Of a stretch of DNA of 45,812 nucleotides, positions 1 through 45,812 are shown piece after piece; the stretch's first letter is position 1; every line of letters starts with the position of its first letter. The notes below the pieces were generated by a model. It was given only the letters and a program-made list of their open reading frames with translations. It did not search any database and was not told the origin of the DNA. This DNA comes from a virus. Taxonomy: Duplodnaviria > Caudoviricetes. The stretch covers positions 1 to 45,812 of IMG/VR virus record IMGVR_UViG_3300033402_000513, one strand, 5' to 3'. The position numbers were made by a program, and so were the translations under genes.

Positions 1-165
1 CCGAATCTTTACGCCGAAAGCGGTACCACCAAGCTGACCAAGGAGCGCGCCTACGCCCTCATGCTCGAAGAGCATCCCGAGGTTTACGGCGCGTTCGTGG
101 CGCAGCACAACGCGAAGGGCTTGATCGCCACGCTCGAGCGGGCTGGCGTTCGCCTTGCCCGGTAG
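1..165 (+). CDS. C-terminal end of a head gene (probable prohead protease/scaffold), partial
   Basis: Open frame from base 1 (PNLYAESGTTKLTKERAYALMLEEHPEVY...RLAR*) ending at TAG 163-165, directly upstream of the decoration and capsid genes. Confidence 0.55.
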   Translation, partial: PNLYAESGTTKLTKERAYALMLEEHPEVYGAFVAQHNAKGLIATLERAGVRLAR

Positions 166-186
166 GGCAAAAGGAGACCAACAGAC

Positions 187-570
187 ATGGCATTCGAACA
201 GACATTACGCACGGTAGGACTTCCGGCGGCGGCGGACCTCACGAGTGGCGGAACTGTGAATCCGCAGTTCTACCTCGTGACCGTCAATTCGTCCGGGCAG
301 ATCAACTTCACGGGCGCTGGCGCCGTCGCCGATGGCGTGGTCCAGGACAAGCCCAACGCGCAGGGAGTCGAGGGCGAGGTCGCCATCCTCGGCATCACCA
401 AGTTGGTGACCGGCGCTGCCGTCAACAACGGCGACCCGCTCATGGCCAACGCCAGTGGCCAGGCCATCACTGCGACCTCCGGCAATTTCGTGCGGGCGCG
501 CGCGCTGGCTGCATCGGGCGGCGCTGGCGTAATCATTCCCGCGCTGCTTCTCGGCCCGTACAAGATGTAG
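187..570 (+). CDS. Capsid decoration/cement protein (DUF2190-like)
   Basis: 127 aa, Gly/Ala-rich beta-type sequence; AGGAG RBS; position immediately before the major capsid gene. Confidence 0.7.
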   Translation: MAFEQTLRTVGLPAAADLTSGGTVNPQFYLVTVNSSGQINFTGAGAVADGVVQDKPNAQGVEGEVAILGITKLVTGAAVNNGDPLMANASGQAITATSGNFVRARALAASGGAGVIIPALLLGPYKM

Positions 571-597
571 CCGTTCTCAAACAAGGAGAAATCACAA

Positions 598-1611
598 ATG
601 CCTCAGCCAACACTACAAGACGTTCACGTCAACCGACCGCTGACGAACATCTCCGTGGCCTACCTTCAGGAGGCCGCCGGAGTCGAGTTCGTCGCGGACA
701 AGGCCTTTCCAGCGGTACCGGTCGAAAACAAAAGCGACCTGTACTACACCTACGCTCGGGCGGATTTCAACCGCGACGAAATGCAGAAGCGCGCGCTTTC
801 CGCAGAATCCGCCGGCACGGGTTACAACCTGAACTCCACCGGCACCTACAACTGCGACGTCTGGTCGCTGCACAAGGACGTGGACGACCAGATCCGCTCC
901 AACAGCGACTCGCCGCTCGCCCCCGACCGCGACGCCACCATCTTCCTCACCCAGAAGGCACTGATCCGCCGTGAAAATCAGTGGGTCTCGAAGTTCTTCG
1001 GCACCGGGATCTGGACCAACCAGGCCAGTGGCCAGGCGACCGCGGACTCCACGCACGTCGTCTACTGGGACTCCGGGAACTATCCGAACGGCAACCCCAT
1101 CACGGACATTCGCCACGCGAAGACCCAGATGCGGCTTTCCAGCGGGGGATTCGCGCCGAACATCTTCGTGGTGAGCCGCCCGGTGTTCGACAAGCTCGTC
1201 GATCACCCCGACTTCATCGACCGCACCAAGTACGGCCAGACCGCGCCGAACCCGGCAGTGGCCACCCGTCAGATCATGGCCGAGATTCTCGAACTCGAAG
1301 AGGTCCTGGTCATCGACGCCGTCTACAACACGGCGGCGGAAGGCGCTGCTGAATCCAACTCGTTCATCGGCGGCCTGAGCGCGGCGCTGTTCTACCGCCC
1401 GAAGAACGCCGGCCTGATGACTCCCAGCGCCGGGTACGTGTTCAACTGGACGGGCCTGATCGGAACCACCGGCGGCGCCGGCGTCCGCATCAAGACTTTC
1501 CGCATGGAGCACCTCGCTTCGGATCGAGTGGAGATCGACTCGGCGTTCGATATGCGCCTGGTCTCTGCGGATCTCGGGTTCTACTTCAACAACGTGATCT
1601 CGGCGGTGTAG
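598..1611 (+). CDS. Major capsid protein
   Basis: 337 aa; N-terminal PLTNISVAY..FVADKAFPAVPV pattern typical of this capsid family; AAGGAG RBS; position in head module. Confidence 0.85.
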   Translation: MPQPTLQDVHVNRPLTNISVAYLQEAAGVEFVADKAFPAVPVENKSDLYYTYARADFNRDEMQKRALSAESAGTGYNLNSTGTYNCDVWSLHKDVDDQIRSNSDSPLAPDRDATIFLTQKALIRRENQWVSKFFGTGIWTNQASGQATADSTHVVYWDSGNYPNGNPITDIRHAKTQMRLSSGGFAPNIFVVSRPVFDKLVDHPDFIDRTKYGQTAPNPAVATRQIMAEILELEEVLVIDAVYNTAAEGAAESNSFIGGLSAALFYRPKNAGLMTPSAGYVFNWTGLIGTTGGAGVRIKTFRMEHLASDRVEIDSAFDMRLVSADLGFYFNNVISAV

Positions 1612-1613
1612 CC

Positions 1614-1904
1614 ATGATGCTTCGTCGTGAATCGTGGGCGCGGCTGACCAGAAGCCTGGTTCCGCCGCTTTACGTCCTGCGCCCGTTGCAGGGCTTTACG
1701 CCGTCAGACATCGGCGATGAGTATCCCGCTCCCGATGCCACAAACAAGGTCCAGTTGACGCGCGCGCGGCAGCTTTACGAGCAACGCCGGATCGGGACGC
1801 AGGCAGAAGCGGAGCGGGCGTTCTCCAAGCTTCCCAAACAAGAACCGGCTAAACCCGGAAAGGAGAAGAGGCATGGCAATCAAAGTGGAAAAAACGCCCA
1901 TTAA
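1614..1904 (+). CDS. Hypothetical phage protein
   Basis: Tightly packed ORF after the capsid gene, overlapping the next gene. Confidence 0.6.
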   Translation: MMLRRESWARLTRSLVPPLYVLRPLQGFTPSDIGDEYPAPDATNKVQLTRARQLYEQRRIGTQAEAERAFSKLPKQEPAKPGKEKRHGNQSGKNAH

Positions 1905-2181
1905 CGCTCCGGAGTTTCAGAGCGCGGGTCCGCAGCCCAACTTCAAAGGCAGCTATCCATCGAAGCAGAAGCAGTTCTTGTCGGCGGTGCAGACGGGCAA
2001 CGGTGCGCAGCAGAGCATCGCGCACGGCCTGGGGTCGGCGCCTGCGGGCGTGTTGGTCTCCTGCGCAGACAACAGCGGGAGTGCCAACGTCTTCACGGTG
2101 ACCGAGGGAACGCACGACTCGACCAACGTGAAGGTGACGGTGACCACCAGCGCGAAGTACAAGATCCTGGCCTGGCTCTGA
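1873..2181 (+). CDS. Hypothetical virion protein
   Basis: GGAG RBS; small beta-rich protein (IAHGLGSAP) in the head-neck block. Confidence 0.65.
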   Translation: MAIKVEKTPINAPEFQSAGPQPNFKGSYPSKQKQFLSAVQTGNGAQQSIAHGLGSAPAGVLVSCADNSGSANVFTVTEGTHDSTNVKVTVTTSAKYKILAWL

Positions 2182-2186
2182 TTCCG

Positions 2187-2513
2187 ATGAAAGCAAAATC
2201 GTTCGGCAAAATCTCCGTCCCGACACCGGGTACGCCCGTGCCCGTTACCAGCGACACGAATCTGCGCGTGGAGCGGATGCGCTTCGCGGCGGCTATCGGC
2301 GATACGGGGCGCGTGTTTCTCGGCGTCTCCGGCATGAACAAGGCGAACGCTACGGGCGTCGTCAAAGAGTTCTGGCCCACGGGTTCGGGTGGCGGCGTCG
2401 CGGATTCATTCGACATCTGGGCGGAAGACTCCAGGCATTTGCTGGTGCCATCGGATTACTACGTCGATGCCAACAACGCGGGCGAGGGACTGATCGTCGC
2501 CTACTGGACGTGA
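2187..2513 (+). CDS. Hypothetical virion protein
   Basis: Operon packing with 5-bp and 1-bp gaps; GC3-rich codons. Confidence 0.65.
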   Translation: MKAKSFGKISVPTPGTPVPVTSDTNLRVERMRFAAAIGDTGRVFLGVSGMNKANATGVVKEFWPTGSGGGVADSFDIWAEDSRHLLVPSDYYVDANNAGEGLIVAYWT

Positions 2514-2514
2514 G

Positions 2515-2841
2515 ATGCCGAACTGGCCCAGCATTGAAGCGTTCGTGGACGGCGTCATCTCGCAGACGTTCGGCGAGCCGGTGGTGTACCAACCGGTGCA
2601 AGCAGGCGCGGCGCAAGGAAGCGCGTTCACGGTGACGGCGGTGCGCCACCTGCGCGTGCGCGAGGAGTCCGGCGCGATGGCGAACTTCGAAGAGATCTCG
2701 GTGAATCCTTCCGACTTCTCGAATCCGCCGGCCAAGGGCGACTGGGTGACCGCGTGGGGTGCGCAGTACGTGGTGACGACGGTGCGGCAGCCGGATGCCT
2801 ACGGCATGCTCAACCTGGCACTGCTGCAGCGCGCGAGTTGA
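2515..2841 (+). CDS. Head-tail joining/closure protein
   Basis: 108 aa with FGEPVVY...PAKGDWV...YVVTTV pattern; position between head and tail genes. Confidence 0.65.
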   Translation: MPNWPSIEAFVDGVISQTFGEPVVYQPVQAGAAQGSAFTVTAVRHLRVREESGAMANFEEISVNPSDFSNPPAKGDWVTAWGAQYVVTTVRQPDAYGMLNLALLQRAS

Positions 2842-2848
2842 CGGTTCC

Positions 2849-3352
2849 GTGATCAATCCGAAAACAATACTTGGCGAGTGGGTGACTGCGCTCCAGTCCT
2901 GCCCGGACCTGGTCGATGCGCTGGGCGGCGACGGCGACAACATCCGCGCATTCATGGAAGGGCTGGCTACCGACAACAATCTTCGGCTGGCCATCCTACA
3001 GATGCCGCCCGGCTCGATTCTGGTTGCCTGGAATGGCACCACGCCGCGGCGTCTCACTGGCGGATCACTGCACTTCGCGCATCGCTTCTCGATCTACTTG
3101 CGGGCGCCGGAACAGAATTCCACCGCCACGTATGCCGATCTGTTCTGGCTGCTGGTGAGCGCAATACCAACGGGTGCTCCATCGTGGGCGTCGCTCCTGC
3201 ATTTCCAGATCGATCCCGATTGCTACCCGATGGACATGGATCTGCCCTCCGCGCAGCGAAACACGGTTGTGGTGAGCGCGGACGGGGCGACGCTCGATTA
3301 CTTCGAGGTGCAAGCAACGCTCGTGGAGCAAGGCAATCCCGGCGGGGAATGA
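2849..3352 (+). CDS. Putative tail terminator/neck protein
   Basis: GTG start at 2849, in frame with track ORF 2795; position before the tail tube gene. Confidence 0.5.
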   Translation: MINPKTILGEWVTALQSCPDLVDALGGDGDNIRAFMEGLATDNNLRLAILQMPPGSILVAWNGTTPRRLTGGSLHFAHRFSIYLRAPEQNSTATYADLFWLLVSAIPTGAPSWASLLHFQIDPDCYPMDMDLPSAQRNTVVVSADGATLDYFEVQATLVEQGNPGGE

Positions 3353-3359
3353 GGACAAC

Positions 3360-3524
3360 ATGGAAACGGTTTTTATGAGATCGCCGGATGGCGAAGTGAA
3401 GGAAGTCGAGGCGACCACCGAAAAGCTTACGATTTTGATGGCGTCCGGTTGGCATCAGGTTCCCGCGCCGGTGGCGGCGCAGAAGCCTGTAGTTGTGGCT
3501 GAGGAGGAAGAACAGCATGGCTAA
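3360..3524 (+). CDS. Small hypothetical protein (54 aa), missed by the ORF track
   Basis: GAGGA RBS then ATG 3360 (METVFMRSPDGEVKEVEATTEKLTILMASGWHQV...); fills the gap and overlaps the tail tube start. Confidence 0.7.
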   Translation: METVFMRSPDGEVKEVEATTEKLTILMASGWHQVPAPVAAQKPVVVAEEEEQHG

Positions 3525-4545
3525 TATCAGCGAACTCCTGAACGGTTGGGGATTCGGCAAACAGACCGCTATCGGAACGGCGAATCTGGTCGCCACCATC
3601 TGGCGTCACACGAATCTCAATACCAAACCGTGGGCGAAGGTCCCCGTGAACGAGGATGACCGGGCGGAAATCGGTAAGGGCCACGAGTTCCCGACGCAGC
3701 TCTTCAAGTCGCATTACAACATGCCGGCCTACGAGCTCTCGAAGTACGCCTCGTCGGAGTTCCTCGCGTGGGCGCTGTCCTTCTCCATGGGCAACGTTGT
3801 CGTGAGCGGTAGCGGTCCGTACGTTTACACCATCGTTCCGGCCCTGGGAGCGACGAACCCGACCGGCCTGGAACTGCCCTACTTCTCGTTCGTGCAGCAG
3901 ATCCGGCCCGGTGGGTCGGCGGTGTTGGACGAAATGCTGGTGGGCTGCGCGGTGAAGGGCTGGAAGCTCTCCATCAAGAACTCTCCAGGCCGCGCCAGTG
4001 CGATGTGCGCGGTGGAGTGCGTCACCACCGGCCAGTACACTTCGCCCAGCGGTATCACGCTGCCGGCCATCTCCACGCCGCATGAATTCAATGCTGGCAT
4101 GATCAGCACACTGACGTTCAACGGCATCAACTATCTTACCGGCGGCAGTGCCAAGCAGTTCGTGTCGATGGAAGCTTCCTGGGAAAACAACTTCCGGCCC
4201 GGCTTCTTCCCTGGCTCGGGAGCCCAGGATGGCTACCAGATCCAGGGGCGTTTCGAGTGGGGTGATCGCGCATTCGCGGTCCAGTTTGTGGTGCGCGTGC
4301 AGGCGGGATCGACCGAGTACTCCAACCTGATCAACCTTACCACCGGGACGGCCACGTTCACCATGACCCGCGACGCCAACAACTCGTTCACGATGCTCAT
4401 CCAGAAAATGGGCTTCAACGTCGCCGAACTCGGAAACACCGATGGCATCGTGACGCTCCAAATCACCGGCGTTCAACTCTACGACCCCACGAACGGGATG
4501 GTGACGATGACAATCACCACTCCGCTACAGGGCATCTGCCAGTAG
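3517..4545 (+). CDS. Major tail tube protein
   Basis: About 342 aa, Thr/Gly-rich beta protein; GAGGAGG RBS before ATG 3517; precedes the chaperone pair and tape measure. Confidence 0.75.
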   Translation: MANISELLNGWGFGKQTAIGTANLVATIWRHTNLNTKPWAKVPVNEDDRAEIGKGHEFPTQLFKSHYNMPAYELSKYASSEFLAWALSFSMGNVVVSGSGPYVYTIVPALGATNPTGLELPYFSFVQQIRPGGSAVLDEMLVGCAVKGWKLSIKNSPGRASAMCAVECVTTGQYTSPSGITLPAISTPHEFNAGMISTLTFNGINYLTGGSAKQFVSMEASWENNFRPGFFPGSGAQDGYQIQGRFEWGDRAFAVQFVVRVQAGSTEYSNLINLTTGTATFTMTRDANNSFTMLIQKMGFNVAELGNTDGIVTLQITGVQLYDPTNGMVTMTITTPLQGICQ

Positions 4546-4554
4546 GAGATTCAC

Positions 4555-5163
4555 ATGGAAATCGAAAAGAAAGCAGGCTTCGATGCGTCGAAGCCGTTTG
4601 TGGTGCCGATCCTGTCGGGCGGCGAGAAGAGTTGCGAGGTGCGGTTCCCTTCGGACGAGGAGTGGTGCGCCTGGGCGCGTGCGCAGCGTACCGTCCGTCA
4701 TTTTCTCGGACGGGGGAAGTCGAGGAGCGAGGATATCGAGTTGCCGAAGGTCAACGCCGACCTTTTCGCCAAGATCCGCACCGACAAGGACGGTCCCGAG
4801 TTCGATGATGCTGAAGCCGGTATGGTGATCGGCCGCATTGAGCGGTGCGCCGTGGCCAACGTCGAACGCGAAGGCATCAACTACCGGATCGAGATGAAAG
4901 TCCCCGGCGCGCGCGTCGTGCATGTGCTGCGGATGCCCACCGCCAAGGAGATGCAGGATCACGAGCGGGCCTCGACCAGCGTCATTGCAGCGCGGAGGTC
5001 GGTCGAGACGCGCGCGTTCCTGGAGCCGAGCGGCGCGCTCTACGACAAGCTGCACATCTCGCACGACGGCTATGCCGGCACCGTGCCCATCGTTCACAAG
5101 TCGGCAGCGGTGTCCGAGGTCATCGCGCAACTGGCAATCGAGGCTGACGAAGACCCGGAATAG
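4555..5163 (+). CDS. Tail assembly chaperone (gpG-like)
   Basis: Position between tail tube and tape measure; AGGAG RBS; ends in C-CCG-GAA-TAG with an open -1 frame behind it. Confidence 0.65.
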   Translation: MEIEKKAGFDASKPFVVPILSGGEKSCEVRFPSDEEWCAWARAQRTVRHFLGRGKSRSEDIELPKVNADLFAKIRTDKDGPEFDDAEAGMVIGRIERCAVANVEREGINYRIEMKVPGARVVHVLRMPTAKEMQDHERASTSVIAARRSVETRAFLEPSGALYDKLHISHDGYAGTVPIVHKSAAVSEVIAQLAIEADEDPE

Positions 5164-5582
5164 CTGCGCCCGGCGACTGGCCGGAAGAGCCGGGCGTTCG
5201 ATTCCTGATCCGGTCTGTGCTGCACCAGGGCGGGCTGTGCGGGCCTGACGAAGAATGCACCGACCGCGTCTTCCGCTGCCGAAAGTGCGGCTACTCTGGC
5301 CAGACAGAGTTGGACGGCTGTCCCGCCTGCGGCGCGGATTGGAAGGCCATTGACGTCAGCCACGGACCCGGCTGCCCCAAGAACCTCCTCGAAGAGGCGA
5401 TGGACACGCCGAGCGGCACGCTGGTGCGGCGGTGTTTCCGTATTCTGAACGCCAAGAATATCGGGCTAACGATCACGCTCGCGGACATCACTGAGGAAGA
5501 ATTCCGGGTGCTGGAGCTGATCGAAGCCGAGCGACAGGAGCAGATCAACAGTGGGGCCGGCGGCAACAGGAGTTCGCGGTAG
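5148..5582 (+). CDS. Chaperone extension (gpT-like), probably reached by -1 frameshift; contains a CxxC...CxxC motif
   Basis: The -1 frame is open from 5148 to 5582, overlaps the gpG-like stop, and has no good RBS at GTG 5217; CRKC...CPAC motif. Confidence 0.55.
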   Translation, partial: RRPGIAAPGDWPEEPGVRFLIRSVLHQGGLCGPDEECTDRVFRCRKCGYSGQTELDGCPACGADWKAIDVSHGPGCPKNLLEEAMDTPSGTLVRRCFRILNAKNIGLTITLADITEEEFRVLELIEAERQEQINSGAGGNRSSR

Positions 5583-5607
5583 CGCGGGTGAAGCCGCCAC
5601 ACTGTTG

Positions 5608-5817
5608 TTATCGGTTCCGGTCCTTCAGGTATTCCGACAGCGAGTTATTGCCGGTGCGGTCGAGCAACGTCCTCAGGTGCGCGTCGCCGCGCAGTCCGGA
5701 GGCGAAATCCGGTCCGTAGATGTCCCGCAAGGTGTCGATGCGGGTGTTGCCGTTCTTCTCACGGGTCTGCCCGCTGTTATCGCGGTACCGATTGTCGAGT
5801 CCAGGTTGTTTTGCCAT
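5608..5817 (-). CDS. Small hypothetical protein (69 aa)
   Basis: AAAGGA RBS; co-oriented downstream of the DUF3892 gene. Confidence 0.7.
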   Translation of the reverse strand: MAKQPGLDNRYRDNSGQTREKNGNTRIDTLRDIYGPDFASGLRGDAHLRTLLDRTGNNSLSEYLKDRNR

Positions 5818-5838
5818 TGTTCGTCTTTTCCTTTCTGC

Positions 5839-6129
5839 TTAAATAAGCGGGCACTGATTCAGCGACAGGAGGTTGTTGTTCCAGTCGCCGTCCGCGTGGG
5901 TCTGAACGTAAGGTGCCCGTCCCCCACCCGGATGAACTACCCCGACATTCGAGCGCTTGCCGGTGTACGGGTCCAACACATAAAACGTATTCGTCTTCGC
6001 CTCGATGCTGGCGATGACCTGTTCGCGGGTCAATTTCCAATTGGCCGCCGGGTTCCCCAGGTGCGTGATGTGCTCGTGGGGGCTCTGCGGATATGGTTTG
6101 GTGATGCAGGTTACTTGAACGTCTGCCAT
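5839..6129 (-). CDS. DUF3892 domain protein
   Basis: VTCITK...HEHITHLG...YVQTHADGDWNNNLLSLNQC matches the DUF3892 pattern; ATG 6129 with AAGGA RBS. Confidence 0.8.
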   Translation of the reverse strand: MADVQVTCITKPYPQSPHEHITHLGNPAANWKLTREQVIASIEAKTNTFYVLDPYTGKRSNVGVVHPGGGRAPYVQTHADGDWNNNLLSLNQCPLI

Positions 6130-6237
6130 ATTTCCTTTCCAATTCTTCGCCGTGTTCGGATTGGGCCGGTGGAAACAGCACCCCCGCCCCTCCCGCTTTA
6201 GGATATCACAAGCGTTGCCATTGCAAACTGTCATGAG

Positions 6238-6273
6238 ATGTTTGTATCATAAACATGTCATTATTGCTGACAT
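6238..6273. promoter_or_regulatory. Two overlapping palindromic operators in a divergent promoter
   Basis: ATGTTT-N7-AAACAT (6238-6256) and ATGTCA-N7-TGACAT (6255-6273) in the AT-rich gap between DUF3892 and the XRE gene. Confidence 0.6.
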
Positions 6274-6304
6274 TGATGTATAGTTGGCTTTACCCACTTC
6301 TCAA

Positions 6305-6697
6305 ATGAAAGACGCAGCGGAACAGACCGAGTTCTACCGGCAACTCGGCGAAGGCATCCGAAAATGCCGCAACAAGCGCAAGCTTTCGCAGGATGCTCTG
6401 GCGAAGCTGGTCGGGTTGACGCGAACCTCGTTGACCAATATCGAGAGCGGGCGCCAGCATCCTCCGCTCCACACCTTCTGCGAAATCGTCGAACAACTGA
6501 AGACTGAGTTTTCGGAACTGCTCCCCCGTCCGCTGGCCCTCACGGCAACCATCGATGTCGGTGCATTGGCTGGGTCACAGGTGCGCGGGGGCAACGAACT
6601 GGCGTTTATTGAAACGGGCATCGGAATGAAAGGGAGAGCCTCGCATGGCGATACGACGAAGAAAGATTCAGACAATGGCCGCCGCTCTTCTAAGTGA
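6305..6697 (+). CDS. XRE-family HTH transcriptional regulator
   Basis: IRKCRNKRKLSQDALAKLVGLTRTSLTNIESGRQHP is a classic HTH_3; start is ATG 6305 or TTG 6284. Confidence 0.9.
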   Translation: MKDAAEQTEFYRQLGEGIRKCRNKRKLSQDALAKLVGLTRTSLTNIESGRQHPPLHTFCEIVEQLKTEFSELLPRPLALTATIDVGALAGSQVRGGNELAFIETGIGMKGRASHGDTTKKDSDNGRRSSK

Positions 6698-7172
6698 GAG
6701 CGACATCACCGAGGCCCCGGTACCGGTGTCCAGGATCGCCAAGGCGAAGGGTGCAAGAGTCTACATGGATTCGCTGGAAGGCGACCTCTCAGGGTTTCTT
6801 TACCGTGACAAGGATCAAGCGGTGATTGGCGTAAATACCAGTCATTCATCGGCGCGCCAGAGCTTCACAATCGCGCACGAGCTCGGACACCTTCTACTCC
6901 ATGACCAAGAGCAGCTCCACGTTGACCACGAGTTCCGGGTTCGCCTGAGAAGTGATGTATCCAGCCAGGGAACGGATGAAGCAGAGCAAGAGGCCAATTT
7001 CTTTGCCGCCTCACTGCTGATGCCACGGGAGTTCATCGGACGAGATTTGGCGAACAAGGAGTACGTCGATCTCCTCGATGACGATTTCCTACGTGGCCTG
7101 GCCCGCAAATACGGAGTCAGCGCCCAGGCGCTCGCGATCCGGTTGAAGACTCTCGGCTACATTCAGGAATGA
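6645..7172 (+). CDS. ImmA/IrrE family metallopeptidase
   Basis: RQSFTIAHELGH (HExxH) and EQEANFFAASLLMP motifs. Confidence 0.92.
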   Translation: MAIRRRKIQTMAAALLSESDITEAPVPVSRIAKAKGARVYMDSLEGDLSGFLYRDKDQAVIGVNTSHSSARQSFTIAHELGHLLLHDQEQLHVDHEFRVRLRSDVSSQGTDEAEQEANFFAASLLMPREFIGRDLANKEYVDLLDDDFLRGLARKYGVSAQALAIRLKTLGYIQE

Positions 7173-7177
7173 GATGG

Positions 7178-7217
7178 CGAGTTGCTCTGGCGTACCAGAC
7201 TACGCCAGAACGACTCG
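7178..7217 (+). terminator. Long hairpin after the peptidase gene (possible terminator or processing site)
   Basis: CGAGTTGCTCTGGCGTA-ccagac-TACGCCAGAACGACTCG, a near-perfect 17-bp stem; no U-tract. Confidence 0.45.
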
Positions 7218-7275
7218 GCGCACGGCCTGAGCGTCTGGGCGACACCTGCCATAGTCGATCAGACAACGCATTACC

Positions 7276-7734
7276 ATGGCCAGATTCCAGACCATCATCA
7301 GAAGCGCCCGCTTCGTCTATTCGCCCTACACCGCGACGGAGATGCAGGGCTTCGCACAGGTATTGGCGGATTCGATCCGGGCTCGCATCCAGAGCGGGCA
7401 GAATATCTACGACCAGGCGGCGGCACCGCTGAAGCTCGGCCTGGCTGGCCAGCGCGGTTACCCGGACTATAAGGCGGCGCGCGGCCTCCAGCCCATCCGG
7501 GATTGGACTTGGAGCGGCCACACCCTGCGGTGCCTCAAGGTCTTGACGGCGAACGAGAACCGCGCGGCCATTGGGTTCCTCGACGAGACCCTGCCTGGCC
7601 GGCGGCTGACCGCTTCGCAGATCGCCGCCTTCAACAACCGGCGCGAGGCGCAGTGGGGTGTATCGCCGCGCGACCGCCAGGCCGTGCTCGCGGCATTTCA
7701 GGCACGTCCCTTCGTGATGCTCAAGGCAGCGTAA
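7276..7734 (+). CDS. Phage virion morphogenesis/tail completion-like protein
   Basis: Basic 152-aa protein directly abutting the tape measure gene (TAA-ATG). Confidence 0.55.
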   Translation: MARFQTIIRSARFVYSPYTATEMQGFAQVLADSIRARIQSGQNIYDQAAAPLKLGLAGQRGYPDYKAARGLQPIRDWTWSGHTLRCLKVLTANENRAAIGFLDETLPGRRLTASQIAAFNNRREAQWGVSPRDRQAVLAAFQARPFVMLKAA

Positions 7735-10700
7735 ATGGCAGACCAAGCAGAGCGCGTAATCCTCGAAGCAGAGGACCAGGTCACCCCGATAACGGACAAG
7801 GCCAACGCCGCCCTCGACGGCTTCGAGAAGAAAGCGGAATCGTCGCACGGCAAGGTCATCCGGATTTCGGATCAAACCCGGTCCTCGGTCCAGCGGCTCA
7901 TCGCCTCCCTCGAAAAGCAGGCCGAGACTTACGGCAAGAGCGGTGTCGACCGGCTGATCACCCAGCGGGACCAGCTTCTCCAGCGATACAACCGCGAGCC
8001 GCAGGCCATCGACGCGATCACCAGATCCTACGAAAAGATGATCGCCATGGAGGAGAAGGCCGCGCGCGAAGCTCTCGCGGTTAAGGCGGCGAAGGAAGCC
8101 GAAGAAGCCCTCCGGAAGCAGTCCGAAGCCATCACCTCGTTCGGCGACCGGGTCAGCCAGTTCATGGAGAATCCGCTCCAGGGGGCGAAGGGCGCCCTCT
8201 CGTCCGTGCTTTCCGCTCTTGGTCCCTTTGGCATCGCGGTCACTGCCGGCGCTGCGGTACTTGGCACCATTGCGGCGTCTGCATTCGAGGCCGCAAAGAG
8301 CTTGGGGGAATATGGCACGCGCGTGAAGGACGCGGAACTGCGCACCGGGTTGACCGCGAAGGAAGTCGGGCAGTTCGGCTTCGCGGCGCGCGCGGTCGGA
8401 CAGGACATCTCGATTGTCGAGCGCCTGATGCGCGGTCTGTCCCAGGCTGCCGACGACAATTCCAGGGAGGGCGAAAAGGCGCGGGCCACCTTGCGCGGGA
8501 TGGGCATCGATTTCCACACTGCCACGGGAGAGATGAAACCCACTTCCGAGATTCTGACGGAAATTTCCGAGGGCCTGAACAAGCTCCCGGAAGGCCTTCA
8601 GCGGGACGCCGCCGCCATGGACCTGTTCAAGAAGGTCGGCGTGGAGGCGATTCCGTTCATGACGGAACTCAACGAGAACCTGCGCGTCGCCCACGAGCAG
8701 GGTTTCGGGCCGACCGAGGAAGACATCCGCCGCTTTGCCGAATACCAGCGTGAAGTGACGGTGCTCGAAACCAAGTGGGACGCCCTGGTCCGCAAGTTCA
8801 AAGAAGGGCTGGTCGTCACCGTGACGTGGGTCGGCAAGGGCGTCGATTGGTTCCTCAATAACGTCAGCACCGCCGGAGACGATGAACGGCAGCGCCGCGA
8901 AGAGGAGCAGGCGATGCAGGACGCCGCCGACATTCGGGCGGCGGGCGGCATTGGGGCGAAGATGTCGATCTCCGGTCATCGTCAACAGGTTGCTGACATG
9001 GAGCGACAGGCGCCGGAGATCATGAAGAATCGCGATGCCACCTTGAAGCGCATCGAGGATTTGCGGGCCCAACAGCAAGGGCTGGTCGGCGATTTCGGTA
9101 TCCTGCAAGCGATTGCGCCCACCCGCGACGAGGAGGCCCGCGCGAAGCGCGCGAGCGAAATCCAAGGCCAGATCCAACAGTTGCAGAAGATGCTGCAGGA
9201 TGCTGAGGCAGCCACCAAGCGGACAGACCTGCGGGCCGGCAAGGAAGAGACGGATCGCATTCGCGCCCGGTTCTTCGGCACGCACGATGGCATGGAGAAG
9301 GCTTACGCCGACGCCAAGAAGGATGTCGAGCGGCTCCAGAAGCAACTGCTCGAACCCGACAAGCCGTTGACGAAGGCTCAGGCACAGGATCTGGGCCAAC
9401 AACTCCACACCGCGGAAGCTACCGAGGCGCGCCGCAAGGCGGCATTGGACGCGGTGGCAAAGGGCGCGGAGCAGCTCAAGGATTTCCGCCGCCAGGCGGC
9501 CGAGTTCGAGAAGAAGGGCGATGAGGCCGAGCTTGACGCGATCGGCAAAATCTACTATCAGCGCGACCAGCTCCTGCAGCAGGCCGCGAAGGTGAAGGCG
9601 TCGGAATCGGAGATTGCGGCGATCCGCAAGGCGGCGGACGAGCAGGCGGCCGTGCTCTCGAAAAAGGCATGGGAGGAGTTCGAAAAGTACGCCGACAAGC
9701 AAGCGGCCGAGCAGCAGAAGAAAATGCTCGCCCTCATGATGCCGAGCAAAGAGCAGATGAAGGAGTGGGAGGAAGGCTTCGCCGCGCAGGAACGGATCGA
9801 GGACATCGGAGTCCAGGCGCAGCGCGATGAACTGCGGCGGCGCGCTGCGCGATCCTCGCGCGTGGCGGAACTGACCGCCAGCCAGGAGACGCCGATGGCG
9901 ATGTCTGAGGCCGAAAAGCGGGAGCTATCGGCGCGAAAGGAAGAGGGAGCGGCGCAACGAGCGTACCAGATCCGGCTCGATCTGGCCGTCCAGTTGGCGG
10001 GGATCGAAGCGGAACGGATATCGAAAGAAGAGAACGCGGCCAAGCGCTCCGTCCTGGCGGCGCAGGCGCAGAAGGATCTGTACACGGAAGTCGCCCAGGC
10101 GCAGGATCAGCTCGAGGAAAAGCAGGCGCAGCTCCAGCAGAAACGCCAGCAGGAGATCCAGTCGCAGTTCGACAGCCTGCAGAAGCAGGCAGAAAAGCTG
10201 ATCGACGTGCTGTTCACCAAGCCCAAGAACTTCGGCAAGGACCTGCTGAGTACGGTCCACGCCGCGGTGCTCAAGCCGGTGACCGAAACGCTGGGCGGCA
10301 TGGCGGCGAACGTCCTCCATCCGATCATCTACGGCGCGGATGGGCAGGGCGGGCTCGCTGGTGTGTTCAAGGGCGGTAAGCAGGACCCGGTGCGCGTGTC
10401 CACCGACCAGAACACCGCCGCGACCATGCAGAACAGCGCGGTGATGGCGGCGTTGACGGCTATCCTGGCCGCAGGCATGGGAGTGGCTGCTCCATCCTTG
10501 CAGACTGGTGCCACGGGCGCTGCGGGCGTTTTAGGAATCTCAATTCCATCGATCTCTGCGCCGGCCAAAATGAGCTCGCCTACGGGGGCGGGCGGTTACT
10601 CCCCGGCTGCGTGGAATTCCGGTGGTACCGGGATCGACCCGATTGCAATACTGTTCGGCGGCGGCACGCGTAGCGGCTCCGGAGCGGCTGGCGGTGGAGC

Positions 10701-11814
10701 GGGGGGCGGCGGGACGGATCACTCTTGGTCGGGCGCGCCCAACGGCGGTTATACTCCCGCTCCTTGGGCTGCTGGCGGCGGAGATTGGTCCGGCGCATCG
10801 GCGGGGATGCCGACGTTGAACCGGGCGCAAGGCGGGACGGGCGGATTCAATCCGCTGTCGATGCTGTTCGGCGGCGGGGCGCGCGGCGGCGCGGCTGGTG
10901 GGAGCGGGCCGAGCGGTCTGGCGGGAATCGTCAGTAACCTCAAGCACACGAACTGGGGCAGCTTCAAGCGGAGCCCGTCTAATCCGACCTATGGCACAGA
11001 TGAAAACGGCAACGACGTCCAAACCGGAGATTCCGGCGGCAAGATCACCGGAGTAGGTGGCGTGGCTGGCGCGGCGCTGCTGGCGGGTGGCACGATGCTG
11101 GCGCAACAAGGGCTGCTCGGGAACAGCCGTGGCACATGGACGGGCACAGCGGAAGGGACGGCTGGCGGGGCGGCCATCGGGTTCCAGATGGGAGGCCCAT
11201 TGGGCGCGCTGATTGGCGGCGCGGCCGGTTTCGGCATTGGCATCGGAGAGATGATAGCCGGCGTCAAGTCTCCGCAGAGGGAGGCGCACGACGACATCAA
11301 GAGCATCTACGGCGTCGACATTCCCCAGAACAGCGGCACGATTAAGCAGGTCGTCCAGATCGCGCAGTCGCAGTTCGGCGGCCAGATCGCGGTGGCGGTG
11401 CGATCCCCGAGCGTGCGGCAACTCGTGATGCTGTATTCGGAAGCCACCGGCCAGAAGATGCCGCTATCGGCCACGACGCCCTACGCGGGGAGCTTGGTGG
11501 AGCAGGGCGGCAAGCTCTATCAACAGGCCAGCTACCAGGATGGCCAGGCTCACGCATACGCTTCGAACATCCCGACGCTCGGCGGTATCGCGACCGGAAC
11601 CTATCCCACTCCCGGTGGCCCGAACACGGCTGGCGGCAGCGGCGCGACCTACCTCTCGCTGAATATCAGCGGCAACGACGCCGCGAATTTCATGACCGGC
11701 CAGTTCGTCACGCCGCAGTTCGTGACCGATCAGGCGATGGCAGCGCAGTATTCGAGCTACGGCCGCACGCAGCAATCGGCCAACATGCAGTTGCCCGGAT
11801 TGACGGTGGCGTGA
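7735..11814 (+). CDS. Tape measure protein
   Basis: 1359 aa, Ala/Glu/Gln/Lys-rich helical body, hydrophobic Gly/Ala segments, position in tail module. Confidence 0.88.
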   Translation: MADQAERVILEAEDQVTPITDKANAALDGFEKKAESSHGKVIRISDQTRSSVQRLIASLEKQAETYGKSGVDRLITQRDQLLQRYNREPQAIDAITRSYEKMIAMEEKAAREALAVKAAKEAEEALRKQSEAITSFGDRVSQFMENPLQGAKGALSSVLSALGPFGIAVTAGAAVLGTIAASAFEAAKSLGEYGTRVKDAELRTGLTAKEVGQFGFAARAVGQDISIVERLMRGLSQAADDNSREGEKARATLRGMGIDFHTATGEMKPTSEILTEISEGLNKLPEGLQRDAAAMDLFKKVGVEAIPFMTELNENLRVAHEQGFGPTEEDIRRFAEYQREVTVLETKWDALVRKFKEGLVVTVTWVGKGVDWFLNNVSTAGDDERQRREEEQAMQDAADIRAAGGIGAKMSISGHRQQVADMERQAPEIMKNRDATLKRIEDLRAQQQGLVGDFGILQAIAPTRDEEARAKRASEIQGQIQQLQKMLQDAEAATKRTDLRAGKEETDRIRARFFGTHDGMEKAYADAKKDVERLQKQLLEPDKPLTKAQAQDLGQQLHTAEATEARRKAALDAVAKGAEQLKDFRRQAAEFEKKGDEAELDAIGKIYYQRDQLLQQAAKVKASESEIAAIRKAADEQAAVLSKKAWEEFEKYADKQAAEQQKKMLALMMPSKEQMKEWEEGFAAQERIEDIGVQAQRDELRRRAARSSRVAELTASQETPMAMSEAEKRELSARKEEGAAQRAYQIRLDLAVQLAGIEAERISKEENAAKRSVLAAQAQKDLYTEVAQAQDQLEEKQAQLQQKRQQEIQSQFDSLQKQAEKLIDVLFTKPKNFGKDLLSTVHAAVLKPVTETLGGMAANVLHPIIYGADGQGGLAGVFKGGKQDPVRVSTDQNTAATMQNSAVMAALTAILAAGMGVAAPSLQTGATGAAGVLGISIPSISAPAKMSSPTGAGGYSPAAWNSGGTGIDPIAILFGGGTRSGSGAAGGGAGGGGTDHSWSGAPNGGYTPAPWAAGGGDWSGASAGMPTLNRAQGGTGGFNPLSMLFGGGARGGAAGGSGPSGLAGIVSNLKHTNWGSFKRSPSNPTYGTDENGNDVQTGDSGGKITGVGGVAGAALLAGGTMLAQQGLLGNSRGTWTGTAEGTAGGAAIGFQMGGPLGALIGGAAGFGIGIGEMIAGVKSPQREAHDDIKSIYGVDIPQNSGTIKQVVQIAQSQFGGQIAVAVRSPSVRQLVMLYSEATGQKMPLSATTPYAGSLVEQGGKLYQQASYQDGQAHAYASNIPTLGGIATGTYPTPGGPNTAGGSGATYLSLNISGNDAANFMTGQFVTPQFVTDQAMAAQYSSYGRTQQSANMQLPGLTVA

Positions 11815-11820
11815 TTCAAC

Positions 11821-12237
11821 GTGCCAGGCAATCTCGTACAATCCGCACCCAACGGGGTGATGCCGGCGTCGCTGTGTACCGCGTTCACGGAACTGCGCGA
11901 GTATGCGCAGCTTCAGAACCAGTATCACGACGGAACGATCCAGCGGTCGCAACTCGCGCAGACCTCGCGGCGGACGTTCCGGCTCAGCAAACGCCTGAGC
12001 GCATCGGTGCTCTCGGCGCTGTACAGCTTCTGGGTCTCGCAGAATGCCGGGTTGACGCCGTTCGCTTTCTATGACCCGTTCGACGTGGCGTCAGGCCAGC
12101 AGATTGGAAGCAACTACGATCCCACCGGCAACAACACGCAGGGGCGCGTGACGGCGGTGTTTCGCGGCAACTGGGCGCAGGCCACGGATATCGCGCGGAC
12201 GAACGTTCAGGCTCTCGAACTGGTGGAGGTGTCGTAG
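11821..12237 (+). CDS. Distal tail (Dit/DUF2460-like) protein
   Basis: Follows the tape measure gene; LYSFWVSQNAGLTPFAFYDP pattern. Confidence 0.65.
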   Translation: MPGNLVQSAPNGVMPASLCTAFTELREYAQLQNQYHDGTIQRSQLAQTSRRTFRLSKRLSASVLSALYSFWVSQNAGLTPFAFYDPFDVASGQQIGSNYDPTGNNTQGRVTAVFRGNWAQATDIARTNVQALELVEVS

Positions 12238-12320
12238 AGGGTTCTTGGAATTTCGTTCGTCCGTCGCGGCCAGCGCTTTTACAGCAACTTTGAAGGTTGT
12301 CGAAGGTCGGTGGAATCGAA

Positions 12321-12351
12321 AATCGACTCGAGACGATTCTTAATCTAAAAT
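12321..12351 (+). promoter_or_regulatory. Sigma70-like promoter with overlapping palindrome upstream of the TA pair
   Basis: TCGACT (12323) - 17 bp - TAAAAT (12346); imperfect 18-bp palindrome AATCGACTCGAGACGATT over the -35. Confidence 0.5.
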
Positions 12352-12464
12352 GGTAACTGTTCAAAGTCGGGGAGACGGTGATGCGCCCGCGCGGGGGCGT
12401 AGCCGACTATGCCCAGCCCCGATTTGTCCTACGCGTTTTGCCTGCGTGGGACCTGGTCGTTGCC

Positions 12465-12794
12465 TTGGAAATCGCGTTCGCCGAAAAACAACTTCGCCAC
12501 ATCTGCGAGAGCGAAGCGGCAGCGCGACGGGCCTTGGGGGCGGAAGTTGCTGAAAAGCTGAAGGCACGACTTGCCGACCTGCGTGCCGCCAGTTGCGTCA
12601 AGGAACTCGTAGCGGGTCGGCCTCGCAAAGTTGCGAGTCGCCGCCTAAACCACCTTGTGGTTAGCCTTTCTGATGGCTGTCGGCTCGTTATCTGTGCAAA
12701 CCACAACCTTGTTCCCAAACTGGACAACGGCAGTGTCGACTGGTCAAAAGTGAACCGCGTTAAGGTAGTGGATATCGAGAATGATCATGCCTGA
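12465..12794 (+). CDS. HigB-like (RelE superfamily) toxin
   Basis: EIAFAEKQLRHICE...KLKARLADLRAA...VSLSDGCRLV pattern; toxin-first order upstream of an XRE antitoxin; TTG start 12465 inferred. Confidence 0.75.
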   Translation: MEIAFAEKQLRHICESEAAARRALGAEVAEKLKARLADLRAASCVKELVAGRPRKVASRRLNHLVVSLSDGCRLVICANHNLVPKLDNGSVDWSKVNRVKVVDIENDHA

Positions 12795-13881
12795 GAAGAC
12801 CGCTTTCAAGCCAGACTGGATCTCACCTCCCGGCGATACCATGGCTGATATTCTTGCGGCGCAATGTTGTTCCGTGGACGAATTCGCCCAACGAATGGGG
12901 TGCACGCAAAAGCACGCGACCGATCTGCTCGCGGGCCGTGTCACGATCTCAGCCGAGACGGCGCGCAAGCTTGAACTAGTCCTTGGGGCGACCTCGGACT
13001 TTTGGATGCTTCGTGAAGCGCAGTATAGTGGTTCAGCAGGCCACTGTCAGAAGGGCGTCCAACCTAAAGTGCCGGAGGATTGGCTGACTGAGCTTCCCGT
13101 AAGAGATATGCGCCGATTCGGGTGGCTTGATCCAAATCTTTCCGTAATCGATCCAGCGGCGGCATGTCTGCGTTTTTTTGGTGTTGTGGATGTAGACGCC
13201 TTCCGTGCAACGTACCGCCGCGTACTGGAAAGAGCAGCGTTCAGAACATCTCCGACCTTTACTTCAAAACCGGCGGCCGTCGCAGCGTGGCTGCGCAAGG
13301 GCGAGATCGAAGGTGCAGCAATTGATTGCAGGCCCTGGAACGACAAGCTCTTCCGCAAAACTCTGGAGGAAATTCGCCCGCTGACTAGAAAGCGCGACCC
13401 CAAGTTATTCCTTCCTGAACTCACGCGACTCTGCGCACAGTGCGGAGTTGCAGCCGTCGTTGTCCGTGCGCCTGCCGGCTGTCGTGCTAGTGGGGCCACC
13501 CGCTTTCTTTCACCAAGCAAGGCGCTCTTGCTGTTGAGTCTCCGATACCTTTCAGATGACCACTTCTGGTTTACGTTCTTTCATGAGGCTGGTCACCTCT
13601 TACTGCACAGCAACAAGGCGCTGTTCTTGGAGGGTGGACAGATGGCCGGTACTGAGGAGACAGAAGCCAACCAGTTCGCTGGTCTTGCCCTCGTCCCCCC
13701 TGAATATCAACCCGGGTTGCAGCGTCTGACCATTGACCGACATGCAATCCGAGACTTCGCGAGGATTGTCGGAGTATCGCCGGGTATCATCCTCGGTCAA
13801 CTCCAGAACCTTGGGAGAGCTCGACGAAACCAGTTGAACATGCTTAAAGCGCGCTTTCAGTGGGAACAACTCGACGAATAA
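12787..13881 (+). CDS. HigA-like antitoxin, XRE-HTH fused to ImmA/IrrE peptidase domain
   Basis: N-terminal SPPGDT...FAQRMG..KLELVLGATSDFW HTH; C-terminal FWFTFFHEAGH and ETEANQFA. Confidence 0.85.
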   Translation: MPEKTAFKPDWISPPGDTMADILAAQCCSVDEFAQRMGCTQKHATDLLAGRVTISAETARKLELVLGATSDFWMLREAQYSGSAGHCQKGVQPKVPEDWLTELPVRDMRRFGWLDPNLSVIDPAAACLRFFGVVDVDAFRATYRRVLERAAFRTSPTFTSKPAAVAAWLRKGEIEGAAIDCRPWNDKLFRKTLEEIRPLTRKRDPKLFLPELTRLCAQCGVAAVVVRAPAGCRASGATRFLSPSKALLLLSLRYLSDDHFWFTFFHEAGHLLLHSNKALFLEGGQMAGTEETEANQFAGLALVPPEYQPGLQRLTIDRHAIRDFARIVGVSPGIILGQLQNLGRARRNQLNMLKARFQWEQLDE

Positions 13882-13890
13882 GCCTTCATT

Positions 13891-14832
13891 TCAGCCACGG
13901 AATCGTTTGAAGCATGAAGGAGTCTTTTGCCAATTGCAGAGAGCATCCTCCATCACTTGCATGCCGACACCCAATCGCGTCCCGAGTCGTGTGACCCAAT
14001 CGTCCAACAGTGGACGACTCGGCGTAGCGCCCGTCCTTCGACCGAATAACAACACTGCTCCCGAGTATGGCCCAGTGGCACCTTGCATGAAGGTAGAGCC
14101 GGGCTCAATTGGGGCTAGGCCCAACTTCCCTATCATCGTTAAATAGTCGAACTTCGCCGTTCGCCCAAAAGACGCCACCTTGTCCATAGATCGATACAAG
14201 CATTCAAATGCCGCCCTCGGGTTACGGTTGGCTTGCTCGTAGGCATGCTGAACCAGTGCCTTGTGGGTACGGGGAGGACGGACCCACTCGACGTAACTTT
14301 CGAATGCCGCCCCTGTGCCGGCTTCGCTCCAAGCGTCAAGGCTCTGGTACTTGCGGTGATTGCCAAAACGCCGACCGACTCCACCGCTCTTCAGTCGTGT
14401 TTGGTTCTCACCCAGCCACCTACGAAATTCCCTGGGATCAGCACTTGTTCGCGCCCAATCCCATGGTGCTCCGAGGCATAAACAGCCGTAGATATCTCGG
14501 GCAAGTCGCCACCCGTCAACTCGGTGCTTTCCGAAGTGGACAGACAAGAACACGAACCAAAACGCATCATCGGTCTGTGCTTCGCGCATGCGCAGAACCG
14601 CCGCCTTGATAGGATCGAAGATATCGCTAGCAGGGTCTGCACGAGAGGCGCTTATCTGTGAGTTACAAATCACCGAGATGTACTTGACCCTTCGGATGCT
14701 CTCGATCAACTGCTCGATGAAGGCCCCGCGAGTCGCGACACTACTGATGCCGGGAAGCGGGAGGTCCTGGGATTCAAAACAACGCAGCGCTGCCTCAAGC
14801 TGGCGGGCGAGATCCCGATCCTTAGGTCTCAC
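13891..14832 (-). CDS. Alpha-glutamyl/putrescinyl thymine pyrophosphorylase clade 3-like protein (HhH glycosylase superfamily)
   Basis: FLSVHFGKH..W, FGNHRKYQSL, FGRTAKFDYL, GATGP..GA.LLFG and C-terminal EDALCNWQK motifs. Confidence 0.75.
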   Translation of the reverse strand: MRPKDRDLARQLEAALRCFESQDLPLPGISSVATRGAFIEQLIESIRRVKYISVICNSQISASRADPASDIFDPIKAAVLRMREAQTDDAFWFVFLSVHFGKHRVDGWRLARDIYGCLCLGAPWDWARTSADPREFRRWLGENQTRLKSGGVGRRFGNHRKYQSLDAWSEAGTGAAFESYVEWVRPPRTHKALVQHAYEQANRNPRAAFECLYRSMDKVASFGRTAKFDYLTMIGKLGLAPIEPGSTFMQGATGPYSGAVLLFGRRTGATPSRPLLDDWVTRLGTRLGVGMQVMEDALCNWQKTPSCFKRFRG

Positions 14833-15629
14833 GAGAACACCTGGTCTGCCATACGTCCAATCGACCTGCGAATCGAGAGCTTGACCTCACGTGTGACACC
14901 GAAGCTGCTCTGAATGTTGTGATTGAAGCCGAACACCGACACGTCGCGCCGGAGCTTGACGCCCAGGAGATGACTGATCACTCCCCTATAAGCGGTGCCG
15001 AGAACATCGGGCTGGGAACGCCGATAGAGCGTCCAGTCCTTAATCACTTGCTTCTCCAGCCGAATCCCGGAGAGGTTTTGAAAATGTGTTACTACGGCGC
15101 TGCCATTCAGCACCAGAAGTCTTATGGGCGACTCCGCCAACAGGTGTCCCAGTGTGTCGCCGGCCACGCGAAACAAGGATGAGCGCTGTCGACTACTAAG
15201 GTCGGTCCACTTGCGGGCTGTGGCATACGGAATCAGATCGAGGTGGCAGGCGCCGCCTATAAGACCGTAGTACGAGACGTTCGCCTCAGCTAAGACATGG
15301 TCAAGTTGTCTGAACCACGTGTCATACGGATTCCCCAAGAAGTATGTCCGACACGATTCCCCAACCAACCTCATATGCTCCGACTTCGCCTCCGACCAGT
15401 GAGCAAGGCCAAGCGAGCCTAGCGTGTGAAAACGGCGAGATGGGCCAACAAGTTCTTTTCCGGACTGGTCCACAAATTCACGGTTGCTGGGGTTGAGGCC
15501 GAGTGTCGCAACTCTGGCTCTTGATACATCCCCAAAGGAAGGGACCGGGCAGCTCCACGGTATGACGGTCGTCTCGGATAGGCCGTCCTGGCCTAGGTGC
15601 CTGATCAATGCTGAGAGTGTTACGTTCAT
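14829..15629 (-). CDS. Uracil-DNA glycosylase superfamily protein
   Basis: PVPSFGD...VATLGLNPS (motif A, GxNP), DLIPYAT, and C-terminal NHNIQSS; ATG 15629 with AAGGAAGG RBS; 4-bp overlap with the downstream gene. Confidence 0.65.
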   Translation of the reverse strand: MNVTLSALIRHLGQDGLSETTVIPWSCPVPSFGDVSRARVATLGLNPSNREFVDQSGKELVGPSRRFHTLGSLGLAHWSEAKSEHMRLVGESCRTYFLGNPYDTWFRQLDHVLAEANVSYYGLIGGACHLDLIPYATARKWTDLSSRQRSSLFRVAGDTLGHLLAESPIRLLVLNGSAVVTHFQNLSGIRLEKQVIKDWTLYRRSQPDVLGTAYRGVISHLLGVKLRRDVSVFGFNHNIQSSFGVTREVKLSIRRSIGRMADQVFS

Positions 15630-15680
15630 TCCCTTCCTTTTATCGATTCGAACCAAAAGCGTGACACACTGAAAGTACGG

Positions 15681-16706
15681 CTAGATCGGACCTTCTGAGC
15701 CCGGTTCGCCATTGTCGAACAACTTCCCCTGGATCGGTTTCGTCTGCGCCGCCCCTTGACGGGCGGCCTTTTGCCGTCTTTTTTCAATATACGGGTCGTA
15801 AACACGAGAGAGCATCTTATGTCTAAGTCTCGTAATCTGTCTTTGGTCGCCATTCTTGGAGTACCGGTAGATATCGAGCAGGCGCACGATATCCCCCCAA
15901 TAGTTTCCAAGGCTAAGGTCCCGGCCATCGAACAGGCCACGACGGATCGCGCTCTCTGCCTTCAATACTTGGCGAACTGCAGGCCACGGGTCCCCAAACG
16001 GCATCGGCGGCATGAGTACTGTCGATTGCCAACCTTCTTCGACGAAATGGCGAGCTTTCTCTCGGTCTTCCTCGTACAAATGAAGGCTTCCAACGGTGTG
16101 CCTATACGTGCCAAGTTCGACGCCTAAGGATCGGGCCATGATCTCTTGAAGCATGGTGAAGGCAAATACGTCGTGGGGCAGGCCCTTGAATGCGTCATTT
16201 GACCTCATGCTGGTTAACATGTGCAGCCGATGATCGCGCAGGATAAGTTGGAGTGTGCAAGTGCATGGAATGTCCTTGTGCGGTTCACCAAGATCAGCAG
16301 GATCGAATAATTGAATAACAGCGCGCCGGGATGTAGGCTTCGTTGTTAGCAGTTCTAGCACATTATGTACCTGATCGTTGCCACGCGCGTTGAAGAGCCG
16401 AGGTCCGTAAGCGCCGTGAATTGTTCGCCCATCGTCAGACTCCTCGGAATATCGCGACAAGTAGTATTTGATGAAGTGAACCTTGTTGCTTCCCGCCAAG
16501 TACCAAAACAGCTCGCCGAGACAACTGAAGAGGATGCCTCTTTTCTCGGTTCGGCTCAGGCGGGCTCTCGGGTCCCTGAGTTTCAACATGACACCTGTCA
16601 GTTCTGCCGTAGTCCCGCGAGTCGCGTCGATGCGGCGTTTCCTGCTAAGGAGTCGATTGATGACCTGGAGCAGAAGGTCATCCAGCGTCTTTTCGGATAT
16701 GTACAT
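15681..16706 (-). CDS. Thymidylate synthase-like pyrimidine (probably dCMP) hydroxymethylase/methylase
   Basis: SRRAVI, DIPCT (catalytic Cys), MRSND, GLPHD and GSLHLYE motifs. Confidence 0.88.
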   Translation of the reverse strand: MYISEKTLDDLLLQVINRLLSRKRRIDATRGTTAELTGVMLKLRDPRARLSRTEKRGILFSCLGELFWYLAGSNKVHFIKYYLSRYSEESDDGRTIHGAYGPRLFNARGNDQVHNVLELLTTKPTSRRAVIQLFDPADLGEPHKDIPCTCTLQLILRDHRLHMLTSMRSNDAFKGLPHDVFAFTMLQEIMARSLGVELGTYRHTVGSLHLYEEDREKARHFVEEGWQSTVLMPPMPFGDPWPAVRQVLKAESAIRRGLFDGRDLSLGNYWGDIVRLLDIYRYSKNGDQRQITRLRHKMLSRVYDPYIEKRRQKAARQGAAQTKPIQGKLFDNGEPGSEGPI

Positions 16707-16846
16707 TCAGGGTAGAGAATTTGGAAGCCGAGGACCGGCTGGCCAACCCCAGGATCCTCCGTAGATTCGACCTCCGGCAGGCGTGGCGTTCGGGCTTCGT
16801 CTCGTTCTCGAATGAACAAGCCTTGAGTGGTTCGCTCATCACTGAG

Positions 16847-16852
16847 AGTATA
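16847..16852 (-). promoter_or_regulatory. Candidate -10 element for the TS-like operon
   Basis: TATACT on the minus strand in the AT-rich intergenic region upstream of 16706. Confidence 0.35.
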
Positions 16853-16924
16853 GTACAAGAAACTGTAACCGGAATAAAGAAGTAGATTGCCTCCGCCTTT
16901 GGGTTCCGTCTTTACCTATCAGCT

Positions 16925-19900
16925 ATGCCCGACACCATCGGCCGCATCACCGTCCCCACGGTGATCAACTCCGGCCAGACATTCCCGCTCACCACGCAGT
17001 ACCCGTTCGGCTTCTCCGTCGAACGCCCGGTGATCGTGCATCGCTTCGGCAGCCTCGACGCCAAGCAGGAGCAGCGTTACTACGTCGGGATCGGCCCACG
17101 CAAGTTTCAGTTCAAGCACCAGAACCTGAACTGGGCCGAAACGAACCAGCTCAAGGCGTTCTGGGAAGCCATGCAGGGGCCGTGGAAAGCGTTCACTTAC
17201 AACGTCCCCAACCCCGGCGGCACGACCACCGGCGTGCTGGTGACCTTCGAGCAGACGCCGATCTCGTTTGAATACCTGCGCAACGCGGTGCAGGTGGGAC
17301 TGAACCTCATCGAGGTTGTAGATCCAACGCAATCCCCTGCGTACACGATCAACTCCACCTGCCTGCGGTTCCCCTCTACCGCACTGTCCACGGCACTGCT
17401 TTCCGAAGTCCAGCAGATCGTCCCACTGGTGCACATCCGCGTGCGCGAATCTGCGGTCGCCGACATCTACGTCTCCGACCGTCGCGTCACGGTGGGCGGC
17501 CAGCTATACCTGCCGCGCCTGATCGGAATCGGCGAGCCTGGCTCCGACGTCCTGATTTCGCAGGACATCAAAGGCACCTCCGATAACGTCCGGTTCACCT
17601 TCGGCAACGGCGACCGCGTGATGACGCAACTCGCCAATGACACGGATCTGAAGTACGCCGAGATCGACCTCTGCCTGTTCCACGTCAATTCCGGAATTCT
17701 GCTGCAGCTTTGGAAAGGCGTCATCCAAAACTTCACCAGCGATGGAACGCCGATCTTCCCGGTAACGTGCTCCGACGGGTTCTTCCAGATCATGAACCAG
17801 TACCCGGAGCGGCAGCTCAGCCGCCAGTGCTGGAAGACCTACAACGATGGTGTGAACTGTCCGTGGACCACGAGAGGGCACAGCGCCGCGGCGGTGACTG
17901 CGGCGGGCGGCGATCCCACGACCTGCGACTATTATCTCGAATCGGCGAACGGTTGCCAGGTGCATGGCATGGCTCCCTACTTCGGCGCGCACCAGGCCGA
18001 CCCACAGGGCGTCGTCATCAAGGACGATTCAACCGGCTTCCTCGGCTTCGGACGCAACACAGTTACCGCGACTTCGATTGTTTCGGACACGATCTGGGGT
18101 CTGGCATTGCCCGAAATCTGGTGCAACAGCGGTGGAAACCCACTGTTCGCCTTCCTGGCCACGGCCTTGATGGTCGATTACCGCGACGAATCGGGCTATG
18201 CCGACTCGCTCGGCATTCTCAGTGCCGGGCCTCTCGGCGGATTCACCGCGTCGATGGTCGTCACCAACGCCGACGGCTACCGATACGTGGTCGCACCGAT
18301 GGTCGATGGCTACCTCTGGCAGGGCCTCAAGCTCGACGGCAACCTGAACGTCACAAAGTACCAGCCGGACATGGGGTTGCGCTACGTCACCGGCAGCGAC
18401 CCAGCGAATTCGAGCACCGACTATTTCTCGCTCGGCCAAGGGTCGCCGCAGGTCTGGGAGCCGAATGTTTACGCGGCGGGCACGGCAGCGTGCGAGATTC
18501 GCATCGTCAAGTCCACCACGATTCAGCCCAGCACTCCCGACCAGCACCAGATGACGGTCCCCATCGATTACGGGATGTGGGGCTGGACGTGGGACCAGAA
18601 CGGCAACCGGACGGCGATCAGAGGCCTCATCAATCCGTTCTGGATCGCCGTCAACATGCTGCTGCGCGCGATGGGTCTGTATGGCGATCCGTCCACCGGC
18701 TCGAATCCTGCCGGCGGAAGCGGCCCGACGTCGTTCGCGCAGCTCGCCACGTTCGTGCTGCCGTCGCTCATAGTGGGCGATGGAAGCGGTGCGGCCGAGA
18801 TCGCGGCTGACCAGGTCGCAGCCATCCTTGGTACCGGCGTGGAGACGCAGTTCCAGTTCCAGGGAATCATCAGCAGCCAGAAGCCGTTCCGCGACTGGCT
18901 CACCGAGGTGCTCAATTGCTGCTTGGGATTCTACACCTGGGAGTTCGGGAAGCTGAAGCTCGGATGCCGCATCAACGCCAGCGCGGTGGATGCATACACG
19001 CTCGCCAACTCTCTGTTTCAAAGCCTGCGGCTGACGCCGATTCAAGCCGGGTTCGAGCACTTGGTGCTTTCGTTCGCCGACGTCGCCTATCAATACCAGG
19101 CCAACACGGCAGAGTATTGCGATAAGAGCCACGCGGCGTATTACGGGCGCGGCGGATCTCCGCTCACCAGCCAAATGCATTCGGTGGGCTGTTCGACGCT
19201 GAGCCAGGCGTTGCGCATCGGAGCAACCCGCACGCGCGAAGAGATCGGCGGCGTGAATCCCGCCGAGTGGCGCGACGCGCGCAATGCCGCATGGCAGACC
19301 ACCCTGCTTGGTCTCGGCAACGAGGTCGGACAGGTGGTCTCGATGACGCATCCCGACATCCCCGGACTCCATGGGACATGCAACGTCACCGGCACCTCGG
19401 TCACTTGGGCCAGCGGCGATGCCTTCGACACGTCCATGCAGAACAAGGAGGTCGTGATCAACGGCGTGCAGGTGCTGATCACGGGCTACACGACGGACCC
19501 GACCTACCACACGGTAACCGGCTTGCTCCTGGCTTCGGCGCCGGGCAACGGAACCAATCTTCCGTTCCAAATTGTGACGATGTCCTTCAGGATTCAGCGA
19601 TGGAGCCTGAAGAAGGACTGGTCGGTGCAGATCGAGGGCCAGACCGTCACCGATTCCATGTACGACCTGGACGTGGGACCGAAGCCGATGGACGTCGTGC
19701 CCGGACCCCTGCCGCCCCTGTTCTATTCGATTCCGCTCGGGCCAGCGTGGGCACCATACCAAGTGGAGGCCGCAGCGAACGACGCGCTGTTTCCGGGCGA
19801 GTGGACCTTCGATACGAACCAGTCCTACGCGCAGATGGCCGACGGCAGCATGCTCGCGAACCTTGTGGTGACTGGGAAGCTGCCAGTTAACGAGTTCAGC

Positions 19901-21343
19901 GCAACTGGCGCGGGTGCGCCCGGAATTGGATCGATCTCGCAGTCCGCGACGGGCGGATCGTTGCCAGCGAACGTGACGTTGCGCGTTGCCATCTGTGCGG
20001 TCGATTCGAACGGGCTTCCTTCGGCTCCGTCGAACATCGCCATCATAGGGACCGGCGCGGCGGCGGGTGGCGCGTTCACACTGGAGAACATTACCTGGCC
20101 GGCGGTCGCGGGCCTCGTTTCCTACGTGTTGTTCGTGGCTACCCAGGACGATCTGATCTGCGCGCAGGCCACCGGAGCGCTGACAGCGGGTCCGAATAGC
20201 ACTTACACGCCTGGATCGATCACCTTCGGCGGGCCGTTGGTGCGCTCGACGTGGGCCCTGCCGTCGCCATACGTCAGCAAGGTCCGGCTGAAAGCCAAGC
20301 ATGAGATTCATGGCGGGATCATCGGCGCGCCCGTCGATAGCGTCTCAACCGGGGCGCTCGTGGTCGGGTACCTGAAAGGCAGCCCGCCATCCAGTAATCC
20401 TTCGTTCACGCCGGTGGGCCGCATCATCTCGATCATCGGCAGGCCGGAAAGTGCCACACCGTACTTCAGCGCAACGGTCACGTCGTGGGATTCCAGCACC
20501 GGAACCATCGGCGTCACTCCGGACCCCAACGGCATTGTGCAGTCGGGCGACTGCCTCGTCCTCCGGTTCAACGCCGATGCTTCGAACTCCGCGAACCCCA
20601 CATCCATAACGGACTCCGGGTGCCAGAACATCGCTTATCCCGGTGGTATGACACCCGGTGCGGAGGTGGGCAACCTGGTGCGAGTGATCAAAGGTGTCTC
20701 GCGCGGCACGCCGCCGCGGAAGATCACCGCGAACACGGCGATCACCATCACCTGGGACCTCCCCATGGTCATCAACCCCGGCGACGTGTGGATCATCGAG
20801 GAGCCGACGTGGCCGTACTCCTGCGACACAACCTCGCTCGATAACGGCAACCCGCTGGCGGTGACCACGATCAACATGCCCACCGGCAATTTCGTGGACG
20901 AGGCCCTCGTGATCGCGGGTTTTACGGTTGACGTGAACGGTAACGAATCGCCAGACGGTGATGCGCCGATCCGCGAGGACTGGGTGTTCGGCGCGGAAGG
21001 GCTCTCGAAGGTCGCTGGCCTCGTCTTTCAGATGCAGGGCACGCTTGGTGTGGAATCCAACGCCGCGCAGCCTCTCTATTTGAACCGCCCCGTCACTGTC
21101 GGTGACGTGAAGGCTTACGTCCAGGCCGCGCCCACCGGCGCGGCGATCACGTTCACGATCTACGTGGGCGGCTCCGCCTGGCTGACCTTGACCATTCCTG
21201 CCGGCCAGACGGCAGTGGTTGCCACTCCGTCGCAGGTCGGCGCTCTTACCGAGATCCCGGCGAACACGGCAGTCTCTATCGGCATTACGGCGGTCGGGAC
21301 AACGTTCCCCGGTTCGAACCTCTCGGTCTTCATCTACTCGTAA
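16925..21343 (+). CDS. Large tail tip/hub protein (Dit-like + gpL-like + gpJ-like fusion)
   Basis: 1472 aa; N-terminal LKAFWEAMQGPWKAFTY resembles Dit; Cys cluster CWKTY..NCPW..CDY..NGC; central tail-hub region; beta-rich C-terminus. Confidence 0.75.
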   Translation: MPDTIGRITVPTVINSGQTFPLTTQYPFGFSVERPVIVHRFGSLDAKQEQRYYVGIGPRKFQFKHQNLNWAETNQLKAFWEAMQGPWKAFTYNVPNPGGTTTGVLVTFEQTPISFEYLRNAVQVGLNLIEVVDPTQSPAYTINSTCLRFPSTALSTALLSEVQQIVPLVHIRVRESAVADIYVSDRRVTVGGQLYLPRLIGIGEPGSDVLISQDIKGTSDNVRFTFGNGDRVMTQLANDTDLKYAEIDLCLFHVNSGILLQLWKGVIQNFTSDGTPIFPVTCSDGFFQIMNQYPERQLSRQCWKTYNDGVNCPWTTRGHSAAAVTAAGGDPTTCDYYLESANGCQVHGMAPYFGAHQADPQGVVIKDDSTGFLGFGRNTVTATSIVSDTIWGLALPEIWCNSGGNPLFAFLATALMVDYRDESGYADSLGILSAGPLGGFTASMVVTNADGYRYVVAPMVDGYLWQGLKLDGNLNVTKYQPDMGLRYVTGSDPANSSTDYFSLGQGSPQVWEPNVYAAGTAACEIRIVKSTTIQPSTPDQHQMTVPIDYGMWGWTWDQNGNRTAIRGLINPFWIAVNMLLRAMGLYGDPSTGSNPAGGSGPTSFAQLATFVLPSLIVGDGSGAAEIAADQVAAILGTGVETQFQFQGIISSQKPFRDWLTEVLNCCLGFYTWEFGKLKLGCRINASAVDAYTLANSLFQSLRLTPIQAGFEHLVLSFADVAYQYQANTAEYCDKSHAAYYGRGGSPLTSQMHSVGCSTLSQALRIGATRTREEIGGVNPAEWRDARNAAWQTTLLGLGNEVGQVVSMTHPDIPGLHGTCNVTGTSVTWASGDAFDTSMQNKEVVINGVQVLITGYTTDPTYHTVTGLLLASAPGNGTNLPFQIVTMSFRIQRWSLKKDWSVQIEGQTVTDSMYDLDVGPKPMDVVPGPLPPLFYSIPLGPAWAPYQVEAAANDALFPGEWTFDTNQSYAQMADGSMLANLVVTGKLPVNEFSATGAGAPGIGSISQSATGGSLPANVTLRVAICAVDSNGLPSAPSNIAIIGTGAAAGGAFTLENITWPAVAGLVSYVLFVATQDDLICAQATGALTAGPNSTYTPGSITFGGPLVRSTWALPSPYVSKVRLKAKHEIHGGIIGAPVDSVSTGALVVGYLKGSPPSSNPSFTPVGRIISIIGRPESATPYFSATVTSWDSSTGTIGVTPDPNGIVQSGDCLVLRFNADASNSANPTSITDSGCQNIAYPGGMTPGAEVGNLVRVIKGVSRGTPPRKITANTAITITWDLPMVINPGDVWIIEEPTWPYSCDTTSLDNGNPLAVTTINMPTGNFVDEALVIAGFTVDVNGNESPDGDAPIREDWVFGAEGLSKVAGLVFQMQGTLGVESNAAQPLYLNRPVTVGDVKAYVQAAPTGAAITFTIYVGGSAWLTLTIPAGQTAVVATPSQVGALTEIPANTAVSIGITAVGTTFPGSNLSVFIYS

Positions 21344-24300
21344 TGGACCCGATCTACAAGCTGCAGCCGCATCGCACGATGGCGTTGCAGGGCTTCGACG
21401 ATTACGGCGCGGCAGCGGCACTTTGGGGCGCGTCCGACACCGGCTTCACCGTGTCGGGCGTGTTCCGCGACCTCGCCGATTTCGCTGTGCTGGTCCTGTT
21501 CCAGAAAGACGATCCGTTCGGCCACCCGCTGTTCTCGTATCTTCCGGATGGCGATCTGACGGGCCTCGTGCTCGATTTCGACGTCACCTGGCAGGGCATC
21601 CAGGCGTGGGAATCGCTCAAGAGCGCGTGGACGGATTGGAACACCCTCGACTACTCCGTCAACGGCGTCGGTCACACCGACGTGAAGTGGATTGGAACGA
21701 CGGGCATCACGATCACGTGCAACACGACTGGGCGCGCGGGGGCATCGGCCACCTTCACGCTCAACCAAACCAGCGCGCAGGCTGGCGACAAGGTCACGCT
21801 GTGGTATCAGAACCAGTCGTTCATCAGCCCAGCGATCATTCCCGGCAATCCGACCACCGACCAGGCTCTGTGGTGGCAGGGATCGGTGGCGACTACCGAC
21901 CAAGCGCTGTGGTGGCAGGGGAACGCGGCTTATAACCATTGGGTCAAGATCGGATCGAACACCTATTCCTGCCTCGAGGGATCGCTGAACAGCGCGGGTG
22001 TCGCGAGCAACGTCGCCGCCCAGATCAATGCCTCCGATCCAAATTGCTCCTGCACCACGGGAGGCGCCTATGGCAACGAGATCTTCATTGCGCTGAGGTC
22101 CGGTGAGTATGGCCCCGTGGCAGTGTCTAGCTCCGACGGCTCTGGGGGCACCACGCTGTCGAACTACCAGCACTGGGTGAAAATCAGCAGCGTCACGTAT
22201 TCCTGCTACGAAGGATCGCTGAACAGCGCGCAGATAGCGGCCAACGTCGCGGCGCAGATCAACGCTAACGACCCGAACTGCACGGCCACGGTGGGAGGCC
22301 AGTACAACAACGAGATCCTCATTACGCTGAAGGCCGGCGTCGCGGGCCCAATTGCGGTGTCGAGTTCGGATGGCTCCGCGGCTGCATCGCTGACGCAAGG
22401 CACGAGCGCGGCGACCATCCTGAACAACATCGCCGGCCAAATCAACGGAACGAACTGGGTGCTGAACGGCCCCGTCGTGCTCAGCGCCGCCGTGGTTGCG
22501 CCGAACCAGTTGGTGATCACGGCCGCGCCGGGAGCCGACGGCAACATGGTGGCGTTCTACCAGACGGACAACAACAGCAGCAGCCGTCTTTACTTCACCG
22601 CGAGCAACTGGAACCTGTCCGGCGGCTCATCGGATAACGTCTCGTGGCACGTTCACATCGATTTCACCGCCCTCGGTTGGAGCAATGTGGACAAGGTCTG
22701 GTGGACCATCGCTCCGGCGCTCCCGAACAGCCAGGCGTACCCGTCCACTGAGTGGAAGGTGGTGGTCACCAACTGGACGGTGACCAGCAGCCCGGCCAGC
22801 AAGCGCGCGCTCAAGGTGGCCGGACCCGGGTCGGTCCGCATCGAGGAAGACAGCACCTGGGCCACCACGTCCGGATACTGGGAACCCGCGCCAGGCAACG
22901 ACCCGGTGAACGGCGCATTCGCCTTCTGGAGCCAGGGGCGCGCGATTCGGGCGGCGGCTTCCGGGACCAGCGTCACCGTCGAGACGCACTGCCAGTACGC
23001 GCACTCCATCTACGTTGGCACGCGGCTAGATACCACCTGCGGCATCGTGACCGCCACGTTGGACGGAGGTGCGCCGGTGACGCTCGATTGTTATTACCCC
23101 ACCGCCACGACTTCCCAGACTCGACGCCTGCTCTTCTCCGGCGTTGCAGCAGGGCAGCACAAGGTGCTGATCACGCTCTCGGGCAATAAGAACGCTTCGA
23201 GCCAGGGCTGGTATTTCTATTTCGATTTCCTGGAATGCGCGGTGGCGAGCGACGTCCCCGATCCGGTGGCGACGACTACCGCCGTGGCGGTGGCCACCGA
23301 CTTCGACACGGACAACACCTACAAGCTGTCGCCGCAGAGGCTGGTGTGGAACATTCAGAAGCTCGGGCTGCTGGGCGAGATCGATCACTACTGCGGTGTC
23401 TTCTGGTGGAAGCAGTCGGTGGCGTCCAATCCCGCGTACCCCACATGCACGGTCACGTTCTCCGGCAATTGGAACGACCAGGATGTCATCTGGCTGCACA
23501 TTGGCGCCTCGGCTATCGGCAAGACAGTGTTCGGCGGCCAGGACAGCAGCAATACCATCGCGCGGCACTTCGCCAATTTCATCAACGCGATCTTTGACGG
23601 CGTCTGGGCCTCTGTCTCCGGCAGCACGCTGTCGGTAACTTCCCATTCGTTCGCGAGCGGTTGGCAGTATCACGTCTACACGGAACTGCCCGCGTCCAAT
23701 ACCGGCAGCGGCCACGCCGCGGTGACCGGCGACATGCAAGGCGGCACGTATGGCGTGAAGTGGGTCATCGATCCAACCCAGACGCCGGTGCTCAACCGGG
23801 CGTTCCGCGATTGGAACTCGGATTTCTTCAGCCTGCTCAAGGCGAACAACATGAGCGCGGTCTGCTCGTTCTCCCAGGAACTGGTGCAACCGCCGGATAA
23901 TCCTGCCGGTGGCGCTGTCTGGGTTCAACGCTTCCCCGACGGCACAGCGGTCGAAACCGCAACGGGATTCGGCACGTTGAACAGTTCGCAGATCGCCTTC
24001 AGCTCCGGGCCGCAGAACTACATGGGTCAAGCCTTCGCCGCGATGGCCGGCCTGATGCTGGCGGCAGGATTGACGCCCAAACTCCAGTTCGGCGAAATCC
24101 TCTGGTGGTTCCTGGCGAACGCGTCCGGGATGGCGTTTCACGACGCGGACACGCAGGCCGCCGCACAGTCGGCACTCGGCCGCGCGCTGGCGACCTTCCA
24201 CACGCCGAACGACGATCCCTCGCTCAACAGCTACGCCGACGCAAACTTTCTGCGGACGCGCCTGTACAACTACGTGGCCGCGATTCAGAGCTATGTTCTG

Positions 24301-24708
24301 TCGCAGTGCCCCTCTGCCGTGTTCGAACTGCTGTGGCCGATGGACGTGAACGATCCGGACAACTGCAAGCTGACGCGGTACATCAACCTGCCCTCGCAAT
24401 GGACGACACGCTCAGGCTCCGGCTTCGACACGTTCCTCATCGAGGGCTACCAATATCCGGGAATCAACCACAACCTCGACCAGGCGACCCGGTGCGCGCA
24501 GTACCCATGGAAGGAACTCTCCTGGGACCAAGCCCACTGCCGCTACTTGATGGGCCTGTACTACAGCACCTGGCCATGGATGCGTGAGTTCGTAAACGCC
24601 AGCCGTATTGGACCGCCGGCCATCAAGCTCTGGGCCTACGACCACGTGTGCCTGTTCGGATGGCCGCTACCGCTGCCCACGAGCGACGACAGCTCCTTTA
24701 TCTACTGA
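21343..24708 (+). CDS. Tail-associated/receptor-binding protein with internal repeats and a C-terminal TIM-barrel/glycosidase-like domain
   Basis: 1121 aa; TAATG coupling to the hub gene; Ser/Thr/Gly-rich repeats; LQFGEILWWF region in the C-terminal domain. Confidence 0.65.
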   Translation: MDPIYKLQPHRTMALQGFDDYGAAAALWGASDTGFTVSGVFRDLADFAVLVLFQKDDPFGHPLFSYLPDGDLTGLVLDFDVTWQGIQAWESLKSAWTDWNTLDYSVNGVGHTDVKWIGTTGITITCNTTGRAGASATFTLNQTSAQAGDKVTLWYQNQSFISPAIIPGNPTTDQALWWQGSVATTDQALWWQGNAAYNHWVKIGSNTYSCLEGSLNSAGVASNVAAQINASDPNCSCTTGGAYGNEIFIALRSGEYGPVAVSSSDGSGGTTLSNYQHWVKISSVTYSCYEGSLNSAQIAANVAAQINANDPNCTATVGGQYNNEILITLKAGVAGPIAVSSSDGSAAASLTQGTSAATILNNIAGQINGTNWVLNGPVVLSAAVVAPNQLVITAAPGADGNMVAFYQTDNNSSSRLYFTASNWNLSGGSSDNVSWHVHIDFTALGWSNVDKVWWTIAPALPNSQAYPSTEWKVVVTNWTVTSSPASKRALKVAGPGSVRIEEDSTWATTSGYWEPAPGNDPVNGAFAFWSQGRAIRAAASGTSVTVETHCQYAHSIYVGTRLDTTCGIVTATLDGGAPVTLDCYYPTATTSQTRRLLFSGVAAGQHKVLITLSGNKNASSQGWYFYFDFLECAVASDVPDPVATTTAVAVATDFDTDNTYKLSPQRLVWNIQKLGLLGEIDHYCGVFWWKQSVASNPAYPTCTVTFSGNWNDQDVIWLHIGASAIGKTVFGGQDSSNTIARHFANFINAIFDGVWASVSGSTLSVTSHSFASGWQYHVYTELPASNTGSGHAAVTGDMQGGTYGVKWVIDPTQTPVLNRAFRDWNSDFFSLLKANNMSAVCSFSQELVQPPDNPAGGAVWVQRFPDGTAVETATGFGTLNSSQIAFSSGPQNYMGQAFAAMAGLMLAAGLTPKLQFGEILWWFLANASGMAFHDADTQAAAQSALGRALATFHTPNDDPSLNSYADANFLRTRLYNYVAAIQSYVLSQCPSAVFELLWPMDVNDPDNCKLTRYINLPSQWTTRSGSGFDTFLIEGYQYPGINHNLDQATRCAQYPWKELSWDQAHCRYLMGLYYSTWPWMREFVNASRIGPPAIKLWAYDHVCLFGWPLPLPTSDDSSFIY
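21853..22404 (+). repeat. In-frame tandem duplications in the tail protein
   Basis: 39-bp unit (TTDQALWWQG, twice, at 21853 and 21892) and 234-bp unit (HWVKI...SCxEGSLNSA...VSSSDGS, twice, at 21937 and 22171). Confidence 0.9.
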
Positions 24709-25136
24709 CGTCAGTGCAACGATCCGAAGAACTGATACGTGCCCACGTGGGCGTCGCGGACGGCGCTCGTCGCGGGCCGGAATCGCCTGCACGTTCGTGA
24801 GTCTTCGCAAAAGCACGATGTCGTTATCCTCCACCCACTCCCCGCAACCGTAGTCCCATTTCATACACGGCGAATCGCGAGGTCACTGCACCGACCGCGG
24901 CCATCGCCGATTCCAGTTGTCCCTCTCCCATCGCTCTTGCCGTCCTCCCCGTTTACCCCAAGTGCGTCGGCTGAACGCATGACCGCGACGCCGTAAGCCA
25001 TCCCCATGTTGGTCGGGCTCACCGCGTTCTGCTAATCTAGCCTGCAAGCCGCCCAGTCCTTCTTTGATTCACCAGGGCGAAGGCTGGAACGTATTCCAGC
25101 AACCGGCGGCTTCAGGCAGGGAATCGCCGAGGAGCG

Positions 25137-27347
25137 ATGCCGACCCAACTACCGGAAGACGCGCGGCGAAGACTCGAAGCAGGCCAGGGCGACTTGCGCG
25201 ACCGCTGCTGGCAGAACGTTCAGCGACTTCACAAATGGTCGGGCAAGTTGGAGAGGGATGGTCCTTCCGGCGAGGACGCCGACTACTACGAGTCCATGGG
25301 GCCGCGTTCGCTGTTTCTAGGCCCGATTGTGTGGGATGGGCCGACGGATAAGCGAAAGTTGGGCTGGGACGAGATCACGGCTGCACTCCGTTTAAAGGTC
25401 CACGATTTATTGGGGCGCTACGCACGTGAACTCGCGGCGTTGGCTGGTGGGGAGTGGTGGTCCCTGGGGTTGACGGGCGCGGAATTCGAGTCGCGGATGG
25501 CTGCCGTTCTCCAGTCCGTTCTCGCTGACCTGAAAAACGTCGCCAAGGACGCGGACTCAGATCTCGGACTGGACTTGGAGATCGAACCGCTGGTGGCGGA
25601 CCTGAGTACTGGCCTGCAGGCGTGGTGCGATGACTACGTGGAGCGGTATGGCGCACATGCCGGGCTTTACGGAACGGCAGAAACCGGCAACGATGCGCCA
25701 CCGGGAGCCCGGCAGGCAGGCGCATCGTCTCTGAAAGATCGATTGCGCGTCACGTCGATTGACGGCTCGGTTCGGTGGATCAATCCTGAGGGCTCCGATC
25801 CTGAGGCGAGCATTTGGACGCCCGAAGACGAGAAGCGCATCTCAGCATGCGTGTTCGACGGCCGGGCGGCAGTTAGAAACGAACTGGAAGGCATCTTCTC
25901 CGGAAAAGAGTGGCCCGCGCTGGCGGCTCTCGTCGAACCCTTCCGGCGCTATGCGGTCGCGGTCTTTGATGTTTACGCCTCAGCCTATAGCCATGTGGCC
26001 CGAACGTTGGCAGCCTACCAGGAAGCACTCGATCAACTACTGCTTCCGATGGTGCTCAGGGATCTCTTCGGTCGCGAGTGGGACCGCTGCCCCGGTGAGA
26101 AGGTAATACGGATGCTCTGGCAAGATGGGCCGGACGGAAAACCCGAGGGCCGAGAGGTTGCCGTAGTGGCGGGAAATGACCCGGACCCGACCTGTGTCTT
26201 CTACGATTTGCTGAGCAATGCAATTGAACACCGATTCCGTTTCTTTGAACCGTTGCCGCCGCCCGCGCCGGGGGAGCCGCCGGGTATCAATCTGACGAAC
26301 CTGGAATGGTGGCAGTACATCGGGCTGAGCGAACGGCACAGCCTCGCGATGGCTATCAAGCCATACATAGAAGACCGAGTTGCACACTGGCGATTCATTT
26401 ACTCTCCGACCACGCCACCAGACTCCGCTAACACTCGCGGCGCAGCGCAGGGCGATTTGGCGCAACAGCCGGAGCATCCAGACTCGGGAGCGGTCAGGCC
26501 CCCAGCGTCAATGGCTGCTCGGGTGTCATCGTCGAGCGAAGCGAGGTCGATGGATTCGCCAACCAGGGTCAAATTCGAAACTGGGCTGGCGCTTGCCGAG
26601 GTGACGTTGGCTCAGGATTTGAAGGACCTCGGTCCGAGCTTGGAGATTGCGCGAAAGTATGTTACCAGCGCGACGCTGACTTTAGCCCGGTGTATTCTGA
26701 CTCCGGACTGCGCGGAGCCATACGAGGCAATCCGGCGGGCCTACGATTTCGCAGAGTGGTTCGCCGCGGAAACAATGAAGACGGCATGGGTCTGGCTGTG
26801 CGTCTTCTCAGAGATGAACACATCGGGTAAATTGGAAAAACACAAACGCGAGGGAAGGACGGAGGACGGCGCGCCCAAGGGGATGACCGAGGCTGAACTG
26901 CGCGAATGGCATGGATGCCTCTCCGGGGTCGCCCAGGAGGCCCTGGACGAGTTCGTCCCTGAGTTCTGGAAGGAACGGCTCAAGTACTTCTCGGGCATTG
27001 CCGGCGGAGGCGCGCCGACTGAATCGGAAACTCCGAGAGCAACCGAGGACCGCCGGGACCCAGACGCGTCGGTACAAGAACCGTCTGCTTCGCCCGTCGA
27101 TTCCGATGTGCCACGACAGGATCGCACCAAGCCGCGACCGGGCAAGGAGCGGAAAGGCGACGCCTCCCTGCTGGCGGGCAAGCGCGCGGTCAACTTTAGG
27201 ACAGCAGAACAGTACCTTGGCCTCACGGAGCGCCAACGGCAGAATCTCGTTAGGGACCAGATACTGATCGTTGAAGGAAAGGGTCAGAACAAGAAAATCA
27301 CGACCGATTCCCTCAGAGCTTACCTGCCGCCAGAAAACCCGAACTAA
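25137..27347 (+). CDS. Large hypothetical protein with C-terminal Xis/MerR-like HTH
   Basis: 736 aa; GAGGAG RBS; C-terminal VNFRTAEQYLGLTERQRQNLV...ITTDSLRAYL. Confidence 0.7.
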   Translation: MPTQLPEDARRRLEAGQGDLRDRCWQNVQRLHKWSGKLERDGPSGEDADYYESMGPRSLFLGPIVWDGPTDKRKLGWDEITAALRLKVHDLLGRYARELAALAGGEWWSLGLTGAEFESRMAAVLQSVLADLKNVAKDADSDLGLDLEIEPLVADLSTGLQAWCDDYVERYGAHAGLYGTAETGNDAPPGARQAGASSLKDRLRVTSIDGSVRWINPEGSDPEASIWTPEDEKRISACVFDGRAAVRNELEGIFSGKEWPALAALVEPFRRYAVAVFDVYASAYSHVARTLAAYQEALDQLLLPMVLRDLFGREWDRCPGEKVIRMLWQDGPDGKPEGREVAVVAGNDPDPTCVFYDLLSNAIEHRFRFFEPLPPPAPGEPPGINLTNLEWWQYIGLSERHSLAMAIKPYIEDRVAHWRFIYSPTTPPDSANTRGAAQGDLAQQPEHPDSGAVRPPASMAARVSSSSEARSMDSPTRVKFETGLALAEVTLAQDLKDLGPSLEIARKYVTSATLTLARCILTPDCAEPYEAIRRAYDFAEWFAAETMKTAWVWLCVFSEMNTSGKLEKHKREGRTEDGAPKGMTEAELREWHGCLSGVAQEALDEFVPEFWKERLKYFSGIAGGGAPTESETPRATEDRRDPDASVQEPSASPVDSDVPRQDRTKPRPGKERKGDASLLAGKRAVNFRTAEQYLGLTERQRQNLVRDQILIVEGKGQNKKITTDSLRAYLPPENPN

Positions 27348-27373
27348 CCCGAAACAAACCGAAACGAACCGAA
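27335..27373 (+). repeat. Four helically phased direct repeats (putative DNA-binding array)
   Basis: CCGAA at 27339, 27349, 27359 and 27369 (10-bp period), upstream of the xis-like gene. Confidence 0.75.
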
Positions 27374-27459
27374 GCGCCCCGCAATTTATCTCGTTTTAAA
27401 TCAACTTGTTAGCAGCTATTCTCAACTCGTAGCCCGAAATATCAATCAGGGAGTACGCG

Positions 27460-27681
27460 ATGGGAATGGGTCACAACGAGCACCTTTTCGATGAGCACGA
27501 CCTTGCGCGAATCACCAAGCGGAGTGTCGCGTCTGTGCGCAGGGATCGACTTCTAAAGAAAGGATGCCCCTACATCAAGATCGGCTCGTCCGTCCGGTAC
27601 ATGCCATCGGATGTCGAAGCGTGGCTGGGGTCTTTACCTAGCCGGGGCAGGCACCAGGAGATGGTCGCCTCTAAGAGTTGA
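27460..27681 (+). CDS. Excisionase/AlpA-like HTH protein
   Basis: LFDEHDLARI..SVASVRRDR..GCPYIKIGSSVRYMPSDVEAWL. Confidence 0.85.
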   Translation: MGMGHNEHLFDEHDLARITKRSVASVRRDRLLKKGCPYIKIGSSVRYMPSDVEAWLGSLPSRGRHQEMVASKS

Positions 27682-27685
27682 GCGC

Positions 27686-29440
27686 ATGACGCCGCTCAAC
27701 TTTCTCAACCTCCTCTGGCAGCTCAAACCCGAGGAGATGTTCGTCCTGATCTGGACGCTGCACGATAAATGTTCCCACTGGTTCCGCGACGTCGCCGCCG
27801 CTGCGGAGTTCGTGGTTAAGGCGCGCGGCCTGGACGTGTATGTGGGAGTGGGCCTGTCGAGAGCCGACCGCGGGCCGACGAACCGCTGCGTGTCAGACGA
27901 TGTCGCCGGCATTAGCGGCTTCTGGGCCGACCTCGATTTGAAGTCGGAGGCGCACACAAAGGCCCTCCCGGCGACCATCGCGGAGGCGATCTCCATCATC
28001 CCCGAGTGCATACCGCCAACCGTGGTGATCGCGACCGGCAACGGTGCGCACGCCTGGTGGCTCTTCAAAGAACCGTACATCTTCGATGACGCCGAGGACC
28101 GGAAGGACACGGCACTGCTCGTGTCCCGGTGGCAGACTCTGCTGCGCCTGCGCGCGTCGCAGCGCGGCTGGGCCTTCGACCGACTGTCGGATTTGGCGCG
28201 CGTGTTGCGGATTCCCGGCACGGCGAACCTGAAGGACCCGAACAATCCGAAGGCCGTCACTCTCCACTCGGCGACGGACAGGCGATACAACCTCTCTGAT
28301 TTCCAGGATTACCTTGACGACGTAGCGGTCCCCGATCCAGAAGCGGAAGAGAAGGCGACGCGCGAATGGGCCGAGCGGTTCGCGGACAAGCCGTTGGTCA
28401 TCAACATCGACGCGCGCATCCCCCAGGAACTGCTCGACGGCTGGCTGGCCAGAGACCTTCGGTTCAAGAATACCTGGCTGCGCCAGCGACACGACCTGAA
28501 GGACCAGAGCCAGAGCGGGTATGATATGGCGCTGGCGGCTTTTGGTGCCCATACCGGTCTGACCGAGCAGCAGATCGTTGACCTGATCGTCCACCACCGG
28601 AGCCTGTACGCAAGGTCGCAGCGCACACGCCTGGACTACTTCCAACGGACCATCGCGAAGGCATTTCGGCCCAGTTTGGGTCCGGACGCACCCATGGTTC
28701 TGCTTGGCGCGTCGCCGCTTTCCGCCACGACCGGTCCGGCTGCGCCGCCGGGCGCGCCCGTTGCGCCGGGTGCAGGTGGATCGCCCAATAGTGCCACCCT
28801 CGATCCTGCCGCCGCCAAGGCGCTACTGTGCGAACGAATCTCCGCGGTGCTGGGCGTCCGGATCTGTCGGCTCGTGAAGTTCGCCGGCAAGGAACCGACA
28901 TATCACATGGAGTTGGAAGAGGGGAAAACCGAGTTTCTCAGCGTCCGGAAGTTTATGTCACAGATAGCCGTTCGGGAGGAGATCGCCGCTTCGACGGGCA
29001 AGATCATCCGGAAGTTCAAGGGCAAGGACTGGGACCAACTGGCGCAGGCCATGCTGGACGCCTGCGTCATTGAACAGGGCGGCGAGGAGAACGAGTGGGA
29101 AGGCGCGGCGCGCATGTACGTTGCGCAGTACCTCTCCGAGAACGGTTTTATCGACACCATTGAAGGGCAGCCGGTTCAGAGCCAGCGGAAGCCAATCGTG
29201 CTGGATGGCAAGGTGGCCATCTGTGCCAGCGACATCCAGATGTACATCAACAAAACCATGCTCCAGATGCTTTCGGTCAAGGCGGTCGCCTCGATGCTCG
29301 GCGCACTGGGCGGAAAGAGCATTCGCGTTCGCGGCCAGAAGTTCAAAGAACAGGGCCGGTGGGTGCTGCCGTTGGATCAGTTCGATCCCGCTGAATACTC
29401 GCCGGGTAAGAGGGAGGAGCACACCAGTGATGCCATCTGA
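27686..29440 (+). CDS. RepB-like DNA primase (AEP superfamily)
   Basis: VYVGVG, WADLD, TGNGAHAWW and RVLRIPGT motifs; ATG 27686. Confidence 0.85.
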   Translation: MTPLNFLNLLWQLKPEEMFVLIWTLHDKCSHWFRDVAAAAEFVVKARGLDVYVGVGLSRADRGPTNRCVSDDVAGISGFWADLDLKSEAHTKALPATIAEAISIIPECIPPTVVIATGNGAHAWWLFKEPYIFDDAEDRKDTALLVSRWQTLLRLRASQRGWAFDRLSDLARVLRIPGTANLKDPNNPKAVTLHSATDRRYNLSDFQDYLDDVAVPDPEAEEKATREWAERFADKPLVINIDARIPQELLDGWLARDLRFKNTWLRQRHDLKDQSQSGYDMALAAFGAHTGLTEQQIVDLIVHHRSLYARSQRTRLDYFQRTIAKAFRPSLGPDAPMVLLGASPLSATTGPAAPPGAPVAPGAGGSPNSATLDPAAAKALLCERISAVLGVRICRLVKFAGKEPTYHMELEEGKTEFLSVRKFMSQIAVREEIAASTGKIIRKFKGKDWDQLAQAMLDACVIEQGGEENEWEGAARMYVAQYLSENGFIDTIEGQPVQSQRKPIVLDGKVAICASDIQMYINKTMLQMLSVKAVASMLGALGGKSIRVRGQKFKEQGRWVLPLDQFDPAEYSPGKREEHTSDAI

Positions 29441-31127
29441 GGAACAGGCCACCGGGACACTTGAGGAGATCGGGCAGCGCGACCACAGCGTCACAGCCGA
29501 ATACCGCATCTTCGGCGCTCCAGGCTGCGGCAAGACTACGAACATCACCCGTCAGGTCAAGCGCGCGGTCGAGAAGCACGGTGCGGACGCGGTGCTGGTG
29601 ACGAGCTACTCGCGCACGGCGGCCGCGGAACTGGCTGGCCGCGACCTGCCTATCGCTTCGGACCGGGTCGGCACGCTGCACTCGCACTGCTACCACGCGC
29701 TCGGCAGACCGGTGATCGCGGAGTCATGCGTAGACGAGTGGAATAGAGACAACCCGCACCTGGCCATCACGCCGGCCAAGAAGCAGGTCAGGCTCGAAAG
29801 CGAAGGTGCGGGAGCGGAGGACGACGCCGAGCTGGCCAAGAACGGCGATGAGGTCCTTCGTGAGTTGAGCCGTATGCGCGGCCTGATGATCCCGCAGAAC
29901 CGCTGGCCCATCGTGCTGAGCCAGTTCAAACAGAAGTGGACGGAGTACAAGCATGCACTGGGTCTGCTCGACTTCACCGATCTAATCGAGACGTGCTACC
30001 GTGACGTCTCTGCCGCGCCCAGGCACCCGGCGGTCATCTTCGCGGACGAGGCACAGGACCTCAACCGGATGCAGTTGACGCTTATCCGGAAATGGGGCGA
30101 CTGCGCGAACTACTTCATTCTCGCGGGTGACGACGACCAGACCATCTTTTCGTTCACGGGCGCTTCCCCGGACGCCATCCTCGATCCGGACATTCCCGAG
30201 GACCACAAGATCATCCTCAAACAGTCGCATCGGGTTCCCCGCGCCGTCCACCAGCTCGCCAACGATCTGATCCATCGGGTCACGAGACGCCAGGAGAAGG
30301 TCTACCTGCCGCGACCAGAAGATGGCGCAGTACAGAGGCTCTCGCGTGGCACTTACAAGTCGCCGGAGTATTTCATCCTCAAGAGCGCCATGGAACATCT
30401 GGAGCAGGGAAAGACGGTGATGTTCCTCGCGTCCTGCTCATACATGCTCCACCCGTTGGTCGCGATTCTGCGCAAGAACGGTATCCCGTTCCACAACCCG
30501 TACCGCAAGACGAACGGATTCTGGAATCCGCTGCGGATCGGCACGAAGGGTTCCAGCGCCAACCGCATCCTCTCCCTGTTGGTGGCCCACCCGCAGTTCG
30601 GTGATGGCCATCGGGCGTGGACCAAGCGCGACTTGGCGTTGTGGAGCGAGTGGCTGGAGTCGAAGGGCATTCTGAGGAGCGGCGCGAAAGAGATCATCCA
30701 GACGTGCGCGGGCTCCCCCCTGGTGACCATGGAGCATCTGCAGACGATCTTCGGATCGGGGGCACTCGAATCCTTGCTGGCAGCGTGGCATGGCGATTAC
30801 CGTGCGCTGCTTGACTGGTGGCGAACCCGAGTCACTGCGGACGTCCGTAATCGCATCCAGTTTCCGGCAGACGTTGCCGCCGTGCATGGGCCGCGCGCGC
30901 TCATGGATTTGCCCAAAGTGGTGGTCGGGACCATCCACTCCGTCAAGGGAGGCCAAGCCGATGTGGTCTATCTCTTTCCGGATCTCAGCCAGGCCGGGGA
31001 CGCTCAATACAACCGGGGCGGCGCGGCGCGCGATTCCGTGATTCGAGTCTTCTATGTGGGACTGACCAGAGCGCGCGAAACGCTTTACATCTGCCAGCGA
31101 GAAACCGGCACGGCGGTGACGATATGA
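29430..31127 (+). CDS. UvrD/Rep family SF1 helicase
   Basis: GAPGCGKTT, TLHS, DEAQD, GDDDQTI, QSHR, TIHSVKG and YVGLTRAR motifs; GGAGGAG RBS. Confidence 0.93.
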   Translation: MPSEEQATGTLEEIGQRDHSVTAEYRIFGAPGCGKTTNITRQVKRAVEKHGADAVLVTSYSRTAAAELAGRDLPIASDRVGTLHSHCYHALGRPVIAESCVDEWNRDNPHLAITPAKKQVRLESEGAGAEDDAELAKNGDEVLRELSRMRGLMIPQNRWPIVLSQFKQKWTEYKHALGLLDFTDLIETCYRDVSAAPRHPAVIFADEAQDLNRMQLTLIRKWGDCANYFILAGDDDQTIFSFTGASPDAILDPDIPEDHKIILKQSHRVPRAVHQLANDLIHRVTRRQEKVYLPRPEDGAVQRLSRGTYKSPEYFILKSAMEHLEQGKTVMFLASCSYMLHPLVAILRKNGIPFHNPYRKTNGFWNPLRIGTKGSSANRILSLLVAHPQFGDGHRAWTKRDLALWSEWLESKGILRSGAKEIIQTCAGSPLVTMEHLQTIFGSGALESLLAAWHGDYRALLDWWRTRVTADVRNRIQFPADVAAVHGPRALMDLPKVVVGTIHSVKGGQADVVYLFPDLSQAGDAQYNRGGAARDSVIRVFYVGLTRARETLYICQRETGTAVTI

Positions 31128-31414
31128 GCGGCCTTCCGCGGCCTGTCGATCTAACCCAGGTGCCAGCGGTCCCATGGGCGTGGGTCGATGAGCGCGTATA
31201 CGCCGCCATCCGGGCGTGCAGCGTTAAAGTGCTCCAGAACGAACGGCGGTTAAACATCGGCTGCCCGTTCCGGCGCATCAACGGCACGACGGTTCGGTAT
31301 AAGTTCGGGGACATCATGGCCTTTCTGGAATCACAACCGGGCGGCGGTGGCACCGCAGAGCCGAGCCATAAACCGCAGCGTGGATCTGGCCAGCCGCGCA
31401 AATCTTCGACTTGA
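31124..31414 (+). CDS. Second Xis-like HTH protein
   Basis: SVKVLQNERRLNIGCPFRRINGTTVRYKFGDIMAFL resembles the 27460 protein; ATGA overlap with the helicase. Confidence 0.7.
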   Translation: MSGLPRPVDLTQVPAVPWAWVDERVYAAIRACSVKVLQNERRLNIGCPFRRINGTTVRYKFGDIMAFLESQPGGGGTAEPSHKPQRGSGQPRKSST

Positions 31415-32607
31415 CTGTTTCGCAACGCAAGACCCTCATGGGGTCGAGGCAATTTCGCCACATGTGCGTTTTCAAAAACGGAGCGTTCTACCATTACGAG
31501 TTCACCCTGGACGGGCGGCGGCACCGTGGGTCCACCGGCACGGCGGATAGGGACGAGGCGGTAAGGGAGGAAAGCCGTCAGCGGGAGCGCTTGGAGAAGA
31601 GCTATGGCCAGGTCATCGAGGAGGAAGCCCGCAAGCAGCGCCGGAAAACGATTCAGCAGGCAGCAGATGAATTCCTCGCCGACTACAAATTGAAACACGA
31701 ATCCGGGACGTTCGCGGAGTATGCTCTGGGACACGTAACGGACCACCTCGGCAAGAGGCTCGTCGTGGAGATCACGCCGACGGTCGTGAAACGCTACCAG
31801 ACAGATCGTCTCGCGGCGAAGGCCGGTCCCAAGACCATCAACGACGAAGTGCTGCTGCTGTTGCGGCTGTGCGGCGACCAGGGAGATCTGATCCGCGCGA
31901 AATTGCGCCGAGAAAAGGCGATGAAACTCGCCCTCCCGCCGTCGCCCGGACGCGCATACACCGCCGACGAGAAGGCGCGCATGCTCGCGGAAGCTGCGAA
32001 GCTGCGGAGCAAAAACATGTACCCCGCCCTCGTCGTGGATCTGAATTGCGGCCTGCGCGACAAGGAGTTGCGCGAACTCCAGTGGCGGCAGATCGACCTC
32101 GTCCATAAAAAGCAGCTCACCGTAGGCAAATCAAAGACCGACGCCGGTACGGGCCGCGTGATCCCGCTGAACGATACGGTCATGATCGCCCTTGAGGCGC
32201 ACGCCGCGTGGTACATCCGGCGGTTCGGTGAGTGCAAGCCGGAGTGGTTTGTCTTCCCCGCCGGGAAGGGCCAGCCGAACGATCCCACCCGCCCCGTAAC
32301 GACGTTGCGGACGGCGTGGACCAAGGTCCGCGACAAGGCGAAGGTGGTCGGACGGTGGCACGACAACCGGCACACGCTGGTAACGGAGCTTTCCGAATCG
32401 GGCGCGGGCGACGAGGTGATCATGAGTATCGCCGGGCACGTCTCGCACGCCATGCTTTCGCGCTACTCCCACGTGCGAATGGAAGCCAAACGGCGAGCCC
32501 TTGACGAGATCGCCGCACGCCAGAGAACCGCCGACGAGAAGCGCCGGGAGGAAGCCGAGCGGCAACAGCATGCTGGGGCAGCTTCTCAATCGATGGTGAT
32601 ACAGTAA
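31411..32607 (+). CDS. int: Tyrosine recombinase/integrase
   Basis: GLRDKE (R), KSKT (K), HDNRH, AGH and RY catalytic residues; N-terminal arm-binding region; true start may be ATG 31438 or 31462. Confidence 0.95.
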   Translation: MTVSQRKTLMGSRQFRHMCVFKNGAFYHYEFTLDGRRHRGSTGTADRDEAVREESRQRERLEKSYGQVIEEEARKQRRKTIQQAADEFLADYKLKHESGTFAEYALGHVTDHLGKRLVVEITPTVVKRYQTDRLAAKAGPKTINDEVLLLLRLCGDQGDLIRAKLRREKAMKLALPPSPGRAYTADEKARMLAEAAKLRSKNMYPALVVDLNCGLRDKELRELQWRQIDLVHKKQLTVGKSKTDAGTGRVIPLNDTVMIALEAHAAWYIRRFGECKPEWFVFPAGKGQPNDPTRPVTTLRTAWTKVRDKAKVVGRWHDNRHTLVTELSESGAGDEVIMSIAGHVSHAMLSRYSHVRMEAKRRALDEIAARQRTADEKRREEAERQQHAGAASQSMVIQ

Positions 32608-32632
32608 CGGCTGGTGGTGGCGCGCTTCCGGC

Positions 32633-32638
32633 TATAAT
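32633..32638 (+). promoter_or_regulatory. Consensus -10 element for the cargo operon
   Basis: TATAAT 25 bp upstream of ATG 32663; no clear -35. Confidence 0.5.
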
Positions 32639-32662
32639 GAACCGGGAGACGTTGAACACTCT

Positions 32663-33343
32663 ATGCCACTAACGTCGATGCACGTCCTCGCTGGCGTGCA
32701 CACGGCAGGAAAGACCAGCCTAGGTCTCCGTCTCCAGGAAATCGGTTACGATTTCTTCCCTGAGGTCGCGATGGAGTCAATCGCCGGACTCTCTCCATGG
32801 GAATTGGGTCCGTCCTTCGACGAGTCCGTGATTGCCGAGGAGCTTGCACGAGATTCCAAGCTTCGAATGCACCGGCAACCGCTATTTGTTGAAACGTGGC
32901 ATATAGGAAACCTGGCATATGCTCGGGTCCGGAATCCATCTGTGGCGCTCAAGTATGAAGCGCGAGTCCGCGCCCACGTCTCCGAGTTCAGTCCGCTCGT
33001 GTACTTCCTAGACTTGAAAGTCGATCTCTTGCGTGAACGGACGGCATATTTCACGCACGAGTCCGACAGGACGAAAGCTGTCAGCTTTTATTCCCATGTA
33101 CGCCGTGAGTTTTTTGAGACGTTCGGTCTTCTGCATGTCAGCCCCATCATCGTCGATGCGTCAAGAGACTTCGCCTCCGTTCTTGGGACGATACTGCAAC
33201 ACGAAGAACACCACTGCGCTATCAGCTCTCGTAGTAAGGGGCCGGAGGGTTCCGGTGGAGGACTTCCGCGGGAGGCAAATGGGAGAGATCGCGAACAGCG
33301 TCCGACCGCACCGGACCAAATCAATGAGGGTGGCGCAAAATGA
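32663..33343 (+). CDS. P-loop nucleotide kinase-like protein (AAA_28/NMP kinase-like)
   Basis: Walker A GVHTAGKTS, LFVETWHIGNLAY, VYFLD; ATGA overlap with the next gene. Confidence 0.75.
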   Translation: MPLTSMHVLAGVHTAGKTSLGLRLQEIGYDFFPEVAMESIAGLSPWELGPSFDESVIAEELARDSKLRMHRQPLFVETWHIGNLAYARVRNPSVALKYEARVRAHVSEFSPLVYFLDLKVDLLRERTAYFTHESDRTKAVSFYSHVRREFFETFGLLHVSPIIVDASRDFASVLGTILQHEEHHCAISSRSKGPEGSGGGLPREANGRDREQRPTAPDQINEGGAK

Positions 33344-33888
33344 ATGCGAAGCACTATACAAAGCAGGGGCTTGAGCTAAAGCAGCGACAAATCAAGGCAC
33401 AGGAAGTCAAGGTTCGGGCCATTGGCAGGGAAGCTGGCGATGAGGCAGGATTGAACTGCGATTGGCATGATAACTTTGGCTACGAGGATGCCAAACGTAG
33501 GCTAGAAATGGAGTCCGCACTCCTGCGAAAGCTCCGAGAGGATACTGATGGAGCACAGGTCATCACCGTGGAGGAGCAGTCCGAACGTGTTGGAATAGGG
33601 ACCACCGCAAAGATACTATTCAATGGCGAAGACAGAGAGATTACGCTAGGCGGTTTCGGCGAATCCGATGCGGCTATTGGGCTCCTCTCATATACCAGCC
33701 CATTAGGCCGCGTGCTGTTGAACATGAGAGAGGGAGATTCGAAGACTGCAAACATTGTGGGCAAGCCGACTGAAATCGAAGTGGTTGACATTCGGCCGCC
33801 ATCATACCGGTACAACGGATTGATTGCCAAACTTCTCGCCGACGTCTCGAATACTGGAGAGGAGGAGACCAAGAATCTGAGTAAGTAG
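33340..33888 (+). CDS. GreA/GreB family transcription factor (variant)
   Basis: N-terminal TKQGLE coiled coil, tip CDWHDNFGY (cf. GDLxENxEY), VGIGT, and LSYTSPLGRVLLNMREGD. Confidence 0.88.
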   Translation: MNAKHYTKQGLELKQRQIKAQEVKVRAIGREAGDEAGLNCDWHDNFGYEDAKRRLEMESALLRKLREDTDGAQVITVEEQSERVGIGTTAKILFNGEDREITLGGFGESDAAIGLLSYTSPLGRVLLNMREGDSKTANIVGKPTEIEVVDIRPPSYRYNGLIAKLLADVSNTGEEETKNLSK

Positions 33889-33909
33889 GTTTTTGGCTGG
33901 AAACGCTCA

Positions 33910-34491
33910 ATGATCTCACAGACAGTTCCCTCAATCGGCAGTAAGCACAAATTGATCGTAGTTGAAGGCATCGACGGGACCGGCAAGACGACAGTTGCTC
34001 ATAGACTGGCCCGGGTGATTGGTGGGAAGTACATCAGGACGCCGCCCCCACCGTTCGACTCGGCTCGGCAGTATGTCGACAAACAAGGAAGCTTAGACAC
34101 GCGCTTTCTGTTTTATTTGTGCTCGGTGTCTTATGCTTCCGATGTAATTCGCCGCGAATTGGCGAAGCGTGATGTAGTCTGTGATCGATACCTTGGCAGC
34201 ACGATTGCCTATCACCGTGCACTCGGTATCCGACTCGACTGGAACATGGAAGAATTGACCCTTGTCGCACCGGACTACGCGTTCCTACTCGAGGTCTCGG
34301 ACGAATCTGAGCGAATGAAGCGAATCCGACGCCGGCGCCGGATCACGGCCGGTGACCGACTTCTGGAAGACGAACAATTGCGGAAGAGAATGGTGTCTGA
34401 ATTCGAGAGATTCCAGTGGATTAAGGTCGATACCGCGAAGCGGAACGCTGACGAAGTCGTTGAGTGGATAAGGGGCGCGCTCAAAGGGTAG
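33910..34491 (+). CDS. Thymidylate kinase family NMP kinase (CMPK2-like)
   Basis: VEGIDGTGKTT, RTPP, RFLFY and CDRYLGSTIAY motifs. Confidence 0.88.
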   Translation: MISQTVPSIGSKHKLIVVEGIDGTGKTTVAHRLARVIGGKYIRTPPPPFDSARQYVDKQGSLDTRFLFYLCSVSYASDVIRRELAKRDVVCDRYLGSTIAYHRALGIRLDWNMEELTLVAPDYAFLLEVSDESERMKRIRRRRRITAGDRLLEDEQLRKRMVSEFERFQWIKVDTAKRNADEVVEWIRGALKG

Positions 34492-34519
34492 CCGTGCCGA
34501 TGCGCTATTAAGGAGAATC

Positions 34520-36058
34520 ATGCCTGAGTATAGTCATTCTGACCGCGATATCGAACGCGAGTTTCGGCTGTACCGGGACCTCTATCAATTGCCAGTGCAG
34601 CACTGTGTTTCCGAAAACACGCCGGGCCCATTCTTGGAGTACTGTCAGAGAAGGCGATTCTTTGTAATAGTTTTCGTCTACGCGGCTGGCTACCGGACGT
34701 ACGTCATTCCGGCTCTGGTTGCTGCCGAGACTGTGAGACTTGACCAAGTGTTTACGGTCACGTCTGGAAGTGAGATCCTCACCGCACTTGGCAGCTTAGT
34801 TGCGAGTTCTAGAGCTGCGGCTGGTCCGGGAGGTTCTGTCCCGCTTTCTGGTTCCACTGTACCGAATACGGGCGGAATGTTCGGCGAAGGGCCGGGCAAA
34901 CCTTGCAGGTACCGTCTTCCAGCCGGCGCGATAAAGCTCTTCTCTCTGCGCGAGTGCGTTCTGGAAGCGGTTCGTAGGATCGCGGAAAAGGAATTTAAAG
35001 AATTGGGATGCGTTTCGATTGGCGAGATTACACCCTTGGTGTACCTGCAAAATCACTTTTTTCATGGCTCTACCTATCACGCTCACGATGGAATCGGTTT
35101 CATGTGCAGGGTGCAAATGCCGACATCGAAAGCGCTTCACTCGCGGGAGGCGGAGCGGGTTAGAATCACGGAGGCCGATATTGGGTCCATCGAGGACCGG
35201 TTCATTTTGGGGGGAGACAGGCACGTCTTCGAATACGCCAAGAAGAAGTTGAAGTACACACTTACCGAGGACCATGACGAAGAGATTGCAGCTAGTCATG
35301 CCGTCACGGGATTAATCAAGTTCCACAACATTTTCGTCAAGCCATTGTTCCGACTGTTTGGGAGGGGCGGGGCAAAGCGGTTCGTCATCAGCGAGGTTGA
35401 GAAGACGGTCGCCGGATCAAGCAGTGGGTGCAGGTTTCTGGACATCTCGTGTGGCGAGGACAAGTTCTTGTTCGACATACAGGCGAGACTGCCCCGTGGC
35501 AGCGTCATTGTAGGAAATGACGTAGCGTGGGATTCGATCAATGTGCTGATGAAGCACAAGTTGCGAAACAGAATACCCAACGTCTATTTCACGAATCATT
35601 CGTCGAGTGATGCACCGTACCAAGCAGAGGCTTTTGATATTAGCGTCTGCAAGAACTCGCTGCACCACATGAGAGATTACAAGGAAGCCGTCGAGACGAT
35701 TAAGAACTTGGTGCGTGTGACCAAGCACAAGGTCATTGTCGTAGACTACGAAGACCCCCGGAAAACAGGCTGGATGCCTCTTCTGTTCAATCTCTACTAT
35801 AGATACGTTCTGCGTGATCAGGGAGCGAAGTTTCTCACCGCCGATGAGTTTCGCCGCCTATTCGAGGAGGAGCATGGAGTCAAGGAAATCCTCAGAACCA
35901 GGCGCTTTACTGTGAGGATTGGCGCTCAGAAATCGAACTTCGGGAACGCAATGTGGGCTGTGCTGGAACGAGAGGGCGCCGCAGAAGGGCCGAGCAAGGG
36001 GGGTGTTCTGCCAGATGGCGACAGGGTCCCCCCAGAGTCCCCCCAATTGACGCGATAA
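34520..36058 (+). CDS. Fusion protein: N-terminal degenerate Nudix-like domain + class I SAM methyltransferase
   Basis: C-terminal FLDISCGE, VGND, AFDISVCKNSLHH, VRVTK; N-terminal LPAGAI...E.VLEAVRRIAEKE resembles a Nudix box; AAGGAG RBS. Confidence 0.72.
   Translation: MPEYSHSDRDIEREFRLYRDLYQLPVQHCVSENTPGPFLEYCQRRRFFVIVFVYAAGYRTYVIPALVAAETVRLDQVFTVTSGSEILTALGSLVASSRAAAGPGGSVPLSGSTVPNTGGMFGEGPGKPCRYRLPAGAIKLFSLRECVLEAVRRIAEKEFKELGCVSIGEITPLVYLQNHFFHGSTYHAHDGIGFMCRVQMPTSKALHSREAERVRITEADIGSIEDRFILGGDRHVFEYAKKKLKYTLTEDHDEEIAASHAVTGLIKFHNIFVKPLFRLFGRGGAKRFVISEVEKTVAGSSSGCRFLDISCGEDKFLFDIQARLPRGSVIVGNDVAWDSINVLMKHKLRNRIPNVYFTNHSSSDAPYQAEAFDISVCKNSLHHMRDYKEAVETIKNLVRVTKHKVIVVDYEDPRKTGWMPLLFNLYYRYVLRDQGAKFLTADEFRRLFEEEHGVKEILRTRRFTVRIGAQKSNFGNAMWAVLEREGAAEGPSKGGVLPDGDRVPPESPQLTR
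36027..36045 (+). repeat. Putative integrase arm-type sites left of the att core
   Basis: TCCCCCCA at 36027 and 36038 (11-bp spacing). Confidence 0.6.
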
Positions 36059-36114
36059 TCAGTTTTTCGCGCCTCTAAGTGGTTGTGTTTGCAATGCGAG
36101 GCGGCTACAACCGT

Positions 36115-36164
<50 letters not shown>

Positions 36165-36247
36165 GAATAAGTCCTTTAGTTTCAACGTATCCTCTACTGA
36201 ACACGCCACTTGCCGCACTGCGCCCAATCCACGGCAATTTTAAATCT

Positions 36248-36309
36248 TTACCCATCCTTACCCGAATTTACCCAAACGTGGACGGCTGAATCCCCCCAGT
36301 TTCCCCCCA
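36248..36309 (+). repeat. Phased TTACCC repeats and a second TCCCCCCA pair right of the att core
   Basis: TTACCC at 36248, 36258 and 36268; TCCCCCCA at 36291 and 36302. Confidence 0.65.
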
Positions 36310-36454
36310 GTGGCTGGCCAACGCGCCGCGAGGAATTGACCGGGGATCCGGCACAGTGCTTGTTCGCCAACAGGAATACAGCGCCGTTCGGAGCCAGCTA
36401 CCGGAAGGCCCTCGACCTGATCTTCGGCAACCTGGACGTCACGCGCGCTCAAAC

Positions 36455-37070
36455 TCAATTCAGTTTCCACAGCGGCTTCGGCCACCGAAACGGCGGGTCC
36501 GGCTTGACGTACCCATACGGGACGTACCGTGGTTGTGGCGCGGATTTCGTGTCAATGATCGACGGCGGGCTCACCTTTAGGGGATCGAGCCGGTCGGCTT
36601 GGTGCGCCGCCCAGACCAGCCAGTCGCCGAACGCTGCGCCGGGTTCCACCGCCTGGCCGTCTGCCAGTGCGGTCTCCCTGGCGGCCGCGACCAGCCCGCG
36701 AATTCGTTCCGCTCGCTCCAGGTTCGTGGCGGCCCGATGCAACGCTCGCACGCGCGCCTCTTCCTGCCTGATCTGTTCCGCCCGGTGCGCACGTTCCGCG
36801 GCGATACGCTCAGCCTCGGCCTTTTCCGCCGCGCGCCCCCTTACGGCTTCCAGATCTGAAGTGACAGTCGGCCGGACAACTCATACCGGTACGGCTTGCC
36901 GCCGTATGTGAGTACCCGTTCCAGCACGCCGCCCTTCGGCGGGGATGTGAGGTCGATGCGATCTACTTTCTCCAGGATCGCGAAGCCGATCTCCTGCCCG
37001 TAGAGGGTTGCCACAGTCTTTTCTCGGCATCCATTGGCGACGGTGACCTTGAACCCTTCCTCTTCCAGCG
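36455..37070 (-). pseudogene. Broken hypothetical gene of a type often found beside integrases
   Basis: Two frames (LEEEGFKV...LSLQIWKP* and EQIRQEEARVRAL...WAAHQADRLDPL) separated by a stop and frame change; no intact start. Confidence 0.55.
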
Positions 37071-37176
37071 ACCACGTCGGCACTCGATAGCGACCCTGGC
37101 GCAGCATCGGCCGGACGGCCAAGTCCGCAAACAGAAGAGTTGGCACCGCCACATCTGGCCAAGCCTGTAACGTTTG

Positions 37177-37202
37177 GGGTTCGATTCCCGTTAGCGCTAC
37201 CA
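37177..37202 (+). other. Second tRNA 3' fragment (T-loop to CCA, possibly tRNA-Glu); putative att
   Basis: GGGTTCGATTCCCGTTAGCGCTACCA with no 5' half upstream. Confidence 0.65.
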
Positions 37203-37494
37203 TGTTTTCATAGAGTTACGGGCCTAAAGGGACGCCAGGGGACGACGCGCAACGCGCCAGAAGAAAACTCGCGCGGGTCTGGCGTCCCTGGCCGAGTGAG
37301 ATCCAAATCTACGCGGTCGCAAGCGCGGCACCTATCTGGTCAACTTCCCACATGGACTTCGGGACCGCGTGGGTTCACTTCTACGGATGGGCGCTAGTTA
37401 ACGTGGGGCTGGTCGGATTCAATGCCCTGCTACAGCGCCGTTGGGCGCCTTGCGGGCCACGCCGGTGCAACCGGCCTTCGCCCCCGCCGACAGG

Positions 37495-39933
37495 TCACCT
37501 GAGGACGGTAACGGCTTTGCCGGAGTATGGCACAACCTTGTCCAGCCGGACGGCCGGCGCCACGCCGGCTCCGTGCCCCGGACTTACAAAGGTGACGCGA
37601 AATGTGCGGGACTGGATCATGCCTGGGAAGCTGCCCTTGCGTTCCCCGATGGTGAGTTGCTTTGAGGCGTCGCTCCAGTGGATGGGAATAGTGGCGTATG
37701 CGCCCTTCTCGTAGTTGTAGCTGTCATTCTCGTCTTCGTAGAGCATGAAGTCGCCGTCGGCGCCGGCGTAAACGCGCAGTTCGATCGGGTCGGCGGGCTT
37801 TTCCGTTGCGTATTCCATGTCCGGTCCCATGGGAACGATGGACCCGGCGCGGATGTAGAGCGGGATGCGATCGAGCGGAGCCGCGGCGTCCACCATTTTG
37901 CCGCCGGTGAGGACGCTTCCGGTCCAGAAGTCGTACCACTCGGAGGCGGGCAAGTAAAGGCGCCGGGTAGTGGCTCCCTGCTCGGTGACCGGATTGACCA
38001 GGATCGCCGGTCCGAACATAAACTGGTCGCCGATGTTCAGAACCTTGGGGTCCGCGCGGAAATCCATCACTAAGGCGCGCATGGGAGTATAACTCTGGCT
38101 GGTGGTCTTCCAGGCGAGGGAGTAGATGTACGGCATGAGCCGGTAGCGCAGGCGATCGAAGGCCATGAGGATCTTCTGCGCCTCCGGGCCGTAAGACCAT
38201 AGTTCGTTATGGCTGGGGGCGCGCGTTCCTTTGGCGTCCACCACGATGGTCACCGCTTCGGGGCCCCAGGCGGACAGCTCCGACGGATCCGTGGAGCGCG
38301 TTCCATGCACCCGGAAAATAGGGCAGAAGGTTCCGTACTGGAACCAGCGCACGAATAACTCCCGGTAGGCCGGATCATCCGGGTTCCCGAGGTAGAATCC
38401 GCCGATATCGGTTGTCCAGTAAGGAATGCCGGAAAGGGAGAAATTCAGCCCGGCAGGGATCTGGCGCTTGAATGTTTCGAAATCGGAGGCGACGTCGCCC
38501 GACCAGGCAGCCACGCCGTGGCGCTGAATGCCGGCAAAGGCCGAGCGGGAAAGAATGAAGACCCGTTTGCGGTCGGTCTCGTTCCGCTGCCCCTGGTATA
38601 CGCCGGCGGCATGCATGAGCGGGAAGATGTTGGCGTACCGCGCGCCGCTGCCGATGGCGGTTTGATCGCGCGTGAGGATGTTCTCTTCGCGTCCCGACGT
38701 CTCGGGCTCGGTAGTGTCGAGCCACCAGGCATCCGCGCCGATCTTGAAAAAAGCGTTGTCCATCAGGCGCCAGAACGCGGCGCGGGCTTCCGGGTTCATG
38801 GCATCGTAGAGCGCCATGCCGGCCGGATGCGTTCCGGCTACCACCTTGCGGTCGAGGAAAAACCCGCGTTTGTCCATGTCGTCGTAGGCCGCCGAGCCGG
38901 GATAGAAGTAGGGCCAGGCCGAAATCATCAGGTGGAAGTTGTTGCGGTGAAGATCGTCGACCATGGCCTTCGGATCGGGGTAGTCTTTGTTGAACCGGAA
39001 CGACCCCATGTTGTCCCACCAGAACCAATCCTGCACGATGTTGTCGACCGGGATGTGCATCTGGCGGTACTGGTGAGCCACGCTCAATAGCTCCTGCTGG
39101 GAGCGGTAGCGGTTCTTGGATTGCCAGAAGCCGTAGGCCCACTTCCCGAACATAGGGGCCGAGCCTGTCAGGTCCCGGTAGGCGGCGATGATGTTGTCAA
39201 AATCCGGCCCGTAGAGGAAGTAGTAGTCGATGGCGTCCGCCACTTCCGAGCTCAGGTACAGACCGTGCACGAAGCGGGCATTGAACCGGCTCCTGGAGGT
39301 GTTGTTCCAAAACAGCCCATAGCCGTTGGTCGATACCATGAGGGGAACGGCAATGACCGTGTTGTCCTGCGAGAGATCCACGGATTCGCCGCGGTAGTTC
39401 CAGACGCCCGCCTGCTGCTGCCCGAGGCCGTAGAAGGCCTCCTTGGAAGCATAGATGGAGAAGGAGAGCGTGGCGCGCCAGGCGTCCTCGCCGTTGACCC
39501 TGGCGGGGGTCATGTTCCGCGTGCCTTCCTGCAAGAGTCGCTTGCCCGCGGCGTCGCGGTACACGATCGCGCCGTCAGCGCGGTTCACTGTCACCCGCAG
39601 ACGCGAGGTAACCAGAGCGACTTCACTATCCGTGGACTCCATCTTCCACTGGACGGCCGGCCACGTGGTCTTCGTGACGACAAAGTCCGGGCGGATGGGG
39701 AGGTTGGAAGTGGGCGAATACCACGCGCGGATGATGGAATCGGAGCAGACCTGGATCCGCAACACGCCCACTCGCATCTCGAACCGGGCGCCATCGGCCT
39801 CCTGATGGACACCGGTCACCGGATTCAGCGGATTCCACTGGGCGCAGGCGCCGCCGGCGAACCAAAGGACCAAAAGCCATGGCAGGCGGAGGAGGGCGCA
39901 CTTTGCCGTCGAGATCGGATGCATGCATCCCAA
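37495..39933 (-). CDS. Glycoside hydrolase family 31 (alpha-xylosidase/glucosidase-like), secreted
   Basis: WWLDTTEPE nucleophile, WSGD, WTTDIGGF and FCPIFRVHG motifs; signal-peptide-like N-terminus; start uncertain. Confidence 0.92.
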   Translation of the reverse strand: MGCMHPISTAKCALLRLPWLLVLWFAGGACAQWNPLNPVTGVHQEADGARFEMRVGVLRIQVCSDSIIRAWYSPTSNLPIRPDFVVTKTTWPAVQWKMESTDSEVALVTSRLRVTVNRADGAIVYRDAAGKRLLQEGTRNMTPARVNGEDAWRATLSFSIYASKEAFYGLGQQQAGVWNYRGESVDLSQDNTVIAVPLMVSTNGYGLFWNNTSRSRFNARFVHGLYLSSEVADAIDYYFLYGPDFDNIIAAYRDLTGSAPMFGKWAYGFWQSKNRYRSQQELLSVAHQYRQMHIPVDNIVQDWFWWDNMGSFRFNKDYPDPKAMVDDLHRNNFHLMISAWPYFYPGSAAYDDMDKRGFFLDRKVVAGTHPAGMALYDAMNPEARAAFWRLMDNAFFKIGADAWWLDTTEPETSGREENILTRDQTAIGSGARYANIFPLMHAAGVYQGQRNETDRKRVFILSRSAFAGIQRHGVAAWSGDVASDFETFKRQIPAGLNFSLSGIPYWTTDIGGFYLGNPDDPAYRELFVRWFQYGTFCPIFRVHGTRSTDPSELSAWGPEAVTIVVDAKGTRAPSHNELWSYGPEAQKILMAFDRLRYRLMPYIYSLAWKTTSQSYTPMRALVMDFRADPKVLNIGDQFMFGPAILVNPVTEQGATTRRLYLPASEWYDFWTGSVLTGGKMVDAAAPLDRIPLYIRAGSIVPMGPDMEYATEKPADPIELRVYAGADGDFMLYEDENDSYNYEKGAYATIPIHWSDASKQLTIGERKGSFPGMIQSRTFRVTFVSPGHGAGVAPAVRLDKVVPYSGKAVTVLR

Positions 39934-40049
39934 TTATATTGCGGAGGCGTACGGCGCCGATGATTTTCCGTTTGCGGCCGCCTGGCGAAACCGGGAGCGC
40001 TCGCCGGTTTTTCGCCGGAGGTTCTCGCGATTGGCCCAGAGGGCTGAAA

Positions 40050-40649
40050 TCAAAGGCTCGCCGGAGCCCCGCCAAAAAGCCGGAGGAGCGATTTCTTTTC
40101 GCCTCCGTTCTCCGGAATCCTCCATAGGTAGATGTTGTGCCCTTCGACCTCGTCTTCTCTCTCCGGCTTCCAGTCTCCCATGTCGAAGGTTTGGGAAACC
40201 ACCCGCGCGCCGGGTTTCAGGTCGTGCCACAGCTTGGGCCGCAGCTTGAGGTTGAGCGATGTCAAAAGGTACAGAGTCACTACGGACGCTTCGTGAATGT
40301 CGGCTTCGAACAGATCCTCGTTGCGGAACGCGACCAGGTTGGTTACCCCGGCCTGGGTGGCGTTGGCGTTGGCTTCGGCGATTCTCTGGGGATTGATGTC
40401 GATGCCGATTCCCTTGACGCCGTATTCCTTGGCGGCCGTAACCACGATGCGGCCGTCGCCGGAGCCCAAGTCATACACCACGTCGCCCTTGTGCACCCCC
40501 GCCATCTTGAGCATGGCGTCCACCACCGCCTGCGGCGTCGGCACGAAGATCACGTCCGGCTCCCGCAACGGCTTGTTCTCTTGGGCGCCCGCCACGGGGA
40601 CCAAGCCAAGAACCAGCGTGAGGCAAAGAATGGCCTTAGCGAACCGCAT
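40050..40649 (-). CDS. Class I SAM-dependent methyltransferase with signal peptide
   Basis: FVPTP, YDLGSGDGRI, GIDI, VTLYL and LKPGARVVS motifs. Confidence 0.88.
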   Translation of the reverse strand: MRFAKAILCLTLVLGLVPVAGAQENKPLREPDVIFVPTPQAVVDAMLKMAGVHKGDVVYDLGSGDGRIVVTAAKEYGVKGIGIDINPQRIAEANANATQAGVTNLVAFRNEDLFEADIHEASVVTLYLLTSLNLKLRPKLWHDLKPGARVVSQTFDMGDWKPEREDEVEGHNIYLWRIPENGGEKKSLLRLFGGAPASL

Positions 40650-40697
40650 ACCATCTCCTTTCACGAGAATCCACTGTATACCAAGGCGAGAACGGCT

Positions 40698-40886
40698 TCA
40701 ACCGGCGCCACATTCGGAGGGAGACGACGCTTGCTTCTCGCGGCGGCCCATGAGCTGATGTAAGGCGAAGGGGACCTCGTCGGGATGCGCCGCGCACCAA
40801 ACAATGATGCGATCGAACTTGATGGTATCGTCGGCAATGGCGCTGATTTCCATCAGCTCGGTTTCGATGATCGCCACATCTCGCAT
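40698..40886 (-). CDS. Small hypothetical protein
   Basis: GGAG RBS before ATG 40886; fills the gap between two co-oriented genes. Confidence 0.5.
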   Translation of the reverse strand: MRDVAIIETELMEISAIADDTIKFDRIIVWCAAHPDEVPFALHQLMGRREKQASSPSECGAG

Positions 40887-41001
40887 AATGACTCCAGCAT
40901 GGCATATGTCGGCGCCTGGCGCGGCGGAGAGGAGGCCGGCGTCAACGGGGAGTGGCATGAGCAACGATTATATTCCAAGAACGTTCCCTGGCGACAGGCG
41001 A

Positions 41002-41823
41002 CTAATGCGTTAGATCGTAAGTGAAATAGTTCATCGCGACCCTGTAGGCTAACCCAGCCCATTTTTCCGGATACCGGGGGTCGTCAGACCACTCCCAGGC
41101 ATCGCCCAGGTCCATGTTATGACAGATTGCGACCATGATCCGACCTTTGTCGTCGTAGATCGCGCGCCAGTGCGCCGGCCTGCCGGTCTCGCCTTTTTCG
41201 TAGGTAAGCCCAGTGTGGGTCCATTGCCAGCCGGGTACCTGGAACCGGTCGTCCAGATCATAGATGGTATGGAAGATCGGGTCGCTGTTCTCGATGTCCA
41301 CGATGGGTCGGTCGGGGAACACCTTGCTCATGCTGGCGGCAAAAACTTGCCACTCGTTCATGCCCCCATACTCCTCCGAGCCGTGAAAATCGTCGACCAT
41401 CAGGAAACCGCCACGCAGCAGAAACTCCCGCAATTGCGCCGCCTGATCGTCCGGCAAGTACCAATGCCCGACCTCAACTGCGTACATCATCGGCCAGTTG
41501 TAAACGTCGCCGGCGTCGTCGAGTTCCACCACCTGCTCCACCGATCGCGCGTCGATCCGCGTCAGGCGTCGCACGCCTTGAAGCAGATGCCGATCCGAGC
41601 GCGGATAATCCATCGTCCAGTTCAGACTGGACCGGAAGCCCCGGTTGATGCCGGGACATTTGAGCCTCGCGCGGGTCCATTCGTGCTTTTCTTGATAATC
41701 GGGCGGCAGCGGAAAGTTCTCATACTCGATCGCTTCATATTCGCGAAAGGGCTTTTGAGCGCGCAATACAGCCCAAGCGCCGAGGCCGGTTGCAATCAAC
41801 AATAGAAGCGAGCGAAGCCGCAT
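41002..41823 (-). CDS. DUF4159 domain protein
   Basis: WTMDYPRSDRHL, LREFLLRGGFLMVDDFHG and HNMDLGDAWEW motifs. Confidence 0.85.
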   Translation of the reverse strand: MRLRSLLLLIATGLGAWAVLRAQKPFREYEAIEYENFPLPPDYQEKHEWTRARLKCPGINRGFRSSLNWTMDYPRSDRHLLQGVRRLTRIDARSVEQVVELDDAGDVYNWPMMYAVEVGHWYLPDDQAAQLREFLLRGGFLMVDDFHGSEEYGGMNEWQVFAASMSKVFPDRPIVDIENSDPIFHTIYDLDDRFQVPGWQWTHTGLTYEKGETGRPAHWRAIYDDKGRIMVAICHNMDLGDAWEWSDDPRYPEKWAGLAYRVAMNYFTYDLTH

Positions 41824-42082
41824 TTCAGTGTGTCGTCCGGGATTGCCCAGTTTTCATCAGCATACTTCAATTCGGCGGTTTTCCGGCTTTAGGCAGCGCC
41901 TGAAAGGTGCTTTCATGCACGGCGGCCGGTCCGGCCACTCCCCGGGACGCGAGCGGTTCGGACTCGAATACCGTGTGGCGGCGGGCGGGTTCGACGCCAA
42001 CGACGGACCGAGTGTCCCACTGACGGCCGGCTGCCTGCCGGATGTTGTACAATCCCCACAAGCCCAGTCGGGAGGTCCCGCC

Positions 42083-43240
42083 ATGAAAGAGGTTCTCAAT
42101 TCCAGGCAGAAAGCCGAATTCGCGACACGGGGGTTTTCGCGCCGCGACTTTCACAGAATCGCTTGGTTGCTCACCGCGGGGGCGGCGCTGCCGTTCTACA
42201 ACGAGCCGGCGCTGGCGCAACGCGGTATGCGGGGCGGGGGAGATCCGGACGCCGTGAGGATCGACGCCAACGAGAATCCCATGGGCCCGTGCGCGGAGGC
42301 GGCCGAGGCGATTCACGCCATGGTGCAGAAGGGCGGCCGGTATCTCATGGGCGAGAGTTCCAGGATGGCTGCGACCCTGGCGGAACAGGAGGGCCTCGCC
42401 TCGGGTTACGTCCAGCCCTTCGCGGGTTCAAGCGATGCGCTGCATCGCACCGTTCTCTCCTTTTGCGGAAAGGACCGGCCGTATGTCTTCGGGAACCCCG
42501 GTTACGAAGCGGGCGGCCGCGCGGCCCAGTTCGTGGGCGCGAGCGCGATCGGCGTGCCGCTGGCGGAGGGCAGTTTCGCCCATGACGTCCGGAAGATGGC
42601 TGCCGCCCACCCGACACCGGGCGTGATTTACATCTGTAACCCCAACAACCCGACGGGCACGGTCACCCCGAAGGCCGATATCGAGTGGCTGGTGAACAAT
42701 AAGCCGGCCGGCGCCATCGTGCTGCTGGACGAGGCCTACATTCACTTTTCGACGCACGCCGAAAAGTCGTCCTACCTGGTGGCGGCGGGCAAGGACCTGA
42801 TTGTTCTTCGCACCTTCTCCAAACTCTATGGGATGGCCGGGCTGCGGGCCGGCGCCGCGATGGGCCGGCCCGACCTGCTGCGCAAGATCGGCCAGTACGC
42901 GGGCATGGGCTTTCTGCCCATCACGGGGATGGCGGGGGCCACCGCCAGCCTGCAATCGAAGACCGTCGTCGCCGAGCGCCGCGGGATCTACGACGCGGTT
43001 CGCCAGGAGACGTTCGAGTTTCTCGCCAAGAGGAACATCGGGTTCATTCCCTCCGAGGCCAACATGTTCATGATCGACGTAAAGCGTCCGGCCCAGGCGT
43101 TCGCCCAGGCTATGGCGAGGCAGGGAGTGATCATCGGTCGCGTGTGGCCGGCGTGGCCCAATTGGGTGCGCGTAACCGTGGGAAGCCCCCAGGACATGGC
43201 GAAATTCCGCGACGCGTGCGCGGCATGTTACGAGGCCTGA
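42083..43240 (+). CDS. PLP-dependent aminotransferase class I/II (HisC-like) with Tat signal
   Basis: SRRDF twin-arginine, NENP, CNPNNPTG, DEAY and RTFSKLYGMAGLRAG; GGAGG RBS before ATG 42083. Confidence 0.92.
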   Translation: MKEVLNSRQKAEFATRGFSRRDFHRIAWLLTAGAALPFYNEPALAQRGMRGGGDPDAVRIDANENPMGPCAEAAEAIHAMVQKGGRYLMGESSRMAATLAEQEGLASGYVQPFAGSSDALHRTVLSFCGKDRPYVFGNPGYEAGGRAAQFVGASAIGVPLAEGSFAHDVRKMAAAHPTPGVIYICNPNNPTGTVTPKADIEWLVNNKPAGAIVLLDEAYIHFSTHAEKSSYLVAAGKDLIVLRTFSKLYGMAGLRAGAAMGRPDLLRKIGQYAGMGFLPITGMAGATASLQSKTVVAERRGIYDAVRQETFEFLAKRNIGFIPSEANMFMIDVKRPAQAFAQAMARQGVIIGRVWPAWPNWVRVTVGSPQDMAKFRDACAACYEA

Positions 43241-43394
43241 AAAGCCCCGAAGAACCCAGCATGGCCGGCGGTGCCCGCAGGCTTCACAACGCACGATCCG
43301 CCGGAGCGTCGCCGCCTCGCGATATCTCGGGCAGCGCGCTGTCGACGCCGCGTCCCGCCGGCGCTTCGACCAGGCTTTCAACCTTCGCTGGAGT

Positions 43395-45665
43395 TCATTG
43401 TATGGTTATGGTGACGACGTTGGCCTGCTGTCCGTTCGCCGTCAAAACGATGTTCACGCTTCCTTTACCCGCCAACGCCTGCGGCAGCGGGCCGATGTTC
43501 ACCTGATCCTCTCCCACGAATTGCGATGTCGCGGCCGCTCCCAGCACCGGCACGTTCACTCCGCCCACCGTCGCGGTGAAGTTGGTGGCATTGCGGAAGC
43601 CCGTGCCGTAAATCTCAAGATACACCTGCTCAGTGGCCGGCCCGAGACTGACCGGCAAAGCAACCACGCTTCCGGACACCACCTGGTACACCGGCTGTAA
43701 TGTTTGTTGGACGCCGGAAATCACCGGCAAGACCCAGGCCGCTACCAGCCCCGCGCCATTTAACTCGAAGATCCCCGGCGAAACAGCGCCGATTGAGATA
43801 GTGGTGGACTGAATCGTCCCGTTCTGATTCTGGATCGTCACTGTCGCTGTTCCCGCGGCCGTGCCCGCCGGTATCTCGAAGTTGATCTGCCCCGGCGAGA
43901 CGAAGTATAGAGGAGCCGGACGCGCGACGCCGGCCGAGTCCGTGACCGTCACGGAGTTGCCGGTTAGTGACGTCGGCAGCGGCAGGGTTGTCGCCGCAAC
44001 TGTTACGCTGGCCAAATCCGCGCCATACACCGAAATGATGGATTCCGCCGCCAGGGCTTCGATTTGTCCGGACGGGGCCAATGTGACTGCCGGGCCGGTT
44101 GGCGAAATCTTGGCGACAAAGCCGTGGTAACAGCAGGTGGGAACGGGAGACGGGTTGGTGGTTTCGAATGCGCCGGGAGTGGTGATCAGGTCCGGGCCGA
44201 TATTATTGCCGGCTACATAGATAGCGCCGGAGGCGTCGACCGCCAGGCCGCCTGTCGTCATGCCATCGAGCCAGCCGGACCCGACGCCCGTGGCGAATAG
44301 CAGGTTCTTCCCCGTGGGATCGAGTTCGGCAACCACCTGCCCGGGGTTTCCGCTGCCCCCGGAAGACTCGACGGGGTTGACTAATGGGAACTTCGGATTG
44401 GCGATTCCCGTAATGTAAATATTCCCCTTGCTATCTAACTGGATGGGACCGATGTCGGTTAAGTTGTCGCCTCCATCCTGCCTGGATCCGCCCACATAAG
44501 TGGACCATGCAACGGCAGTCGCCGTTGAGTTGAGCTTGGTCACGTGGCCGGCCGAGCAGGTTCCTCCCGATCCGCAAGCCGTTCCATAAACGCCGCTGGT
44601 TACCGGAAAATCGGAGGAATTGGTGTATCCGGTTACATACATATTGCCGGAGCTATCGATGGCGATGCCGCTGAGATAGTCGCTGGTGTTGCCAGTTTTT
44701 CCGCCGAGATAGGTGCAGGCGGCCAGCGATGAGCCGTTGGCGGGAGTGACTGGATCGAACTTCGCGATGAATCCGCGGTAAGCCGTCACATCGCTGCCCG
44801 AGTAATCGAGAGGGGCGCCGCTCGACTGATACGCGCCCGGCGTGGTCGGCAGCTTGCCTGCCGTGGTATAGCCGATCAGATAGAAATAGCCGTTGGAATC
44901 CACCGTCATCCCGGTAGCCCAGGAGCCGCCGGAGGTCGTGGTAGCGCTGGTCTTCAGTCCGTTCAAGTCGCCGAAGAGAGTGGAGTAGAGCAGGTTGGCG
45001 CCGGCGGCGTCGAACACCGCGGCGAAGCAAAAGTCCGTAACGTTGTTGGCGTTGATGGTTTGGATTGTCGCGCTGGAGGTGGTAGGGAAGCAGGCTTGAA
45101 AAACATAGGAGGTGTTGCAGGGGGCATTCTCGTTGCCGGCAACGTAAGCGCGGCCTGCGGAATCCACGGCGATCGCGGTCCCTACCGACCCCCCATAACC
45201 GCCCAGAAACGTCGAATAGACCAGGCCGGCGCCGGCAGGATTCAGCTTGGTCACAAATGCCGAGTTGTTAGTGTTGCAGGTTGCTTTAGTGACCGTGCCT
45301 GGGGGTGTGCTCGGCGATGGCGAGCAGAGGGTCTGGTAGGCTCCGCCGGTAATCGGGAAATCGTTGGAGGTGGTGTTACCGGTGACATAGGCGCTGCCGC
45401 TGGAGTCCACGGCGATCGCATAGGCGTAGTCCCAGCCGCTGCCGCTCAGGTAGGTGGAATAGACCAGCGAGCCGCCGTCGGGACTGAATTTGGCGACAAA
45501 CACCGAAGGGGCGCTCCCCTTGGACTGTCCGCCTTGATAAGCGTTCTTGGTAGGGAAGTTCGCGGAGGTAGTGTAGCCCGTCACGTACACGCTGCCTGAC
45601 GAATCCACGGCGATGGCTTGCAGCGACCCTTGTCCGTAACCCGGTCCGGTGGTATTTCCGATCAC
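43395..45665 (-). CDS. SBBP beta-propeller repeat protein with acidobacterial C-terminal domain; possibly 5'-truncated
   Basis: Repeated IAVDSSG..YVTG.T.S..FP units; C-terminal PLYFVSPGQINF...GEDQVN domain typical of Solibacter-type proteins; no signal peptide, in-frame stop upstream. Confidence 0.82.
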   Translation of the reverse strand: MIGNTTGPGYGQGSLQAIAVDSSGSVYVTGYTTSANFPTKNAYQGGQSKGSAPSVFVAKFSPDGGSLVYSTYLSGSGWDYAYAIAVDSSGSAYVTGNTTSNDFPITGGAYQTLCSPSPSTPPGTVTKATCNTNNSAFVTKLNPAGAGLVYSTFLGGYGGSVGTAIAVDSAGRAYVAGNENAPCNTSYVFQACFPTTSSATIQTINANNVTDFCFAAVFDAAGANLLYSTLFGDLNGLKTSATTTSGGSWATGMTVDSNGYFYLIGYTTAGKLPTTPGAYQSSGAPLDYSGSDVTAYRGFIAKFDPVTPANGSSLAACTYLGGKTGNTSDYLSGIAIDSSGNMYVTGYTNSSDFPVTSGVYGTACGSGGTCSAGHVTKLNSTATAVAWSTYVGGSRQDGGDNLTDIGPIQLDSKGNIYITGIANPKFPLVNPVESSGGSGNPGQVVAELDPTGKNLLFATGVGSGWLDGMTTGGLAVDASGAIYVAGNNIGPDLITTPGAFETTNPSPVPTCCYHGFVAKISPTGPAVTLAPSGQIEALAAESIISVYGADLASVTVAATTLPLPTSLTGNSVTVTDSAGVARPAPLYFVSPGQINFEIPAGTAAGTATVTIQNQNGTIQSTTISIGAVSPGIFELNGAGLVAAWVLPVISGVQQTLQPVYQVVSGSVVALPVSLGPATEQVYLEIYGTGFRNATNFTATVGGVNVPVLGAAATSQFVGEDQVNIGPLPQALAGKGSVNIVLTANGQQANVVTITIQ

Positions 45666-45812
45666 TGCTGTCCAAGACAGGGCGGCCCCGGGTGTGTGAT
45701 CGCTGAGAACAAGCGGGTTCTGGGACGGGATTAAGCATTTTCAGGATGAGGTCTCCATGCTTGGGCTGTCCGGGCCTGTCCAAATCATCCGAGGGCCAGG
45801 GTAAGTTGTTCA

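Follow-up and report, generated by a model that had tools for sequence, protein, structure and literature searches.

What is a prophage doing with two nucleotide kinases, a Gre-family protein and a methyltransferase joined to a Nudix fold, all in one cassette beside its integrase? These genes lie in a 45,812-nucleotide viral stretch (IMG/VR record IMGVR_UViG_3300033402_000513), the whole of which we call the window. A first-pass annotation had proposed an antiviral system, in which the methyltransferase makes a modified nucleotide, the kinases raise it towards a triphosphate that poisons phage polymerases, and the Gre protein rescues the host enzyme. Our analysis leads us to favour a reading of this kind, with a methylated nucleotide analogue made by the cassette and host RNA polymerase shielded by the Gre paralog, although we hold it at somewhat less than an even chance.

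The cassette and its place in the prophage

The open reading frames, their base composition and the position of the integrase all agree with the original description of four co-directional, lower-GC genes between the integrase and a likely att site (Table 1). The cassette genes have a GC content of 0.52-0.56 and a GC3 of 0.58-0.63; of the seven phage core genes measured for comparison, six have GC3 values of 0.79-0.86 and one has 0.69. ORF1 and ORF2 overlap at ATGA, and ORF4 has the ribosome site AAGGAG. A second low-GC cassette of the same prophage, at 13891-16706, encodes thymidylate synthase, an unknown gene and aGPT-Pplase3, also with a GC3 of ~0.6.

Table 1. Features of the cassette and its surroundings, in window coordinates
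Feature	Position	Strand	Basis or remark
Tyrosine integrase of prophage, outside cassette	31411..32607	+	Pfam Phage_integrase E 6e-19; PHROG 1 E 8e-41
TATAAT hexamer, candidate -10 box of cassette promoter	32633..32638	+	sequence match
ORF1 (K1), AAA_28/dNK-like P-loop kinase	32663..33343	+	226 aa; alternative start 32678 possible
ORF2, accessory Gre-family factor, core part	33340..33888	+	182 aa; Pfam GreA_GreB
ORF3 (K2), TMPK/viperin-associated-kinase-like NMP kinase, core part	33910..34491	+	193 aa
ORF4, Nudix-fold + methyltransferase fusion	34520..36058	+	512 aa
ORF4 N-terminal Nudix-fold domain	34520..35263	+	VIA structural match to 2w4e; degenerate box
ORF4 C-terminal class I SAM methyltransferase	35264..36058	+	Pfam Methyltransf_31 E 3e-9; VIA
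tRNA-Asn 3' fragment, anticodon arm to CCA, likely right att end	36115..36164	+	ARAGORN, Rfam

The TATAAT hexamer is indeed present ahead of the genes, as the single plus-strand copy in the window, but a sigma-70 promoter scan called no promoter there because a -35 match is absent. As for att, ARAGORN called a complete tRNA-Asn at 36088-36164, which we rule out: the Rfam tRNA score is 22.4 bits against a cut-off of 29, the 5' side is mismatched, and the portion from the anticodon arm to CCA alone fits the model. This 3' fragment resembles an att end and is probably the right-hand one of the prophage; its partner falls outside the window. A search of the window for a long direct repeat at the two ends found none. 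Short repeats lie nearby, at 36028, 36248-36268 and 36292-36303, and the last ~25 codons of ORF4 run into the att-side repeats, with CCCCCCAG at 36028.

Two kinases, a fusion protein and a second Gre paralog

The two kinases are different P-loop enzymes, as first annotated. K1 carries the P-loop GVHTAGKT and is dNK-like (Atlas feature score 0.95, TM 0.72), with a match to Pfam AAA_28 that falls below the cut-off (E 0.002). K2 belongs to Pfam Thymidylate_kin (E 2e-23). Its earlier label, CMPK2-like, stands on a single match, to the VakA model (E 2e-13); it scores higher against PDC-M51B (E 4e-32, covering 168 of 191 positions), a PADLOC model from a library without curated cut-offs. No homologs of K2 were found in INPHARED phages.

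Both halves of ORF4 have the folds originally assigned to them. The N-terminal domain matches 2w4e in VIA with Z 13.3 and rmsd 2.4 over 123 aligned residues, and all 50 of the matches listed have a Nudix fold; the pLDDT profile marks an insertion of ~60 residues as low-confidence. The Nudix box itself is degenerate. Compared with the consensus (Gx5Ex7REUxEExGU), the residue following R is non-acidic in 17 of 17 sequences, and the two positions of the EE pair are acidic in one and 11 of them respectively. An intact consensus is thus absent, but the domain may still be a hydrolase, since atypical yet active Nudix enzymes exist.

The C-terminal domain has a Rossmann-like fold, motif I and an acidic motif II. 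Its motifs read LDxSxG, ND, FTNH and KNxLHH, and D308, S310, G312, N333 and D334 are invariant in 11 of 11 sequences. YcgJ is matched with Z 18.8 and rmsd 3.5 over 182 aligned residues, but many small-molecule methyltransferases are tied, with Hen1 at rank 9 (Z 17.4), so the substrate is not readable from the fold. Protein-database searches returned at least two ORF4 homologs among the best 8000 candidates, and a homolog of the Nudix-methyltransferase, searched against PLSDB plasmids and INPHARED phages, matched nothing in either.

ORF2 was correctly placed in the GreA/B family (Pfam GreA_GreB, E 1e-12). It is not, however, the housekeeping GreA: it scores below all NCBIfam greA/greB cut-offs (TIGR01462, 59 bits against 139; TIGR01461, 29 against 171), and a separate canonical greA stands above the cut-off in six of the six bacterial genomes that bear the cassette Gre. 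The protein is a dedicated, accessory second paralog, which bears out the earlier word 'dedicated'. Because host GreA is already present, a rescue role would need some special property of the paralog.

Like GreA and GreB, the paralog has a full-length coiled coil; its D41 and D44 align with D41 and E44 of Escherichia coli GreA, and N45 and Y48 are retained. It differs in its tip, D41-W-H-D44-N-F-x-Y48 (DWHDNF), which bears bulky aromatics, and in being rare, mobile and linked to enzymes, whereas GreA and GreB are housekeeping factors. None of the tip columns, W, H and F among them, varies across the 41 homologs aligned, and a C is near-invariant. Like the inhibitor Gfh1, the paralog has Asp as its second tip acid. 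According to the accessible text of one study, Gfh1 and Rv3788 keep acidic tips and yet inhibit RNA polymerase, so tip acids fail to distinguish rescuing Gre factors from inhibitors (PMC4598747). The subfamily profile scores GreA at 45 bits, GreB at 37 and Gfh1 at 21-23.

The subfamily is indeed rare, with no member found in 300 other genomes of the phylum of locus L002 (at E 1e-40) or in 400 other Patescibacteria (at E 1e-30); none was found in other viral contigs. Its tree is poorly resolved (4 of 23 branches starred), and we therefore make no claim about the order of events. One locus, L003, is a 2.8 kb contig from a MAG labelled as an archaeon and without canonical greA; if that bin is correct, rescue of a bacterial RNA polymerase would be inapplicable there.

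Recurrence of the core and likeness to described systems

The first-pass annotation had named a lack of co-occurrence of the four genes elsewhere as grounds for refuting its case; for the core, that refutation fails. We examined 26 non-self loci of the Gre subfamily (32 fetched, less two self, one duplicate and three distant). The exact four-gene set recurs in none of the 26, but its core does: Gre and a methyltransferase occur together in 18, of which 13 also have a kinase. The taxa with this pair are Acidobacteriota, Patescibacteria, Alphaproteobacteria and unassigned contigs. A gene of the Nudix-methyltransferase family adjoins Gre or lies one gene off in 13 loci, and five others carry a methyltransferase-X-kinase fusion whose methyltransferase is unrelated, the two types sharing a fold alone (hhalign probability 17%). 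At six loci the partner enzyme is missing, three of these being on contigs shorter than 2.5 kb. The kinases alternate among K2, an AAA_17/18 kinase resembling the kinase portion of PADLOC dCTPase, and K1. K2 adjoins Gre and the Nudix-methyltransferase in five of the 26 loci, and also in L123; K1, with a homolog in one (L013, 47% identity), is an accessory part of the cassette. That unrelated methyltransferases and interchangeable kinase families accompany the same Gre points to selection on the functional combination.

When 401 Patescibacteria genomes were searched with the methyltransferase profile, without Gre as bait, a single new full-length homolog emerged. At this locus two TMPK-like kinases lie upstream, a CYTH domain is fused, and downstream is a Gre of another subfamily (47.7 bits to our profile, against 157-293 for full-length members). 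The profile recovered the same G390 match in an overlapping genome sample, and gave no new full-length match in 301 genomes of the L002 family or in 6 genomes of the L004 phylum. Locus L121 has a partial methyltransferase match. One phage contig, L043, carries a K2-type kinase (42% identity), a Gre-like gene and a radical SAM enzyme with a weak pVip match (E 3e-12).

The cassette is a horizontally moved accessory module. Its GC content lies at least 3 points under that of its flanks in 10 of 14 cassette loci, and integrase, ArdC or conjugation genes stand beside six of the 10 Nudix-methyltransferase loci whose flanks reach at least 2.4 kb, a count made without a control. Defence systems are seldom found nearby. 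In a PADLOC scan of 102 hand-picked neighbouring open reading frames from 17 loci, a complete candidate appeared at one (L004, PDC-M11A and PDC-M11B), and the neighbours of L011 gave partial SIR2 and Fic matches. Four of the five methyltransferase-X-kinase loci sit amid housekeeping genes. Linkage to defence islands is weak.

Do these genes correspond to a system already described? Among the closest are the prokaryotic viperins (pVip), which are frequently linked to CMPK2-type kinases (bioRxiv 2023.09.13.557418, in the part available). The pairing of pVip with a VakA/CMPK2-type kinase recalls the VakA match of ORF3, and the proposal shares what the accessible literature gives as the pVip-kinase logic, a modifying enzyme with a linked NMP kinase leading to an antiviral NTP analogue. 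The cassette is nevertheless not a viperin system: none of its four genes matches Radical_SAM or pVip, the Nudix-fold/SAM methyltransferase takes the place of the radical SAM enzyme, and the dedicated Gre paralog and second kinase are features not mentioned for viperins in the text available.

ORF3 and its homologs match the PADLOC candidate PDC-M51 best, through PDC-M51B (E 4e-32 to 2e-40), but the adjacent PDC-M51A is missing, which rules that system out. PDC-M51A had no match among the 12 window proteins or the 30 related-locus proteins scanned; its model (420 positions) matches an unrelated multi-copy family. A full-text literature search found no paper on PDC-M51.

Kongming (KomA deaminase, dead HAM1 KomB, SIR2 KomC) resembles the cassette in combining nucleotide kinases with an enzyme that modifies bases and with a sanitiser fold that is degenerate, the catalytically dead sanitiser serving there as a sensor (bioRxiv 2024.12.20.629578, as far as accessible). 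It too is ruled out, since Pfam, PADLOC and NCBIfam gave no deaminase, HAM1 or SIR2 in the four genes; the cassette encodes its own kinases and has Gre in place of the NADase. The available portions of PMC9226505 and PMC5512222 contained no mention of greA. In the literature searched, with most subscription papers and the PADLOC candidate tables beyond reach, we found no description of the module, in line with the earlier remark that the combination was not recognised as a described system.

What the cassette might do

From the genes, their folds and recurrence, and the paralog status and retained tip acids of Gre, we infer a methylated nucleotide, an antiviral effect and rescue. The methyltransferase would methylate a nucleoside or a nucleotide, and the degenerate Nudix domain would serve to bind nucleotides instead of working as a standard hydrolase. 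The nucleoside-kinase-like K1 and the NMP-kinase-like K2 would take the product as far as the diphosphate, leaving host NDK to complete the triphosphate. As a poor or terminating substrate, this would stall phage polymerases. In multisubunit RNA polymerase the Gre paralog, through its aromatic tip, would stimulate cleavage of transcripts that end in the analogue. Single-subunit T7-type polymerases are predicted to be hit and the host spared, as would be the resident prophage, provided that it relies on host RNA polymerase.

There is precedent on both sides. In the accessible part of PMC3499576, TFIIS removes most ribonucleoside analogues from Pol II transcripts and single-subunit POLRMT stays sensitive, but 2'-C-methyl analogues are removed by TFIIS only slowly. 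The available text of PMC6821320 describes GreA as relieving oxazinomycin arrest at one site, but not the arrest at oxazinomycin runs.

Could the nucleotide instead be a signal? If the kinases and the methyltransferase made or read an unusual nucleotide, with the Nudix domain as sensor, a Gfh1-like Gre might halt host transcription and abort the infection. The box degenerate in every sequence, the D-x-x-D tip, as in Gfh1, the invariant W, H and F of the paralog's tip, and the Kongming precedent of nucleotide kinases with a dead HAM1 sensor are all consistent with this, and TPR-GreA/B-PIN shows Gre-domain proteins among anti-phage systems (PMC9503650, accessible part). However, the Gre profile is nearer to GreA/GreB than to Gfh1, which lacks N45 and Y48; the sensor-like domain is fused to the methyltransferase, not to Gre; and the six loci with Gre but no enzymes would fit a protective gene more easily than a toxic effector. 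We consider such a shutdown unlikely.

Equally, the module might confer resistance to a nucleoside analogue from competitors or other defence systems, through methylation or phosphorylation, triphosphate hydrolysis by CYTH, and clearing of stalled RNA polymerase by Gre. Nudix, CYTH and Gre are clean-up folds, CYTH is fused in L120, defence neighbours are few, and the module is present in Patescibacteria, presumed scavengers of nucleotides. But the normal effect of TMPK/dNK-type kinases on nucleoside analogues is activation, not detoxification, the K2 type also occurs beside viperin-like radical SAM enzymes, which make analogues, and the Nudix box is degenerate. Resistance seems improbable to us.

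It is distinctly less probable that the substrate of the methyltransferase is a macromolecule, whether RNA polymerase, the end of an RNA or the Gre tip itself, and that the cassette serves the mobile element by tuning host transcription. Gre and methyltransferase genes almost always adjoin, Hen1 domains are among the tied fold matches, and the H, W and C of the tip are conserved, but three nucleotide kinase families and CYTH, beside both methyltransferase types, would be left unexplained. That the kinases feed modified dNTPs to phage DNA modification with the 13891-16706 cassette, which shares the prophage and the GC3, is very hard to credit: by tblastn its three genes are in none of the related loci, the Gre subfamily was found in no other viral contig, and a Gre factor plays no part in DNA modification.

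If the favoured reading, an analogue with a protective Gre, is correct, the cassette would show that a natural antiviral nucleotide analogue can be made without viperin and, within the literature searched, would be the first defence system to use a transcript-cleavage factor for self-immunity. It would offer a direct test of the idea, speculated on in the accessible part of PMC3499576, that proofreading factors aid cell survival of ribonucleoside analogues, and might yield both a new analogue and a form of Gre adapted to the excision of modified nucleotides. On the rival readings, too, the cassette would be a new nucleotide module linked to RNA polymerase.

More tentatively, and with appreciable doubt, the cassette may belong, as one branch, to a hitherto undescribed class of conflict systems that combine a nucleotide-modifying enzyme, swappable kinases and a purpose-built Gre proofreading factor; a natural methylated chain-terminating NTP made by the cell would kill single-subunit phage polymerases, and transcript cleavage would immunise the cell's own RNA polymerase. 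The modifying enzyme would, on the same doubtful footing, be a methyltransferase here and a radical SAM enzyme or others elsewhere.

The cassette and its prophage

All of the window belongs to one virus record, whose genes include capsid, primase, UvrD and integrase, with host-type genes (e.g., a GH31 hydrolase) from about 37.5 kb onward. The four cassette ORFs follow the integrase; they lie where the first-pass annotation had placed them, all are co-directional, and ORF1 and ORF2 share an ATGA overlap. The low GC claimed for them was borne out: third-codon-position GC is 0.58-0.63, against 0.79-0.86 in six of seven phage core genes measured. The TATAAT box noted ahead of them is the sole plus-strand copy in the window, but a promoter scan made no call because there is no fitting -35 box. 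The element after ORF4 fits the att end proposed there, but its partner site is beyond the window, and we therefore infer the att itself. A whole tRNA-Asn at this position was rejected; the element is a 3' fragment of one.

About 1 kb past this fragment lies a further tRNA-like 3' end, running from T-arm to CCA, that is probably an att scar left by a different element. Gene remnants precede it, and a near-identical stretch lies beside an integrase in a related locus, L002. Another cargo cassette in the prophage, convergent on an HTH-IrrE gene, resembles a module for modifying nucleotides or DNA bases. Almost nothing matches three large phage ORFs of 1472, 1121 and 736 aa: the single family match, in the 1121-residue one, is to a non-contractile tail sheath TIM barrel.

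ORF1 (K1) is a P-loop kinase of AAA_28/dNK-like type; the match is weak in Pfam (E 0.002) and clear in Atlas features and structure. ORF2 is a Gre-family protein that scores beneath every greA/greB cut-off; its subfamily profile gives GreA 45 bits, GreB 37 and Gfh1 21-23. Its tip, D41-W-H-D44-N-F-x-Y48, aligns with residues D41/E44/N45/Y48 of E. coli GreA and does not vary across 41 aligned homologs (43 were found; two short ones were excluded). ORF3 (K2) belongs to the TMPK kinase family, and in PADLOC its top matches are PDC-M51B and VakA, a viperin-associated kinase. ORF4 joins an N-terminal Nudix fold (Z 13.3) to a class I SAM methyltransferase domain (Z 18.8, with many small-molecule methyltransferases tying). 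Judged against the usual consensus, its Nudix box is degenerate, with a non-acidic residue following the box arginine in 17/17 sequences and an acid at the first Glu position of EE in just one of the 17.

Recurrence with Gre

With the Gre alignment as bait we found 32 loci, of which 26 remained after removal of two self matches, one duplicate and three distant ones; partner genes were assigned by profile searches and cross-checked with Pfam. The proposal that the genes co-occur elsewhere held in part: a methyltransferase and a kinase accompany Gre in 13 of the 26 loci, but the exact four-gene set appears in none. A gene of the ORF4 (Nudix-MTase) family lies adjacent to Gre or one gene away in 13; it is whole in eight, split in L003 and L008 (the latter with Gre and methyltransferase both broken), truncated in L002, where the methyltransferase half is missing, and cut by the contig end in L010 and L021. 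The K2 type occurs with Gre and Nudix-MTase in five loci, its place is taken in three by an AAA_17/18 kinase similar to the kinase portion of the PADLOC dCTPase model, and a K1 homolog is found in one related locus, L013. Five other loci of the 26, counted with a profile built from those same five, carry a methyltransferase-unknown-kinase fusion of about 700 residues, unrelated to Nudix-MTase; its middle part (about 350 residues) matches no Pfam family and contains the invariant motif WxxREGxExYFY. In one, L012, the fusion comes after a second Gre. On two short contigs a kinase alone is seen, and no partner is seen in six of the 26 loci. Gene order differs among the loci. Among the named hosts are a Bryobacteraceae MAG, Patescibacteria and an alphaproteobacterium; one further contig, 2.8 kb long, was assigned to an archaeal bin.

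A Nudix-MTase profile, searched against 401 Patescibacteria genomes, gave one MTase-only partial match and one new full-length homolog, on a contig (L120) ordered TMPK-like kinase, K2-type kinase, Nudix-MTase-CYTH fusion and Gre-like gene. The tip of this Gre differs, and its score against the cassette subfamily profile is 47.7 bits; the contig is a single case, yet one chosen independently of Gre. No intact methyltransferase without Gre was seen among loci that, all but one, were Gre-baited. A K2-baited scan of viral contigs retained 77 loci, and the sole non-self one with a Gre-like neighbor was L043, a phage contig whose overlapping cluster is set among replication genes. On an Acinetobacter plasmid (L119), genes for PIN and AAA ATPase proteins are followed by a stretch that has a K2-like kinase and no Gre match.

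Features of the window and of related loci (L-numbers)
Sequence	Coordinates	Strand	Feature
Window	12781-13881		HTH-IrrE gene
Window	13891-16706	-	Second low-GC cargo cassette, same prophage: thymidylate synthase-like (341 aa), unknown 275 aa, aGPT-Pplase3/ADDT (E 9e-102)
Window	16925-27347		Three large phage ORFs
Window	32633	+	TATAAT
Window	32663-33343	+	ORF1 (K1)
Window	33340-33888	+	ORF2 (Gre)
Window	33910-34491	+	ORF3 (K2)
Window	34520-36058	+	ORF4 (Nudix-MTase)
Window	36455-37203		Gene remnants
Window	37177-37202		tRNA-like 3' end
L002	11549-11573		Near-identical tRNA-like stretch
L004	3461-5927		PDC-M11 (A + B; B = ASCH), further AAA_17 kinase
L005	704-2767		Fusion, directly adjoining Gre
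L006	5849-7972		Fusion, directly adjoining Gre
L012	2552-4741		Fusion, directly adjoining Gre
L022	5739-7946		Fusion, directly adjoining Gre
L024	1861-4068		Fusion, directly adjoining Gre
L012	1-6031		Two DWHDNF-type Gre genes clustered with metallophosphoesterase, fusion, ThiC-family radical SAM gene
L030	5328-8034		Distant Gre-like match flanked by TMPK fragment and CYTH gene; low-GC contig
L043	6013-7917		K2-type kinase, then radical SAM enzyme (weak pVip match), short Gre-like gene
L119	4155-6989		K2-like kinase flanked by two radical SAM-type genes

Candidate functions and known systems

Two mutually unrelated methyltransferases and kinases of three families, with CYTH as an option, share a Gre partner; the simplest reading is that the product is a free nucleotide that reaches RNA polymerase. 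The cassette enzymes would make a nucleotide analogue and the Gre paralog would rescue RNA polymerase, a model that we favor tentatively. The available portions of two reports offer precedent for the rescue: TFIIS clears Pol II transcripts of most ribonucleoside analogues, of 2'-C-methyl analogues slowly, while single-subunit POLRMT remains sensitive (PMC3499576), and GreA overcomes oxazinomycin-induced arrest at one site, not at runs (PMC6821320). For the kinase link, the precedent is viperins (bioRxiv 2023.09.13.557418, in part).

Two observations, from partial texts, count against rescue: the inhibitors Gfh1 and Rv3788 have acidic tips too (PMC4598747), and the Kongming sensor is a degenerate sanitizer fold (bioRxiv 2024.12.20.629578). 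They lead to a shutdown reading, which we consider unlikely, in which Gre would act as inhibitor and the degenerate Nudix fold as sensor. A resistance cassette seems to us comparably doubtful, and methylation of a macromolecule by the methyltransferase distinctly improbable. A link to the thymidylate synthase/aGPT cassette is unlikely because those genes are present in none of the related loci.

The cassette falls outside pVip, having no radical SAM gene, outside PDC-M51, having no M51A match, and outside Kongming in Pfam, PADLOC and NCBIfam searches of its four genes. We found no description of a methyltransferase-kinase-Gre module in the full-text literature searched, which covers few subscription papers; the closest we came is a mention of TPR-GreA/B-PIN systems (PMC9503650, available text), and the accessible part of a 2026 review has no whole-word GreA (PMC13276650). 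We rate the module as categorically new as an architecture, with a function that we infer.

Mobility and defense linkage

The cassette Gre is accessory and mobile. A canonical greA scores above cut-off elsewhere in all six bacterial genomes checked and was not found in the archaeon-labelled MAG; searches of 300 further genomes in one phylum and 400 in a second did not recover the cassette subfamily. Cassette GC lies at least 3 points beneath the flanks in 10 of 14 loci, and integrase, ArdC or conjugation genes are near 6 of the 10 Nudix-MTase loci with sufficient flank, a count that has no control set. Linkage to defense systems is weak; a complete PADLOC candidate system occurs in one of 17 loci (102 hand-picked neighbors scanned), and housekeeping genes surround four of the five fusion-type loci. 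In L004, a complete PDC-M11 candidate lies about 1.5-4 kb upstream of a kinase-Gre-MTase cassette.
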